A stretch of 64,000 nucleotides of DNA from Bacteroidales bacterium (lineage in GTDB: Bacteria; Bacteroidota; Bacteroidia; Bacteroidales; P3), in contig JAFVBF010000034.1 of the NCBI GenBank assembly GCA_017480145.1, positions 66,817-130,816 on the forward strand, read 5' to 3'. Positions 1-64,000 of the stretch are shown piece after piece (position 1 is the stretch's first letter; each line of letters opens with the position of its first letter). The notes under the pieces are model-generated. The model did no database searches. It worked only from the letters and a program-made list of their open reading frames with translations, and was not told the DNA's origin. The position numbers were made by a program, and so were the translations under genes.

Positions 1-290
1 GGTACCCGGAGGGGATGAGGTAGATTTGAAAAAGGCAGCCCGTGCATCGGGAAACAAGAAGTGCGACCTAATAGCCGTAAAGGAACTGTTGCCATTGACA
101 GGGTATATCCGTGGCGGTTGCAGCCCTATCGGGATGAAAAAAAAACTTTCCGACATATTTTCACCAATCCTGCCAAAAATATCCACACATTTATGTCAGC
201 GCAGGACAGCGAGGCACACAACTCAAAATCTCGCCCACCGATTTAGTCGAATTCACCCATGGGCAACTTTGCGACTTAGTAGGTAACTGA
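1..290 (+). pseudogene. ybaK: YbaK/EbsC-type Cys-tRNA(Pro) deacylase. This is the 3' part (the 5' end lies outside the window), and the frame is broken at an A9 run.
   Basis: The frame open from base 2 reads ..[48 protein letters not shown]. After the A9 run (137-145) the family-like continuation [50 protein letters not shown] lies in the +1 frame and ends at TGA 288-290. One A fewer would give a continuous ORF. Confidence 0.65.
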
Positions 291-443
291 TATTTCCGTG
301 CATGACATTCTATTAGGAGACTAGCCATCTTCTCACATAGAAAAATCCATTACGAGAGGATGAATGCCAACAACACAATAACAATACAGGATGCTAAATA
401 GCAGCATCATAAAAACATTCTATCAAGAAATAGAAAATATTTT

Positions 444-473
444 TTTGCAATTTGCGAAATAGTCGTATCTTTG
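444..473 (+). promoter_or_regulatory. Bacteroidetes-type promoter (-33 TTTG, -7 TAnnTTTG) for tRNA-Glu
   Basis: TTTG lies at 444-447 and TATCTTTG at 466-473, with 18 nt between them. The tRNA starts at 492. Confidence 0.5.
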
Positions 474-491
474 CAAACGTTTTTGAAACGA

Positions 492-565
492 GCCGCATTC
501 GTCTAGTGGTCCAGGACATCTGCCTCTCACGCAGAAGATCATCAGTTCGACTCTGATATGCGGTA
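492..565 (+). tRNA. tRNA-Glu (anticodon CTC)
   Basis: The cloverleaf was folded by hand. Acceptor GCCGCAT/ATGCGGT, D arm GTCT-AGTGGTCCA-GGAC, anticodon stem TCTGC/GCAGA with loop CT-CTC-AC, T arm ATCAG-TTCGACT-CTGAT, discriminator A. No CCA is encoded. The D-arm sequence is typical of bacterial tRNA-Glu. Confidence 0.88.
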
Positions 566-573
566 CAAAAGAA

Positions 574-600
574 AGCCTTGGAAATCCCAAGGCTTTTTTT
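574..600 (+). terminator. Rho-independent terminator after tRNA-Glu
   Basis: Stem AGCCTTGG/CCAAGGCT with a 5-nt loop, followed by T7. Confidence 0.8.
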
Positions 601-709
601 GATTTTGTCAAGTTCCTAACCCCAAAGAGTGATTCATTCCGAACGAACCACCATTTTAAGTTTTCACCGGGCTAATCTCTCTAAAGGATGAAACGACACT
701 GTTTTTCTT

Positions 710-1201
710 CTAAAAAAGCAGTACTATCATATAGATAAGCAAGGCTGTAGCATAAACGACCTTAACGAATGTCCCCATAAGGAATCCGAGGAAAGAGCCA
801 TAAGCAGCCTTGATGGAAATAGCCACTGGTTTCCCCGATATAAGTTCACCGACGAAAGCCCCAGCAAATGGCCAAAAGACGATGCCAATGACCCCTTGAG
901 GTCCTAAAGGCATACCAAGAATAGATATTAATAGCCCCAGACAACAGCCCCATACGCCAAACTTGCTGCCACCGAACTTCTTAGTGAACACGGATGGCAC
1001 CAGATAGTCAAGAAGTGTGATTAAAAGGCACAGCAGTGCCGTGACAATCAACATCCATGGGGCTACAGCAGCCTGAGGGGCAAAAGAGAACAACAGCAGT
1101 CCAGCCCAGCTAAGAGGAGGTCCAGGAAGTCCTGGGACTATGGAGCCCACTATGCCAGCCACAGCAAGAATCAAGGCAACGACAATGAAAAAAACATCCA
1201 T
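710..1201 (-). CDS. DUF456-like small integral membrane protein
   Basis: The ORF is 710..1261. The internal ATG at 1201 (MDVFFIVVALILAVAGIVGSIVPGLPGPPLSW...) is preferred. The protein has four to five hydrophobic helices, and the LPG.P motif is typical of DUF456. Confidence 0.6.
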   Translation of the reverse strand: MDVFFIVVALILAVAGIVGSIVPGLPGPPLSWAGLLLFSFAPQAAVAPWMLIVTALLCLLITLLDYLVPSVFTKKFGGSKFGVWGCCLGLLISILGMPLGPQGVIGIVFWPFAGAFVGELISGKPVAISIKAAYGSFLGFLMGTFVKVVYATALLIYMIVLLF

Positions 1202-1350
1202 GTATATCGATATTTGGGTGGATAACGCCACACCAAGGCTGTTTATTATAAACAAAAGCAATAGTTTGAGGGATTACTGCGTTATTAATGCATCCCATTG
1301 AACGAGGAAAATATAAAGACAGTTAACCTTTTTTTGTAAAACATAATATC

Positions 1351-2868
1351 ATGAAACACCTCAGCTTCTTGATTCTTTTGCTTATGACGATAGCCGTCTC
1401 AGCACAAAATGACACTAACAATTACTACTGGGTGGAATTTGCCAACAAGAAAGGAACCCCATACACCATAGATAAGCCCGACCAATATTTGGGACAACGA
1501 GCTTTAGAGCGTCGCCAACGGCTGGGCATCTCCATTGACAGTACCGATTTGCCTGTAAACCCAAAGTATCTGAAAGAGATTGCTAAAAAGGGGGCTAAGA
1601 TTCACAATGTGAGCAAATGGATGAATGGGACAACCGTGATAGCAACGCCAGAGCAGGCAGAAAGACTTCAGCAACTCGATTTTGTAACATCGGTAAACCT
1701 GTATAGCCGCCGTGCCGCACAGGTGGACACTACCACAAACAAATACAGTGCTGGACGTGACACCAACACAATAAACTACAAGGATTATGACTCAAACTAT
1801 TACTCCCTGGGATACCCCCAGATTAAACAGCTGGGCGGCATACGCCTGCACCAACAGGGATACGAAGGCCAAGGAGTGATGATAGGCGTATGCGATGGCG
1901 GGTTCCCCGGGGTGGACACCCTTTCGGTTTTTGCATCCCTGCGGAACGAAGGACGTATCGTAGACACCCGCGATTTTGTGGCCCATCGCACCTCTGTGTA
2001 CTGCGCTAACGACCATGGCACAATGGTATTAAGCACAATGGCAGCCAACATTCCTGGTCGCTACGTAGGAACCGCACCCAAAGCCGACTACGTACTCTGC
2101 ATCACCGAAGACACATGGACAGAGTCGCCCATAGAAGAATTGAACTGGGTATCGGCAGCCGAATACCTGGACAGCCTCGGTGTTGATATCATCAATAGTT
2201 CCCTGGGGTACCAAGGCTTCGACGACACAGCCCTGCGTCATCGATATGAGGATCTGAACGGAACAACCGCTATTATGTCAAGAGGTGCGGAGATCGCCGC
2301 CTCACGCGGCATTCTGTGCGTAAATAGTGCTGGCAACGAGGGTCGCAACGGAGAGCACAGCCTCTCTGTACCCGCCGATGCCGAACACATTCTCTCCGTG
2401 GGTGCCGTATGGAGCAACGGTACAATAGCTGGGTTCAGCTCCTACGGAGCAACTTATGACCACCGCGTAAAACCCGATGTCTGCGCCATGGGCGTGATGG
2501 CCTATGTGGCTTCACCCCTTGGAGGCTATCTGAGAGCTAATGGAACCTCGTTTTCATCGCCTATCATGGCAGGTATGATGGCCTGTCTGCGACAGGCAGC
2601 CCCCGAAGCATCTGTAGCAGATTTATGCCGCGCCGTGCGTATGGCAGGCAACTATGCCGACCGCGTGAATAACCGATACGGATATGGCATTCCCGATTGT
2701 GGACGCGCACTAATGAGTTTGAAACGGCCCATGTCTCGCATCACCCATAAGAATGCCAACCAGAAATTCAAACTAAGCGAAGGCAAACTAAAGAAAGACG
2801 GAAGCAAACCGAACAACGATGTGCTGAAGCAAGTGCGTAAAAAAGGCATTGAGGATGGCAACAAATAA
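1351..2868 (+). CDS. Secreted S8 (subtilisin-family) serine peptidase
   Basis: Signal peptide MKHLSFLILLLMTIAVSAQ. Catalytic triad contexts GVCDGGF (Asp), DHGTMVLS (His) and GTSFSSPIMAG (Ser). The C-terminal tail is Lys-rich. Confidence 0.85.
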   Translation: MKHLSFLILLLMTIAVSAQNDTNNYYWVEFANKKGTPYTIDKPDQYLGQRALERRQRLGISIDSTDLPVNPKYLKEIAKKGAKIHNVSKWMNGTTVIATPEQAERLQQLDFVTSVNLYSRRAAQVDTTTNKYSAGRDTNTINYKDYDSNYYSLGYPQIKQLGGIRLHQQGYEGQGVMIGVCDGGFPGVDTLSVFASLRNEGRIVDTRDFVAHRTSVYCANDHGTMVLSTMAANIPGRYVGTAPKADYVLCITEDTWTESPIEELNWVSAAEYLDSLGVDIINSSLGYQGFDDTALRHRYEDLNGTTAIMSRGAEIAASRGILCVNSAGNEGRNGEHSLSVPADAEHILSVGAVWSNGTIAGFSSYGATYDHRVKPDVCAMGVMAYVASPLGGYLRANGTSFSSPIMAGMMACLRQAAPEASVADLCRAVRMAGNYADRVNNRYGYGIPDCGRALMSLKRPMSRITHKNANQKFKLSEGKLKKDGSKPNNDVLKQVRKKGIEDGNK

Positions 2869-2944
2869 ATTCGAATAGAATAAAGCCAACCCAATACTAA
2901 CAACTCCACGACACAAGACATCAGAATCAAATTTAAAGCGGGGT

Positions 2945-2982
2945 ACCCCTTTCAAAAGGAATACCCCGCTTTATTCTTGCCT
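2945..2982. terminator. Hairpin between convergent genes (S8 peptidase and ubiE)
   Basis: Arms AAAGCGGGGTA/TACCCCGCTTT with a 16-nt loop. An inner GGGGTACCCC palindrome is present, and the flanks are T/A-rich on both sides. Confidence 0.5.
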
Positions 2983-3008
2983 CCGCGCACGCTCTCAATC
3001 CGACCACC

Positions 3009-3704
3009 CTATTTCTCCGCTACGTAAAGGCGGCAAACCCCGAAAGTAAACGACTTATGGGTGACCTTTTGAAAACCGGCCAATTGAAGCATAGGGACAA
3101 ACGATTCAGGCTTTGGAAATCGCAATATGGACTGGGGAAGATACTCATAAGCTGCCCGGTCGTGAGACAGATGTTCACCCACCCATGGCAGCAATTTGAA
3201 GGCATAAATCTTGTAACACCATAACAAGAACTTATTATCTGGATAGGATAATTCAAGCACAGCCAGCCGACCGCATGGCTTCAGCACACGGTACATTTCG
3301 TTGAGGCCCTGCTGCAAATGCAGGAAATTGCGTACGCCAAAAGCCACTGTAACACGATCAAAGGAGTCATTAGGGTATTCCAGACATTCAGCATCACCCC
3401 TTTTGAGGACAATACGCTTGTCGGCTTCTGGGATATTCTTATCCGCACAAATTTTCTGCCATCCAATTTTCATCATTTCCTCTGAGAGATCAATGCCTGT
3501 CAACTGGCTCTCGGGATGTGCCTTGTGCAAAATGTCGATGGCTAAATCGGCAGTACCCGTAGCCACATCAAGATATTGCAACGGATGCTTCGCATCAACC
3601 ATACGGCTTACTGTCCGACGACGCCATAATCGGTCAATGCCCAAAGTGGAGAGATGATTGAACCTATCATAAGCTATTGCAATCTTATCAAAATCGTAGG
3701 CCAT
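3009..3704 (-). CDS. ubiE: Demethylmenaquinone methyltransferase (UbiE/MenG family, class I SAM methyltransferase)
   Basis: The N-terminus has YDRFNHLSTLGIDRLWRR. The SAM motif is LDVATGTADLAI. The length is 231 aa and the gene is adjacent to menA. Confidence 0.85.
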   Translation of the reverse strand: MAYDFDKIAIAYDRFNHLSTLGIDRLWRRRTVSRMVDAKHPLQYLDVATGTADLAIDILHKAHPESQLTGIDLSEEMMKIGWQKICADKNIPEADKRIVLKRGDAECLEYPNDSFDRVTVAFGVRNFLHLQQGLNEMYRVLKPCGRLAVLELSYPDNKFLLWCYKIYAFKLLPWVGEHLSHDRAAYEYLPQSILRFPKPESFVPMLQLAGFQKVTHKSFTFGVCRLYVAEK

Positions 3705-3744
3705 ATTGTGGATATCTATAATTGAACATAACGTGATAAACGTG

Positions 3745-4653
3745 TCATGAAAGCATCAGTCCTATGCCAAAGAGAAGGGACATAAGAAATGTGCTCACCA
3801 CCAATAGGGGGAGCATCGAATCCAATGCCCGCCCAGATAGCTTCCATACACCACATACATGATATATATGAAGAGGCAACACCAAAAGGTAAAGCCAAGA
3901 CCATAGCGTGGCAATCTGACAACACGAGAATGTATAGGAAAGCATACAAGACCAGCCGAGCACAATAAGAATCGTATGATAAATTTTGGCATTGCGTTCC
4001 CCCATTTTGAGAGGCACAGTGACACGGGTGGCCGCATCAGTAATCATGTCGCGAATATTGTTGACATTAAGCACCCCTACGCTGAAAAAACCTATGGCTG
4101 CGCCTGGCAGCAAAACGTGCCACGAGGAAAATGTACGCATGACTACATAATATCCCCCCATCACAGAAACGAGTCCAAAAAAGATGAAAACGAACAGGTC
4201 TCCCCATCCATGGTAGCCGTAAGGGTGTTTGCCAAGCGTGTAGTGCATGGCTGCCCAGATGGCTGCGGCACCCAGCAGTAACAATGCCAACGGCTGCACC
4301 ATCCACAAGGTACCGAAAGCCGCCCATAGCATGGCCAGACCAAATATACAACACATTACTATAAAACATCTTATCAGGCGCCGAAGTTCAGGTTCTGTTA
4401 AGCCTCCCTCCGTCAAACCATACTGCGGGCCCAGACGGTTTTCACTATCTGTGCCACTCAGAAAATCACCAAGTTCGTTGCTCATATTGGAAAGAACCTG
4501 AAGGCATACCGTGGTCAACAGCAAAAACAGCACACACCAGCCCGAAGTCACAGCACCGTCGGAGTATGCCATCATAATGCCACACACCACGCCAGCCAAA
4601 GAAAGTGGAAGCGTACGCAGACGCATGGATTTTATAACAGCCGCTATCTTCAT
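3745..4653 (-). CDS. menA: 1,4-dihydroxy-2-naphthoate polyprenyltransferase
   Basis: UbiA-family polytopic membrane protein of 302 aa. The N-terminus MRLRTLPLSLAGVVCG is typical of MenA, and the gene is in an operon with ubiE/menG. Confidence 0.85.
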   Translation of the reverse strand: MKIAAVIKSMRLRTLPLSLAGVVCGIMMAYSDGAVTSGWCVLFLLLTTVCLQVLSNMSNELGDFLSGTDSENRLGPQYGLTEGGLTEPELRRLIRCFIVMCCIFGLAMLWAAFGTLWMVQPLALLLLGAAAIWAAMHYTLGKHPYGYHGWGDLFVFIFFGLVSVMGGYYVVMRTFSSWHVLLPGAAIGFFSVGVLNVNNIRDMITDAATRVTVPLKMGERNAKIYHTILIVLGWSCMLSYTFSCCQIATLWSWLYLLVLPLHIYHVCGVWKLSGRALDSMLPLLVVSTFLMSLLFGIGLMLS

Positions 4654-4660
4654 TATTGTT

Positions 4661-4689
4661 CAAAAAAGGCAGGCCGACAAGCCTGCCTT
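4661..4689 (-). terminator. Rho-independent terminator after aspS
   Basis: Read on the minus strand: AAGGCAGGC-loop-GCCTGCCTT followed by TTTTTTG. Confidence 0.75.
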
Positions 4690-4695
4690 CATCAC

Positions 4696-6450
4696 TTATT
4701 TCAATTTTACATCTATCTGGAGTTCTTCGAGTTGCTCCTTGGATATAGGTGAAGGACTACCACTCATAACATCACGGCCACTATTATTCTTGGGGAAGGC
4801 AATGAAGTCGCGTATGGTATCCACTCCACCAAACAGCGAGCAGAGACGGTCGAAGCCAAAAGCCAAGCCGGCATGAGGGGGAGCGCCATAGGTGAAAGCA
4901 TCCATGAGGAATCCGAACTGAGCTGCAGCCTGCTCATCGCTGAAGCCCAACGTATGGAACATCTTGTTCTGCAGCGTACGGTCATGAATACGCACACTGC
5001 CTCCTCCAACTTCCACTCCATTGATGACAATATCATAAGCATTGGCACGAATATCTCCCCAACGTTCGGGCTGGTCCATCAAAGCCTCATCTTCAGGCTT
5101 GGGTGCAGTGAAAGGATGGTGCATGGCATAGAATCGTTGTGTTTCGTCATCCCATTCCAGCAGTGGAAAATCGATAACCCACAGAGGAGCATAGACATCG
5201 GGATTACGTAAACCCAGCTGTCCACCCATTTCAAGACGCAAAGCGCACAACTGCCCACGCGTCTTCATGGCCGGCCCACAGAGGATGAGCATCAAATCCC
5301 CAGGTTGAGCCTGAAACCTGTCCGCTATGGCGCGCTGGTCGTCCTGCGTGTAGAACTTATCTACCGACGACTTAAAGCTGCCATCAGCATTATACTTCAC
5401 ATACACCATGCTGCCAGCACCCACTTGTGGACGTTTAACGAAGTCCGTAAGCGCATCCAGCTGCTTACGGGTATATTCGGCGCAACCTTTGACACAAATA
5501 CCCACCACGAGTTCAGCCCCGTCGAAGAGTCCAAAGCCTTTGCCTTTCACCACATCGTTCAATTCTACAAACTCCATGCCGAACCTAATGTCAGGTTTGT
5601 CACTGCCGTAGCGACGCATGGCCTCATGCCATGTCATGCGAGGGAAGTGGTCAAACTGCAGCCCTTTTACCTCTTTGAAAAGATGCTTGGTCATGCCTTC
5701 AAACATATTCAGCACATCCTCCTGCTCCACAAAACTCATTTCACAGTCAATCTGGGTGAACTCAGGCTGACGGTCAGCACGAAGATCTTCGTCACGAAAA
5801 CAACGCACAATCTGAAAATAGCGATCCATGCCAGCTACCATAAGCAACTGCTTGTACTGCTGTGGACTCTGCGGCAGAGCGTAAAACTCGCCTGGGTTCA
5901 TGCGCGAGGGAACCACAAAATCTCTGGCTCCTTCGGGTGTGGACTTGATGAGCATCGGCGTCTCGATTTCCAAGAACTGCTGACTATTCAAGTAGTTGCG
6001 CACCAACATTGCCATGCGGTGGCGCAGTTCCAAATTGCGACGGACGGGATTGCGACGAATATCCAGATAACGATACTTCATGCGCAAATCATCGCCACCA
6101 TCGCTATTGTCCTCAATGGTGAAGGGAGGTGTCTTGGCTTCGTTGAGTACCGTAAGACTGCGTACTTCAATTTCTATCTCGCCTGTAGGAATCTTGTTAT
6201 TCTTGCTGGAACGCTCTATGACTATACCTTCGACCTGAATGACATACTCGCGTCCCAACCGACGGGCCTGCTCACACAGGGCTGGATTTGTCTCCATGTT
6301 AAACGCCAGCTGCGTGATGCCGTAACGGTCACGTAGGTCAATAAAAGTCATTCCACCAAGGTCGCGGCTGCGTTGAAGCCAGCCACACAATGTCACTTCT
6401 TGTCCCACATTGCTGATAGTGAGTTCTCCACAAGTATTTGTACGATACAT
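4696..6450 (-). CDS. aspS: Aspartate--tRNA ligase
   Basis: 584 aa. The OB-fold N-terminus is [37 protein letters not shown]. Class II motifs [18 protein letters not shown] and GGGSVRIH are present. Confidence 0.95.
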
Positions 6451-6482
6451 GAAATAGTATATTTATAAATTCTTTGGACATG

Positions 6483-6490
6483 CAAAAGTA
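6483..6490 (-). promoter_or_regulatory. -7 box (TACTTTTG) upstream of aspS
   Basis: The minus strand reads TACTTTTG, 33 nt upstream of the aspS ATG. Confidence 0.45.
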
Positions 6491-6575
6491 ACCTTTTTTT
6501 CGGACATATAAAGGCATCGGCGGCAATCCTTGCGGTGCCGCCGATGGGTTGAACAATCAATAACTAAAAATGCAT

Positions 6576-8636
6576 CTATTCGGCAGAAATAGAATAGCGC
6601 AAAGAGGCCATGAATGTGGCACCTGGCTGAGGGATTCCGCCATAATCCATATAGCTGCGATTGAGCAGATTATAGCCATTCAGCGAAACCGTGAACTGCT
6701 GCCAGCCATAGCCCAAAGAGGCATTCCACAAAACTACGGGGTCGTAGGGCAGAATGAGTCCATCCAAATCAGTATAACCACCAATGCGATAGTTATAAGA
6801 TAGCGAACTTTTGACCAGCCAGTTACGCCAAGGGGATACCGCTATCGAAACGGACATCTGATGACGCAGGTAATCAAGAGCATATTTAGACACATAGCCG
6901 TCAGCCTCCTGCTGCAATATGCAATAAGAATAGCTAAGGTCGGCCTGCCTCAGCCATGAATTAGACCGATAGACAAGACGTGCATCAGACCCCAAGGCAT
7001 TGACCTCGGCATGATTAACGCTGTACCATACCGTTTCGGTGGGCTGTCTAATCCAGTCTATGATATTGGACCCTTTCCTCACATAAACATCCGCATGAGC
7101 GGAAAGATGCCCCCACTGATAGCGCGCCGAGAGTTCTGCCGTATGGCTGACTTCAGCCTGCAACGAAGGATCTGAAATCTGCGTAGCACTGTGGTAGTAT
7201 AGGTCGGTGAAGGTAGGCTGGCGGTCTGACCGCCCCACTGAGGCTGTGAGCGAGCAGTTGTCCTCGGGGCGCCACTCTGCCGACAAAGCATAGCCATAGC
7301 CAAAGCCAGACATACTATTGTCGTGAACCAGCATAGAACCCGACAAATGAAACTGGCTAAGAACAACGCTATGCTCTACAAAGGCAATGCCACGATGGCG
7401 CACCTTGCCAAGCGTATAGAATATGCTATCATCCTCCCCCCATACGGAGATAGACCGGGACAGGCTGTCGCCCAAGACACTACTAATAATCCCCTCTCGG
7501 CGATACTCGGCACCCAGCGTGGTGCGGCCCAATGACCAAAGGCGAGCTGCGCGCAGACGGAGACCTGACGATGAGGCCAAATGATAGTTGTGTCCACCAT
7601 ACCATGCCGGAGGGTCAATACGCCCTTCTCTGAACAGTTCGAAACGGTCGCGATGCAGACGGCCATAGAGAGCCATGTCGCACTGCCATCGACCAATCTG
7701 CTGCTGACGCTGGATAGCGGCAAGCAAGGTTCGAGTGGACTCGAACTGATCAGGGTAACTCAGGCTATAGAAATCCTGACTACCAAAGTCCTTGGTCTGA
7801 CCTCCAAGCTGCATCTGCCAAGCGCCATGAGCATCACGGCGTTGCGCCTGAAGAAAAAGGTTTGCGTTGCGGTAGTCAGTGTTGACACGATAGCCATCGC
7901 TACGATTATACGAACCTTGAGCAGAGAGCGTCCATGCTCCCAACTGCTTGTCGCCACCGGCCGAACATGACATAGTGCCATGGCTTCCACCCGACAGGGA
8001 GACATCAAGACGGTCGTGAGAAGTCTGCCCCGTGACAATGTTAATGCCGCCACAGAAAGAAGAGACTCCGTAGCGAACCAACGCCGAAGCTGGCAGAACC
8101 TCAATGCGATTCACCTCGGCAAGATTGATTGGAATGTCGAGGTTGTAGTGCCCCGTGTGGGCATCCGAGATGTTCACGCCATTCAACAACACCACCACTT
8201 GGTCAAACGTGCCACCACGCATGACGATGTCGCCCTGCATGTCGCCCACGCCACGCGTACGCAACTCAACCCCAGGCAGAGCCTCAAGAAGCTCACCCAC
8301 GGTAGAAGCGGTCAGGTGTTGAATGTCTTGGTGAGTAAATACCGCAGCAGCACCCTCAGAGGCGGCAGCGGTGTCGCCGGCAGCAGTGATTGTCACCACT
8401 GGCAGCGTGAGTCCTTCAAGGTCGTCGTCACTCTGCGCCATAGCCGTATTGGCAAGCAGCAGCGGCAGCGAAAGAGTCGCTACGGCTACCGATTTTGACA
8501 ACTGGCGGTCTGCAATGTACGTCGCTACACGACCGATGCTAACCTCGCGGTGCATCGAGCAAAAAGCGGCATACGCTGCGCGGCAGAACCGACGAAAGCG
8601 GAAGGACCGAACCGAAATATAAGTGTGTTTAACCAT
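6576..8636 (-). CDS. TonB-dependent outer-membrane receptor
   Basis: Plug-domain text GELLEALPGVELRTRGVGDMQGDIVMRGGTFDQVVVLLNGVNISD..NRIEVLP. The long beta-barrel ends in an aromatic-rich C-terminus. The start is chosen at MVKHT (8636), just downstream of a -7 box; the ORF extends to 8702. Confidence 0.85.
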   Translation of the reverse strand: MVKHTYISVRSFRFRRFCRAAYAAFCSMHREVSIGRVATYIADRQLSKSVAVATLSLPLLLANTAMAQSDDDLEGLTLPVVTITAAGDTAAASEGAAAVFTHQDIQHLTASTVGELLEALPGVELRTRGVGDMQGDIVMRGGTFDQVVVLLNGVNISDAHTGHYNLDIPINLAEVNRIEVLPASALVRYGVSSFCGGINIVTGQTSHDRLDVSLSGGSHGTMSCSAGGDKQLGAWTLSAQGSYNRSDGYRVNTDYRNANLFLQAQRRDAHGAWQMQLGGQTKDFGSQDFYSLSYPDQFESTRTLLAAIQRQQQIGRWQCDMALYGRLHRDRFELFREGRIDPPAWYGGHNYHLASSSGLRLRAARLWSLGRTTLGAEYRREGIISSVLGDSLSRSISVWGEDDSIFYTLGKVRHRGIAFVEHSVVLSQFHLSGSMLVHDNSMSGFGYGYALSAEWRPEDNCSLTASVGRSDRQPTFTDLYYHSATQISDPSLQAEVSHTAELSARYQWGHLSAHADVYVRKGSNIIDWIRQPTETVWYSVNHAEVNALGSDARLVYRSNSWLRQADLSYSYCILQQEADGYVSKYALDYLRHQMSVSIAVSPWRNWLVKSSLSYNYRIGGYTDLDGLILPYDPVVLWNASLGYGWQQFTVSLNGYNLLNRSYMDYGGIPQPGATFMASLRYSISAE

Positions 8637-8653
8637 AGTCGCTTTGCGAGTTG

Positions 8654-8661
8654 CAAAAATA
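8654..8661 (-). promoter_or_regulatory. -7 box (TATTTTTG) upstream of the TonB-dependent receptor
   Basis: The minus strand reads TATTTTTG, 17 nt upstream of the ATG at 8636. The leader is too short for a riboswitch. Confidence 0.4.
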
Positions 8662-8719
8662 CTACTATTTCTACATACCCGATTGTTAAAAGAAACAACC
8701 AACTAAGATTCAAAATAAT

Positions 8720-8757
8720 ACAAAAAGTGGGTGTCATCATTTAATGTGACACCCACC
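8720..8757 (-). terminator. Rho-independent terminator after the EF-hand membrane protein gene
   Basis: Arms GTGGGTGTCA/TGACACCCAC (10 bp), followed on the minus strand by TTTTTG. Confidence 0.75.
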
Positions 8758-8785
8758 GATTGTAATGTACCCAAACAGACAATTG

Positions 8786-10786
8786 CTACTGAGCAATGCT
8801 CTCGCAAGCAGCCTTCACCGTGTCAGCCACCACCGATGTTACTTCAGCTTCGGGAGAATGGGTCAACCTGCAGACAAGAATCACTATAGCAGCAATCGCC
8901 AAGACAATCAGTATGCCCACAAGCCATTTTTTCCAAGCTGCGGTTTTCTTCTCCGCAAAGGGGTCATCAAGCACCAGCGTGGGATATTTGGCCAAACTGG
9001 TCAGCGTGGCACCGAACCGAATGTTCACCAAAATGACCGCATTAACAGCCCACCCATTAGCATTGAGAATGGGGCCAAGATTGCGCTTGCGCAATTTGGT
9101 CCATGCAATAAACATAGAGGGACCCGACACCACGACGATGATAGCCAAGATAATCAGCGGCAGATTATACCATTTAGCAGTAGCCGTCGCAGCAAGGCCT
9201 GCCAATGCACTTCCGATGAAACCTATGGCCATGCCTATGGCGGCAAAGATTCCAGCGAACTTGGCAATGTCAAACGGCGTAGATGCCTTGGGGGCATTAG
9301 CCTCGGCCACACCGCCTTCGGCAGTAGCTGTCGAGACATCTGCAACAGCAGTGTCTGCCTTGGCCGTCAAATCGTTGAACGCCTTGTCTTCCTTCTCGGC
9401 AGCCGATTTGTTAATCTTGTCCGTGCACCACTTCCAGAACTTACGGTAGGGACTCCAGAACGCCTGTCGGATGCTGATTGGATTATCCACTATCTTCGTC
9501 ACCACTGCATCCCAGCAATGCCCATTGCGGTCGTAATAAATAGCATTCTTGCCCACCTCCATATTGTCCACATCGCCGTCAGTCAGCACTGCCACGATAT
9601 TCATTGACTCATTCTTCTCGCGCGACGTGCATGTGCAGTAAAGCAGATACATCCCGCTGGCCGAGGCCATGGCAGCATGAGCGTCTATCGCCTCCACCCT
9701 GACACACAGTTCGCAACAACGCTGGTCTATGAACAGCCGTCCCGATTGGAACACAGCCTTCACATCAGGATCATTCTGATAGAAATCCTTGAAAAACACA
9801 TAGTTTTTCAGCAACGTATAGAAATCCCTATAGATATGCATCAGTCTTTCTGCAGCCACATAGCACTCCATAGCCTCTGTCTGGCTCTGCGAGCGCAAGG
9901 TCACGATACCGTCCGCCTGCTTCGACATATAGTCGGCATAGGCATCTACTTTCCCCACAATCTCACCCCATCGAGCCTCGTCAAGCATGACAGCCTCGCC
10001 AAGCACATACTGGCGTAGCGTCTGCACAGGTCCTGCCCAGGCTGGATTGACATTATCCAAAGCCAGTGTGCCCTCGGCATTCGGACGAGCCAGAGGGTAG
10101 GAGGCTATATCGCCCGCGGCCTTGGCGACATCGCCAGAGGCGATGGCTGCAATCCGATCCACCGACACATCCAAAGCCGGCAAGCAGTCAGCATCAAAAC
10201 GGATAAGGCTACAACGCATGAAATAATCTGCCACCTTGTCACGAAGTGCGTTGACAGCAGCAGTAACAGCGGCAGTATCATCCCCGTAAGGGCGCACATC
10301 CTCAGTGGCTTCCGCGGCAACCTCCTGTGCATAGCGTTCGTCAATCAGAGCCTTGTAATCCTGCACATCGCGCATCGTAATCACATCCAAAGGACGCTGC
10401 AACTCATTCAGGATTCTCTCACAGGCAGCTTTAAGGTGCTGAGCCGTTTCTGTATCAGACAGACCTGCCAGTTGCAGACTGTCCGACGAAAGAAGCAAAT
10501 CGTCGGGATTGCGCAGAACAGAAGTAATCCACTGCGCCGCATCTACAACTTCGTCAATACGAAGTTTCCCGTCATGATTGGAATCCATGATTTCCAGCGT
10601 GCGGCCATCAAATTCCAAACCGCTGACAGGGCAAGACAATACCGACCACAACTTCCTGTCCAATTCACCCAGATGGGCAATATCCTCGCCCGAGGAAATC
10701 TTAACCCTTGTCACACCGCCCAACGAGCAGTACTGCCAGTCGTATCCTTTGCGCAACGGCAGTATTTCCTTAATTTTCTTTGCCAT
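8786..10786 (-). CDS. Conserved-looking hypothetical membrane protein with an N-terminal EF-hand Ca2+-binding loop and C-terminal transmembrane helices
   Basis: 666-aa ORF. Residues 68-79, DSNHDGKLRIDE, fit the canonical 12-residue EF-hand loop (D-x-N-x-D-G-x-L-x-x-x-E). There are three to four hydrophobic helices in the last ~170 aa. I could not assign a family name. Confidence 0.8.
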   Translation of the reverse strand: MAKKIKEILPLRKGYDWQYCSLGGVTRVKISSGEDIAHLGELDRKLWSVLSCPVSGLEFDGRTLEIMDSNHDGKLRIDEVVDAAQWITSVLRNPDDLLLSSDSLQLAGLSDTETAQHLKAACERILNELQRPLDVITMRDVQDYKALIDERYAQEVAAEATEDVRPYGDDTAAVTAAVNALRDKVADYFMRCSLIRFDADCLPALDVSVDRIAAIASGDVAKAAGDIASYPLARPNAEGTLALDNVNPAWAGPVQTLRQYVLGEAVMLDEARWGEIVGKVDAYADYMSKQADGIVTLRSQSQTEAMECYVAAERLMHIYRDFYTLLKNYVFFKDFYQNDPDVKAVFQSGRLFIDQRCCELCVRVEAIDAHAAMASASGMYLLYCTCTSREKNESMNIVAVLTDGDVDNMEVGKNAIYYDRNGHCWDAVVTKIVDNPISIRQAFWSPYRKFWKWCTDKINKSAAEKEDKAFNDLTAKADTAVADVSTATAEGGVAEANAPKASTPFDIAKFAGIFAAIGMAIGFIGSALAGLAATATAKWYNLPLIILAIIVVVSGPSMFIAWTKLRKRNLGPILNANGWAVNAVILVNIRFGATLTSLAKYPTLVLDDPFAEKKTAAWKKWLVGILIVLAIAAIVILVCRLTHSPEAEVTSVVADTVKAACESIAQ

Positions 10787-10809
10787 AACAAAATGATTTT
10801 ACTAAAAAT

Positions 10810-10825
10810 TATTTTTGCAAAAATA
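10810..10825. promoter_or_regulatory. Perfect 16-nt palindrome TATTTTTGCAAAAATA, formed by two back-to-back -7 boxes for the divergent genes
   Basis: The plus strand reads TATTTTTG at 10810-10817. The minus strand reads TATTTTTG at 10825-10818. It lies between the divergent starts 10786 (-) and 10925 (+). Confidence 0.45.
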
Positions 10826-10924
10826 CGAAACTTTGATAATACCCATCCCCCCTATCCCGACTTCACGCCGATTTTACAACCCCCAATGTACTACCAGCCC
10901 TAAAAAAACGTTATTTCACTTTGT

Positions 10925-12289
10925 ATGAGCAAGCAAAACCTCCTACTTTGGATTACGGCAATTCCATTATTGCTGACATGGCTCATGTCTGGCTGTGCCA
11001 AAGAGGACACTTATGCCCACTCCGCAACCGAACCGGCACTCTCTTTCTCCTGCGACACCCTTGCTTTCGACACCGTCTTCACCACCCTTTCTACCACCAC
11101 GCAAAAGGTACTGGTTTACAACAATCTTAGCCAGCCCTTGATGATTAAGAGCGTCACCCTTCGTCAAGGTAGGCAGAGTCGATTTCGTCTCAACGTGGAT
11201 GGCGATACCTCCCTTGTAGCCAGAGACATCCGCCTTGATGCCGGCGACAGCCTCTTCCTCTTTGTTCAGGCCACCATCAATCCAAATGCCCAAACCGAGC
11301 CATTCCTGATAGAAGACGCCATTCTCATCTCCCCAGACGGCTGTCCCGACCAGTTCATCGTACTCACCGCATACGGACGCAACGCCGTGTACCACCTGCC
11401 TACCGACACTCTGGGAAGCGCTACGGACCGCTACGGCAACCTTTACCGGTATAGCGTCATCGACTGCGACAACTGGGACCACACCCTGCCGCACGTCATC
11501 ATAGGCTACGCAGTCATCGACTCTGGCGCCACACTCAATTTACTGGCTGGAGAACAGCTCTATTTCGCCAGCGATGCCGTTCTCTGGGTGTACAACGACG
11601 CAACACTTACAGCCCAGGGGTCTGACCAATCCCCTGTCCTCTTCACCTCCTTGCGCCACGATGGCTGGTATCGCAGCCTTCCTGGGCAGTGGGGGCACAT
11701 CTGGCTCGGGGGAATCTCTGGCGGAAGCAGCAAGGGATGTACCCTTGACCACGTCAGGATAGAAAACAGTTACTACGGCATCATTGCCGACAGCAATGAC
11801 TACAACCTGCCCACACTTACCATCACCAATAGCGAGATATGCCACATTAGCGTGGCGGCCATTCAGGCTGACGATGCATGGATTGTCGGCAACCGACTCC
11901 TTTTCTACGACTGCGGCGGAGCCACATTTTACGCTCCCTTCGGCGGACGATACTCTTTCTCCAACCTCACTTCGGCCAACTACTGGACCTATACCCACCG
12001 CCAAACGCCAAGCATCATCCTCTCCAACTGGTATCAAAGTACCGATGGCATTGTCACACGTGACCTCTCCGAAGCCACTTTCACCAACTGCATCATCTAC
12101 GGCAACTTCCACCCCAGCGAAGTGTTTCTCGACCCAAACAGTCAAGCTGCATTCCACTATACCTTTGACAACTGCCTGGTGAAAGGAGGCGATTGGGATC
12201 AAGATCCTCTTTTTGAAGACACCGATGACGATGACTATCACCTTTCCGACACATCGCCAGCACACGCCATCGGATTCTATGCCCAATAA
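10925..12289 (+). CDS. Hypothetical lipoprotein, possibly with a beta-helix fold
   Basis: Signal peptide with lipobox LLLTWLMSGC. 454 aa. Repetitive G/N/D-rich strand-turn text in the middle suggests a parallel beta-helix. No catalytic motif was recognised. Confidence 0.7.
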   Translation: MSKQNLLLWITAIPLLLTWLMSGCAKEDTYAHSATEPALSFSCDTLAFDTVFTTLSTTTQKVLVYNNLSQPLMIKSVTLRQGRQSRFRLNVDGDTSLVARDIRLDAGDSLFLFVQATINPNAQTEPFLIEDAILISPDGCPDQFIVLTAYGRNAVYHLPTDTLGSATDRYGNLYRYSVIDCDNWDHTLPHVIIGYAVIDSGATLNLLAGEQLYFASDAVLWVYNDATLTAQGSDQSPVLFTSLRHDGWYRSLPGQWGHIWLGGISGGSSKGCTLDHVRIENSYYGIIADSNDYNLPTLTITNSEICHISVAAIQADDAWIVGNRLLFYDCGGATFYAPFGGRYSFSNLTSANYWTYTHRQTPSIILSNWYQSTDGIVTRDLSEATFTNCIIYGNFHPSEVFLDPNSQAAFHYTFDNCLVKGGDWDQDPLFEDTDDDDYHLSDTSPAHAIGFYAQ

Positions 12290-12326
12290 CCCTACCAAAC
12301 CGACATCATAACCTCTGAAAATCAAC

Positions 12327-12923
12327 ATGTACGAATACATCTCTGGCAAACTTACCTCTCTTAACACCACCCAAGCCGTCATAGACTGCGGCGGGGTGGG
12401 CTACTTGTTAGAAATCAGCCTCACCACATTCGACAAAATACAGCACCTACGAGACACCAGCAGTCCTGCAAAACTTTTCGTTCACGAAGTTATCCGCGAA
12501 GACGCCCACCAGATTTTCGGCTTTGCCGATGAAATCGAGCGCAGCCTTTTTAGACTCCTGATAAGCGTCAGCGGCGTAGGTGCCAACACAGCACGGGTCA
12601 TGCTCTCCACCCTCACGGCGGTCGAACTCTCCAGTGCCATCGCCTCGCAAGACGAAGCCACCATCAAACGAATCAAAGGTATTGGCGCCAAAACGGCACA
12701 GCGCATCGTTCTCGAACTGCACGACAAAGTTGCCACACTTGGCACCATGTCCGCTGCCGTGGGTACCAGTACAGGGATGGGCATTAGTATCTCCAAACAA
12801 GAAGCCCTCTCTGCCATGACCATGCTGGGCTTCGCCAAATCGGCGGTAGAAAAAGTGCTTCAAACGCTTGATGGTTCCCTGACAGCTGAAGAACTCATTC
12901 GCGAAGCACTCAAAAAAATGTAG
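12327..12923 (+). CDS. ruvA: Holliday junction branch migration complex subunit RuvA
   Basis: MYEYISGKL....VIDCGGVGYLLEISLTTF. HhH motifs LISVSGVGANTARVML and IKGIGAKTAQRIVLEL. 198 aa. Confidence 0.93.
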   Translation: MYEYISGKLTSLNTTQAVIDCGGVGYLLEISLTTFDKIQHLRDTSSPAKLFVHEVIREDAHQIFGFADEIERSLFRLLISVSGVGANTARVMLSTLTAVELSSAIASQDEATIKRIKGIGAKTAQRIVLELHDKVATLGTMSAAVGTSTGMGISISKQEALSAMTMLGFAKSAVEKVLQTLDGSLTAEELIREALKKM

Positions 12924-12936
12924 CCTCTCGCACCGG

Positions 12937-15900
12937 ATGTTCCACACCGCCCATAACGCCACAAGACAAATCGTCCGCAGACTCCTGCTGGCAGCACTTC
13001 TCATGTTCACTGGGATTCTCTGCCATTCCCTCCACGCACAAAGCGACACGTCTTGGAGACCCAATATCGGCGGCGGATACACTCCCCCTGCCATCACCAC
13101 CAAAGTAGAATACGACTCTGAACGGGGCGAATACATCAAAATCCAGCAACTCGGTGACAAAGAAATCAGCCGTAGCTATATGACCTTTCAGGAATACCAG
13201 GACTGGCAGATGGACCAAACCCTCCAGAAATACTGGAACCAGAAAAACGCCAGTTCTGGCGACTACGACGGCGACAGCGAGGGACTACTCAACAAAATCC
13301 CAGGTTTCAACGAGATAAGCAAGAAAATCGAAGCCCTGCTGGGAAAGCCCGAAATCAGCATAAACCCCACCGGCAGCGCCGAACTCACCTTCCAAGTAGT
13401 CAACAACTATCGCAACGACCCAGCTCTCGACGCCACTCGCCGCAGCGTCACAACATTCGACTTTGACGAGAATATTCAGATAGCCCTCAATGCCAAAATC
13501 GGCGACCTTATCAACTTCGACCTCAACTGGAACACTCAGGCAACCTTCGACTTCGAAAACAAACTCAAACTACGCTACGATGGCAAGGAGGACGACATCA
13601 TTCAACTCATCGAGGCTGCCGATGTCTCATTCCCCCTCACCACTACCCTCATCCAAGGCAGCCAGCAGCTGTTCGGATTCCACACCAAGCTCAAATTCGG
13701 AAAACTTACCATTGATGCCGTCGTCAGCCAAAAAGAGACCAGCACACAGAACATGCAGGTCAAAGGAGGCAGCAGCTCTCAGGAATTCGAAATCCGCGCC
13801 GATGAGTATGAAGACAACCGACACTACTTCATCTCGCAGTACTTTTACAATCACTACAACGAGGCCTTGCAGACCCTTCCAATCGTGGCCTCTAACATCA
13901 AAATTCTACGGTTGGAAGTTTGGCGCACCAACGTGGGGGCGGCAGTGACAAACAACCGTAACCTCCTGGCCCTTACCGACCTTGGCGAACGATACCCGTC
14001 CAACCAGCACCTCACGGGACACGGAAAAGACCAACCCTCTAATAACTGTAACGACTTGCTGAACGGCTGGATTGACGTCAATGCCATACGAAGCGTAAAC
14101 AACATCACCAGCTATATGCAGAGCCGAGGCATGACCAGCGGCACTGACTACGAGAAAATTGAAAGTGCACGACTACTCAATTCTAACGAATACACCTACA
14201 ACAGCCAGCTGGGTTTCATCTCCCTCACACAGCCGCTCAGCAACGACCAAGTCCTCGCCGTTGCATTCCAGTACCAAATCATCGGAGACACCACCATCTA
14301 CCAGGTCGGAGAACTGACTACCGACGGAATCAACGACCCCAACACACTGGTTGTCAAGCTCATCAAAAGCACCGCCACAAATACCCATGGCCCATTGTGG
14401 AAACTCATGATGAAGAACGTGTACTTCCTTAAAAGCACACAACTCAGTCGCGACAATTTCCGCCTCAACGTCCTCTACGAAAATCCCGAGGGAGGTCTGG
14501 GCATTGGTTTCTTCACCGACGGTCCCAAGGAGGGTGTTCCCCTGATTGAGGTTTTCGGCCTCGACCGTATGGATGCCTCCCAAAACTACTACTATGCCGA
14601 TGGGGTCTTCGACTGGTTTGACAGCGCACTCTTCAAAGGTGGCATCATACAGGCCTCAACAGGACGCATCTTCTTTCCCTACGTTGAGCCCTTTGGCAAA
14701 GACCTCCGCCAGATTCTCGGCGACAACGAGTTCGCTGAAAAATACTGCTTCGACTCCCTCTACACCCTCACCCAAAGCCTTGCGCGACAATACGCCGATA
14801 AAAACAAGTTTTACCTCGAAGGATACCTAAGCAGCGCCGTCAGCGGCGAAATATCCTTAGGCTACAGCGTCACACAGGGCAGCGTCAAGGTTACAGCCGG
14901 CGGCGTTCCTCTGATCGAAAATGTAGACTACACCGTGGACTACACAATGGGTACTGTACGCATCATTAATGAAAGCATCCTCAGCAGCGGCACTCCCATC
15001 AGCGTCAGTTCCGAGAACAACTCTTTCAGCATGTCTACCAAGACGCTACTTGGCACCCACCTCAACTACGAGGTCGAGAAAAATTTCAACATCGGCCTCA
15101 CAGCCATGAATCTGCACGAAAAACCCCTAACGCAGAAAAATAATTTTGGCGACGAACCTACCGACAACTTCATCTGGGGCTTTGACCTTAGTTACAATCA
15201 CGAGGTACCTTTCATCACCAAACTCATTGACAAACTGCCAGGTATCGAGACCAAAGCCCCCTCCAATCTGAGCCTCACGGCCGAATTTGCACACTTCATT
15301 CCCGGCCTCTCCAACACAGGGAGCAAAGACGGCACCTCTACTTATGTAGACGACTTCGAGGGGGCCGAGAGTGGAATCGACCTCAAAGGCGTAGGCTACT
15401 GGTATCTGGCCAGCACCCCACAGGACTACCGTAGCCAAATGCCCCTCTTTCGTGAAACCGAACCCAACTCGGGACTGGCCTACGGATTCAACCGCGCTCG
15501 ACTTGCCTGGTATCGCATTGATGACATCTTTTACAGCAGCAGTAGTCCATCAAACATCAATGCTGACGACCGCTCCCTACCCTATGCACGACGCATCACC
15601 GAACAGGAAGTCTTTCCTAACAAGGATCTCGCTGCCGGACAACCTACCACCATCTACGAGATGAATCTGGCGTTCTATCCCGAAGAACGCGGCCCCTACA
15701 ATTATGATGTTGAGCCTGGTCCCTACAGTGCTGGAGTCAATGCCGGCGGACTCCTTAACAATCCCAAGAGTCGATGGGGTGGCATCATGCGCAAGTTAGA
15801 CTACACCGACTTTGAAACCCAAAACATCGAGACACTCGAATTTTGGCTCATGGATCCCTTTATTGAAGACCCTGACCACTCTGGCGGCAAACTCTATATC

Positions 15901-17085
15901 AATCTGGGCGACATCAGCGAGGACATTCTGCGCGACGGACGCAAGTCCTTCGAAAACGGCCTCCCTACCGGTGCCGAGGTATCCGATGTGGACACAACAA
16001 TCTGGGGACGCGTACCCACCACCCAGCCCATCGTTAATGCCTTCGACAACGATGCCTCGGCCCGAAAATACCAAGACGTAGGCTATGATGGACTCGGTAG
16101 CACCCACGACATCTCCGACGAACAAACCTTCTTTGCCGACTATGTACGTCGGATAGCCCTCCTCCACGGTTCAAGTTCCGAAGCCTACAAACTGGCCTCC
16201 CAGGACCCCAGCAGCGATGACTTCCGCTACTTCCGCAGTTCCTTCTACGACCAAAACAACGTCAAAATCAACGACCGCTATAAATACTACAACAACCCCG
16301 AAGGCAACTCGCCCGTGGATGACGACAACACCGAGAGTTACAGCACCGCAGCCTCATCACTGCCCAATGTGGAGGACATCAACAAGGACAATACTCTGAG
16401 CGAGGCTGAGAATTACTACCAATACGTCATTGATTTGCGACCCGAGATGATGCAAATCGGACAAAATCACATTGTGGATATACAAGAGGCTCAGAATGTC
16501 CAATTGCCCAACGGAACAACCACCACCTGCAAGTGGTATCAGTTTCGCATTCCCATCCGCGAACCCGACGAGAAAGTAGGCGACATCAATGGGTATCAGT
16601 CCATCCGATTCATGCGCCTCTTCATGAACAGTTTCGAAAAACCCATCATACTGCGTTTCGCCACCATGGAACTCGTCTATTCCACATGGCGCAAATACAG
16701 CGAGAGCCTCCTACAGCCTGGAGACTATGCCACGGGGACGACCGACAATACCGAGTTTTCCATCTCCACCGTAAATATTGAAGAGAACGGCAACCGTAGC
16801 CCCATACCCTACGTCCTTCCGCCAGGCATCGAACGTGAAGAATGGTACAGTAGCGGGTCCTCCTACACTCAGCTTAACGAGCAAGCCCTCTCTCTCGACA
16901 TCACCAACCTCACCCAAGGCGACTCTCGTGCCATCTACCGTAGCAGCAGCTACGACCTACGTTATTACGGCAAACTAAAAATGTTCGTCCATGCCGAGAA
17001 GAAACTGGCAGCCACCAATCTAAACGACGGAGACCTCACCCTTTTCGTCCGTCTTGGTACAGACTATACGAACAACTACTACTAG
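12937..17085 (+). CDS. sprA: T9SS translocon protein SprA, N-terminal 1381 codons, ending at an internal in-frame TAG
   Basis: Signal peptide followed by very long beta-rich text typical of SprA/Sov. The ORF stops at TAG 17083-17085, and the same frame continues open into the next ORF. Confidence 0.8.
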   Translation: MFHTAHNATRQIVRRLLLAALLMFTGILCHSLHAQSDTSWRPNIGGGYTPPAITTKVEYDSERGEYIKIQQLGDKEISRSYMTFQEYQDWQMDQTLQKYWNQKNASSGDYDGDSEGLLNKIPGFNEISKKIEALLGKPEISINPTGSAELTFQVVNNYRNDPALDATRRSVTTFDFDENIQIALNAKIGDLINFDLNWNTQATFDFENKLKLRYDGKEDDIIQLIEAADVSFPLTTTLIQGSQQLFGFHTKLKFGKLTIDAVVSQKETSTQNMQVKGGSSSQEFEIRADEYEDNRHYFISQYFYNHYNEALQTLPIVASNIKILRLEVWRTNVGAAVTNNRNLLALTDLGERYPSNQHLTGHGKDQPSNNCNDLLNGWIDVNAIRSVNNITSYMQSRGMTSGTDYEKIESARLLNSNEYTYNSQLGFISLTQPLSNDQVLAVAFQYQIIGDTTIYQVGELTTDGINDPNTLVVKLIKSTATNTHGPLWKLMMKNVYFLKSTQLSRDNFRLNVLYENPEGGLGIGFFTDGPKEGVPLIEVFGLDRMDASQNYYYADGVFDWFDSALFKGGIIQASTGRIFFPYVEPFGKDLRQILGDNEFAEKYCFDSLYTLTQSLARQYADKNKFYLEGYLSSAVSGEISLGYSVTQGSVKVTAGGVPLIENVDYTVDYTMGTVRIINESILSSGTPISVSSENNSFSMSTKTLLGTHLNYEVEKNFNIGLTAMNLHEKPLTQKNNFGDEPTDNFIWGFDLSYNHEVPFITKLIDKLPGIETKAPSNLSLTAEFAHFIPGLSNTGSKDGTSTYVDDFEGAESGIDLKGVGYWYLASTPQDYRSQMPLFRETEPNSGLAYGFNRARLAWYRIDDIFYSSSSPSNINADDRSLPYARRITEQEVFPNKDLAAGQPTTIYEMNLAFYPEERGPYNYDVEPGPYSAGVNAGGLLNNPKSRWGGIMRKLDYTDFETQNIETLEFWLMDPFIEDPDHSGGKLYINLGDISEDILRDGRKSFENGLPTGAEVSDVDTTIWGRVPTTQPIVNAFDNDASARKYQDVGYDGLGSTHDISDEQTFFADYVRRIALLHGSSSEAYKLASQDPSSDDFRYFRSSFYDQNNVKINDRYKYYNNPEGNSPVDDDNTESYSTAASSLPNVEDINKDNTLSEAENYYQYVIDLRPEMMQIGQNHIVDIQEAQNVQLPNGTTTTCKWYQFRIPIREPDEKVGDINGYQSIRFMRLFMNSFEKPIILRFATMELVYSTWRKYSESLLQPGDYATGTTDNTEFSISTVNIEENGNRSPIPYVLPPGIEREEWYSSGSSYTQLNEQALSLDITNLTQGDSRAIYRSSSYDLRYYGKLKMFVHAEKKLAATNLNDGDLTLFVRLGTDYTNNYY

Positions 17086-17163
17086 TACGAACTCCCTCTA
17101 CAGCTCACACCATGGTACACCAGTGCCGACTACTCCGACCAAATATGGCCTCGAACCAACAAC

Positions 17164-20130
17164 GTGGAGATTGACCTCGAAAAGCTGGTTACAATCAAGA
17201 CTAACCGCAACCGTGCTATTCGCAACGGGTCCAAAAGTTTCAGTTCCACACTTCTCTATAGCGAGCAGGATGGAGACCGTACATATTCAGTGCTGGGCAG
17301 CCCTAATCTGGGCAAAGTAAAGGTCATCATGATTGGCGTGCGCAACCCGCGAAAGAAAAATCTTGGCGATGCCAACGATATGCTTCCCAAATCAGCTATC
17401 GTCTGGGTCAATGAGCTTCGACTCACAGACTTCAACAACCACGGAGGATGGGCAGCGATGGCCTTAGCCAAGACTAATCTGGCCGACCTCGGCAATATTT
17501 CCTTATACGGCTCCTACACTAGTGCCGGATTCGGCAATTTGGAAGACAAATTAACGGGTCTCGAACTTGTCAACAACCTTAACCTCCAAACATCCCTCGA
17601 TCTCGAATTGAGCAAATTCCTGCCTGATGAGTGGGGGGTACGCATCCCTTTCTACATTGACCATACACGCCAGATAGGCAGTCCAGAATACAACCCCTTT
17701 GACCAAGATGTCAAACTATCTGATGATCTGGATACCTACGAGTCCTCCTCTGCACGAGACAGCATCAAAGACGCTGCCCGTGAGCAGAAAAAAGCCACTA
17801 ACCTCACCCTCACAAACATCCGCAAAGAGCGCGTCGGCGAAGCCGCACTCAAACCTCACTTCTACGACATTGAGAATTTCTCCATCTCCTACGCCTACAG
17901 TGGAGAACGTAACAGCGACGACGAAACCGAATACTTCAAGAAAAACCAGCACCGTGGCGGCCTCACATACAACTTCAGTACTCCTCAGCCCAAACAGTTT
18001 AAGCCCTTCGAGAAAAGCAAATTATTTTCCAGCAAACACTGGCGACTCCTCAAGGAGTTCAACCTCTACTACCAGCCGAAGAACGTCAGCTTCTCCACCG
18101 AACTCTTCCGTGACTATGAGGAAACCCTGCTCCGCAACAAGAGCCAGGCACTCATTATCATCAAGCCCACTTATTACAAACAATTCTCCCTACAGCGGAA
18201 TTATGGACTCCAATACGACCTCTCACGAGCCCTACGCATTCAATACTCAGCCAATGCCAACGCCCGTATTGACGAACCCGTGGGAGCCATCAACTCTGCC
18301 ACGCGCGATTCCATTTGGAGAGCACTCACCCATGGCGGAACCATGCAGAATTTCTCCCAAACCCTGAACCTCAACTGGGACATACCCATCAATAAATTAC
18401 CCTTCCTTGACTTCATCAAGACCCCATTGGTCTATCGCACCACCTACACTTTCCAAGGTGCCTCATTCGCCACACAGTCTCTCGGCAACACCCTCAACAG
18501 CAGCACGACCCTTCAGGCTACCGCATCTGCCAACCTACAAACCCTCTACAACAAGTCCAAACTCTTCAAAAAAGCACAGTCATACAACTTCCAAAACGAG
18601 GTTGACAAAATCCGAAATGTCAACAAGAATCATCAAGCACGCGGACGCAATGGTGCTCGCCGCAATGCAAAACAAGACACAGTCATCCTCACCAAGGCCC
18701 AACGCGACTCCATTGAACATCTCGTCCAACTAGAACGATGGAAAGCCGTCGGATATTTCGGTCTTCAACTCGTCTCCTGTATAAAAAATGTCACAGCACA
18801 ATACAGTACAACATCAGGCAACCGCCTGCCCGGCTTCATGGGTACCGCCACAATCGTAGGCCTCGACCCTAAAAACAGCTGGAACCCGGGGTTGGGATAC
18901 ACCACCGGATTTAACACCGATATCGCCTCCTCACTTGCCAACAAAGGGCTCCTCACCACCGACACCCTCATGAACACTCCACACGAAAACACCCTTAGCC
19001 GAACACTCTCCCTACAAGCCAGCGTCGAGCCCATCCGTGACATGAAAATAGAGTTCTCGTGTACCCAAAACTACAGTACCCGAGAAGAATACTACTATTA
19101 TTACATGTCAGACCTCGGCAAAGTTGACGGTCCTCTCTCTTACATCATGTCTGGAAATTACACAACCACCGTCTGGAGTTTTCGTACCGCCTTCTCCAAT
19201 TCAGACAAACTCTTTAGCCAATTCCTTGACAACCGCACCACAATCTCCTCCCGTCTGGCAGCCGCCAACCCTTCATCCTATACCCGACAGATGGTGCAAG
19301 ACACCCTTTCTGGACACTACTACAACGCCGGCTACAGTGGCAATAGCCAAGATGTCCTGCTTACATCCTTCCTCGCCACTTATTTAGGAAAAGACCCCTC
19401 ATCCTACGGTTTTTCTCCGTTCCTATCCTTTCCTTTGCCCAACTGGTCACTCAACTACACAGGACTAAACAAAATCAAATCACTCAAAAAAATATTCACA
19501 AACATATCTCTTTCACACAAATATAGTTCCACTTACACCATTAGCAATTTCTACACAGATGCAGCCGTGGCCAATCTTCCTAACTACGATTACGGAAGCG
19601 AAACCATCACTACTGCGTCTGGCGACTATATCCCACCCGTCAGCATGGATGCTGTTCAGATATCCGAACAGTTTAACCCGCTGATACGTCTCTCTATGTC
19701 GTTTGTCAACAGCCTACAGCTCAACTTCTCTATCCAGCGAAACCGTATGCTGGGCATGAGTTTTGCAAACAACCAGCTAACAGAAACCACCAGACGTGGT
19801 GTTACCCTGGGAGGCGGATACCGCATCAAGGATGTCGCTTTTGCCGTTAAGGCCAGCGGACGAACCATGAAATTTAAAAGCGACATCGTATTGCAACTCA
19901 ACCTCACCTATAATAGCAACATGACTAACATTCGAAAAATCAACCAGAACGTTAGTCAGATTTCATCAGGAAGTTCCGTTTGGATGATTGAATTGTCGGG
20001 GGAATATGCACTCTCCAGCACCCTCACCGCACGCCTTTTCTTCCAAACGAACATCAATACCCCCTACATTTCCAACTCCTATCCCAACTCCACTACAAAA
20101 GGAGGACTCACCATACGCTTCAGTTTTTAA
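17164..20130 (+). CDS. sprA: SprA, C-terminal 988 codons, in the same frame as 12937..17085. This is not an independent gene.
   Basis: 12937 and 17164 share the same codon phase. Codons 17086-17163 (YELPLQLTPWYTSADYSDQIWPRTNN) contain no stop. The combined length of about 2390 aa matches a full-length SprA. Confidence 0.8.
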   Translation: MEIDLEKLVTIKTNRNRAIRNGSKSFSSTLLYSEQDGDRTYSVLGSPNLGKVKVIMIGVRNPRKKNLGDANDMLPKSAIVWVNELRLTDFNNHGGWAAMALAKTNLADLGNISLYGSYTSAGFGNLEDKLTGLELVNNLNLQTSLDLELSKFLPDEWGVRIPFYIDHTRQIGSPEYNPFDQDVKLSDDLDTYESSSARDSIKDAAREQKKATNLTLTNIRKERVGEAALKPHFYDIENFSISYAYSGERNSDDETEYFKKNQHRGGLTYNFSTPQPKQFKPFEKSKLFSSKHWRLLKEFNLYYQPKNVSFSTELFRDYEETLLRNKSQALIIIKPTYYKQFSLQRNYGLQYDLSRALRIQYSANANARIDEPVGAINSATRDSIWRALTHGGTMQNFSQTLNLNWDIPINKLPFLDFIKTPLVYRTTYTFQGASFATQSLGNTLNSSTTLQATASANLQTLYNKSKLFKKAQSYNFQNEVDKIRNVNKNHQARGRNGARRNAKQDTVILTKAQRDSIEHLVQLERWKAVGYFGLQLVSCIKNVTAQYSTTSGNRLPGFMGTATIVGLDPKNSWNPGLGYTTGFNTDIASSLANKGLLTTDTLMNTPHENTLSRTLSLQASVEPIRDMKIEFSCTQNYSTREEYYYYYMSDLGKVDGPLSYIMSGNYTTTVWSFRTAFSNSDKLFSQFLDNRTTISSRLAAANPSSYTRQMVQDTLSGHYYNAGYSGNSQDVLLTSFLATYLGKDPSSYGFSPFLSFPLPNWSLNYTGLNKIKSLKKIFTNISLSHKYSSTYTISNFYTDAAVANLPNYDYGSETITTASGDYIPPVSMDAVQISEQFNPLIRLSMSFVNSLQLNFSIQRNRMLGMSFANNQLTETTRRGVTLGGGYRIKDVAFAVKASGRTMKFKSDIVLQLNLTYNSNMTNIRKINQNVSQISSGSSVWMIELSGEYALSSTLTARLFFQTNINTPYISNSYPNSTTKGGLTIRFSF

Positions 20131-20174
20131 CACACTCACTTTAAAAAGATTGCAAACATCTATATTTTAGTACC

Positions 20175-21545
20175 ATGACAAACAACTTTAAGAAAGACGA
20201 TGACGAAGAAATGCGCGAACTGGTACTGGCCTACGAGACCTCGGTCAAGGAAGGCAGCCACCGTTACTTCGATGTTGACGAGATGGAAATTGTCATTGAC
20301 TACTATTTAGAAAATACCGACATAGAACACCTCGAAGAAGCAGTATGCTATGCCGAACGCCTTTTCCCCGATGCCACCAGCATTCGCCTGCGGCGTTCCC
20401 ACCTGCTTTGCACCCAAGGACTTTTCGACAAAGCGCTTCCAATCCTGCGAGAACTGGTTCGCCTCGAACCCGATAATACCGATGTCCACTATGCCCTCGG
20501 AGCCATCTATAGCACCATGGGGCAACCCAAAAAGGCCATTCAGCACTATCTTCTCGCAGCCAAGGACAAATACTGTCTTGACACCATTTATGGCAATGTG
20601 GCCGATGAATACCGAAATTTAGAACGACTCGAAGAGGCCATTCACTACTATAAGAAGGCCCTGTCCGTCAATCCCACTGAAGAACGCTCGCTACAGAACA
20701 TCGTATTCACATTCGACATCAGCAACCGACTGAAGGACGGCGAAAAATATTTCTCTGATATGGTGGAACGACACCCCTACAACCACCAAGCCTGGTGCGC
20801 CCTCGGGTTCATCTACTTCTACCTCGGCCTCTATGAAAAAGCCATTGATGCCCAAGAATACGCCATTGCCATAGACAAAACATTCTACGATGCCTATAGC
20901 TGCATCGCCAACTGCCACATGGCCATGAACGAGCCTGGAAAAGCAGCCACAACGCTTCTGGAATCCATCCCCTATGCTGAGACTCCGGAACTGATTTACT
21001 CTTCCATCGGATCCATATACCACGATATAGGCAACCTTCCTACGGCTGTAATTTATTTTCGTAAAGCATTGCAGATAGACCCGAATATGGGCGATGCACT
21101 GCGCGGCATTGCTTTCTGCTACGATGCCATGGGAGACCACGGCACCGCATCCACATACATTGAGCGAGCCATAGACTCCAATCCTCCGCTGGCCGAATTT
21201 CATCACGACGCAGCCATCATTCAGTCCTGCAACGACATTGAGGCCGCTGTCAAACATTTTGAAACCGCACTCGACATAGACAACACCCACGATGAATACT
21301 GGATTGACTACGCACTTTTCCTCTACGCATTGAAAGAATATGAACAATCCCTTACCCTAATGGAGGCTGGGGTGGAGTCGGCCAACGAACCCACCCGCTT
21401 CCAAGCCGTCATGGCAGCCTGCCATTTCATGCTGGGACATCTAAAGGCTTTCTCCGAAATAGCCATTACAGCACAGGAGCAATGGGACGACTGGAAGGAA
21501 ATGTTCTTGCACCTATGTCCCGATGCAGAGCCCTACCTTCCTTAG
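20175..21545 (+). CDS. Tetratricopeptide-repeat protein
   Basis: 456 aa with repeated 34-residue A/Y/L patterns, for example AIHYYKKALSVNP and AVIYFRKALQIDP. Confidence 0.8.
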   Translation: MTNNFKKDDDEEMRELVLAYETSVKEGSHRYFDVDEMEIVIDYYLENTDIEHLEEAVCYAERLFPDATSIRLRRSHLLCTQGLFDKALPILRELVRLEPDNTDVHYALGAIYSTMGQPKKAIQHYLLAAKDKYCLDTIYGNVADEYRNLERLEEAIHYYKKALSVNPTEERSLQNIVFTFDISNRLKDGEKYFSDMVERHPYNHQAWCALGFIYFYLGLYEKAIDAQEYAIAIDKTFYDAYSCIANCHMAMNEPGKAATTLLESIPYAETPELIYSSIGSIYHDIGNLPTAVIYFRKALQIDPNMGDALRGIAFCYDAMGDHGTASTYIERAIDSNPPLAEFHHDAAIIQSCNDIEAAVKHFETALDIDNTHDEYWIDYALFLYALKEYEQSLTLMEAGVESANEPTRFQAVMAACHFMLGHLKAFSEIAITAQEQWDDWKEMFLHLCPDAEPYLP

Positions 21546-21591
21546 CACAAAGAATCGTGTCACGACGCCAAGTTACACCCATTACATCAAT

Positions 21592-22359
21592 ATGAGAAAG
21601 ATTTTATTCGCAATCCTTTGCATTTTCCTCTGCACTACAATATCGGCTCAATCAAGTACCGACACAACATCCTCCTTAGGAGTGGCTGAGCAGGTGCGTG
21701 GCACCGATGAATCCTCTACAGGCTTTGTCGCCGATATACTCCGCTGGTACGATGCACACATGAACTACACTGCTGTGGGTGTTCTGATGATGGTGGAAAG
21801 TTCCTTCATCCCCTTTCCATCCGAGGTTGTCATTCCCCCCGCTGTCTACGTAGCCAGCAATCCCGAAAGCGCTGGAGGCATGAACATTTGGATGATTATT
21901 TTGTTTGGAACACTCGGAGCCATGCTCGGAGCCTTTATCAACTACTACCTCTCGCGATGGCTGGGACGTCCCATCGTCTATGCATTCGTCGAGAGCCGTA
22001 TAGGACACCTACTGATGCTCAACGGTGAGAAAATGGAGAAAGCCGAAGAGTACTTCAACAAGCATGGAAATATTTCCACCTTCATCGGACGTTTGGTGCC
22101 TGTGGTCAGGCAGCTCATCTCCATTCCTGCTGGACTCTCTAAAATGAATGTAGCCAGCTTCACACTCTACACCTTCATGGGTGCGGCCCTATGGAACTGC
22201 ATCCTGGCTTTACTCGGCTATCTGGCCTATCAGGCTGCCGACCCAACCATAATAGAGCGCTATAGCCATATACTTTCCATCATCATCCTCGTACTACTGG
22301 CCGTAGCAGGCCTATGGATTGTGCTACGCATTGTGCGAAAGAACAAAGCCCACAAATGA
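21592..22359 (+). CDS. DedA/VTT-family membrane protein
   Basis: The start is trimmed to MRKILFAIL, because the ORF from 21523 overlaps the TPR gene. SSFIPFPSEVVIPPAVYVA and FIGRLVPVVRQLISIPAG are typical DedA motifs. Confidence 0.8.
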   Translation: MRKILFAILCIFLCTTISAQSSTDTTSSLGVAEQVRGTDESSTGFVADILRWYDAHMNYTAVGVLMMVESSFIPFPSEVVIPPAVYVASNPESAGGMNIWMIILFGTLGAMLGAFINYYLSRWLGRPIVYAFVESRIGHLLMLNGEKMEKAEEYFNKHGNISTFIGRLVPVVRQLISIPAGLSKMNVASFTLYTFMGAALWNCILALLGYLAYQAADPTIIERYSHILSIIILVLLAVAGLWIVLRIVRKNKAHK

Positions 22360-22376
22360 CCTCTTTCGAATCAATA

Positions 22377-22493
22377 ATGCGCCGCAAAGAGCGCCCTCTT
22401 CCCAAAACTGGTTGCAGCATTGCTTTCTACCTCATGTTGACCATTATGGCTATTGCCATCCTCATCGTTTTTTTCATATATAAACATCAATAA
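22377..22493 (+). CDS. Possible 38-aa single-pass membrane peptide
   Basis: ATG..TAA ORF below the track cutoff: MRRKERPLPKTGCSIAFYLMLTIMAIAILIVFFIYKHQ. It has a basic N-terminus and one hydrophobic helix, and it exactly fills the dedA-sufS gap. Confidence 0.3.
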   Translation: MRRKERPLPKTGCSIAFYLMLTIMAIAILIVFFIYKHQ

Positions 22494-22499
22494 GCCCCC

Positions 22500-23690
22500 A
22501 TGCTACGCGAACAATTTCCAATACTGAACACCTCCGTTTACGGACACCCATTGGTTTATCTGGATAATGCGGCAACAACACAAAAACCATTGACCGTAAT
22601 CAACGCTATTGACGACTATTACAAAACCCTGAACAGCAACATCCATCGCGGAGTGCATCACTTGGCCGCCGCCGCCACCGAACTCCACGAGCAGACCCGA
22701 CGCAAGGTACAGCACTTCCTTAATGCTCGTCACAGCCACGAGATAGTATTCACCCGTGGAACTACCGAGAGCATCAATTTAGTGGCCTCGTCCTTTGGCA
22801 AACGATACATTCAGCCAGGCGACGAAGTCATTGTAAGCGGCATGGAACACCACTCCAACATTGTCCCATGGCAACTCACTGGGGCAACACTTCGCCCAAT
22901 ACCTTTCTCCGATGAGGGAGTCCTTGACATAGACGCATTTAGCTCACTCTTCAACAATCGTACACGTATTGTAGCCGTAAACCACGTTTCCAACACTCTG
23001 GGGACTATCAACCCAGTGAAAGAAATTGTCCGCATAGCCCACGAACACGGCGTCCCAACTTTGATAGATGGTGCACAGTCTGTTGCCCATATGCGTGCCG
23101 ACGTGCAGGATATCGGGTGCGACTTTTACTGTTTCTCCGGACACAAGATGTACGCCCCCATGGGAATTGGCGTACTTTATGGGAGAGAAGAGATGCTTCA
23201 GGAACTGCCTCCTTACCAAGGCGGTGGAGAGATGATAAAGGATGTCACATTCGAACGCACCACTTACAATGAGCTCCCCTTCAAATTCGAGGCTGGAACC
23301 CCATCCGTAGGCGACACGCTGGGCTTGTCTTCCGCCATTGATTTCATCGAAAGTATTGGCATTGACAACATTGCAGCACACGAAAACCAACTGCTGACTT
23401 ATGCTACCAGCCAACTCCTTCAGATCGAACGAAGCCGAATCTATGGTTCCGCACCAAACAAGGCTGCCGTCCTTTCCTTCCTCATCGGGAAGGCCCACCC
23501 CTACGACATCGGAACACTCCTTGACAAACTTGGCATTGCCGTACGCACAGGCCATCACTGCACGCAGCCCATCATGGACCGCTATGGGATTTCTGGCACC
23601 GTGCGAGTCTCTTTTGCGCTCTACAACACCCGAGAAGAGGTGGACATCCTCATCAAAGCACTCCAACGCATCGCGCCAATGTTAGACTAA
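22500..23690 (+). CDS. sufS: Cysteine desulfurase, SufS-like class V aminotransferase
   Basis: PLP-lysine context FSGHKMYAPMGIG and catalytic Cys context RTGHHCTQP. 396 aa. Confidence 0.85.
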   Translation: MLREQFPILNTSVYGHPLVYLDNAATTQKPLTVINAIDDYYKTLNSNIHRGVHHLAAAATELHEQTRRKVQHFLNARHSHEIVFTRGTTESINLVASSFGKRYIQPGDEVIVSGMEHHSNIVPWQLTGATLRPIPFSDEGVLDIDAFSSLFNNRTRIVAVNHVSNTLGTINPVKEIVRIAHEHGVPTLIDGAQSVAHMRADVQDIGCDFYCFSGHKMYAPMGIGVLYGREEMLQELPPYQGGGEMIKDVTFERTTYNELPFKFEAGTPSVGDTLGLSSAIDFIESIGIDNIAAHENQLLTYATSQLLQIERSRIYGSAPNKAAVLSFLIGKAHPYDIGTLLDKLGIAVRTGHHCTQPIMDRYGISGTVRVSFALYNTREEVDILIKALQRIAPMLD

Positions 23691-23735
23691 TCTTAGCCCA
23701 CCCTTTAGAACGACATTTCTTCACAAGCAAGCATC

Positions 23736-25403
23736 ATGCTGAACCACTTACACATAGAAAACTACGCCCTCATACAGCAAACCGACATTGACATCAACAA
23801 AGGTTTTGTCGTCATCACTGGAGAGACTGGCGCAGGAAAATCCATCATCCTGGGTGCTCTCGCCCTGCTGATAGGCCAACGTGCCGACATCCAATCTCTG
23901 GGCGACAAGGAGCGTAAATGCATTGTTGAAGCCCAGTTCGACCTCTCAGGACTTGACCTGCAACCCATCTTTCAAGAGCAAGACATCGACTACGATGACA
24001 CCCTGCTCCTACGGCGCGAGATACTCCCGTCGGGCAAATCCCGTGCCTTTGTCAATGACACCCCGGTACAGCTGTCTACGATGAAGGCGATTGGCGACCG
24101 ACTGGTAGACATCCATTCCCAGCACCAAACCATTACCCTGACTGGTAGCACATTCCAAACCCAGCTGCTGGACAACATTGCCAATGCTAATGATGTCGCC
24201 CTCGAATACAAGAATGCCTACACCCGCTATGCATCGCTGAAACGACAATTAGAACAACTCACTGCTCAAGAAGCACAGAATCGCAAAGAGCAAGACTACC
24301 TACAATTTCTTTTTGATGAACTACAAGGAGCTCATCTGCAAGAAGACGAGCAGCCCGAACTCGAAGCAGAAGCAGAACTTCTGAACCACACCGAGACCAT
24401 CAAGCAGGCTCTGGCAACAGTTGCCGACCTCTGCGACAACGAGGAAGGTGGCGTTGTGGCACGATTAGTGAATGCCAAAGGGCAGCTGAACCATATCGCA
24501 GTATTCCACAAGGAACTGCCCCCAATAGAGGAACGTATAGAGTCTTCCCTCATCGAGCTGAGAGACATTCTAAGCGAGATTGCCAGCATCGACGACCGCC
24601 TACAGTACTCTTCTGAGCGCCAACAAGAAGTCAACGAACGATTAGACCTCATCTATCGTTTAGAGAAAAAACACGCAGTTTCTTCCACTTCCGAACTTTT
24701 ATCCCTCCAGCAGGAATTAGAACTGAAACTGGATAATATGGACAGCATTGCCCAGCAGATAGAGCAAGTAATGGAAGCCGTAGACAAAGCCTATTCGCAG
24801 ATGCAGCAACAGTCCGAATTGCTGACTGCCAAACGCACTGAGGCGGCACGCCTACTGGAGCAAGCCATAATTCCTACCCTTGCCGAGCTGGGCATGAAAG
24901 ACTCTCGCCTTCAGGTCTCTGTCAGCCCTGCTGCCGACTACGGTCCCTCCGGACACGATGCCATCGTATTCCTTTTCAACGCCAATCGAGGAGGAGAACT
25001 ACAAGAGCTATCAAAAGTGGCTTCCGGAGGCGAACTGTCCCGCATCATGTTAGCCATCAAGGCTATCAACAGCACCACAAACCGTAAGCCAACGCCCACC
25101 ATCATCTTCGACGAGATTGACACTGGAGTATCTGGCGACATATCCATTGCCGTCGGTGCCATGATGCACCGAATGACAATAAACACTCAAGTCATTGCCA
25201 TCACCCACCTGCCACAGATAGCAGCAAAGGCCAGTCAGCATTTTAAGGTCAGCAAGGCCGTCAATGCAGAGACCGACCGTACCATCTCGCACATGACCGA
25301 ACTATCCCCCGAACAACGCATCAGAGAGATAGCCGTCATGTTGTCGTCCAACCCTCCTACACAAGCCGCCCTTCTGACGGCCCAAGAGCTGATGAAACAA
25401 TAG
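23736..25403 (+). CDS. recN: DNA repair protein RecN
   Basis: N-terminus MLNHLHIENYALI...VITGETGAGKSI. Long coiled coil. C-terminus ASGGELSRIMLAIK and IFDEIDTGVSG. Confidence 0.93.
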   Translation: MLNHLHIENYALIQQTDIDINKGFVVITGETGAGKSIILGALALLIGQRADIQSLGDKERKCIVEAQFDLSGLDLQPIFQEQDIDYDDTLLLRREILPSGKSRAFVNDTPVQLSTMKAIGDRLVDIHSQHQTITLTGSTFQTQLLDNIANANDVALEYKNAYTRYASLKRQLEQLTAQEAQNRKEQDYLQFLFDELQGAHLQEDEQPELEAEAELLNHTETIKQALATVADLCDNEEGGVVARLVNAKGQLNHIAVFHKELPPIEERIESSLIELRDILSEIASIDDRLQYSSERQQEVNERLDLIYRLEKKHAVSSTSELLSLQQELELKLDNMDSIAQQIEQVMEAVDKAYSQMQQQSELLTAKRTEAARLLEQAIIPTLAELGMKDSRLQVSVSPAADYGPSGHDAIVFLFNANRGGELQELSKVASGGELSRIMLAIKAINSTTNRKPTPTIIFDEIDTGVSGDISIAVGAMMHRMTINTQVIAITHLPQIAAKASQHFKVSKAVNAETDRTISHMTELSPEQRIREIAVMLSSNPPTQAALLTAQELMKQ

Positions 25404-25424
25404 TCCGCCTGTACCCCCATACAA

Positions 25425-27155
25425 ATGAATACCACCACACGAATCCTTTTGACAATCTCGGCCGTGCTCCTCTGCCTACAGGCAAAGACTCAAAACTTCC
25501 CCAAAGATTATTTTCTCCCGCCAATGAAGATCGACCCCTCATTGTCGGCCACTTTTGGAGAAATCAGAGCCAACCATTTCCACAGCGGCCTTGACATGCG
25601 CACCGGAGGCGAAATCGGACAGCCAATCTATGCACCCGCTGACGGATACGTGAGCCGAATCAAAGTTTCTCCCTGGGGAGGTGGCAAAACCCTTTACATT
25701 GACCACCCCAACGGATTTCGCACCGTCTATATGCACCTAAATGATTTCTGCGACAAGATTGGCGAATGGGTATATAACTATCAGTATAGCCACCACTGCT
25801 TTGACTTCGACACCAACATAGCTCCCGGGCTGCTGCCCATCTCCCAAGGTCAGGTTGTGGCTCATTCTGGCAATACGGGGGGGTCTGGGGGTCCTCACCT
25901 GCACTACGAAATACGCTATGCCCACAACGACCAGACCATTAACGCACAACTCTTCGGGCTCCACGTACCCGACGGAGTACCACCCGTCATCAAGGGCATA
26001 CGCATCTACCCTGCCAACAGAACCACCCGCATCAATGGCAAGAACGAACCCCTCGAACTATTAACTTCACAACGCATCAAAGGTCAAAAAAAACCTCGTC
26101 CTGTAACACTTTCACCCACCGTGGATGGGGCATTCTTCCTCGGCATCCACACAACCGACCAAAGCGAATCCTACCACGGCAACAACGGCATCTATTCTAT
26201 CAAACTCTACATCGATGGCAACCTCGCCTACAGCTACACCATGCAGACCTTTCGTTTTGAAGACACGCGTGCCGTCAATGCACTCATGGACTATCAGCAC
26301 TACTGCACACACCGACAGCCCTACATCCTCACCCGCTCAGTCCCCTACATGCCTGCAACCGTAGCCCAGCTATCCAATGGAGACAAAACATTCTATCTCT
26401 CCCCAGGCACCCATACCCTAAAATACGAGGTTGCCGACTTCAATGGCAACAAAGCATCAAAAAGTTTCACGCTGAAAACTCCCAGCAACCAGCAACCCAA
26501 TCATCAGCCCAAAACACCACCTCCATGCCGTCAGGACCAAATTCTACAATGCGACCTCTACCAACTTGAGGTTCCTGCACAAGCCCTATACACCGACGAC
26601 AGCGTCACCCTTCGCCTGTCAGGCGACCAAGTCACAGTAATGCCCACTTCCGAAATAGGATTCACCTACCCGACGCCACCCCATGTGTCCTACACATTGC
26701 GCTTACCATTGCTCAACGCAGCCAACCTAACCTACCACAATCCTCGTCAAATACTATTCCTACGCCTCGCCGGGAAAAAAAGAATACCTTTGGCAACCCA
26801 GCAATGCAACGAATGGCTGGAGTGCCACCCGCGCGATTTTGGCACCTTTATATTGGCAGTAGACACCCTCCCGCCAACCATACATCAGCCCAGAAACATG
26901 GTTGCCACACCAGGCAGAACCCTGGTCTTCCGCATCGGAGACGACCTTTCAGGAGTCGAGAGCTACAGTTGCTACCTCAACGGCAAATGGATTCTTGCTG
27001 AATACGACGGCAAAACCTCATCCATATCCATTTGCCTGCCAGCAGGACAACAAGCCTACGGCTATCCCGAACTCCAATCCTCCAACAATGTGCTATCCAT
27101 AGTCCTAACCGATCTCTGTGGCAACGTCACCGCCAAAGAATTCCACCTACAGTAA
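25425..27155 (+). CDS. M23-family metallopeptidase with a long C-terminal extension
   Basis: Signal peptide. Motifs HFHSGLDMRT and GGPHLHYEIR (HxxxD / HxH). 576 aa. Confidence 0.85.
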   Translation: MNTTTRILLTISAVLLCLQAKTQNFPKDYFLPPMKIDPSLSATFGEIRANHFHSGLDMRTGGEIGQPIYAPADGYVSRIKVSPWGGGKTLYIDHPNGFRTVYMHLNDFCDKIGEWVYNYQYSHHCFDFDTNIAPGLLPISQGQVVAHSGNTGGSGGPHLHYEIRYAHNDQTINAQLFGLHVPDGVPPVIKGIRIYPANRTTRINGKNEPLELLTSQRIKGQKKPRPVTLSPTVDGAFFLGIHTTDQSESYHGNNGIYSIKLYIDGNLAYSYTMQTFRFEDTRAVNALMDYQHYCTHRQPYILTRSVPYMPATVAQLSNGDKTFYLSPGTHTLKYEVADFNGNKASKSFTLKTPSNQQPNHQPKTPPPCRQDQILQCDLYQLEVPAQALYTDDSVTLRLSGDQVTVMPTSEIGFTYPTPPHVSYTLRLPLLNAANLTYHNPRQILFLRLAGKKRIPLATQQCNEWLECHPRDFGTFILAVDTLPPTIHQPRNMVATPGRTLVFRIGDDLSGVESYSCYLNGKWILAEYDGKTSSISICLPAGQQAYGYPELQSSNNVLSIVLTDLCGNVTAKEFHLQ

Positions 27156-27266
27156 CCAGCAGCACCAACAAGAGACTCATCCTCTACTCATAGCCAGCCA
27201 TTACAAAAGCCTAATAAACAACACAGCCAATCCAAATAATAAATTTCACCGGAAGCCCCCCCCTCA

Positions 27267-27794
27267 ATGCGAATTTACCTCATAGGTTATATGTACTGTG
27301 GGAAAACCACCATAGGCAAAAAACTGGCCAATAGCCTCGGCTGGCAATTCATAGACATCGATCAACTCATCGAGGAGCGCTACCGTACAAGCATACCCCT
27401 TTTTTTTCAACACTACGGAGAGCCGCTATTCCGACAGATTGAGACCCAAACACTCCATGAAACCAAGCAAGTAGAAAATGCTGTAATAAGTACGGGAGGT
27501 GGTACACCCTGCCACAACAACAATATGGAGTGGATCAATCAGCACGGAACATCCATATTTCTCTCGCTCAATGCCGAAAACATATACTCTCGCATGAAAG
27601 CGTCGCACAAACACCGTCCTATATTAGCATCCATACCCGAGCAACAACGATACCCATTCATTCAACAGCAACTGGCCCAACGTCTGCCCCACTACGCTCA
27701 AGCCCGACACACTCTGATAATAGACCAGACACCACCCACAGAAATAATCAAGTCCATTTACGAAATCATCAATTCCGACGCCCAACTTTCATAA
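27267..27794 (+). CDS. aroK: Shikimate kinase
   Basis: Walker A GYMYCGKTTIGKKLA, followed by DIDQLIEER..., GGG. 175 aa. Confidence 0.88.
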   Translation: MRIYLIGYMYCGKTTIGKKLANSLGWQFIDIDQLIEERYRTSIPLFFQHYGEPLFRQIETQTLHETKQVENAVISTGGGTPCHNNNMEWINQHGTSIFLSLNAENIYSRMKASHKHRPILASIPEQQRYPFIQQQLAQRLPHYAQARHTLIIDQTPPTEIIKSIYEIINSDAQLS

Positions 27795-27853
27795 TGAAAG
27801 TTAAAATACAAATATTCCAACAACAAACACACCGCCATCTAAAAAATTTAGCC

Positions 27854-27861
27854 TATCTTTG
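27854..27861 (+). promoter_or_regulatory. -7 box (TATCTTTG) upstream of rpsO
   Basis: Exact TAnnTTTG match, 66 nt upstream of the rpsO ATG. Confidence 0.5.
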
Positions 27862-27927
27862 CATCATCCTTTAACGATTAGGAGAAAGAGGAAAACATTT
27901 ATAATCATCAAATACACAGCATTTAAT

Positions 27928-28197
27928 ATGTATTTAACCAAGGAAAAGAAACAGGAAATTTTTGCCGAGTATGGCAAAAACGCCACCGACACTGGCTCTG
28001 CCGAAGCTCAGATTGCGCTGTTCACCTATCGCATCCAGCACCTCACCGAGTTGATGAAGAAAAACAAGAAAGATCAGGTTAGCGAACGTGCTCTCGTTGC
28101 TCTCGTTGGCAAGCGTCGCCGTATGCTCGACTATCTTAAGGATATCGACATCGAACGTTACCGCGCCATCATCAAGAAACTCAACCTGAGAAAATAG
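27928..28197 (+). CDS. rpsO: 30S ribosomal protein S15
   Basis: MYLTKEKKQEIFAEYGKNATDTGSAEAQIALFTYRIQHLTELMKKNKKD... 89 aa. The ORF-track start at 27859 was trimmed. Confidence 0.95.
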   Translation: MYLTKEKKQEIFAEYGKNATDTGSAEAQIALFTYRIQHLTELMKKNKKDQVSERALVALVGKRRRMLDYLKDIDIERYRAIIKKLNLRK

Positions 28198-28223
28198 TTT
28201 TTCATATTTATTGGTTATGGTTG

Positions 28224-28252
28224 AGACACTCGGTCTTCCGGGTGTCTTTTTT
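28224..28252 (+). terminator. Strong hairpin plus T6 between rpsO and pnp (terminator or attenuator)
   Basis: AGACACTCGG-TCTT-CCGGGTGTCT (10 bp, one G:U pair) followed by TTTTTT. Confidence 0.8.
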
Positions 28253-28344
28253 ACTACATGACCCACGCTTTTGCTAACACTTTTGGGTCGGCATACGGTT
28301 GCCTTCCCTGTCGGAAATAAAGAAACAACCAAAGAAAAAGTAAC

Positions 28345-30597
28345 ATGAACATTATCACCAAGAGATTCGATCTAGGCGATGGACGCATGGTCGAAATCGA
28401 AACTGGCAAACTTGCCAAACAGGCCGACGGTTCCGCCGTGGTTCGCATGAACGACACCATGCTTCTCGCCACTGTCTGCGCCAAGAAAGAAGCAGGCGAA
28501 CACGTTGACTTCATGCCTCTCACCGTTGACTATCAGGAAAAATACGCCGCCATGGGACGCTTCCCTGGTGGTTTCTTCAAACGCGAGGCTCGTCCCTCCG
28601 AACACGAAATCCTTATTGCACGTCTGGTGGACCGCGCACTCCGTCCACTCTTTCCAAGCAACTTCCATGCCGAAGTGCAAGTTCAAATAACACTTATCTC
28701 TGGCGACAAAGACACCATGCCCGACCAGCTTGCGGCTCTCGCTGCAGCCTCTGCACTGGCAGTCTCCGACATACCCTTCGGTGGCCCAGTCTCCGAAGTA
28801 CGCGTCTCCTACCTTGATGGCAAATATGTCATCAACACGCCCTTACAGGACATCGACCGAGCCGACCTCGACCTCATCGTCGCTGCCACCGAAGAAAACA
28901 TCATGATGGTAGAAGGAGAGATGAAGGAAGTCAGCGAAGACATCATGCTCGGCGCACTCAAAGCCGCCCACGAAGCCATCAAAATCCAGTGTAAAGCCAT
29001 TGCAGAACTTACCGTAGAAGCTGGCAAAACCGAGAAACGCGAATACTGCCACGAGGAAAACGATGAAGAATTGCGTCAACGGCTACACGATGCCGTCTAT
29101 CAGAAATGCTACGACTTCTCCAAACAGGGCATCGCAAACAAGCATCAGCGCGAAGAGGGCTTCGAAAACATCAAGAAAGAATTTATCGAGGCCAACTATA
29201 CCGAAGAGACCCTTACGGACGATGTGAAATTCATGATCGACCGCTACTACCACGACACCGAGCGCGAAGCCATGCGTGACATGGTTCTCAACGAACGTAC
29301 CCGTCTCGACGGACGACAGCTTGACGAAATACGCCCACTCTGGAGCGAGGTTAGCTATCTGCCCTCGGCACACGGTAGCGCCATCTTCACCCGCGGCGAG
29401 ACACAGTCTCTAAGCACTGTCACCCTCGGCACAAAACTTGACGAACAGATTATCGACGGCGCCGTCATCGAAGGCCGTCGCCGCTTCCTCTTACACTACA
29501 ACTTCCCGGCTTTCGCCACCGGAGAAGTCAAAGGCAATCGTGGACTCAGTCGCCGCGAAGTAGGCCACGGTCATTTAGCCTGGCGCGCACTAAAAGAAGT
29601 ACTCCCCTCGGAGACCGAGTGCCCCTACACCATCCGTGTGGTCAGCGACATCCTGGAAAGCAATGGATCATCATCTATGGCTACCGTCTGTGCAGGATGC
29701 CTGGCACTGATGGATGCCGGAGTCAAAATCCGCAAACCCGTAGCCGGCATTGCCATGGGCCTCATCTCTAAAGGAGACAAATGGGCAGTCCTGTCCGACA
29801 TCCTGGGCGACGAAGACCACCTGGGCGATATGGACTTCAAAGTAACGGGCACTCGCGATGGCATCACCGCCTGTCAGATGGACATCAAGGTCGATGGTCT
29901 CAGCTATGACATCTTGGCCAAAGCCCTTGAACAAGCTCGCCAAGGACGTCTCCACATCCTCGACCACATTGAGGCCACCATCCCCGCCCCGCGTGAAGAT
30001 TACAAACCCTTCGTGCCGCGCATCGTCCAGATTCAGATCCCGAAAGACTTCATCGGTGCCGTCATCGGCAAAGGAGGCGAAATCATACAGAAAATTCAGG
30101 CTGAGACCAACACCGTTATCAATATCGAAGAAGTGGGCGACATGGGCATCGTTGACGTTGCCTCTCCCGACAAAGACGGAATCGAAGCCGCCATCAAATG
30201 GATTAAAGACATCTGTACTGTCCCAGAAGTTGGGCAAATCTATGATGCCACCGTGGTCAGCATCGTCGAGTTTGGTGCCTTCCTTGAATTCCTGCCTGGC
30301 AAAGAGGGCTTAATGCATATCAGCGAATATGACTGGAACCGCACCGAAACGCTCGAAGGACTCCTTCACGAAGGCGACACCGTACGCGTCAAAATCATTG
30401 CCGTGGACGAGAAGAACGGCAAACTAAAACTCAGCCGTAGGGCACTGATGCCCAAGCCTGAAGGCTACGTGGAAGAGAAGCCTGCACGTCGTGAGAATGG
30501 AGATCGCCGACCGCCGCGCCGCGACAATGACAACCGCGAACGGACACCGCGACACAACGACGACCGCCGCCGAAGCAGCGACACACACCGTCGTTAA
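28345..30597 (+). CDS. pnp: Polyribonucleotide nucleotidyltransferase (PNPase)
   Basis: Two RNase PH domains, a KH domain ([16 protein letters not shown]) and an S1 domain ([20 protein letters not shown]), plus an Arg/Asp-rich tail. 750 aa. Confidence 0.95.
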
Positions 30598-30622
30598 ACC
30601 AGCACACCACACCATTCATCAA

Positions 30623-30660
30623 GGGAAGACGCATTCTTATTCAAGCGTCTTCCCTTTACT
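30623..30660 (+). terminator. Rho-independent terminator after pnp
   Basis: GGGAAGACGC/GCGTCTTCCC (10 bp) followed by TTTACTTTT. Confidence 0.75.
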
Positions 30661-30703
30661 TTTCACAACGGCACACCACCCTCTTCACATGGCAAAAAAA
30701 TCG

Positions 30704-30711
30704 TATATTTG
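30704..30711 (+). promoter_or_regulatory. -7 box (TATATTTG) upstream of the purM-like gene
   Basis: Exact TAnnTTTG match, 50 nt upstream of the ATG at 30762. Confidence 0.45.
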
Positions 30712-30761
30712 CAACCATTAACAACAGAAACAACCCCGTATCTAACCAGCACAAGCCCTGT

Positions 30762-31934
30762 ATGGACACACTGAAATACAATCTGAGAGGCGTTTCTGCC
30801 TCCAAAGAAGACGTACATAACGCCATCAAAAACATTGACAAAGGCCTATTCCCTAAAGCCTTTTGCAAAATCATTCCCGACATACTCGGAGGCGATGCTG
30901 AATACTGCAACATCATGCACGCCGACGGTGCAGGAACAAAATCCTCTCTCGCCTACCTTTACTGGCGCGAGACCGGAGACCTCTCCGTGTGGAAAGGCAT
31001 TGCCATCGATGCTGTAGTCATGAATCTTGACGACCTCCTCTGCGTCGGCGTAATAGACAATATTCTCCTCTCATCCACCATCGGGCGCAACAAACATCTC
31101 GTACCAGGCGAAGTCATCTCCGCCATTATCAATGGAACTGAAGAATTTCTCCAGGAAATGAGAGATCTCGGCGTTGGCATATACCTCACAGGGGGAGAAA
31201 CCGCTGACGTAGGCGACCTCGTCCGGACCATCATCGTAGACAGCACTGTCACCGCACGCATGAAACGCTCCGACATAGTGGATAACGCACACATTCACGC
31301 TGGCGATGTCATCGTCGGTCTTGCATCCTACGGACAGGCCACCTACGAAAAATCTTACAACGGAGGCATGGGTAGCAATGGCCTCACTTCTGCCCGCCAC
31401 GACGTCTTTTCCAAATACTATGCCGACAACTTCCCCATGAGCTACGACCATAACCTCCCTCAAGAAGTGGTCTATTGCGGTGGCAAGCGGCTCACCGACC
31501 CCACCGAAATTCCCGGAGTGGATGCTGGCAAAATGGTACTCTCCCCTACCCGCACCTATGCTCCAATCATCCGTCGAGTGCTGGACGAATACCGTCCCAA
31601 GATCAACGGCATGATTCACTGTAGCGGCGGCGCTCAGACCAAAGTGCTACATTTCATCGACAACCTTCACGTCGTCAAAGACAATATGTTTCCCGTCCCC
31701 CCGCTGTTCCGCATGATTCAGGAACAGAGCCATACCGACTGGCAGGAGATGTATAAAGTTTTCAATATGGGCCACCGCATGGAGATATACACCGATGAGG
31801 CCACAGCCCATGGCATCATCGATATTGCTCACTCATTTAATGTCGACGCTCAAATTATCGGACACTGCATCCCTCACGAAGGACGCCAAGTCACCGTACA
31901 CAGCGACAAAGGCACCTTCGTCTATAACCACTAA
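30762..31934 (+). CDS. purM: AIR synthase-related protein (PurM-like phosphoribosylformylglycinamidine cyclo-ligase, long Bacteroidetes form)
   Basis: N-terminus YNLRGVSASKEDVHNAIKNIDKGLFPKAFCKI..MHADGAGTKS, characteristic of the ~390-aa Bacteroidetes PurM-type proteins. Confidence 0.7.
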   Translation: MDTLKYNLRGVSASKEDVHNAIKNIDKGLFPKAFCKIIPDILGGDAEYCNIMHADGAGTKSSLAYLYWRETGDLSVWKGIAIDAVVMNLDDLLCVGVIDNILLSSTIGRNKHLVPGEVISAIINGTEEFLQEMRDLGVGIYLTGGETADVGDLVRTIIVDSTVTARMKRSDIVDNAHIHAGDVIVGLASYGQATYEKSYNGGMGSNGLTSARHDVFSKYYADNFPMSYDHNLPQEVVYCGGKRLTDPTEIPGVDAGKMVLSPTRTYAPIIRRVLDEYRPKINGMIHCSGGAQTKVLHFIDNLHVVKDNMFPVPPLFRMIQEQSHTDWQEMYKVFNMGHRMEIYTDEATAHGIIDIAHSFNVDAQIIGHCIPHEGRQVTVHSDKGTFVYNH

Positions 31935-31968
31935 GACCCACTATAAACGTACAGACAAAACACCCTCA

Positions 31969-32005
31969 AAGCGAGGCTTGACATTCGTCTAAGCCTCGCT
32001 TTTTC
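31969..32005 (+). terminator. Rho-independent terminator after the purM-like gene
   Basis: AGCGAGGCTT/AAGCCTCGCT (10 bp) followed by TTTTT. Confidence 0.75.
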
Positions 32006-32126
32006 ACATCCAAACGTCCCCATTCACAATACTTTTGTCTATTTGCGAAAAAAAACGGATATTTGCAAAATTTATATTATGCCCTAATTAGGGTTGTTTT
32101 GTGCAACAGTAAAGCATCCCTCCGAT

Positions 32127-35100
32127 ATGCAACCTATAGCGAAACAGATAATACTACTCCTCGTTCTGATTGTGGGAGCATCCATATCCCTTCAGGCACA
32201 AGGCCGCATCATCGTCCGCTACGATACCATCTGTCCTGGAGAAACAGGCTGCCACACCTATATGGACACTCTCTTTTACGAAGATTGGGAGTCTTCTAAT
32301 TCCAGCTGCTGGCAACTCGACAAAAACGGGAGCAATTATATTGACGGATTCAGCATTTCCAACAAACTACAAGCAGTCCAAATACCAAGTTATCAGTTCC
32401 CAGCCTATGATGGTAACGCACTATTTGAGGCATCAGACAAAATATACAATTTGTACGGATATATCACCGATGATGATATCCCCAGCAGCATTACCGCATA
32501 CTGGAGCAACGCTATGCTCACCTACTTTACAAGCACTGCTACTTCTCCAAGTTTTACAATCTCAGACCCTTCCCAGACAACAGTATCCTTCTTTTTCTAT
32601 GATGAAATATTAGGATACGAAACAATGGCATTCGATGACGAGGGCTACCCCACATCCAATCCGTATGAGGTATTCTGGTACTACGATTTATTGAACGTAA
32701 TCGATCAAGTCGCACTTTACGGCAGTACAAATACAAAAAAAATATGGGGACTATCTGCAGAAGACATTGATAGAGAGCATGAAAATATAAACAACTACGA
32801 CACATGGAAAAAAGCAACCGTTTCCATGTCGTCTCTCTCCGCAGGAGACAACACGCTCAAATTCTATCACATCAATCAAGGAGGTATTGGTTTTGGGGTG
32901 GACAACATCCTCGTCTATGGCCCCCGCTGCATCAAAATCCCCACAGCAGTATCAGCCCTACCTTCAGGCAGCACATACGAAAATTCCGAAACCGTTTACC
33001 GCCATGGATGCCAACCCACGACAATAACCACTCACTGGTATGTCAAGGGCTCGAAAAAAGATACAGTAGCAATCACTACCACGGAGTCTGGCTACCAATG
33101 GAACGGAACAACATACACTACCAGCGGCATTTATAACAAGTCTGGGTTTACAGACAATGACGGATGCGACAGCACTGCCTACCTCAACCTCACAATCTCT
33201 AAAAATGCACGGGTTGTGCTACCTCCCATTACCGTATGTGACGAATACACATGGACCGACGGTACAGGCAAAACCTACACTTCTACAACCACAGACTCTG
33301 TCGTTTGCACTGAATGCACCTCGTCGGGTAGCGATAGCACAACAATCCTAACCATCAACATCCACAAGTCATATCCCGACATGAAGGTATATAAATCCCT
33401 ATGTGAAGATGCCGCCGATATGGACTCCGCATTTGTGGACTATGACACCACCACCCAACGTCTCACCACGATGGCCGGCACTTGCGACAGCATCGTCACC
33501 ACCTACACCACCATACACCCCAGTTACAAATTCTATGACACCTTAGAACTATGCAATCACGAGGGAATGACGGTCCCCTGGCGACACACCGTGCTAACCC
33601 AAGACCTCCACGATGGCGGCGACTACACTCTTGAAGCAGCAACCAGCAATGAATGCGACAGCAATTTCTACTTACACCTAAAACTCACCCACGCCGTAAC
33701 CTCTTCTGTATCTGACACCATCATCGAAAACGACCTGCCCTATATCTACGACGGACAAAGTTATCCCGCCGCCGTGAGCAATATTTCTCACACACTCCAG
33801 TCTGTCAACGGATGCGACAGCATCATTAGCTTCTCGTTAGTCGTCATCCCCAACGTCACAGCAGACATCTACGACACCGTGTGCTACAGCCAATTGCCCC
33901 ACACATGGAACGGCAAGACATTCTACGCATCGTCATTGTCCGCAGGACCACTCGGTGGCGACATTGCTCAGCAAACCACCCTATTCACCACCCGTGGAGC
34001 CGACAGCACTATCACAATGCACCTACACGTCAATGCCATCTACGACATTCACCAATACGAGGAAATCTGCGCCAATAGAACCTACCAGTTCGCCGGACAA
34101 ACATATACCTTCGCCCCCTCCGATGACAAGAATGTGCGATACAATGACACTCTGAAAACCGTACAGGGCGGCTGCGACAGCATGGTGTCGCTCCACCTCC
34201 ATGTATGGCCCACCTATGAGCACGAACAATACGACACCACCACCACAGACCTCCTACCCTATCGATTTGGCCCCTACCAATGCAATGAAATCGGCGACTA
34301 TCATTACACCGAACAAAGCGTCCACAAGTGCGACAGCCTGCTAACCCTCCACCTATGGGTCATCCAGATAACGCACTTCGATACCGCCGTGTGCAGCAAC
34401 CGTACGCCATTCATATGGCACAATCGCTCGTTCAAAGAGTCATCCACAGATACCGTAACCCTCACTGGCATACATGGGGAAGACAGCCTGCTACTGCTAC
34501 ACGCCATCATCCTCGACACCTCCGCCTTCATAGACCAACAAGAACGCTGCGATCGCTACGTATGGCTCAATGGCATCACCTACACCGAATCCACCTCCTC
34601 ACCTCGACTCATGCGCACCAACCGCTATGGTTGCGACAGCGTGGTTCATTTAGACCTCATCATTGACAAATCTACAGCTATTGCCGACCACATCTCCGCA
34701 TGCAATACTTATACATGGATGGACGGCATCACCTATGAAAGCAGCATCTATGGTCCTCAAGTAATGCTGCATACCGTGCATGGCTGCGACAGCCTCGTCA
34801 CTCTCGACCTCTACATAGCCTATTCCACCTACGAGGAAATCCTTGACACCCTCTGTTCTGGGTCTCAATATGACTTCCGCGGACATATGTTCTCCCGCGG
34901 AGGCATCTATGTGGACTCGCTACTCACCGTAGAAAAATGCGACAGCATCACATTGCTAAACCTCATCGAACTCACATCACCACACATTGAGACCGAATTG
35001 GTTAGAGACTGCGAAGCCAACCGCTATTACATCAATGTTATCACTGAAGCCGACTATGTTGAGTGGAATTCCTATCCCAAAAATCTCGCCCTGGACGAAC

Positions 35101-35744
35101 AAAAGCATAGCAAATCCATCATACTCAACCCTCACGTTGATGCCGAATACACCGTTTACGCCGACTATCAATCCTACCCAGTCTGCCCTGCCGCCATCAC
35201 ATTCTCCCTCTCTCCTTTGCAAAATCCCAAGGCAACACTCCACTCTACGCCCGACTTCATCTCCTACGACAACAACATACTGAAAGCCACCGATGTAAGC
35301 GGAGACTATGACACTCGTAACTGGTATATCGACGGCCTGATGCAAGACAGTCATGAAGAGAAATTCTCCTACACCTGCGACATGGCAAATGACTCCGTCG
35401 TCGTCATGCTCGAAGTAGTATCCGGGCTCTGCCGTGACACTGCTTACACAACCCTTCATATCTACAAGCCCACACTTTATATGCCCTCGGCCTTCACTCC
35501 ATTCCTGAGCTCCAACAACACATTCAAACCACAGGGAGTTGGCATCGTAAACTACTCCCTGCAAATCTACAACCGACAGGGGCTTTTGGTCTTTAGCACC
35601 AAGGATTTTGATGAGGCATGGAACGGCAAATACAAAGACACCTACTGTGAGCAAGGCGTTTACGTCTATCTCATTCGCTATACCGACATTACTGCTCCCG
35701 AATCCTACAAAGAAGTCTCGGGCAACATCATGCTCCTGCGATAG
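32127..35744 (+). CDS. Giant repetitive surface protein with a T9SS type-B (gliding-motility-associated, CHU_C-like) C-terminal sorting domain. Paralogue 1.
   Basis: Signal peptide MQPIAKQIILLLVLIVGASISLQAQ, then a ~280-aa N-terminal globular region. About 12 modules of 50-60 aa follow, each ending in (G)CDS plus an alternating hydrophobic strand. The C-terminus is ..AFTPFLSSNNTFKPQGVGIVNYSLQIYNRQGLLVFSTKDFDEAWNGKYKDTYCEQGVYVYLIRY...GNIMLLR. Confidence 0.85.
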   Translation: MQPIAKQIILLLVLIVGASISLQAQGRIIVRYDTICPGETGCHTYMDTLFYEDWESSNSSCWQLDKNGSNYIDGFSISNKLQAVQIPSYQFPAYDGNALFEASDKIYNLYGYITDDDIPSSITAYWSNAMLTYFTSTATSPSFTISDPSQTTVSFFFYDEILGYETMAFDDEGYPTSNPYEVFWYYDLLNVIDQVALYGSTNTKKIWGLSAEDIDREHENINNYDTWKKATVSMSSLSAGDNTLKFYHINQGGIGFGVDNILVYGPRCIKIPTAVSALPSGSTYENSETVYRHGCQPTTITTHWYVKGSKKDTVAITTTESGYQWNGTTYTTSGIYNKSGFTDNDGCDSTAYLNLTISKNARVVLPPITVCDEYTWTDGTGKTYTSTTTDSVVCTECTSSGSDSTTILTINIHKSYPDMKVYKSLCEDAADMDSAFVDYDTTTQRLTTMAGTCDSIVTTYTTIHPSYKFYDTLELCNHEGMTVPWRHTVLTQDLHDGGDYTLEAATSNECDSNFYLHLKLTHAVTSSVSDTIIENDLPYIYDGQSYPAAVSNISHTLQSVNGCDSIISFSLVVIPNVTADIYDTVCYSQLPHTWNGKTFYASSLSAGPLGGDIAQQTTLFTTRGADSTITMHLHVNAIYDIHQYEEICANRTYQFAGQTYTFAPSDDKNVRYNDTLKTVQGGCDSMVSLHLHVWPTYEHEQYDTTTTDLLPYRFGPYQCNEIGDYHYTEQSVHKCDSLLTLHLWVIQITHFDTAVCSNRTPFIWHNRSFKESSTDTVTLTGIHGEDSLLLLHAIILDTSAFIDQQERCDRYVWLNGITYTESTSSPRLMRTNRYGCDSVVHLDLIIDKSTAIADHISACNTYTWMDGITYESSIYGPQVMLHTVHGCDSLVTLDLYIAYSTYEEILDTLCSGSQYDFRGHMFSRGGIYVDSLLTVEKCDSITLLNLIELTSPHIETELVRDCEANRYYINVITEADYVEWNSYPKNLALDEQKHSKSIILNPHVDAEYTVYADYQSYPVCPAAITFSLSPLQNPKATLHSTPDFISYDNNILKATDVSGDYDTRNWYIDGLMQDSHEEKFSYTCDMANDSVVVMLEVVSGLCRDTAYTTLHIYKPTLYMPSAFTPFLSSNNTFKPQGVGIVNYSLQIYNRQGLLVFSTKDFDEAWNGKYKDTYCEQGVYVYLIRYTDITAPESYKEVSGNIMLLR

Positions 35745-35779
35745 AGACAGGAATAGCCCTACCCTCCTAAATTACACAG

Positions 35780-38700
35780 ATGTCTATGTTCAAGAAATAT
35801 ATAACAGGTTCTATACGATTTCTGACGATGGCGTTCCTGTTCGCCATCCCCTCCCTGTGTGCGGCTCAGGACAACGACTTTATCCTTGACAGCACCTATA
35901 CCAGTAACGGCATCACACACTACATCATCCATGGCTGCAATCGCGTCAGAATCAACGGAAGCAACTACTCGCAAACTGGCGAAGTAACCATCGGAACCGA
36001 CGTTTACAATTACACCATCTACAAAGGTTCCCGCAACACCGACCGCCCCGAGATTCAGTGCGACCGCTATAGTTGGGATGCCACTGGCGAAACCTACACG
36101 ACCGACACCAATGTAACCACCACGCTACGAGACATCTATGGGTGTGACTCCATCGTCACACTGCAACTCACATTCAAATATTCTTCTGAATACTACATCA
36201 ACGATGCCAGTTGCGACACCTACCAATGGCACGACTCTATCTATACCGAATCCCAAGACCCAGCCATCTTCGATACCACCAACGCAGTCGGATGCGACTC
36301 TATTGTCAAACTCTACCTGACAATCTATAAATCAGACACAACAAGAATCCTTATCGACACTTGTGAGTCCTACGTATGGAATGGCGTCACCTACACCGAA
36401 TCAACAGATATACAGCACTCGTTACTCACCATCAACGAATGCGACTCCATCGTGATTTTCTCTCTCAACATCCACCACAACGACACCATTGACGTGACGG
36501 AAGTGATTCGGGAGAACCTGCTACCCTACACCTATCATGGTGCCACCTTCACAGAAATGAGGGATACCGCTGGACTCATTTTCAACATTAAAAGTATCTC
36601 CAACTGCGACAGCACCATCAACTATTCCATACATTTTCTTGCCAACGTACGGACAGAGATTGACACCATCGTCTGCCAAAATCTATTAGAATCGGGATTC
36701 CGATGGAATGCAAAAACATTCTTCTCCACAGGCATCGACTCCATCAATCTGGGGCGCACAGCAACCGGATCCGACAGTTATGGGCAATATGCCGACTCTA
36801 TTGTCGTAATGACCGTGTCGGCAATGCCAAGTTACCATTTCGATGAAAATAAGGAAATCTGCGAAGGTGAATCCTATACCTTCCGCAACAATACCTATAC
36901 CACTCAAGGCATTTATCCCACAGAATACCGCACCACCCAAAACTGCGACAGCAATTACGTCCTATACCTGACGGTGCACCCCACATACAATATTCCCATT
37001 GCGCAATCCATTTGTAGCAATGCCCCTGTCTCATTCTGTAGTTACAATTACAGCGAAGCTGGCACCTACACCTGTACCATGACTTCCATTCATGGCTGCG
37101 ACAGCACAATCACGCTCTCCCTCTCCGTGGCTGATACCACGATAGGCGAAGTATACGACACCATTCTCGAAAACGATCTGCCTTGGACCTATCGAGACAT
37201 CACATTCGACACTTTCAGTCAAGACATCCAGCACCGGTTCCTCCTCGACAGCGGCAATGTCAATGGTTGCGACAGCATCATCAGATACCATCTAATTATC
37301 TATCAAAATGTATACGACACCATTGACAGTACCATTTGTTCCAGCAACTTTCCCATATTATGGAATACGCTGACATTTGCTGCCGACGAGTCACACACAC
37401 TCACACTGACCAACCATTTAGGTGCTGACAGCATACTGACCATGCGCACCCATGCGATGCCCAACCCCTCTCAAACCTACAACGACACCATTGTTGAAAA
37501 TCAACTTCCCATCACTTTCTATGGCACCACATTCTACGATGCTGTCTCCGAACAATGCTTCTCTCGCCCTGCCATAGGGCCTTGCGACAGCATCATTATA
37601 TACAATCTACACGTACTCGAAAACACACTCACTCGCATCGACACCACGGTCTGCGAAGGCACACTCCCTATTACTTGGCGAGGACACGATTTTGCCGAGG
37701 TTGGCTGGACGTATGACACCCTCAACGGAACGGATGGCACCGACAGCATCCTCGCTTATTTTCTCACCACATCGCCTCACTACAACGACACATTTTCCAA
37801 CAGCATTTGCAGCAATCAAACAATATCCTTCGGCAATAAGACTTACGATACCGCTGGCACTTTCACCTATCAAACCCTCTCTCAATTCGGTTGCGATAGC
37901 ACCGCCACCATGATATTGACTGTCAATCCCGTCAGCAACACCACAGAATACGACACCATCATTGAAAACCAACTTTATGAACGCCACGGTACACTCAACA
38001 ACTATTTCTACTGCTACTACCACAACGGGCAATGTTTCAATGACAGCGTGTCGCACTCCGAAGTAACCATCTTAGGAGGGAATCAATACCAGTGTGACAG
38101 CATCATTGACTATAGCCTCTATGTTTACTGGAATCATGACACCACCCTATATGATACGCTATGCGGCAACGAACTCCCCTACATATGGATGGGAAAAACA
38201 TTCTCTGCCAGCAATACCTATGGAACACTCCAACAGGACATTGATACCCTTACCGTACACGGAGCCGACAGCATTATCCACCTGTCACTCACCGTCCATA
38301 ACAACTATCTCATAGAGGATAATGAGGTGGTATGCGAACCTCTATCCACAACACCCTACCAATGGTATGACACACTGATTCAGGAGAGCAAATCGCTCGA
38401 CACATTCTACCTACCACGAAAATCCGTGTACGGTTGCGACAGTCTCCACACCCTTTACCTAACCACAGCCACCCACACCTTTGACACCATCTTTGATACC
38501 ATTGTTGAAAACCAGACCAAAGGCGTCTTCTGCTACCAATTCAACGGGCATCCTTTCTGCGACACAAGCACCATTACTGACTCAACGATTATCATTCCCA
38601 ATCATGCTGGATGCGACAGCAATATCTCTTATAATTTATTTGTACACAAAAATACCTACACTTATGACACAACCGTCATCTGTGCTGACCAACTACCTCT

Positions 38701-40534
38701 AACCTGGAATTACACCCGATTTGTCGTTGAAAGTTTGCCCGAAGAGACCACTCAGGGCAAAAGCCGCTCTGGCATACTGCAAGATTCCATCGCACTCCGT
38801 GCGCAAACGGGAGCCGACAGCATTATTCACATGACAGTCTATGTCTTTCCAACCTACCACATCGACCGCTACGACACCATTTGCGACGACTCTTCTATCA
38901 CCTTTTTAGGGCGTACCTATTCCGAAACCACCGTCGAATCTCGAAATATGGCCTCCGTTGACTTATGTGACAGTATCTGGACAATTCACCTACAGTCATA
39001 CAAAGCCTATGACCAAGAATTCTTCGACACCATCTACGAGGATGAATGGTCCTATTTTGGAGGTTATGCCTACAACCATACCGGAGACTACACCTCCAGT
39101 CTTACCACCATACACTACTGTGACAGCATACTCACCCTGCACCTCATCGTCTACCATAAAACCCTTATTGACAGCACTATTTGTCGCAACATGCTCCCCA
39201 TCACCTGGAACGGGATGCAGTTCTCCTCTGCAGGAACAAAAGAACAAACTTTAACAGACATCTACGGATTAGACAGCCTTGTCATCATGACCCTCCACGT
39301 GCAAGATACCTCTTTCGCACGTGAAACCGTGGAACGATGTAATGCCTACACATGGCGAAATGGTAAACGATACACCGAAAGCACCAACTCCGAGTCTATA
39401 CGTCTGACCAATGATATAGGATGCGACAGCGTGATATATCTTTCCCTGAGCATTTTTTATGATCAAAATGTAGTCCAAAAACAACAGAGTTGCGACAACT
39501 ACACATGGATTAACGGACGAACCTACGACACCTCCATTTATGGGCCCACATATTTATTGAAATCCTCACATGGCTGTGACAGTCTTGTAACGCTCGATTT
39601 ACACATTGACTACTCTTTCTATGAAGAATGGTATGACTCAATATGTGAAGGACAGACTTACTATTTCAGAGGCCATGCCCTCACACAAACCAGCACTACC
39701 TACGACTCACTGACCACCCACAAAGGATGCGACAGTATCACTGCCATGTTCCTCACCGTCCTGCCAATCCCCTCCATCAACCTTGACTACACCACCGATT
39801 GCGAAAATGGTACACATACCATTTCTGTCAATACCAGTGTGGCTTACGTCTATTGGTCCACCTTCCCAGCTGACCCGACACTCTCCTCCCAGGCCCACAA
39901 TCAGACCATCACTGTTGCGCCAAAACAAAATACCACATACATTCTCTATGCCGACTACAACGAATACCCCACTTGTCCGGCATCGGACTCGCTCTACCTC
40001 CGAAAGATATATCAGCCCGTGGCAAAACTAATGCTCACACCAGACTATCTGACTTATGATAATATGGAACTGACTGCCATCGATTTGAGTGAGAATGACC
40101 CAGATCGCCAATGGTATGTCAACGATATCTTTGTTGACAACGACAGCAGCATTCTAAAATACAAGGCCGAAGCCGATGACGACACCATACATATCATGCT
40201 GGCTATTGCCAACGGATATTGTACCGACACGGCTTACGCAGCCATCAAACTCTTAAAGCCGAATATTTTTGCCCCTAACGTATTTACACCTGGATTACAA
40301 AACAACAATATTTTCTACGTAATTGGCAATGACATCTATGATTACGAGATTGCCATTTACGACCGCCGCGGCCAAATTCTATTCCATTCCACTGACATCA
40401 GCGAGGGCTGGGACGGAACAAGCAACGGAGAGTTATGCCCTCAGGGCAACTACGTGTATGTCATACGCTACCAAGCTGCCGATGTCCAGAATTCGGTACA
40501 GACATATACTGGGTCTGTCATTCTACTCCGATAG
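35780..40534 (+). CDS. Giant repetitive surface protein with a T9SS type-B C-terminal sorting domain. Paralogue 2.
   Basis: Signal peptide followed by about 23 (G)CDS-terminated modules. The C-terminus is ..VFTPGLQNNNIFYVIGNDIYDYEIAIYDRRGQILFHSTDISEGWDGTSNGELCPQGNYVYVIRYQ...GSVILLR. The last ~450 aa are colinear with paralogue 1. Confidence 0.85.
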   Translation: MSMFKKYITGSIRFLTMAFLFAIPSLCAAQDNDFILDSTYTSNGITHYIIHGCNRVRINGSNYSQTGEVTIGTDVYNYTIYKGSRNTDRPEIQCDRYSWDATGETYTTDTNVTTTLRDIYGCDSIVTLQLTFKYSSEYYINDASCDTYQWHDSIYTESQDPAIFDTTNAVGCDSIVKLYLTIYKSDTTRILIDTCESYVWNGVTYTESTDIQHSLLTINECDSIVIFSLNIHHNDTIDVTEVIRENLLPYTYHGATFTEMRDTAGLIFNIKSISNCDSTINYSIHFLANVRTEIDTIVCQNLLESGFRWNAKTFFSTGIDSINLGRTATGSDSYGQYADSIVVMTVSAMPSYHFDENKEICEGESYTFRNNTYTTQGIYPTEYRTTQNCDSNYVLYLTVHPTYNIPIAQSICSNAPVSFCSYNYSEAGTYTCTMTSIHGCDSTITLSLSVADTTIGEVYDTILENDLPWTYRDITFDTFSQDIQHRFLLDSGNVNGCDSIIRYHLIIYQNVYDTIDSTICSSNFPILWNTLTFAADESHTLTLTNHLGADSILTMRTHAMPNPSQTYNDTIVENQLPITFYGTTFYDAVSEQCFSRPAIGPCDSIIIYNLHVLENTLTRIDTTVCEGTLPITWRGHDFAEVGWTYDTLNGTDGTDSILAYFLTTSPHYNDTFSNSICSNQTISFGNKTYDTAGTFTYQTLSQFGCDSTATMILTVNPVSNTTEYDTIIENQLYERHGTLNNYFYCYYHNGQCFNDSVSHSEVTILGGNQYQCDSIIDYSLYVYWNHDTTLYDTLCGNELPYIWMGKTFSASNTYGTLQQDIDTLTVHGADSIIHLSLTVHNNYLIEDNEVVCEPLSTTPYQWYDTLIQESKSLDTFYLPRKSVYGCDSLHTLYLTTATHTFDTIFDTIVENQTKGVFCYQFNGHPFCDTSTITDSTIIIPNHAGCDSNISYNLFVHKNTYTYDTTVICADQLPLTWNYTRFVVESLPEETTQGKSRSGILQDSIALRAQTGADSIIHMTVYVFPTYHIDRYDTICDDSSITFLGRTYSETTVESRNMASVDLCDSIWTIHLQSYKAYDQEFFDTIYEDEWSYFGGYAYNHTGDYTSSLTTIHYCDSILTLHLIVYHKTLIDSTICRNMLPITWNGMQFSSAGTKEQTLTDIYGLDSLVIMTLHVQDTSFARETVERCNAYTWRNGKRYTESTNSESIRLTNDIGCDSVIYLSLSIFYDQNVVQKQQSCDNYTWINGRTYDTSIYGPTYLLKSSHGCDSLVTLDLHIDYSFYEEWYDSICEGQTYYFRGHALTQTSTTYDSLTTHKGCDSITAMFLTVLPIPSINLDYTTDCENGTHTISVNTSVAYVYWSTFPADPTLSSQAHNQTITVAPKQNTTYILYADYNEYPTCPASDSLYLRKIYQPVAKLMLTPDYLTYDNMELTAIDLSENDPDRQWYVNDIFVDNDSSILKYKAEADDDTIHIMLAIANGYCTDTAYAAIKLLKPNIFAPNVFTPGLQNNNIFYVIGNDIYDYEIAIYDRRGQILFHSTDISEGWDGTSNGELCPQGNYVYVIRYQAADVQNSVQTYTGSVILLR

Positions 40535-40611
40535 TATCTTGCCCCTACATTGTCAAATCAAGGATAGGGCATTTTTTACATTTCGTCACCAATTATTTAA
40601 AACATAAACAA

Positions 40612-41364
40612 ATGAAAAGAAAATCTTTAGCAATTGCCCTATTATTCCTATCAGCGGCATCCCTAATGGCCCAGACCATTACTGAAACAACCCTGAAAAT
40701 AAACAAGAATATATATACTGCATATTCTATAAATCTTTCACAAGACAATTCCGATGCAACCAGTTTGGTCAAAAAATGGCTCAAACAGTCAAACCTGTCC
40801 ACCTCTAATAAGCAAGGCTGCATCGCCACCTTAGGGCAGGTACATCCCGACATCTCATCCCTGCCCGTGGACATGTATGCCAAAATAGAAAAAAATGACA
40901 AAGGAGCAGGCAGTATTGTTACCATTACCGCCATTGAGGATGGTGAAAAAGTAACCGATGCCGAAGGCATTAAAAGGGCTTTAAACAGATTCTCAAAATA
41001 TGTTGCTGCCAATGAAATTTCAAAGAGTGAGAAAGAGCTGAAAAAAGCTCAAAAAACACTCTCCTCAGCTCAAAGTGATGTTACCAGCATAGAGAAAACC
41101 ATCACCTCAAAGCAAGACAAAATAGCCGACAAACAGAAAGACATAGAAAAATATAAAGAAAAAATAAACTCCAAACAGAAAGAAATCGAAGACCTAAAAG
41201 AGAAAATCAAAAATACCACCAACAACATCAGCGAGATAGAAGCCGACATCAAGAAGCAAAATAGCAAGAAAGAAGAAGCTCTGCAAAAAGCAACCGCAGC
41301 TGAAAAAAACGTTCAGGCTGCCGAAGCCGAACTAAAGAAATACCAAACCATTCTGGCACAATAG
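40612..41364 (+). CDS. Secreted protein with a small N-terminal domain and a Lys/Glu-rich coiled-coil C-terminal half
   Basis: The start is trimmed to MKRKSLAIALLFLSAASLMAQ (signal peptide), because the ORF from 40435 overlaps the upstream gene. The C-terminal ~120 aa are heptad-like (KELKKAQKTLSSAQSDVTSIEKTITSKQDKIADKQKDIEKYKEKINSKQKEIEDLKEKIK...). Confidence 0.7.
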   Translation: MKRKSLAIALLFLSAASLMAQTITETTLKINKNIYTAYSINLSQDNSDATSLVKKWLKQSNLSTSNKQGCIATLGQVHPDISSLPVDMYAKIEKNDKGAGSIVTITAIEDGEKVTDAEGIKRALNRFSKYVAANEISKSEKELKKAQKTLSSAQSDVTSIEKTITSKQDKIADKQKDIEKYKEKINSKQKEIEDLKEKIKNTTNNISEIEADIKKQNSKKEEALQKATAAEKNVQAAEAELKKYQTILAQ

Positions 41365-41423
41365 CCTCATATTGACCGACAATAACCATCAATATTACGA
41401 CAATCTGAATTAACAGAGTTAAT

Positions 41424-41464
41424 AGAATCAGGGGCAGGAATCGATGATTCCTGCCCCTGATTCT
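41424..41464. terminator. Perfect 19-bp hairpin (3-nt loop) downstream of the coiled-coil gene, without a U-tract
   Basis: AGAATCAGGGGCAGGAATC-GAT-GATTCCTGCCCCTGATTCT. Confidence 0.5.
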
Positions 41465-42104
41465 ACTACAAAGAAATGCAAAGAAAAGCATCTGCTAATC
41501 CGTCCATCACCATCCTATTACGGCCAGCACATACGATATATATATCCCGCCAAAACTGAATATTCCCTATTATTCATGTTCACTAAACCTTGCTGTTACC
41601 AATAAAACAGGTCTGATACTGTCGCAGGCATCCGTCCTGTTTTGGTTACTTTCGCAGGGACCCTCACACACAACAGCAACCATGACCAAAAGTACAGCCG
41701 ACGTGACAGTACGGAGGAATGGGCGGAAAGGCTGATAATCATTGATTCCATAACAATAGTGCTGCTCTACAAAATCATCTTCAAGGGTGCAGGTCGTCAT
41801 CCTATGACAAGAAAGAAGAACGGCGGCATCAAAGTTTATTCAATCGTTCTGGCTAACGCAGGTTATTCATGGCGGTATCAGAGTTACCTTGACTGCCACC
41901 AACAACTCTTTAAGGATTGCTCCCAGACATTTTCTGCATGACGGGATTCCAGCACTTGCCGTGCATATATCAGAACCAGACAATCTGAGAAAGCTAAAAC
42001 AGAACTTTTTTTATCCTTTGATTATCCGTAGTTCACTGTGTCTCCATGCCAAGCCCTGTAGTATTTCATACTCAAGCATACACTCTGGCTTCGCGATGTC
42101 TTAA

Positions 42105-42542
42105 TCAAACATCCTCGACAAAAGAATCCTTCAACTCCTGTAGTTGCTGACGAGCCTCCCTTAGCCTACCAACCGCAGCCGTATGTTGAAGTTGCAACTT
42201 AGTCAAATCGTCTTTCACCTGCTGCAATTCGAGATCAGGGAAAAGCGTTGTAGCAGCCGTCTGATTCTGCAAGACGTCCTCACTTACCATATCCTCCGAT
42301 ACCACGTCTGTCTTTCTGCGACGCTTCAACTGCTCACGAGCGCCATCAAGCGTGTATCCGCATTCCTTAGTCAAGTGATAAATACGCTTCACCAACTCTA
42401 TATCCTTTTCGGTATAGGTACGCGAGCCATGACTATTCTTCGATGGCCTAAGCTGCGGAAATTCCGTCTCCCAAAAACGCAACAAAGAGGTGTTAACTTT
42501 CAACATCTCGGCAACCTCGCCTATGGTATAATACAATTTCAT
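42105..42542 (-). CDS. MerR-family HTH transcriptional regulator with a coiled-coil C-terminus
   Basis: MKLYYTIGEVAEMLKVNTSLLRFWETEFPQLRPSKNSHGSRTYTEKDIELVKRIYHL. 145 aa. Confidence 0.8.
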   Translation of the reverse strand: MKLYYTIGEVAEMLKVNTSLLRFWETEFPQLRPSKNSHGSRTYTEKDIELVKRIYHLTKECGYTLDGAREQLKRRRKTDVVSEDMVSEDVLQNQTAATTLFPDLELQQVKDDLTKLQLQHTAAVGRLREARQQLQELKDSFVEDV

Positions 42543-42603
42543 ATAACCAGTATTCTTTCGTTCGATAAACTATATGCTCACTTCATGCAGCACTTTCAAA
42601 TTC

Positions 42604-45342
42604 CTAATATAGATAATAGCCCTGATTGTCCAAATATGAATGTTTCTTCTCATACTTTACATCACGCATGGACGAGGCCTTGATGTTAATGATGAAATTC
42701 CAGCTTTTGTAGTATCCAAAAGGCACCCAGTTAAGCCGCATCTCCCAGCAGTGCAAATCGCGGTAAATATCCACAGATGTGTACGACATACCTTTGTTGG
42801 CAAAATCATACCCCGTGGAGACTGCAAAACGCCAGTTATTGGTCAAGGACATATTGCCCGACACACTCAGCGTCTGGGTCTTATTGGTGGTATAGTTATA
42901 TGTGCTGGCCACATAAGAATTGACAAAGGTAAAGGAATAACTGACCGAGAGGTTCCATGGCACGCTGAAATCCACATAAGACCCCATCAGCAACGAAGGA
43001 TTATAGGTGTATGGCGACAAAAATATAGGATACAACATCTCTCCCTGTGGCTTCTGCGTCTGTCCCTCACTCTTTTTAAAAGTATTATTGTTAAAGGAAT
43101 AGGACAATTGGGCACTATAGTTGCTGCTCTGCCGACGGAACAACCGACGACTCTCATCCCATAGGAAACGATTGAACTTGCGTCCGCTTGCGTCAATGAC
43201 ATAGGGAGAAAACGAAGCACTGTAGTTAAGCACAAGACTCTTAAACAGCGTAGTACGACCCGTCACAGAAAGATCCGACCAGTTCAGCGAATCCTTAGCC
43301 ATATCATAATACCCTGAAACAGTAAGGCTTTCCAGCAACGTAATCTTGGTGGGCGTCGCCGTGCTATCCTTCAACGAACGAACCTTCATCTCCAGATTAT
43401 TGCCAATGGAAACCCGCAATTGGCCACTTTTACCATCCGCAGGCCCTCCATACAGACTATTTTGAAAAATCGAATATCGATAAGAATAACCCGTGGCATC
43501 CGTATAGGACTTCCAATAGCCAAACTTGCCTCCAAAATCCGGGTGGTAGGTGAAACTCAGCGAGGGATTGATAACGTGGCGGAGGCCCGTCACCCACCCT
43601 TTTTTGAAATTGAAAATACCATAAACACGAGTGGACAACGAACTCGAAAAACTGGCATCATGATTTGGCTTAAATCCATTCACGGTATCCGTCACCAGCA
43701 ATGCCGCAGCAGTATCGTACGATTTCTCTATGGTGCGCCAGTGCCATCGTTCCGTAAGCGATACCGAATTGGTCCAGTTGAAATACTTCAGCACTTTCAA
43801 CGTGCTTGAGATAGGAACCGAGTGCTGCACCCCATAACTCATATTATCAAAAAAAACAGGTGTAAACAGCTCCGTATCTTGCGACGATACATTGTTTTCC
43901 GCCGATAAGGCATAAGTCAACGAGATATTCTCATACCATCGGTAGCCACCCGAAGGTGATTTTCGACGGAATGGGTAGAATGTCGTCGAATTGAGTGACA
44001 CTGACGGCAGTTTGATATTCATCAGCCCCGTTTGCGCGTTGAATGACTCCCGAGCAGCTGCCGACAGGTTAAAATAAGAACCCAATTGGGCGGTGTATGA
44101 AATACTGGAAGTCGTAGTAGAGGTGAAGTAATCACTGCGGCTGGTAGTATTACGATTATAGTTTCGGCTTTGCAGATTGACATCAGCCGAGAACCGGCTG
44201 TATGGATTAGCCTTGCTATCCTGCTGATGCTTCCAATTGAACTTAAAATCATTGTAGTTGTTATACGTATTGGGGTCTCCTTTTAAACCCTCAATAGTAT
44301 TACCATAACGGATGTCAAACGACCCCTTATATCGATAACGCTTATAGTAATTTGACTTAGCATTAAGCTGCCAACTGAGATTCGTATAAATGTCAGCCAG
44401 CAAGGTCAAATCCAGATAGTCATTCACCGCCCAGTAATAGCCCCCATTGTTGAGATAGTAGCCACGACTGTTCATCCAGCCGTAGGAAGGAATAATAATA
44501 CCCGATGAGCGACCATGCGTCAGCGGATAAAATGCGAATGGAATGGCCAATGGCGTTGGCACATCCTCCACACTGAGGTAAGCTGGCCCCGAAACCATTT
44601 TATCCCCTACAATCATCTTCGATTCTGAAAAATTGAGCGCAAAATGGGGATGAGCATAATTGCAGGTAGTGTACTTGCCACTACTGAGAAACATCACCGA
44701 GTCATTCATCTTCTTCACCTTATTGCCATGCAAATACCCGTCGCCCTCCTGCGTAATGACTGATGAGATGATACCCTTCTTAGTGCTATAATTAAACCGA
44801 ATGGTATCTGCCAGATACTCATCCTGACTTTGCTTAAACAACGGCCGACCCGAAACCTGCCCGCCACTATCTGTAACGCTATATGCTTGCATCATCTGCC
44901 GGTTGAAGTCAACCGAGACAGCATCAGCCTCAAGACTCATATCCTGATAACTCACCGCCCCCCGATTATAGAGAAATGCCTGCCGCTCGGCTATATTCAA
45001 CGCAATAGAGTCTGCTGCCTGGTAATGCACCACAGAGGTTATCGCATTACGCGACTCAGGCATTCTTGGCACCGAGTCAGACAACACCCCATCACCCACC
45101 ACGCCAGCATCAAATCCATTTTGGGGCACTCGAAGACCCTTGTCCAAAACACCTCTCCGATGCTGCGACAAACTGTCCACCCTACTCGACTGGCGAACAT
45201 CCCGCCCCGCAGCCGAATCCGTAGGCAACGGCTGCGCAACAACACACTTGCCCACAAGCATAAGGAGCATGAGCATGAAAGTAGCGCTATGGGGGAGTCT
45301 GTTCAGCGTGCCGAGGAGAAGATGCTTTAGCTGTCTTTTCAA
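42604..45342 (-). CDS. lptD: Putative LPS-assembly outer-membrane protein LptD (OstA-like, long Bacteroidetes form)
   Basis: Signal sequence. OstA-like N-terminal text VVHYQAADSIALNIAERQAFLYNRGAVSYQDMSLEADAVSVDF. Large beta-barrel of 912 aa, rich in Y/N/S/F. Confidence 0.6.
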   Translation of the reverse strand: MKRQLKHLLLGTLNRLPHSATFMLMLLMLVGKCVVAQPLPTDSAAGRDVRQSSRVDSLSQHRRGVLDKGLRVPQNGFDAGVVGDGVLSDSVPRMPESRNAITSVVHYQAADSIALNIAERQAFLYNRGAVSYQDMSLEADAVSVDFNRQMMQAYSVTDSGGQVSGRPLFKQSQDEYLADTIRFNYSTKKGIISSVITQEGDGYLHGNKVKKMNDSVMFLSSGKYTTCNYAHPHFALNFSESKMIVGDKMVSGPAYLSVEDVPTPLAIPFAFYPLTHGRSSGIIIPSYGWMNSRGYYLNNGGYYWAVNDYLDLTLLADIYTNLSWQLNAKSNYYKRYRYKGSFDIRYGNTIEGLKGDPNTYNNYNDFKFNWKHQQDSKANPYSRFSADVNLQSRNYNRNTTSRSDYFTSTTTSSISYTAQLGSYFNLSAAARESFNAQTGLMNIKLPSVSLNSTTFYPFRRKSPSGGYRWYENISLTYALSAENNVSSQDTELFTPVFFDNMSYGVQHSVPISSTLKVLKYFNWTNSVSLTERWHWRTIEKSYDTAAALLVTDTVNGFKPNHDASFSSSLSTRVYGIFNFKKGWVTGLRHVINPSLSFTYHPDFGGKFGYWKSYTDATGYSYRYSIFQNSLYGGPADGKSGQLRVSIGNNLEMKVRSLKDSTATPTKITLLESLTVSGYYDMAKDSLNWSDLSVTGRTTLFKSLVLNYSASFSPYVIDASGRKFNRFLWDESRRLFRRQSSNYSAQLSYSFNNNTFKKSEGQTQKPQGEMLYPIFLSPYTYNPSLLMGSYVDFSVPWNLSVSYSFTFVNSYVASTYNYTTNKTQTLSVSGNMSLTNNWRFAVSTGYDFANKGMSYTSVDIYRDLHCWEMRLNWVPFGYYKSWNFIINIKASSMRDVKYEKKHSYLDNQGYYLY

Positions 45343-45388
45343 AATAACCGTATAGGACTGATTATTTTAAATAATAAATTAAAATCTG

Positions 45389-45418
45389 TATCTTTGCATT
45401 TTGGAAATTGCAAAGATA
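45389..45418. promoter_or_regulatory. Inverted repeat TATCTTTGCA-N10-TGCAAAGATA, formed by two -7 boxes for the divergent lptD-like and amidase genes
   Basis: The plus strand reads TATCTTTG at 45389-45396. The minus strand reads TATCTTTG at 45418-45411. The arms are a perfect 10 bp. Confidence 0.5.
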
Positions 45419-45463
45419 GAATTATTTACTCAAATAGGGAAAGAAAAAACACTCGTACTGAGA

Positions 45464-46888
45464 ATGAAACGTTTATTGTTCTTGTCGTTAGCCGTTCTTT
45501 TGACATGTCTGCCTGCCTATGCCCAGAAAAGAGAGCCTGGCAAAGTGAAAACGCTGGTGATAGACCCTGGCCACGGAGGCATCAAGCCGGGAGCCATTAG
45601 CAAAGACTTACAGGAAAAAGAACTCACCTTGGCTGTGGCATTACGGTTCGGAAGCCTCGTAGAAAAACACATGCCCGATGTCAAAGTCATCTACACACGC
45701 AAGACCGACGTAGACATCACCCTTGCCGAACGAGCCAATATCGCCAATCGCAACAAAGCCGACCTATTCATCTCCATACATGCCAACTCCCACCCAAAGA
45801 GCGAACCCAGCGGTGTCGAAACCTTTGTCATGGGTCTATCCCAGAGCAAAGCCAATCTTGAGGTAGCGAAAAAAGAAAACGCAGACATACTGCTCGAATC
45901 AGACTATGCCACCAACAACGCCTACCAAGGATTCGACCCAAATTCGCCCGAAAGCTACGTCATGTTTGCCATGTACCAAAGTGCCTATCTATCCAAAAGC
46001 TTAGACTTTGCAAACTACATCCAATCCCAGTACAAAAGCAGCCTACGCTCCATTAATCGTGGGGTCAAGCAGGCCGAACTTTTCGTCATCTACAAAACCG
46101 CCATGCCAGCCGTCCTGACGGAGATTGGCTTCGTGAGCAATCCAGAGGAACGCGCCTTCCTGCTGAGCGACGCTGGACGCGAAAAAATCGCCGTATGTCT
46201 CTACAACGCATTTGCCTCCTACAAAGCCCATGAAGAAGGCACCCAGCCCAAACTTATATCCTCATTTAATGCACCCGTAGCGGACACTGACATCACCGCC
46301 ACCAAAACATCTGACAAAGTCAGCGAGTCAGAAAAAGCCAAACAGAAAGCCGAAGAGGAAGCCAGAGCATTGGCTGCACAGAAAGAAGCAGAAGAACATG
46401 CCATGGCCGAAGCCGCACAAAAAAAAGAAGCCGAGGAACAAGCAGCCCTAAAGGCCAAAGAAGAGGAAGCCGCCAAAGAGGCTGAAGCCAAAGCCCTTGC
46501 CGCCAAAGAAGCCGCTGAAGCCGAAGCAAAAGAACGAGCAAAAGAACAAGAGCGGCAAGCCGATGAGGCCAACAGACAAGCCCAGGCCGCCGCACAAATG
46601 GCCGCCGCCAATCCACATAATGTATCCTACAGGATCCAATTCCTTCGCAGCGACCAGATGCTCAAAGCTGGTGACAAACAATTGAAAGGCCTGGACAATT
46701 TCACCTATTACAAGCAAGATGGCATATACTGCTATATGTGGGGAAGCACCACATCTCTCGAAGCCGCAAAGGTGCTCCAGTCCGACGTACGCAACAAAGG
46801 CTTCCGCGATGCCTTCGTAGTGGCTTTTGCCAACGGCGAACGCGTAAGCCTGCAAAAAGCCAAACAACTGCTGTTAGAGGGAGAATAA
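45464..46888 (+). CDS. N-acetylmuramoyl-L-alanine amidase (Amidase_3) with an Ala/Glu/Lys-rich linker and a C-terminal SPOR domain
   Basis: The start is trimmed to MKRLLFLSLAVLL (signal peptide). VIDPGHGG...SIHANS...E amidase_3 motifs. Roughly 100-aa AEK low-complexity linker. SPOR-like YRIQFLRSDQ...GFRDAFVVAF. Confidence 0.85.
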   Translation: MKRLLFLSLAVLLTCLPAYAQKREPGKVKTLVIDPGHGGIKPGAISKDLQEKELTLAVALRFGSLVEKHMPDVKVIYTRKTDVDITLAERANIANRNKADLFISIHANSHPKSEPSGVETFVMGLSQSKANLEVAKKENADILLESDYATNNAYQGFDPNSPESYVMFAMYQSAYLSKSLDFANYIQSQYKSSLRSINRGVKQAELFVIYKTAMPAVLTEIGFVSNPEERAFLLSDAGREKIAVCLYNAFASYKAHEEGTQPKLISSFNAPVADTDITATKTSDKVSESEKAKQKAEEEARALAAQKEAEEHAMAEAAQKKEAEEQAALKAKEEEAAKEAEAKALAAKEAAEAEAKERAKEQERQADEANRQAQAAAQMAAANPHNVSYRIQFLRSDQMLKAGDKQLKGLDNFTYYKQDGIYCYMWGSTTSLEAAKVLQSDVRNKGFRDAFVVAFANGERVSLQKAKQLLLEGE

Positions 46889-46893
46889 CCACC

Positions 46894-47586
46894 ATGATAG
46901 AAATCAGCCATATCTCAAAACTTTACGGCAAGCAGCGAGCCTTGAACGATGTATCCTTCTCCATCAAGGAAGGCGAGATTGTTGGGCTGCTGGGGCCCAA
47001 CGGGGCTGGCAAATCAACCCTAATGAAAATCATCACCTGCTACATCCCTCCCACCGAAGGCGATGCGACAGTATGTGGCCACGACATCTACGACGACCCC
47101 ATGGCTGTTCGGCAATGCATAGGATATCTGCCCGAACACAATCCGCTATATCTCGAAATGTATGTTCGGGAATTTCTGCGTTTCTCAGCAGGCATCTATG
47201 GCCTGAAAGACGCACGCGACCGAGCAGAAGAGATAATCAAACACGTCGGACTAACGCCAGAGGCTAACAAGAAAATCGGTCAATTGTCCAAAGGCTATCG
47301 CCAGCGTGTCGGGCTGGCACATGCCTTGATACATAACCCGAAAGTACTCATTCTGGATGAACCGACCACAGGCCTTGACCCCAATCAGCTTGAGGAAATC
47401 CGCCACCTGATTCGAACCGTTGGGCAACACAAAGTCGTGCTGCTTTCCACACATATCATGCAGGAGGTAGAAGCCATGTGCAGCCGCGCCATCATCATCA
47501 ATCAGGGCTGCATAGTCTCCGATGACTCCATGGAAAACATCTCCTCGCAGGAACTCACCTCTAAATTCCATAAACTGACCCAATAA
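46894..47586 (+). CDS. ABC transporter ATP-binding protein with no adjacent permease gene
   Basis: The start is trimmed to [12 protein letters not shown]. Walker [10 protein letters not shown], signature LSKGYRQRV, Walker B LILDEPT, H-loop STHIM. 230 aa. Confidence 0.85.
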
Positions 47587-47597
47587 ATACATTCATA

Positions 47598-48425
47598 ATG
47601 ACACGACAAGAACTCATCGCGCTCATACGTCAGCGCCAGTCTTTTCTCTGCGTCGGACTGGACACCGACCTTTCCAAGATTCCACAGCATCTGCAAGGAC
47701 AGCCCGATGCCGCATTTCTCTTCAACAAAGCCATCATCGATGCCACCATAGACTATGCGGTAGCCTACAAACCAAATCTGGCTTTCTACGAATCCATGGG
47801 CATCAACGGGCTCATCCAGCTCAAAAAAACGATGGACTACCTCCATTCGCTCGGCAAACCCGCCTTCACAATAGCCGATGCCAAGCGCGGCGACATTGGC
47901 AACACCTCCAAGCAATACGCCAAAGCCTTTCTCGACCCAGAAGGCGAATTCAACTTTGATGCCATGACCATAGCCCCTTATATGGGCGAAGATTCTGTGA
48001 CACCGTTCACTGCCTACGAAGGCAAATGGGTCATCCTGCTGGCATTGACATCCAACAAAGGTGCCTACGATTTCCAATACATCGAAAGCAGCGGGAAGCG
48101 ACTTTTTGAAACCGTACTTGAAAAATCAAAACAATGGGGCGACGAAAACAACACCATGTATGTGGTCGGTGCCACCAAGGCAGATATGCTAACCGATATA
48201 CGCAGAATTGTTCCCAATAGTTTCCTTCTCGTTCCCGGTGTCGGTGCCCAAGGTGGCAGTTTGGAAGAAGTCTGCCGTTACGGCCTCAATAATGACTGCG
48301 GACTGCTGGTCAATTCCTCCCGTGGCATCATCTATGCCTCTAATGGGGAAGACTTTGCCGTACGAGCAGGCGAGGAAGCAAAAAAACTACAACAGCAAAT
48401 GGCGAAAGCAATTGCCTGCCAATAA
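47598..48425 (+). CDS. pyrF: Orotidine-5'-phosphate decarboxylase (type 2)
   Basis: [14 protein letters not shown]...[12 protein letters not shown]...[10 protein letters not shown]. 275 aa. Confidence 0.9.
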
Positions 48426-48436
48426 AGTCCGCCCTG

Positions 48437-48453
48437 CCCCCCCCCAAAAAAAA
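48437..48453 (+). repeat. Homopolymer pair C9 A8 in the pyrF / membrane-protein intergenic region
   Basis: ctgCCCCCCCCCAAAAAAAAgcg, read directly. Confidence 0.95.
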
Positions 48454-48561
48454 GCGCACATTCAATAGCATAACACATGCTTCATCCCACGCTGATTATT
48501 CTTCCAACGCCCATTGCATAGACTTCAATTCAACCCGAAAAGTACCACAAAAGCCAAAACT

Positions 48562-49065
48562 ATGAAATCCACATTTCGTTTATTCTTGATTCTCACCTTC
48601 ATTGGTTCTGGCATCTGCTGCCTCTCCTACTTCTTTACAGCATTCATGCTGCCCACCATGCAAGCCTTATTCAGCTCAGAGAATATGGCCATGACAGAGG
48701 AAATGAAGACTGTGGCCGACACCATCCTTCCCATAATCTCAGCTCCTGGCGCATTTGCCTATTTCCTGCTTTCAGCCATACTCTATGGTGTTTCACTAAC
48801 TGGCGCGATTTTCATGTGGAAATTGCGCCGTTACGGATTCCATATCTATACTATTGCCCAGTTGCTAACCCTCGCCATGCCCGTCATCTTCCTTGGGCCC
48901 AACTATTTTGGCATTGGCGATGCCATGCTCACCTTTTTCTTCATCATCTTCTACTTCTTCGCACTCCGCACATTGTTAGCTACCGAAGAATATTCCGAAG
49001 ACACCTCCGTCCCCGACAAGATTTCCGATGATGATGAAGAGGATAATGAAGACGACGAAGACTAA
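48562..49065 (+). CDS. Small polytopic membrane protein with an acidic C-terminal tail
   Basis: The start is trimmed to MKSTFRLFLILTF. Four hydrophobic helices. The tail is SDDDEEDNEDDED. Confidence 0.65.
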   Translation: MKSTFRLFLILTFIGSGICCLSYFFTAFMLPTMQALFSSENMAMTEEMKTVADTILPIISAPGAFAYFLLSAILYGVSLTGAIFMWKLRRYGFHIYTIAQLLTLAMPVIFLGPNYFGIGDAMLTFFFIIFYFFALRTLLATEEYSEDTSVPDKISDDDEEDNEDDED

Positions 49066-49090
49066 CATTTGACATCATCCATAGTCAATA

Positions 49091-49128
49091 GCAAGGCCGG
49101 CGGACAGTTTTATGCCCGCCGGCCTTGC
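49091..49128 (+). terminator. 13-bp GC-rich hairpin after the membrane protein gene (no clear U-tract)
   Basis: GCAAGGCCGGCGG-N12-CCGCCGGCCTTGC. Confidence 0.5.
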
Positions 49129-49383
49129 CATAAAACGGTTAGGCGACCCGCCATGCGTTCATCTGCTTCCATAGATCACGCCATGCTTGACGGTCTGTCT
49201 GCGGTCATTTTTTTCTCAAAACACAACATTTTCGAGCGACACATCATGCTCATGCCCAACAAGACTCCTTCCTCTTTCCACGGAAAGTAGAAATAAACAT
49301 TTAACCACATAAAAATAAATACCTTACACAAATACCATTTCCTTTTGTTAATAAGTCTGGCATACCAGAAAAAAAGGAATTAC

Positions 49384-49391
49384 TACCTTTG
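49384..49391 (+). promoter_or_regulatory. -7 box (TACCTTTG) upstream of nrdJ
   Basis: Exact TAnnTTTG match upstream of both candidate starts. Confidence 0.45.
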
Positions 49392-49612
49392 TAACCCGCT
49401 TTTCTCAAGCCTTATTTAGGTATTTTTGTTTGAGGTAGAAATTTATGGACGTACAGGGAACATTACTACTGGATTTTGACGCAGATGTCACGCCTGAAAA
49501 CTCCACCGTTGTTCCTTCTAAGAAGAAGGCATTGAAAACAAAAATAGCCGATACGCCTGAGACAATAATTGCCGAAAAGAATATTTTTGTTGAAAGTAAG
49601 GAGAATATCAAT

Positions 49613-52156
49613 ATGAGTGCAAGCAACGAAGACCGTCAGACCTACGGGACAGAAGAAATCATGAAGTCCTCGGTAGAGTATTTTAAAGGTGACGAATTGG
49701 CCGCCAACGTTTGGATGAACAAATATGCCCTGCGTGATGGAGACAGTATTTTCGAACTGAACCCCGACATGATGCACCACCGCTTGGCCAGCGAATTTGC
49801 ACGTATAGAGAAGAAATACCCCAATCCCTTGTCAGAGGATGAAATATACCAGTTATTCAAGGATTTCAAGTATCTGGTACCACAAGGCAGTCCTATGTCT
49901 GGCATTGGCAATAATTTTCAAGTCGTTTCCCTCAGCAACTGCTTTGTGATTGGCAATTCAGGAAGCAGTGACTCCTACGGCGGCATTATGAAAATTGACC
50001 AAGAGCAAGTACAGCTGATGAAGCGCCGCGGAGGCGTAGGCCACGACCTCTCGCACATTCGCCCAACAGGCAGCCCTGTCAAAAACTGTGCGCTCTCTTC
50101 CACTGGCATTGTTCCCTTCATGGAGCGTTATAGCAACACCACCCGAGAAGTGGCTCAGGGCGGACGTCGTGGAGCCTTGATGCTCAGTATTAGCATCAAG
50201 CATCCCGATGCAGAAAAATTCATCGATGCAAAACTGGAGCAGGGCAAAATCACTGGAGCCAATGTGTCGGTGAAGATTACCGATGAGTTCATGGAATGTG
50301 TCAAAAGCGGAAAGCCTTTTGTCCAACAATACCCTATTGACTCCGACAATCCTACGGTAACACAGGAAATTGATGCCCGTGCTTTATGGAATAAAATCAT
50401 CGCCAATGCATGGTCGTCTGCCGAGCCGGGAGTGCTATATTGGGACACCATTCTTCGCGAGAGTGTGCCCGACTGCTATGCCGACTATGGCTATCGAACA
50501 GTCTCCACCAATCCCTGTGGCGAGATTCCCCTATGTCCTTACGACAGCTGTCGTCTTCAGGCCATCAATCTCTACAGCTATGTGGAAAATCCTTTCCAAG
50601 CCGACGCCAAATTCAACTTTGACTTATTCAAGGAACATGTGTTCAAAGGACAACGGCTGATGGACGACTTGATTGATCTTGAATTAGAGAAGATAGACCA
50701 GATACTAAGCAAGATAGAAAGCGATCCCGAAGACGAGGAAATCAAACGTGTAGAGAAAAATCTGTGGCTGAATATCAAAATGAAATGTCTTGAGGGCCGT
50801 CGCACGGGTTTTGGAATTACCGCCGAAGGAGATATGCTGGCCGCACTTGGCCTCCGCTATGGCAGTGATGAAGCCACGGAATTTGCCGTATCGGTACACC
50901 GCACATTGGCTTGTGCGGCTTATGGTTCCTCTGTGGAAATGGCCAAAGAGCGCGGTGCATTCCCTCTCTATGATGCCGACCGGGAGAAAGACAACCCCTT
51001 CATTCAGAGATTGGCTGAAGCAGACCCTGATATGTATCGGCAGATGGAGGCCAACGGCCGTAGAAACATTGCCCTACTGACCATAGCCCCAACGGGAACC
51101 GTTAGTATCTGCACACAGACAACCAGCGGCATTGAACCCGTATTTCTGGTCTCTTATAAGCGTCGCAAAAAAATCAACCCCAACGATAAGGAAGCCTCTA
51201 AGCATAAGATCATTAAGGATGAAAGCGGAGATTACTTCGAAGAGTACAACGTGTTTCACCCCAAATTCTTAGAATGGCTTCGTATCAGCGGCTACAATGT
51301 GGACGAAGTTACCTCCATGAAGGATGACGAACTGGATAAGATTATTGCCCAGTCACCCTATCATAAGGCAACTTCAGCAGATATCGACTGGGTTAGCAAA
51401 GTGCGTATGCAGGGTGCCATTCAGAAATGGGTGGATCATTCCATCAGCGTCACTGTCAATATCCCGAAAGAGACAACGAAAGAGATAGTAAGCACAATAT
51501 ATCAAGCGGCATGGGAATCCGGCTGCAAAGGCTGCACCATCTACCGCGACGGCTCGCGCAATGGAGTTCTCGTCTCCACAAAAGAAAGCAAAAGTGACGA
51601 AGCTCACTTTGCGGAGACGAGAGCACCCAAGCGGCCAAAAAAATTAGATGCTGAAATCGTACGTTTCAAGAACGACCGTGAGGACTGGATTGCTGTAGTA
51701 GGCATGTATGAAGGCCGTCCTTATGAAATCTTCACTGGACGTGCGGAAAACTTCGTCCTGCCCAAATGGGTCGAAAAAGGATGGGTGATTCGCACCAAGG
51801 AATCTGGCGACAGCAATGCACGCTATGACTTCCAGTTCCTTGACCAAGACGGATACCATGTAACGATGGAAGGTCTGTCTCGAATGTTCCGCAAGGAGTA
51901 TTGGAACTACGCAAAACTGATTTCAGGAGTGTTGAGACATGGAATGCCCATCCCCAATGTTGTTGACCTTATCGGCAAATTAACTTTTGATACCGACAGC
52001 ATTACAACATGGTCCAATGGCGTGGCTCGTGCACTGAAACGCTACATCAAAGACGGAACTGAGACCAGCGAACTCTGCCCCGATTGTGGATCCAAACTTG
52101 TTTACAATAGTGGTTGTAAAAGCTGCCCAACCTGCGGTTGGTCAAAATGCAACTAA
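49613..52156 (+). CDS. nrdJ: Adenosylcobalamin-dependent (class II) ribonucleoside-diphosphate reductase
   Basis: YFKGDELAANVWMNKYALRD, NPCGEIPL, the C-terminal Cys cluster CPDCGSKLVYNSGCKSCPTCGW, and overall class II RNR text. The start at 49613 (MSASNEDRQTYG) matches where homologues begin as I recall them. The longest ORF starts at 49445. Confidence 0.88.
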   Translation: MSASNEDRQTYGTEEIMKSSVEYFKGDELAANVWMNKYALRDGDSIFELNPDMMHHRLASEFARIEKKYPNPLSEDEIYQLFKDFKYLVPQGSPMSGIGNNFQVVSLSNCFVIGNSGSSDSYGGIMKIDQEQVQLMKRRGGVGHDLSHIRPTGSPVKNCALSSTGIVPFMERYSNTTREVAQGGRRGALMLSISIKHPDAEKFIDAKLEQGKITGANVSVKITDEFMECVKSGKPFVQQYPIDSDNPTVTQEIDARALWNKIIANAWSSAEPGVLYWDTILRESVPDCYADYGYRTVSTNPCGEIPLCPYDSCRLQAINLYSYVENPFQADAKFNFDLFKEHVFKGQRLMDDLIDLELEKIDQILSKIESDPEDEEIKRVEKNLWLNIKMKCLEGRRTGFGITAEGDMLAALGLRYGSDEATEFAVSVHRTLACAAYGSSVEMAKERGAFPLYDADREKDNPFIQRLAEADPDMYRQMEANGRRNIALLTIAPTGTVSICTQTTSGIEPVFLVSYKRRKKINPNDKEASKHKIIKDESGDYFEEYNVFHPKFLEWLRISGYNVDEVTSMKDDELDKIIAQSPYHKATSADIDWVSKVRMQGAIQKWVDHSISVTVNIPKETTKEIVSTIYQAAWESGCKGCTIYRDGSRNGVLVSTKESKSDEAHFAETRAPKRPKKLDAEIVRFKNDREDWIAVVGMYEGRPYEIFTGRAENFVLPKWVEKGWVIRTKESGDSNARYDFQFLDQDGYHVTMEGLSRMFRKEYWNYAKLISGVLRHGMPIPNVVDLIGKLTFDTDSITTWSNGVARALKRYIKDGTETSELCPDCGSKLVYNSGCKSCPTCGWSKCN

Positions 52157-52276
52157 CCCTACAGCATCCGTGTCCAATAGCAAAATCATCCTTCTGAAAT
52201 CGAAGGACCCGCTTCGGGATTAACAGCAGATAGTACACGACCCATAATTTCATTCACATATTCTTTTATCCTTGTC

Positions 52277-52310
52277 GAATGGCCTGACCCGACAGTCAGG
52301 CCATTCTTTT
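52277..52310 (+). terminator. Rho-independent terminator after nrdJ
   Basis: GAATGGCCTGAC-N6-GTCAGGCCATTC (12 bp) followed by TTTT. Confidence 0.8.
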
Positions 52311-52395
52311 ATATTGCTTTCTGCAAAAAAACTCCTATTTTAGAAATATCAATTCTATCGGACAACGGATACATTGAGGATATATGTTCCCAGAC

Positions 52396-52416
52396 TTTTT
52401 TTTGGGGGGGGAAAAA
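52396..52416. repeat. Homopolymer block T8 G8 A5 (T5 C8 A8 on the minus strand) in non-coding DNA
   Basis: cagacTTTTTTTTGGGGGGGGAAAAAcc, read directly. Confidence 0.95.
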
Positions 52417-53038
52417 CCTTAGAATAGATTCATCCGAGTGCAAACAATGCCCTACTGAAATGCTACAAAGCCGAATAAGGACCCATTTTTCAGGCTGTAG
52501 TTTTCTAAACAATAACGTCGGCATCGCACATCTTCGCTGTCGACTTTATTCTTTGCTGTGCCGTGTCGATGCCATTATGGGGCTCTATATTCAGAACCAT
52601 TTAATTACATTGAGAGCAACATTTCCCGCTTTTCAAATACCTCGTTTCCCATTCATCGTGGGCTGTCCGTCCCCCACCTCTTCCATGTTTTTTCATTGCT
52701 CATGAATCACCTGTTTTAGCCACCGAATCTTTATTTAACGAAGATTGAATATGTGCTCTTTATTTCCAATCTCGAAAAGCCGATACAGGTTCTGATGTTG
52801 AATAGTGAGAGTTCTTACTGGTTAGATGCACGGACGCAATGACGTTTACTTTTATTCCCCACCATATTTCCTTCTATCACATTCACAAGGGTCTTCATAT
52901 ATAGGGCAATACAGGTGATGAGAGCAGATTCACCTGCTCCTACCGCAAAGAACGAAAGCAATGCCTACGAAGGCTTGTTGTCAAGAAAGAAAATGGGCAT
53001 CAATGATACACCTTACTTAGATGATACGAAAATTTGCG

Positions 53039-53046
53039 TACCTTTG
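53039..53046 (+). promoter_or_regulatory. -7 box (TACCTTTG) upstream of the lipoprotein gene
   Basis: Exact TAnnTTTG match, 19 nt upstream of the ATG at 53066. Confidence 0.45.
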
Positions 53047-53065
53047 TACCATAATAATCAACACC

Positions 53066-53998
53066 ATGAAGAACATAAAGTATTTCTTTCTTTTCCTTAT
53101 TTCCTGTGCCATGTTTCTTGCCAGTTGCGAAAAGGAATCAAACGAAACAGCCCCAACAGAGCCGTCGGAGACAACAAATCCGAATGACCGTCCCGATACA
53201 GATAGTTCATTAGACGGCTGCCTGTCTGGAAAGTTTTCTGTATCCGAAGACCTACAAATCCAATTTTCACAGGGCAATCTTCAGTATCAACCATCTACCC
53301 AAACATGGCGATTCGCAGAAAACCAATACGACTATATAGGTACTGGAAACGCCAATATGAGTGCATCTTATGAAGGATGGATTGACCATTTCGGATGGGG
53401 AACGAGCGGATGGGCTGGCAGTGGAGCAAACGCATATATGCCATACGCCACAACGGCCGAACTGTCCGATTACTTCGTAGGGGGAAGCCATGCAAACAAT
53501 CTAACAGGAGACTATGCCGATGCAGACTGGGGAGTACACAACGCTATATCAAACGGCGGCAACAAGGCTGGACTGTGGCGGACCTTGACAGCCTCAGAAT
53601 GGAACTACTTGTTCAAGGAGCGATCTAACGCAGAAAAACTTCACGGCCTCGCTTCCGTATGCGGACATTGCGGAGTCCTTCTCCTGCCCGACGATTGGCA
53701 GTCCAACGGCATTGCCTTTAATCCCGAAGCCACGTGGACAACCAACAAATACGAAGCTGAGACATGGCAGCGAATGCAACAGGCCGGTGCCGTATTTGTA
53801 CCTGCCGCCGGATACCGAACCGTAACCACCTCATCCCAAATGGATATGTTTGGCCTCTATTGGTCGTCTACTGCCAACAGCATAGAGAGCCAAGAATATA
53901 TCTATGCCTTGGTATTCAGCGTTGCTGCTATTTACCCCAATGGACAGAGTCAACGTTTTCTGGGTCTCTCCGTGCGACTTGTACACGAAATCCAATAG
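53066..53998 (+). CDS. Lipoprotein, DUF1566 / Fibrobacter-major-paralogous-domain-like
   Basis: The start is trimmed to MKNIKYFFLFLISCAMFLASC (lipobox LASC). The C-terminal half has WRTLTASEWNYLF, VFVPAAGYR, GLYWSST and LSVRLV motifs, reminiscent of the DUF1566/FISUMP families. Confidence 0.7.
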   Translation: MKNIKYFFLFLISCAMFLASCEKESNETAPTEPSETTNPNDRPDTDSSLDGCLSGKFSVSEDLQIQFSQGNLQYQPSTQTWRFAENQYDYIGTGNANMSASYEGWIDHFGWGTSGWAGSGANAYMPYATTAELSDYFVGGSHANNLTGDYADADWGVHNAISNGGNKAGLWRTLTASEWNYLFKERSNAEKLHGLASVCGHCGVLLLPDDWQSNGIAFNPEATWTTNKYEAETWQRMQQAGAVFVPAAGYRTVTTSSQMDMFGLYWSSTANSIESQEYIYALVFSVAAIYPNGQSQRFLGLSVRLVHEIQ

Positions 53999-54123
53999 CA
54001 TTATTCGCACCCCGACATCAACCGAGGCAGTCTTCTTCACAAAAAAACTCACGGCCACGATTACCACGAATCCACCCATACAACTGAATACCATCGATTT
54101 TTGAAGTAAGAAACTCTTTTTTA

Positions 54124-54144
54124 TTGGTGTCCGCTAAAACTCAA
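54124..54144 (+). repeat. Motif copy A: TTGGTGTCCGCTAAAACTCAA
   Basis: This forms a 19/21 inverted repeat with 56320-56340. The core GGTGTCCGCTAAAA recurs at 55852 (+) and 55982 (-). Confidence 0.85.
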
Positions 54145-54265
54145 AATCCAATCAATGACTCATTTGCGATACCGATAAACATATATTGTGGGTTTGCTTT
54201 TTGAAAAAGCGAACCCGCACATTTCCTTTTTTTTACATCATATCACATTGGCTGTCTGCTAAAAA

Positions 54266-54772
54266 TTGACAGAAAGAGGAGTAAAATGTAGGAAGTATTT
54301 TATAATTCCAGAACTGACACGCAGCCGAATAGCAAGTGAGCGGCACATCGACAACACCCCCACGGAGGAGGCGTTGGCAAACCTGCAAAGCCTTGCGGAG
54401 AACGTGCTCGACCCCGCCCGTGAGGCCTACAGGCAGCCCGTGTACGTTTCCAGCGGCTACCGATGCCCATCCCTCAACAAGGCCGTCGGCGGGGCTGTCA
54501 CCAGCCAGCACACACGGGGCGAGGCGGCAGACCTATGCACGGGCGATGGGCGGCAGGGAAACCTGCGCCTTGCTGCTGTGATTGCCGCCAACAGGGTGTA
54601 TGACCAGTTAATTCTGGAAGACACGGGGCGTAACGACTTCGCCCCCGCATGGGTTCACGTGTCCTGCCGCCGTGATACCACACTCAACCGCTGCCAGATT
54701 CTCCGAAAAATTGCGGGCGAAAGACATTACAGCGTTGTGACGTGCGAGAACTTACAAGGGTGCCTCAATTGA
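54266..54772 (+). CDS. Peptidase M15A / D-Ala-D-Ala carboxypeptidase-family metallohydrolase (phage or mobile-element endolysin-like)
   Basis: SSGYRCPSLNKAVGGAVTSQHTRGEAADL (SxHxxGxAxD) and WVHVS. Visibly G+C-rich compared with its flanks. There is no in-frame ATG near the 5' end; the ORF opens with TTG at 54266. Confidence 0.7.
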   Translation: MTERGVKCRKYFIIPELTRSRIASERHIDNTPTEEALANLQSLAENVLDPAREAYRQPVYVSSGYRCPSLNKAVGGAVTSQHTRGEAADLCTGDGRQGNLRLAAVIAANRVYDQLILEDTGRNDFAPAWVHVSCRRDTTLNRCQILRKIAGERHYSVVTCENLQGCLN

Positions 54773-55183
54773 CGTTAGGTGCTCAATAATTGAAAGCAGC
54801 CTCCCCCGCTCCGTCGCCGCATTATCAATGGTTTTCTGCTGCTTTTCAATTATGGATAGAAGTCTATCGCTATCACCAATAGTGTGTGTGATAGCATTAA
54901 CGCTCCCCATATTATCCCCGCCAATGGTAGCGGATTGTGTAATATTGCTTTTAAGCATGTCACCCTCCCCAGTGAGTACCCATGATGGCGACAACTCAGG
55001 ACAATGGTGTAGGATTGCCGTCAATAGGTCGGCGGTGAAATTCTTAGCTCTTGTGTTTTTTGCCGTTAAGTTGTAAATGACAGATGGTTTTACGTTTATT
55101 TTTTCTGCAAAATCAGCGCGGTTCATTTTGTAATATTTCAAAATTTCAGCAATCCTCTCTTGTGGCGTACAAAAATATTTCAT
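54752..55183 (-). CDS. XRE-family HTH transcriptional regulator (phage-repressor-like)
   Basis: RIAEILKYYKMNRADFAEKINVKPSVIYNL...SPSWVLTGEGDML, followed by a coiled-coil tail. The 3' end overlaps the convergent M15 gene by 21 nt. Confidence 0.7.
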   Translation of the reverse strand: MKYFCTPQERIAEILKYYKMNRADFAEKINVKPSVIYNLTAKNTRAKNFTADLLTAILHHCPELSPSWVLTGEGDMLKSNITQSATIGGDNMGSVNAITHTIGDSDRLLSIIEKQQKTIDNAATERGRLLSIIEHLTSIEAPL

Positions 55184-55290
55184 AATATAAAGTATTTATT
55201 TGTAACTATTTATAAAACTAATTTGATGTACCGTGCTAAAAAAAATTTATCACGATACTGAAATTTCATATAAATCCGCAAACACATTAA

Positions 55291-55743
55291 CAAAAATCTT
55301 ACAAAATTAATCAAAAAGAACAAAGCCATGAAAAATTCAAAACTGACAGGATCACATCTACAGAGCACAACGCAAACTACCCACATACGTTTCTTCTCGA
55401 CAATGGGACTTTTTTCGATGAAACCAATTATCCGTCAGCGCATGGGAGGAAAACTGATATCGAATACTGAAAGTCCGCAACGCACAGCGACGATGGCAGG
55501 TACTTCGTCGTGGACGAAGTAGAGATTTCGAAGTCCACATACCTACGCCTCAGCGCACTGAGTATGGAAGAGTTTATCGCAACAAAATGCATGACTCCTT
55601 ATCCAAAGCTCGAAGTTCAGCACTCACTTGTATTGAAAGGAAGAGACAGCCATAACTCCAACGAAGACTACAGGGTGGCGTATGAAGCAGTGCATGACTA
55701 TTTACAACACTTTGATTTAAATATTAGCAGTCGGCTAATATGA
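55291..55743 (+). pseudogene. Gene remnant: a single reading frame open for 150 codons except one in-frame TGA, with no ATG in the first part
   Basis: The frame starting at 55291 reads QKSYKINQKEQSHEKFKTDRITSTEHNANYPHTFLLDNGTFFDETNYPSAHGRKTDIEY, then TGA (55468-55470), then KSATHSDDGRYFVVDEVEISKSTYLRLSALSMEEFIATK...SSRLI*. No family was recognised. Confidence 0.3.
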
Positions 55744-55851
55744 GACGGAAAAATAGGTGGAAGAAGCTTCATACGGTGGTCGTGAAGGCCTTGAGCATCA
55801 AAACAAAAGAGGGATTAGTCCAATCCATTGCCTCTTAACGGCAGTTGATGC

Positions 55852-55865
55852 AGGTGTCCGATAAA
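55852..55865 (+). repeat. Motif copy B: GGTGTCCGATAAAA
   Basis: 13/14 match to the core of copy A. Confidence 0.6.
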
Positions 55866-55966
55866 ATCTGAGGAGCATGAAGGGAGAGGAGGGCATACCT
55901 TCGAGAAGAAAGATTTATACCCTCCTTAAATCCGCAAGTATCGATTATCTCATAAGACCCCCAAAA

Positions 55967-55982
55967 TTATAGCGGACACCAA
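55967..55982 (-). repeat. Motif copy C: the minus strand reads TTGGTGTCCGCTATAA
   Basis: The first 13 nt are identical to copy A. Confidence 0.7.
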
Positions 55983-56194
55983 AATTACTTTTTCAAAAAC
56001 TTGAAAAGCCAATAGACGGTGCTGCATTAACGTATCCCATCGCTTTTCTTCGTCTGTTACATAGTGGGACGAATAACTTCTATATAGTTGAACCAATAAG
56101 ATGCAGAATGCACTCTGGTCTATCATCTCCAGATTTGGCAATACTGTATGCATCCACATTGTGATGGGCTCCAATACATTTGCTTAGCAGTGGT

Positions 56195-56283
56195 CTACGA
56201 TTTGTGCCTCGTGCCAATTCAGATAGACGATGCACGCACCGCTCGTGGCCTGATAGCTGGCTACAATTTGTGCTTCGTACCAA
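56195..56283 (+). repeat. Two imperfect 23-nt direct repeats (56195-56217 and 56261-56283), period 66 nt
   Basis: CTACGATTTGTGCCTCGTGCCAA versus CTACAATTTGTGCTTCGTACCAA, 20/23 identical. Confidence 0.8.
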
Positions 56284-56319
56284 TGAATAGGCAATGGTAC
56301 CCTTGACAACTTTTCTACC

Positions 56320-56340
56320 TTGAGTTTTAGCGGATGCCAA
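56320..56340 (-). repeat. Motif copy D: the minus strand reads TTGGCATCCGCTAAAACTCAA
   Basis: Inverted partner of copy A, 19/21 identical. Confidence 0.85.
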
Positions 56341-56766
56341 AAACACTAAAAAGAAAGCTCCAATATAAGAGAATCATATATTTGGCCACCATATAACCAA
56401 CAGATTATCGACACACCGTAAGAGAATCCCACAACCAGGTAAATTCCAATGGACAATCCTTGCTGTCCTTTTCAGGCTCACGCATGGTTTTGAAATATCC
56501 GATTTGATAGACAAACAATGTCTGCTACATGAAGAATATCATATAGGACAAAAAACATCTGAGAAAGCGAAAAAAGGGCAAATCATGGCACATTTCACAA
56601 CATCAACATAAAGTACAACAACCATTTTTAGCTAACGGCTGATGAAAGAATCCAAACATGGACTTTCGAGTGAGAGAGCACTCATATATAAGAGATAGAG
56701 AAATGTTTAGTCGAAAGAATAATCAAAATTAGGTGCAGTATGACACTTTACACAAATCAGACAATG

Positions 56767-56802
56767 AAAACGGGTGTTTTGCATAAAGCAAACACCCGTT
56801 TT
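56767..56802 (-). terminator. Terminator hairpin after the HIT gene
   Basis: AAAACGGGTGTTT(T)GC-loop-GCAAACACCCGTTTT. T-runs flank it on both strands. Confidence 0.7.
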
Positions 56803-56838
56803 CGAATCATTCCTATATTTGCCAATATGAGCAAAAGA

Positions 56839-57237
56839 CTACAGCATAACCTGTTGATTGATTTGCTGAGCCAGTGACTTCATTTCATCATCAGAGAGCT
56901 TGATGCGTTCCTTACGGAAATCAATGTCATTGGCATCATTAAGGGGTATAAGATGGATGTGTGCATGGGGGACATCGACACCTACAACAGCCACACCCAC
57001 ACGCAAACAAGGACAAACCTTAGCGATAGCATGAGCGACACGTTTGCTAAAAAGGTGCAATTCAGAGAACAACTCATCATCTAAGTCGAATATATAATCA
57101 ACCTCTTTCTTGGGGATGCAGAGCACATGACCTTTAGCCAATGGGCTAATATCCAAAAAAGCCAAACAATTCTCTGTTTCTGCCACTTTATAGCAGGGTA
57201 TCTCGCCCGCCACAATACGAGAGAAAATAGAAGCCAT
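56839..57237 (-). CDS. HIT-family (histidine triad) protein
   Basis: MASIFSRIVAGEIPCYKVAE...FLDISPLAKGHVLCIPKK...VPHAHIHLIP. 132 aa. Confidence 0.9.
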   Translation of the reverse strand: MASIFSRIVAGEIPCYKVAETENCLAFLDISPLAKGHVLCIPKKEVDYIFDLDDELFSELHLFSKRVAHAIAKVCPCLRVGVAVVGVDVPHAHIHLIPLNDANDIDFRKERIKLSDDEMKSLAQQINQQVML

Positions 57238-57249
57238 ATCTAATGTTTT

Positions 57250-57723
57250 TTAGCGTTCAACCGAAAGGATTTCAAACACCATCTTACCCGCAGGCACTAT
57301 GACATCCACTTTTTCGCCAGCCTTATGGCCCAAAAAAGCCTTAGCAAAAGGAGAAGAGACAGAAATCAAGCCCTTCTTAAGATCTGCCTCGCTTTCTGGG
57401 ACAATCGTGTAAGTCTGAGTGGCTCCGTTCTTAACGTTTTTTACATTAATTTTGGACAGCAACAATACCTTGGACGTATCCAGCTTAGACTCATCCAGCA
57501 AACGTGCATTAGCCACCAAATCCTGTAACTTGGAGATTCTTGCCTCAAGATGACCTTGCGCTTCTTTTGCAGCATCATACTCGGCATTTTCCGAGAGATC
57601 GCCTTTGTCTCTGGCCTCGGCAATGGCGGCTGACGCTGCTGGTCTTTCCACAGAGATAAGATGATGCAACTCATCCTTTAATTTCTGAAGACCTTCTTCA
57701 CTATAATATTTAATTTCTGCCAT
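57250..57723 (-). CDS. greA: Transcription elongation factor GreA
   Basis: EEGLQKLKDEL..RPAASAAIAEARDKGDLSENAEYDAAKEAQGHLEARISKL. 157 aa. Confidence 0.93.
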   Translation of the reverse strand: MAEIKYYSEEGLQKLKDELHHLISVERPAASAAIAEARDKGDLSENAEYDAAKEAQGHLEARISKLQDLVANARLLDESKLDTSKVLLLSKINVKNVKNGATQTYTIVPESEADLKKGLISVSSPFAKAFLGHKAGEKVDVIVPAGKMVFEILSVER

Positions 57724-57766
57724 GATAGAGATATTTATGCTCTATTAATAAAGATTAGATACTCTG

Positions 57767-57807
57767 TAAAAGATAGGAAAGGTTGCTTTCGACAACCTTT
57801 CCTATCT
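57767..57807 (-). terminator. Rho-independent terminator after the PorV-like gene
   Basis: Perfect 15-bp stem AGATAGGAAAGGTTG/CAACCTTTCCTATCT with a 7-nt loop, followed on the minus strand by TTTTAC. Confidence 0.8.
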
Positions 57808-57835
57808 ATGTATGTCGTTAAAAGAACTCTTTGAC

Positions 57836-58918
57836 TTAGAACTTCAACGTAGCACCAATAGAATGGGTTCCTTTGAGCGGAGATGCACTGCGGAACGAAT
57901 AATCGATTTCAAGTGCCGTATTGGCCTTCTGTCCTTTCTCTCTTTTGGAAAGAGGGACCTCAACAGAAGCACCTGCACATATACCAGTATTGGCTGTCGT
58001 GCGGTCGCTGGAGCTGAAAATGTCCGTCTGATAGACATAGCCACAACGAACTTCGGCCATATTGAAAATGCCATACTCAACACCGAGAGCGAAATTATCC
58101 TTCAGAAAAGCATTGGAAGTAAAACTTCCGGCAACAGTGACACGCTGCTCATACTTCTCAAAAAGAAAATCATAAGAGACGCCTATATTCAGGCAAGTAG
58201 GCAACTCCATATCAGCGGAACGGGTTTCAACCGTAAAATTGTTCCCAGCATCGTTCACCATCGTCAGAGAATGACCTGTGCCTGAGAATGAGAAAGCAGT
58301 ACCAATATTCTTCAAACTAATACCAAATTTCAACTCATCATCAGCACCAGTAACATACTGAATACCTGCATCAATAGAGAAACCCGAGGCAGACACATTA
58401 TCCGTAGATTCAGAAATCACACGGAAAGCCACGCCTCCATGAATACTACGAGTAAAGGAGTGTGCATAACCGACAGCAATATTCATGAATGAGGGAGAGA
58501 AAGTACCCGCTGTACCCTCAGGGTTTTCAACCGTCGTAATAGCTATATCGCCAAAACCCATCGTCATTACCTGAACACCTAAAACACCCGACTCAAAGAT
58601 ACGAATACCCAAACCAAAAGCATTGATGGAAGCTCCCGACGTAGCACCGCTTTTACCTCCCAAATAAATGGTATTGGTATAGGTCAACTCCATATGGCGA
58701 GTAAAGGCCAGACCAGAAATATTCGAATAAAACGCATCTAAACCACGGACATTAGCGATGGAGACACTACCCCAGCCCGAACTACGTGCCCAAGGATTGA
58801 TAAGAAGTTCTGTTGCACCAGCAGTACCGCGACGGTTGTCATTACCAGCCCATACGGACTGGAATGACAAGACCGACACAAAGGCGACAACAGTCATTAT
58901 TTTAAATATATTTTTCAT
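57836..58918 (-). CDS. PorV/PorQ-like (FadL-type) outer-membrane beta-barrel protein
   Basis: Signal peptide. N-terminal RRGTAGATELLINPWARSSGWGSVSIANVRGLDAFYSNISGLAF resembles the PorV-family signature. Beta-strand periodicity throughout, and a C-terminal Phe (..GATLKF). Confidence 0.6.
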   Translation of the reverse strand: MKNIFKIMTVVAFVSVLSFQSVWAGNDNRRGTAGATELLINPWARSSGWGSVSIANVRGLDAFYSNISGLAFTRHMELTYTNTIYLGGKSGATSGASINAFGLGIRIFESGVLGVQVMTMGFGDIAITTVENPEGTAGTFSPSFMNIAVGYAHSFTRSIHGGVAFRVISESTDNVSASGFSIDAGIQYVTGADDELKFGISLKNIGTAFSFSGTGHSLTMVNDAGNNFTVETRSADMELPTCLNIGVSYDFLFEKYEQRVTVAGSFTSNAFLKDNFALGVEYGIFNMAEVRCGYVYQTDIFSSSDRTTANTGICAGASVEVPLSKREKGQKANTALEIDYSFRSASPLKGTHSIGATLKF

Positions 58919-58951
58919 TTCGCTGAGAATTTATTCGTTATCAATCAAAGT

Positions 58952-61900
58952 TTAGAATTGGAATGAGTTCAGGTCAACCGGACGCATCGTGCCAAACCAC
59001 TTGACAACACGTTCGCCAACACCAGGAACATTGAAGTGGATAAGGTACATACCACCAGCGATGGGAATACCATTATGGTTATGCAAATCCCAATCATAAG
59101 TACTGGCATCCACCGGAGTAGGACCAAGTTTTCTCACCAAGGTTCCGTCAACCGTATAGATAGAGATTACCGTGTTGCCAGGAACATTAACAAAACGAAC
59201 CTTAGTTTCGAGCTGGCTGAGAGTCTCGTAGGTAGAATAGCTGTAATAGGGGTTGGGAACCACGTTAATTTTATCAAGGATCTCGTTCTGATAGGATTCC
59301 TTAGAATTGGATGCATCTGCTTGATGGGTCAACGTAGCCATGTCGGAGCCAATCTCAAACATATAACGCGGGAAATTGTTATTTTCTTCCACTTCGTTGC
59401 AGTCTGAGGCCTTAACACCATTGTTCCCCATAAAACGACCATAAGGCATATTGACTTGAAGGTCGACCGTTATGTCACAGGCAATTCCATTGGAGGCACT
59501 GTTGGCATTCAGTTCGGCATTATCACCAGGATAGTAGAACGAATATCTGGAGTCAACGAGAGGAATCGTCACCCAAGCAGTAGAGGCAAAAAGCAGCGAG
59601 GCGGAATCACGAACTGCAATAGGCTTCACAGCCTGATCGGGAGCACCCTCGGAAGCGACAACGCCACGATACAATTTGGGGAATCCAAGAGAAAGATTGT
59701 CACGGGTCTCAAGCAAACGATCCAAGGAGCCTAACATGGTATTAGCCCAGCGACCAGCATCATAACCCGGGGTCTGATATTCTGTCAGTTGCACAGAAGA
59801 TGAGTTGAGGTTGGGGAAGGTAACCTTCGTGGCATTCATCACATAGACAAAGTGGCGACCACCAAGCACGTAGTTCTGAGTACCGCTAAGGACTTCATCG
59901 ACAGGATTCCACATCATATCACGTCCATTAAACTGGATGTAACGTGAATCCTCGCCAAACATGACATTCAGACGTTCACCCGTAGCCAGTGAGATTGCAT
60001 AGCCCGGGAACCAACCCATTCCCTCTGCATCAATGTATGCAGGATTGTTGGGGTTTTCAGTATCAGCCTCAATACCCAAATCCTTTATCGTATGACCTAA
60101 TTTATCAACGGAGAGGTGTTTGCGCTTCTGGAATTTGCGAGCATTGCCTTCGGACTGCGTATAGTCTTCACACATTTCCAAGACCGGGCAACGAGTCCAC
60201 TTGGAGGTGTCGGAAGTAAAGACCACACGAACACTGGGCAGCTTGGAAAAATCATTATAGCAAAGCGAGGAATTGACCGTATTGTTCATCAAAGAACGCT
60301 TCACACGATTGAAATTATAGGTATTCGCATCCACCCTATTTGCAAGGAAACGCATGGTATCCTCTGAAGGCATGAAATAACTGAGGTTAAATCCAGGATG
60401 GAAATCAAGAGTAGAGACAAGACCATATGGCGTCCAAGTTCCTGAGATGGCATCTTCGAAAACATTGTTACGATCCACACCAGTAGTCTTTTTACCCGTA
60501 GTAGCATACTGACCAGGAGAGTATTGACGATAGTAGTCCTCATCCAAATAATCTTCCGAGAGGGCAATATCATCACTTCCTCTGGCAAGGAAAGAAGTCA
60601 CCGTACCTTGAGAGAATTGCATACCCGCACGGATCCAGTTATACATCTGAGAATTGTCGTTATCAGGCAAGCCGAAGAGCCACTGTTTGGTAGGATCAGC
60701 ATAGGAGATAGACGAACCAAGCAGAGCACCACTATTAATAGCATTGCCATAGAAAGTATAACGGTTGTTGCCAGCGGCACCAGCATTCAAGTCCACCTCC
60801 AAATCGGTAGCAATAGGATCGGCATTCTTAAGAGAAACTGAAATACCCAAACCAATGAAGACCTCTTCGCGGACCTCGCCAATCAACTGCTCGTTGTACC
60901 GACCAATGGCAAAATCAGAATAAATAGTGTCAGGGCCATTCTCATAAACAGGTTTACCTGCCTCAGCATTTGTGATGTACCACGTGGATTCATCATTGAT
61001 GACATCGGAACCATTGGAGACAAAATTGATAATAAACTTACCAGCCTTAACATTCAGAGGATCTATAACTTTTACATCAACTGGACAGCTATCCTGCTTG
61101 TATTCAGGATGCACAATGATACATGGGTTATCGACTTTTGTAATAACACCACTATTGCTAAACTGATACTTACCAGGCTGCATACCAGGGACTCCTTTGG
61201 GGCCCATAAGTTCCTCAATACTCTCGTCCGTCAGAGCGAGAAGATTACCTCCATTTCCAAAACCCTCAATACGAGTAATTTGAGGACGCATGGCATACTC
61301 AGATTGAACCACTGTACCACCATTTTCAGAAGAAGGATCATGAGGCATTGCAGTGACCGGGCTAATCTGATCGCCCCATTCATTCTTACGGCCTGCCAAA
61401 TAAGGCTGTTTCTGACCATCGAGGTAGGATGCCTCAGTCTGAGAATATGGTTTGTATCGGTTCTGAGCATAGGCAATAGCAACATAGTAATACTCTTTGT
61501 TGTTGACTAAAGCATTGCTCGTTCCTTGAGCAAACTGGTCAGTCGTGATACGGAATACATGCTGAATACCAGCATTAGCACCATCGACTTCAACCTTGCC
61601 AGTCATAATACCCGTTGAGGAATTCGTCTCGAAATTAATCAGACGGGCAATAGCCTGCGTATTAGTAGAGTCATAATAATTCTGAATGTCACATTGTGCC
61701 ACAAGACGAGCCTTGCTAACATCGCCGATATCAGAAACCGATGCATTAGCATCCTTCAACTGATAAATCTGATAGCCTTCGAATACGTAACTACGCTCCA
61801 AATCAGTGTATCGCATCGTCACAGTAGAATCAACACCGTTGATTTGCTGAACCTGCGTATAAGTCGTAGGAATGGAAATATCTAATTTCTCATAAGACTC

Positions 61901-63868
61901 ATTGTAGTTATTAGACTTCGTGTTGCTGTAGGTCAGATAGAGAATAATCTCGTTAGAAAGTTCCTGCACAACTACCGTAGGAGCCTCAGGACCATCAAGA
62001 ACCTCAAAGCAATTCTCAAACAGAGCCTGACAGATATCATCAATTTCACGCAACAACTCGACGGAAGACCAAGCATTGCCAGAAGAGGCCTGAGCAAAAG
62101 GAATACCCACAGTAATGTAGTTCAAAGCACCTGGTTTCAACGTGAAGGGGCCAGCAGACTGCATAAAACGACGGTCACCAGGCTGATTGCCTGCAGAAAC
62201 CTCGGTCCAAGTGGAGCCGGGATCCACACCATTGGTTCCCCAAAAGAGGGGGTCGGTATTGCCTGGGAACATGAAATCGCAAGTAAGACCAGTAGCAGAA
62301 GTGCCGCTACCACCAAAAGTCATACGCTGACCGTTCTTCCAGCGACCGCGTAAGTAGTTGTAAAAGTCCGTGGCCTTGGTAGGTTCACTATTAATACCCG
62401 TAAGGCTATTATTATAGTAAACGAAACGACGCATACCGAAACGTTCATCGTCAGGGATACCATTGCCGAAGTTTACGCCGTTGATGGCACAGTTGCCCAA
62501 AGTGTCACCTGGCTTAAAATACCAGCCATCGGGATAGAAAAGGTCAGCAGACTGTGTTAGGGCGAAAGTATCGTAAACTGGATTACCATTGGCATCATCA
62601 CCAACATAATTTCCAGCAGAATCCATCTGAAGGTAATTGGGGAGCTGGCTCAGATAGACAGGATTTGCTCTAAGTTTTTCAAAATCCAGTTTAGGATTGT
62701 CTTTACCATCAGGATCCATATAGGGACCTTGGAAAAAGTCGATACCCACTGCCGGAGGAATACCAGAATAGGAACCAGAACCAGGACCATCAGATTCATC
62801 GCCATTATAGCAATAACCTAAGCCACGTTTCACATCACATCCTACATAATCGTCATAAGCATAACCCAAATCAGGGTCGACCCACTGACTGAAATAAGTA
62901 TCCTTAAGTGTATAGGTGGAACGGTTAATAATCTCATAGGAATAGAACGTCATGTTATTGATTTCGTCATTAGTGGCGAAACCAAAGGCCTGAGCACGGA
63001 TTTCAAGACCAATGGGCTGACCGTTGGTCTCAGTATGAACGTTACCCATATCATTGAATACCCACCAAATAGTCTCATCACCTTTCAGAACCTGATCAGA
63101 AAGAATACCACCAGTGACAATGCTATCTTTAGTCTCCATGGTCGGAGCAGAAAAGAGTTTTTGGCCTGGATGATTGGCCTTCCACGTCTGGGGGCAAAGT
63201 TCATTGTCAAAATCGTAGTATGGGTAGTCGCCAGCCGTAGGATCATACTCACCATCGCCATCAGCATCATAGAAAGGAGCAAGATACTTAGAAAAGCCCT
63301 CAGCTGAATTGCCATGAGCAGGCCAATTGGCAATGACCTCGTCCATATCAGAGAAGTCGCCGTCAACGATTTCGACACCTGTCTCTGTATACCTAAAATG
63401 AGACATGTGATTTGAGACCTGCTGCTTGGAAATCATGTAATGCTTATCAAACTGGTTGCAGACATCCAGAGAGACGTACGCAGTGTTGAGTTGCAGCGGA
63501 CCTGGCCAAAAGTCATCTCCGTTGTTACCGAAGGTAAGAGCGGCAATGCGAAGCTGATCATTGACATCCGTACCGCCAATCCAGAGGGCAGCACAATAAA
63601 GCGGACTTGTATTGCCTCCCTTAGGGATATGGTACTGGGCCACGCTACCATCAAACCACATATTGCCGTAGCCATTAATCAGAGCACGAACATTGTTGAC
63701 GCTCAACTCAGCCGTACTCTGCGCCCTCTTACAGACCGCGGCCTTGGTTTTCACCACGGCGTTCTGCGCGGTCTTCTTGCATTCAGTGCATTCGCGGGCA
63801 TACGCATTCCCCACCGAGAAAGAGAGAAGCACAGCCGCAAGGAATAAATTGCTGAATATATTTTTCAT
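58952..63868 (-). CDS. 1638-aa secreted protein with a T9SS-type C-terminal sorting-like domain; function unknown
   Basis: Signal peptide MKNIFSNLFLAAVLLSFSVGNAYA. The last ~110 aa read ..INVVPNPYYSYSTYE...VISIYTVDGTLVRKL...WDLHNHNGIPIAGGMYLIHFNVPGVGERVVKWFG, followed by a 12-aa extension ending in F. No catalytic motif was recognised. Confidence 0.75.
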   Translation of the reverse strand: MKNIFSNLFLAAVLLSFSVGNAYARECTECKKTAQNAVVKTKAAVCKRAQSTAELSVNNVRALINGYGNMWFDGSVAQYHIPKGGNTSPLYCAALWIGGTDVNDQLRIAALTFGNNGDDFWPGPLQLNTAYVSLDVCNQFDKHYMISKQQVSNHMSHFRYTETGVEIVDGDFSDMDEVIANWPAHGNSAEGFSKYLAPFYDADGDGEYDPTAGDYPYYDFDNELCPQTWKANHPGQKLFSAPTMETKDSIVTGGILSDQVLKGDETIWWVFNDMGNVHTETNGQPIGLEIRAQAFGFATNDEINNMTFYSYEIINRSTYTLKDTYFSQWVDPDLGYAYDDYVGCDVKRGLGYCYNGDESDGPGSGSYSGIPPAVGIDFFQGPYMDPDGKDNPKLDFEKLRANPVYLSQLPNYLQMDSAGNYVGDDANGNPVYDTFALTQSADLFYPDGWYFKPGDTLGNCAINGVNFGNGIPDDERFGMRRFVYYNNSLTGINSEPTKATDFYNYLRGRWKNGQRMTFGGSGTSATGLTCDFMFPGNTDPLFWGTNGVDPGSTWTEVSAGNQPGDRRFMQSAGPFTLKPGALNYITVGIPFAQASSGNAWSSVELLREIDDICQALFENCFEVLDGPEAPTVVVQELSNEIILYLTYSNTKSNNYNESYEKLDISIPTTYTQVQQINGVDSTVTMRYTDLERSYVFEGYQIYQLKDANASVSDIGDVSKARLVAQCDIQNYYDSTNTQAIARLINFETNSSTGIMTGKVEVDGANAGIQHVFRITTDQFAQGTSNALVNNKEYYYVAIAYAQNRYKPYSQTEASYLDGQKQPYLAGRKNEWGDQISPVTAMPHDPSSENGGTVVQSEYAMRPQITRIEGFGNGGNLLALTDESIEELMGPKGVPGMQPGKYQFSNSGVITKVDNPCIIVHPEYKQDSCPVDVKVIDPLNVKAGKFIINFVSNGSDVINDESTWYITNAEAGKPVYENGPDTIYSDFAIGRYNEQLIGEVREEVFIGLGISVSLKNADPIATDLEVDLNAGAAGNNRYTFYGNAINSGALLGSSISYADPTKQWLFGLPDNDNSQMYNWIRAGMQFSQGTVTSFLARGSDDIALSEDYLDEDYYRQYSPGQYATTGKKTTGVDRNNVFEDAISGTWTPYGLVSTLDFHPGFNLSYFMPSEDTMRFLANRVDANTYNFNRVKRSLMNNTVNSSLCYNDFSKLPSVRVVFTSDTSKWTRCPVLEMCEDYTQSEGNARKFQKRKHLSVDKLGHTIKDLGIEADTENPNNPAYIDAEGMGWFPGYAISLATGERLNVMFGEDSRYIQFNGRDMMWNPVDEVLSGTQNYVLGGRHFVYVMNATKVTFPNLNSSSVQLTEYQTPGYDAGRWANTMLGSLDRLLETRDNLSLGFPKLYRGVVASEGAPDQAVKPIAVRDSASLLFASTAWVTIPLVDSRYSFYYPGDNAELNANSASNGIACDITVDLQVNMPYGRFMGNNGVKASDCNEVEENNNFPRYMFEIGSDMATLTHQADASNSKESYQNEILDKINVVPNPYYSYSTYETLSQLETKVRFVNVPGNTVISIYTVDGTLVRKLGPTPVDASTYDWDLHNHNGIPIAGGMYLIHFNVPGVGERVVKWFGTMRPVDLNSFQF

Positions 63869-63893
63869 TGTTGATATTGTTTTTCAGTTAACA

Positions 63894-64000
63894 TTAGAAG
63901 CTATAGGAGAGTGTGAGCTTGATGTGACGCGGGTTGGAATAATTCCAAGTAGCATTGCTCAAATAGATAGTATAGAGGTCTCTGTAAGAGGTTGGATCAA
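63894..64000 (-). CDS. C-terminal end of an outer-membrane beta-barrel protein (partial; the start lies outside the window)
   Basis: The minus-strand frame reads ..DPTSYRDLYTIYLSNATWNYSNPRHIKLTLSYSF*. The alternating hydrophobic residues and terminal Phe are a typical OMP beta-signal. It lies 25 nt upstream of the 1638-aa gene. Confidence 0.5.
   Translation of the reverse strand, partial: DPTSYRDLYTIYLSNATWNYSNPRHIKLTLSYSF

Follow-up and report, generated by a model that had tools for sequence, protein, structure and literature searches.

Two long genes, A and B, lie in tandem within the 64,000-nucleotide stretch of Bacteroidales DNA analysed here (the window), and their features are listed in Table 1. 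In the ORF scan, the frame of gene A is open from 32094/32127 to 35744 (+), and the gene is called at 1205 aa in three public assemblies. The counterpart of gene B in public assemblies is called at 1582 aa, and the gene B product is identical to P0001, a 'gliding motility-associated C-terminal domain-containing protein' of the MAG Bacteroidales bacterium. A preliminary, sequence-only reading of this DNA had described both products as T9SS cargo with a type-B C-terminal sorting domain (CTD), and profile searches bear this out: PF13585 (CHU_C) scored 44.3 bits in A (aa 1129-1187) and 47.1 bits in B (Pfam, cut-off 27). TIGR04131 scored 29.3 bits in A (aa 1119-1205), which is under its cut-off of 35, and 41.6 bits in B, which is over it.

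Table 1. Features of genes A and B and T9SS-related genes in the window
Feature	Position	Strand	Remarks
sprA/sov, T9SS outer-membrane translocon	12937..20130	+	TIGR04189, 1597.9 and 755 bits
Gene A	32127..35744	+	1205-aa T9SS type-B cargo protein; intact ORF
A signal peptide (putative)	32127..32198	+	aa 1-24, MQPIAKQIILLLVLIVGASISLQA/QG; read from translation
A N-terminal domain, ~230 aa	32199..32897	+	without detectable homologue
A degenerate module 0	32898..33035	+	aa 258-303; from Cys bookkeeping
A module array, 12 modules	33036..34973	+	aa 304-949
A pre-CTD region	34974..35480	+	aa 950-1118; expanded module-like element C962...C1020, plus Cys1102
A type-B T9SS C-terminal sorting domain and stop codon	35481..35744	+	PF13585, TIGR04131
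Gene B	35780..40534	+	1584-aa T9SS type-B cargo protein; intact ORF
B signal peptide (putative)	35780..35863	+	~aa 1-28, ...AFLFAIPSLCA/AQ; read from translation
B short N-terminal segment with degenerate module 0	35864..36025	+	Cys53 as putative partner of Cys122
B module array, 23 modules	36026..39763	+	aa 83-1328
B pre-CTD region	39764..40270	+	aa 1329-1497; expanded module-like element C1341...C1399-PAS-DS, plus Cys1481
B type-B T9SS C-terminal sorting domain and stop codon	40271..40534	+	PF13585, TIGR04131
PorV/PorQ-family outer-membrane protein gene	57836..58918	-	NF033709, 119.9 bits, cut-off 90

The C-termini of the two proteins had been reported as colinear, and they do align without gaps over ~480 aa at ~40% identity; this block, however, holds about four modules and not the two to three claimed, and colinearity extends further upstream at 20-30% identity. 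The last 256 residues (pre-CTD region and CTD) are common to 69 of 261 family proteins in the case of A and to 57 of 261 in the case of B, and the tandem pair of an A-type and a B-type gene is kept in relatives. An 'Ig-like region' proposed ahead of the CTD was not confirmed by any sequence method.

The arrays, which account for nearly the whole of both proteins, are built from all-beta modules of ~51 residues, each ending in (G)C-D-S and a strand. The initial count, by regular expression and manual segmentation, and an HMM then built from those modules agree on 12 modules in A and 23 in B, in line with the ~12 and ~23 first estimated, and the HMM found zero domains in any six-frame ORF of the window other than A and B. 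The recurrent 9-mer that had been noticed in the DNA, TGCGACAGC, occurs 16 times, on the + strand only and with every copy inside A or B (0.43 +/- 0.61 copies in shuffles, none of 100 shuffles reaching 16), at spacings that are multiples of ~153-171 nt; no DNA-level tandem repeats were found.

The three module types distinguished earlier are real and are also family-wide subtypes, each with its own residue signature. Their order is 1 2 3 3 1 2 3 1 2 3 3 3 in A and 3 3 3 1 2 3 3 1 2 1 2 3 1 2 3 1 2 3 1 2 3 3 3 in B, and orthologues at 33-44% identity share it. Across A and B, every type-1 module (9/9) has a type-2 module directly after it (P ~1e-5 for B alone). Beyond this dyad a strict three-module period is not significant in the window (P = 0.09 for B and 0.44 for A), and module identity at lag 3 and lag 6 is raised only slightly. 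Family-wide, consecutive dyads are separated by no module in 171 cases and by one module in 166, so that the triad is one of two common arrangements; the three-module super-repeat initially proposed is not the rule, and the unit is a dyad with zero or one type-3 spacer. Dyads may in part have been inherited as duplicated units, which would inflate covariation.

That the module falls outside any named repeat family agrees with our searches, in which Pfam and NCBIfam gave no match to the modules, also when sub-regions were searched at E <= 10, and no match was found among PDB sequences. A module profile search retrieved 28,457 representative proteins at E <= 1e-3 (7,667 at E <= 1e-30), and a single protein contains as many as 88 modules; the module is a small, widespread and so far unnamed 51-residue repeat. 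Homologues carry type-A as well as type-B CTDs, at the N-terminus some bear other domains (MAM, PKD) and many bear none, and in some the SprB repeat PF13573 co-occurs with the GCDS module as a separate element. Across 2,907 modules, conservation reaches 89% for C12, 90% for G39 and for C40, 97% for D41 and 98% for S42, and position 43 is V/I/T/L/A/M in 99%.

The N-terminal domain of A had no match in a search of 5.8 billion proteins, among the 261 family members, in PDB sequences or in Pfam at E <= 10, and in A-type orthologues it is replaced by ~10 extra modules. It would be the distal tip, provided that the C-terminus is the anchor; A would then be a fibre with a unique ~230-aa tip domain and B almost entirely stalk.

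The cysteines of the module offer a clue to how the arrays may be held together. Among 8,327 modules, positions 12 and 40 are both Cys in 6517 (CC), only position 40 is Cys in 726 (xC), only position 12 in 686 (Cx) and neither in 6 (xx). Where a module is without its leading Cys, the next one nearly always lacks the CDS Cys, with 486 xC->Cx junctions family-wide as against 13 (xC->CC) and 6 (CC->Cx) uncoupled ones. In mean-field DCA of 6,647 pairs of adjacent modules (about 5000 effective pairs), C12(n)-C40(n+1) ranked first of 4851 pairs with a score of 9.76, the next pair scoring 3.5; C40(n)-C12(n+1) scored 0.62 (rank 178) and C12-C40 of the same module -0.41 (rank 4655). The bond suggested earlier, linking the leading cysteine of a module to its own CDS cysteine, thus finds no covariation support, and from the first rank of the inter-module pair and the 4655th of the same-module pair we infer head-to-tail modules with an inter-module disulfide ladder. 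Cys12 of module n would be bonded to Cys40 of module n+1, the C of GCDS, so that each module would be stapled to the next.

Cysteine bookkeeping also points to such a ladder. The spacing between the proposed partners is 79 residues, and in A, Cys268 of module 0 lies exactly 79 residues ahead of Cys347 of module A01; the C962...C1020 element and Cys1102 of A fit a continuation of the ladder. The same accounting for B yields 19 ladder pairs, of which C53->C122 lies N-terminally and C1289->C1399 and C1341->C1481 lie C-terminally; once three further local pairs are counted, just two cysteines of the mature protein stay unpaired. The three types would correspond to ladder states, type 1 without Cys12, type 2 without Cys40 and type 3 with both, so that at a 1->2 junction one staple would be gone on both sides. 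The conserved arrangement, in which the ends would be stapled and an unstapled junction would come at every two to three mid-array modules, may set the flexibility of the fibre.

The same covariation bears on the fold. Couplings between b1 and b5 at a constant offset of 39-41 indicate parallel strands, and those between b4 and b5 at a constant sum of 76-78 indicate a hairpin; the module would comprise strand b1, a W-x-G-x-x-Y mini-hairpin and strands b4 and b5, with b4/b5 as an antiparallel hairpin and b1 parallel to b5. Between modules, the couplings that rank next are N51(n)-N38(n+1) and D13(n)-S2(n+1). The protein body is pictured as a rod of modules stacked head-to-tail, in which b5 of one module would lead, by way of a kink at Asn-Pro, into the following module's b1 and the 'top' of module n (Cys12, Asp13, Asn51) would abut the b4-b5 loop of n+1 (Asn38, Gly39, Cys40). 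AF2 models of seven modules of B (aa 350-716, pLDDT 86.7) and of three (aa 1176-1328, pLDDT 95.3) are all-beta, and in Foldseek searches against the PDB the GhpA neck (9FLP) was the only significant match for both (E 5.4e-10 and 4.4e-5), with weak TM scores of 0.22 and 0.36.

D41-S42-[V/I/T/L]43 and further D-T-[I/V/L] sites match the O-glycosylation sequon of Bacteroidota, a motif reported as nearly fully occupied in non-cytoplasmic proteins (PMC8550257, PMC12871550). A contains 28 such sequons where 7.2 are expected, and B 56 where 10.4 are expected, as compared with 0-10 in other window proteins; 31 of the 35 modules have one at module position 42, and 16 have one at positions 9-10. Given these matches, the module rod is probably heavily O-glycosylated in the periplasm.

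A and B would be exported by Sec, after which the type-B CTD would guide passage through SprA. Here an in-frame TAG at 17083-17085 divides sprA into two ORFs, which cover positions 6-1324 and 1350-2318 of the TIGR04189 model. Type-B cargo is anchored on PorP-like proteins (PMC9143113), and A and B may be held, N-terminus outward, on a barrel of the PorP/SprF type whose gene lies elsewhere in the genome. The remark that no porP or sprF is adjacent is correct for the window, where none turned up among the ORFs of 180 aa or longer that were screened with Pfam and/or NCBIfam. This is not, as had been implied, unusual in Bacteroidales: the closest relatives of the locus are also without an adjacent porP and in P. 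gingivalis PG1035, the only type-B cargo, is bound by the one PorP that is encoded there (PMC9143113), so the missing neighbour is not anomalous.

Taken together, we favour, with fair confidence, the reading of A and B as paralogous T9SS-secreted surface fibres with inter-module disulfide staples, O-glycosylated and PorP/SprF-anchored, with an adhesive or spacer function; by analogy, a role as adhesive or spacer fibril is likely.

Several features of the module admit other explanations. An intramodule disulfide, with the cysteines left over in a 1->2 pair (Cys40 in type 1, Cys12 in type 2) joined by a swapped bond, would retain an even Cys count, and both cysteines are indeed present in type-3 modules; it is nevertheless improbable, as the same-module pair is uncoupled (rank 4655/4851), the simple loss 'xx' that it predicts occurs in only 6 of 8,327 modules as against 486 xC->Cx junctions, and DCA has b1 ending at Cys12 and the parallel b5 starting at Cys40, so the two lie at opposite ends of the module. 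A stronger contender, to which we give somewhat less than an even chance, is that the invariant Asp41-Ser42 is structural and unglycosylated, either capping the b4-b5 loop or contributing, together with Asp13, Asn51, Asn36 and Asn38, to a Ca2+ site where two modules meet, with glycans, if any, elsewhere. Position 42 is Ser in 98% and Thr in ~0%, though the sequon accepts Thr (PMC12871550), and Ser42 is coupled by DCA to the core residue Leu34 across the hairpin, so that it may be structural and poorly reachable by the oligosaccharyltransferase; moreover, Asp and Asn residues cluster at the proposed junction, and DS is still found in 98-99% of modules without Cys40. Glycosylation is favoured by the joint conservation of all three sequon positions, with position 43 in the allowed set in 99%, by the near-full occupancy reported for such motifs in non-cytoplasmic Bacteroidota proteins (PMC12871550) and by the glycan-like densities in every GhpA repeat.

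The fibre reading may also be questioned at the level of the whole protein. It is unlikely, though worth considering, that the modules themselves are lectin- or CBM-like and bind polysaccharide or host glycans multivalently. The conserved aromatics Y17, W19, Y24 and Y30 would suit such a role, as would the near absence of a separate head domain in B and the varied (MAM, PKD) or often missing N-terminal domains of homologues; these aromatics, however, couple to L46 and A9 of the core, as in a hydrophobic core and not an exposed site, and no similarity was found to any CBM or lectin family. Quite unlikely, too, is a multi-chain tube or bundle of A and B, in place of single-chain fibrils, like the heptameric GhpA grappling hook. 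GhpA is the top fold match, the A-type/B-type pair is conserved and the three-stranded sheet has one polar, uncovered face, but the TM scores are only 0.22-0.36, the modules have 51 aa against ~70 aa in GhpA, and the pair is without neighbouring ghpB/ghpC-like (PorP/PorE) genes. We regard it as very improbable that sprA is a pseudogene and that A and B are relics which remain unexported in this organism. The in-frame TAG does split sprA in this assembly, yet it is a single G->T change in a metagenome-assembled genome, equally likely an error or a minority variant, and the truncated product is absent from the record in other assemblies; both cargo ORFs, furthermore, are long and intact, and their module pattern is conserved with orthologues.

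Among known systems, GhpA (grappling-hook protein A of Aureispira sp. CCB-QB1; bioRxiv 10.1101/2024.01.29.577165) resembles the proposed fibres in being a T9SS substrate with a C-terminal sorting domain and a long body of small beta repeats, in the disulfide links between neighbouring repeats, suggested for A and B by covariation, and in its O-glycosylation, with glycan-like densities on Ser/Thr in each repeat, for which A and B have sequons. It differs in showing no sequence similarity to A and B, in its ~70-aa repeats, described as Ig-like, in an example disulfide that spans 152 residues and not 79, in forming a heptamer with a hook-shaped head and in being followed by PorP- and PorE-like genes, which is not so at this locus. 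SprB of Flavobacterium johnsoniae is likewise a giant repetitive surface protein, T9SS-secreted, equipped with a type-B CTD and held by the PorP-like SprF (PMC9143113); its repeat PF13573 was not found by Pfam in A or B, sprF adjoins sprB whereas A and B have no adjoining porP-like gene, and its gliding function has no sign of a counterpart at the A/B locus. [quoted passage not shown] Their domains match only weakly in Foldseek (E 0.02-0.1), with no significant sequence or fold match, and they are stiffened by Ca2+, isopeptide bonds or linker packing and not by an inter-domain disulfide ladder. PG1035 of Porphyromonas gingivalis is not known to carry the GCDS module, and its gene and porP lie at separate loci. 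Like A and B, this Bacteroidales protein has a type-B CTD, and in its case PorP is the binding partner (PMC9143113).

Genes A and B are neighbours on the forward strand (see table), and the same gene pair is called in three public assemblies. An NCBI entry from a Bacteroidales MAG, titled only 'gliding motility-associated C-terminal domain-containing protein', has the same sequence as protein B. Pfam CHU_C (PF13585) matches the extreme C-terminus of both proteins (44.3 bits for A and 47.1 bits for B, cut-off 27), while TIGR04131 scores B at 41.6 bits, above its cut-off of 35, and A at 29.3 bits, below it. The signal peptides, judged by eye from the sequence, consist of a basic n-region, a hydrophobic core and an A-x-A-like site, and a Sec signal peptide plausibly heads both proteins. 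The sequence-only reading was right to describe a tandem pair of type-B T9SS cargo proteins built from an unnamed module. In kind A and B are ordinary, namely giant repetitive T9SS surface proteins.

Features of the window discussed in the text
Feature	Coordinates (nt)	Strand	Remarks
ORFs adjoining ruvA and sprA	8786-10786; 10925-12289	-; +	
sprA/sov, T9SS translocon	12937-20130	+	TIGR04189; in-frame TAG at 17083-17085
Gene A	32127-35744	+	Intact ORF from ATG 32127, 1205 aa
A N-terminal domain	32199-32897	+	aa 25-257; zero homologues in every search made and all databases searched, Pfam included
Gene B	35780-40534	+	Intact ORF, 1584 aa, directly after A
Coiled-coil small secreted protein	40621-41364	+	About 247 aa
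GldA-like ABC ATPase	46738-47586	+	
PorV/PorQ-family outer-membrane protein	57836-58918	-	NF033709, 119.9 bits
Large ORF beside the PorV/PorQ-family gene	58952-63868	-	1638 aa

Segmentation on the x-D-S-strand motif divided A into 12 modules and B into 23, mostly of 49-62 residues, and an HMM built from those modules recovered exactly 12 domains in A (439 bits) and 23 in B (881 bits). These are the counts of about 12 and about 23 first made by reading the sequence. The finding as a whole is real. The same HMM found zero domains in all other six-frame ORFs of the window. Both arrays carry the features by which we define the GCDS module in this analysis: C12, W19-x-G21, G39-C40-D41-S42 and L46-x-L48 in a tandem unit of ~51 residues. 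The recurring 9-mer TGCGACAGC, previously put at more than a dozen copies, occurs 16 times against 0.43 expected, every copy on the plus strand and within A and B. Since no DNA-level tandem repeats were found in the array and the modules are mutually only about 25% identical, the array is old rather than a recent expansion. Over their last ~480 residues A and B align gap-free at about 40% identity, and they are colinear at lower identity across about 880 residues. A is unlike its orthologues in that an N-terminal region of ~230-280 aa stands in for about 10 modules; B is nearly all stalk.

Classified by their cysteines, the modules are of type 1 (xC), with Cys40 of the GCDS motif and without the leading Cys12, type 2 (Cx), with the reverse, or type 3 (CC), with both. 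Their order is 1 2 3 3 1 2 3 1 2 3 3 3 in A and 3 3 3 1 2 3 3 1 2 1 2 3 1 2 3 1 2 3 1 2 3 3 3 in B, such that in 9/9 cases a type 2 module comes directly after type 1, with a chance probability of about 1e-5 for B alone. The order is kept in orthologues at 33-44% identity. Among 8,327 modules of 261 family proteins, CC was counted 6517 times, xC 726, Cx 686 and xx 6, and in the same proteins the junction xC→Cx was seen 486 times, xC→CC 13 times and CC→Cx 6 times. Family-wide, type 1 has V/L/I12, E13, N14, P16 and H/Y51 as its signature, and type 2 has A40, P16, W19 and F24. With these signatures and counts the three types already distinguished in the window are real, whereas the three-module super-repeat proposed for them stands only in part. 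The gap between successive type 1-type 2 dyads is zero type-3 modules in 171 cases and one in 166, and therefore two- and three-module super-repeats are both common; with the dyad as the unit, however, a strict three-module period in the window is not significant (P = 0.09 and 0.44).

Covariation between neighbouring modules provides a clue about what the types represent. Mean-field DCA covered 6,647 distinct pairs of adjacent modules (about 5000 effective pairs) and ranked 4851 position pairs. The pair Cys12(n)-Cys40(n+1), where n and n+1 are successive modules, ranked 1/4851 with a score of 9.76 against 3.5 for the runner-up, a signal that may be inflated if dyads were duplicated as units. 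The same-module pair Cys12-Cys40 ranked 4655/4851, which speaks against the earlier suggestion of a disulfide between the leading Cys and the CDS Cys of one module. The opposite pairing, Cys40(n)-Cys12(n+1), was rejected, as its coupling ranks only 178 and each triad would be left with two orphan cysteines. Further inter-module couplings join N51(n) to N38(n+1) and D13(n) to S2(n+1).

We infer from this covariation that an inter-module ladder supersedes the intramodule bond and that its conserved gaps define the types. Modules would stack head-to-tail, the top of one (Cys12) meeting the bottom of its successor (Cys40), so that the ladder bond would be geometrically natural and Cys12(n)-Cys40(n+1) disulfides would staple successive modules into an interlocking ladder. 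The type 1→2 junction would then be a single staple gone from both partners, and because such a junction drops one staple on both sides, 'xx' modules and single losses would almost never be seen. The ladder of B would close at its ends, through C53→C122 at the N-terminus and C1289→C1399 and C1341→C1481 at the C-terminus, and by ladder bookkeeping only two cysteines of mature B are orphans. In A the corresponding end pair would be C268→C347, whose cysteines are exactly 79 residues apart.

AlphaFold2 with the family alignment gave confident all-beta models for seven modules (B 350-716; pLDDT 86.7) and for three canonical modules (B 1176-1328; pLDDT 95.3, pTM 0.67), each modelled module having three long strands and a mini-hairpin. 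According to DCA, strands b4 and b5 pair as an antiparallel hairpin (i+j about 76-78), b1 lies alongside b5 of its own module in parallel orientation (j-i about 39-41) and the mini-hairpin packs on L46. A continuous meander with a b5(n)/b1(n+1) hairpin, taken from the AlphaFold2 strand string, was dropped, as DCA gave no antiparallel coupling for it and placed b1 parallel to b5 within the module. A strand length of about 11 residues would correspond to roughly 3-3.5 nm per module, by which estimate A would measure about 40 nm and B 75-80 nm. Searched with Foldseek against PDB, the three-module model matched nothing at E below 1e-3 beyond GhpA, the Aureispira grappling-hook protein, and against viral structures nothing exceeded TM 0.36. 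Sequence searches of PDB found no match for the module profile at E <= 10 and none for the whole protein at E <= 1.

The D-S motif itself invites two readings. D41 (97%) and S42 (98%) are conserved above either cysteine, D41-S42 is retained in modules without Cys40, and 99% of modules have V/I/T/L/A/M at position 43. The O-glycosylation sequon of Bacteroidota is D-(S/T)-(A/I/L/V/M/T), and its sites in non-cytoplasmic proteins are reported to be nearly fully occupied (PMC8550257, PMC12871550); the motif at positions 41-43 is an exact fit to it. A contains 28 sequons against 7.2 expected and B 56 against 10.4, compared with 0-10 in other window proteins. In A and B they are placed at position 42 in 31/35 modules and at positions 9-10 in 16/35, and family-wide 21% of modules have one at position 33. 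Because of this excess, the sequons at positions 42, 9-10 and 33 and the near-full occupancy reported, the sequences point to heavy glycosylation of A and B overall as likely. Ser42 itself is uncertain as a glycan site, and a serious alternative is that D-S is structural, either capping a loop or, together with Asp/Asn residues clustered close by, forming a Ca2+ site at the junction. Thr is essentially never used at position 42 and the pairing partner of Ser42 is Leu34, a core residue, both of which favour a structural part, while the exact fit to the sequon is on the side of a glycan. For heavy glycosylation, which we regard as the likely reading of the proteins as a whole, a sequon at the staple predicts that O-glycosylation would be dense.

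In Bacteroidota, gut and rumen Bacteroidales included, few genes are as large or as poorly understood as those for giant repeat proteins with T9SS sorting domains. Using the repeat region of B as query, >2,200 proteins were found among 8,000 candidates scored, all from Bacteroidota, with a type-A or type-B CTD and a functional name on 0 of them. The 51-position module profile, searched against 1.84 billion cluster representatives, detected 28,457 proteins at E <= 1e-3, a number that falls to 7,667 at E <= 1e-30, the largest family members having up to 88 module copies and about 7,000 residues. Outside the CTDs, A and B had no match in Pfam or NCBIfam, including sub-regions at E <= 10. The SprB repeat (PF13573) was absent at E <= 1, and Pfam models of PKD, cadherin, bacterial Ig-like and HYR domains gave none at E <= 1 for the whole proteins and none at E <= 10 for three canonical modules. 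The module is outside these named repeat families; the sequence-only reading had likewise been unable to match it to one. Cluster look-ups of family members returned 'hypothetical protein' at best, module consensus strings were absent from the searchable literature, and no description of the GCDS module was found in the literature on T9SS repeat adhesins with disulfides. The GCDS module is a large undescribed family of at least 28,000 protein clusters without a Pfam/NCBIfam model or solved structure, and naming it would annotate much 'hypothetical' sequence.

Eleven homologues compared with Pfam showed only CTDs, sporadic unrelated domains and spurious summed partial matches. Assignments of ATE_N, DUF1508, GemA, DUF6319, DUF357, Vps52_CC etc. 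to module arrays were rejected as sums of sub-threshold partials with zero significant stretches; such artefact labels, due to the repeats, are found on the homologous proteins P0008, P0017, P0050, P0051, P0068, P0133, P0230 and others. DUF7619 was rejected as the module's identity, since in another homologue, P0010, it falls outside the modules.

No PorP/SprF gene (PF11751/TIGR03519) was found among the scanned window ORFs, all 180 aa or longer, which extends the earlier remark that none is adjacent to the pair. For type-B cargo a cognate gene of this kind is typical and often adjoins the cargo gene, but it is not obligatory. The tandem of A-type and B-type genes downstream of an AIRS-domain gene (PF00586) is kept in relatives without porP, and none lies next to the orthologous pairs at L004 and L006, loci in other genomes. 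In P. gingivalis a single PorP binds the one type-B cargo (PMC9143113); as this suffices there, cargo-specific porP-like genes are not required and their absence here is not anomalous.

The two halves of sprA around the in-frame TAG ('...TNNYY*YELPL...') match TIGR04189 positions 6-1324 and 1350-2318. The stop codon could reflect an error in the MAG consensus, variation between strains or a pseudogene, and a search for exact copies of the truncated SprA product gave none. Of the two ORFs adjoining ruvA and sprA, one has a right-handed beta-helix region at the Pfam cut-off (25.9/25.9 bits) and the other no match. The large ORF, which the PorV/PorQ-family gene follows directly, has no Pfam/NCBIfam match and a C-terminus that looks T9SS-sorting-like by eye, and the two may form a dedicated cargo/shuttle pair. 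Just downstream of B, the small coiled-coil protein has a signal peptide and weak SMC/Cbp1-like matches only; the orthologous pair at L006 has a similar coiled-coil gene (weak Tropomyosin match) about 3 kb downstream. The ABC ATPase has GldA (TIGR03522) as its best match, at 367.5 bits just under the cut-off of 402.6, a hint that this Bacteroidales genome has gliding-type machinery. In a distant 8.1-Mb Bacteroidota genome (L005, 1-21545), three tandem module genes encode 3189, 2031 and 2094 aa, with CHU_C recorded on the last only; PorP_SprF follows them and an OmpA-domain protein comes two genes further, a ghpA-ghpB-ghpC-like layout.

Covariation here yields a concrete structural rule that could be tested cheaply: neighbouring modules would be joined by a disulfide ladder, with unstapled junctions at defined places. 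We put forward as a speculative proposal, on balance rather doubtful, that the modules belong to a phylum-wide unnamed class of T9SS fibres in which every module would be stapled by Cys12(n)-Cys40(n+1) with an O-glycosylation sequon at each staple, and in which paired staple losses (1→2, every 2-3 modules) would be programmed hinges tuning the mechanics. Ladder and sequon together would offer a framework for the stiffness and decoration of T9SS fibres, complementing GhpA, the one example with a solved structure.

GhpA is a T9SS substrate whose stem consists of Ig-like repeats; disulfides connect each domain to its neighbours, and all repeats show glycan-like densities (bioRxiv 10.1101/2024.01.29.577165). 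Its neck is the one significant Foldseek match in PDB for each model (E 5.4e-10, TM 0.22 with seven modules; E 4.4e-5, TM 0.36 with three), and both scores lie under the TM > 0.5 of a same repeat fold. There is no sequence homology between GhpA and A or B at the module or whole-protein level, and whereas the GhpA-type hook has a heptameric hollow stem and adjacent PorP- and PorE-like genes, such neighbours are absent at A and B. GhpA is the closest analogue of A and B, although membership in the GhpA type is not established; SprB differs in its repeat, PF13573, which is missing from both. By likeness to GhpA and SprB, A and B may function as a glycosylated adhesive or spacer fibril.
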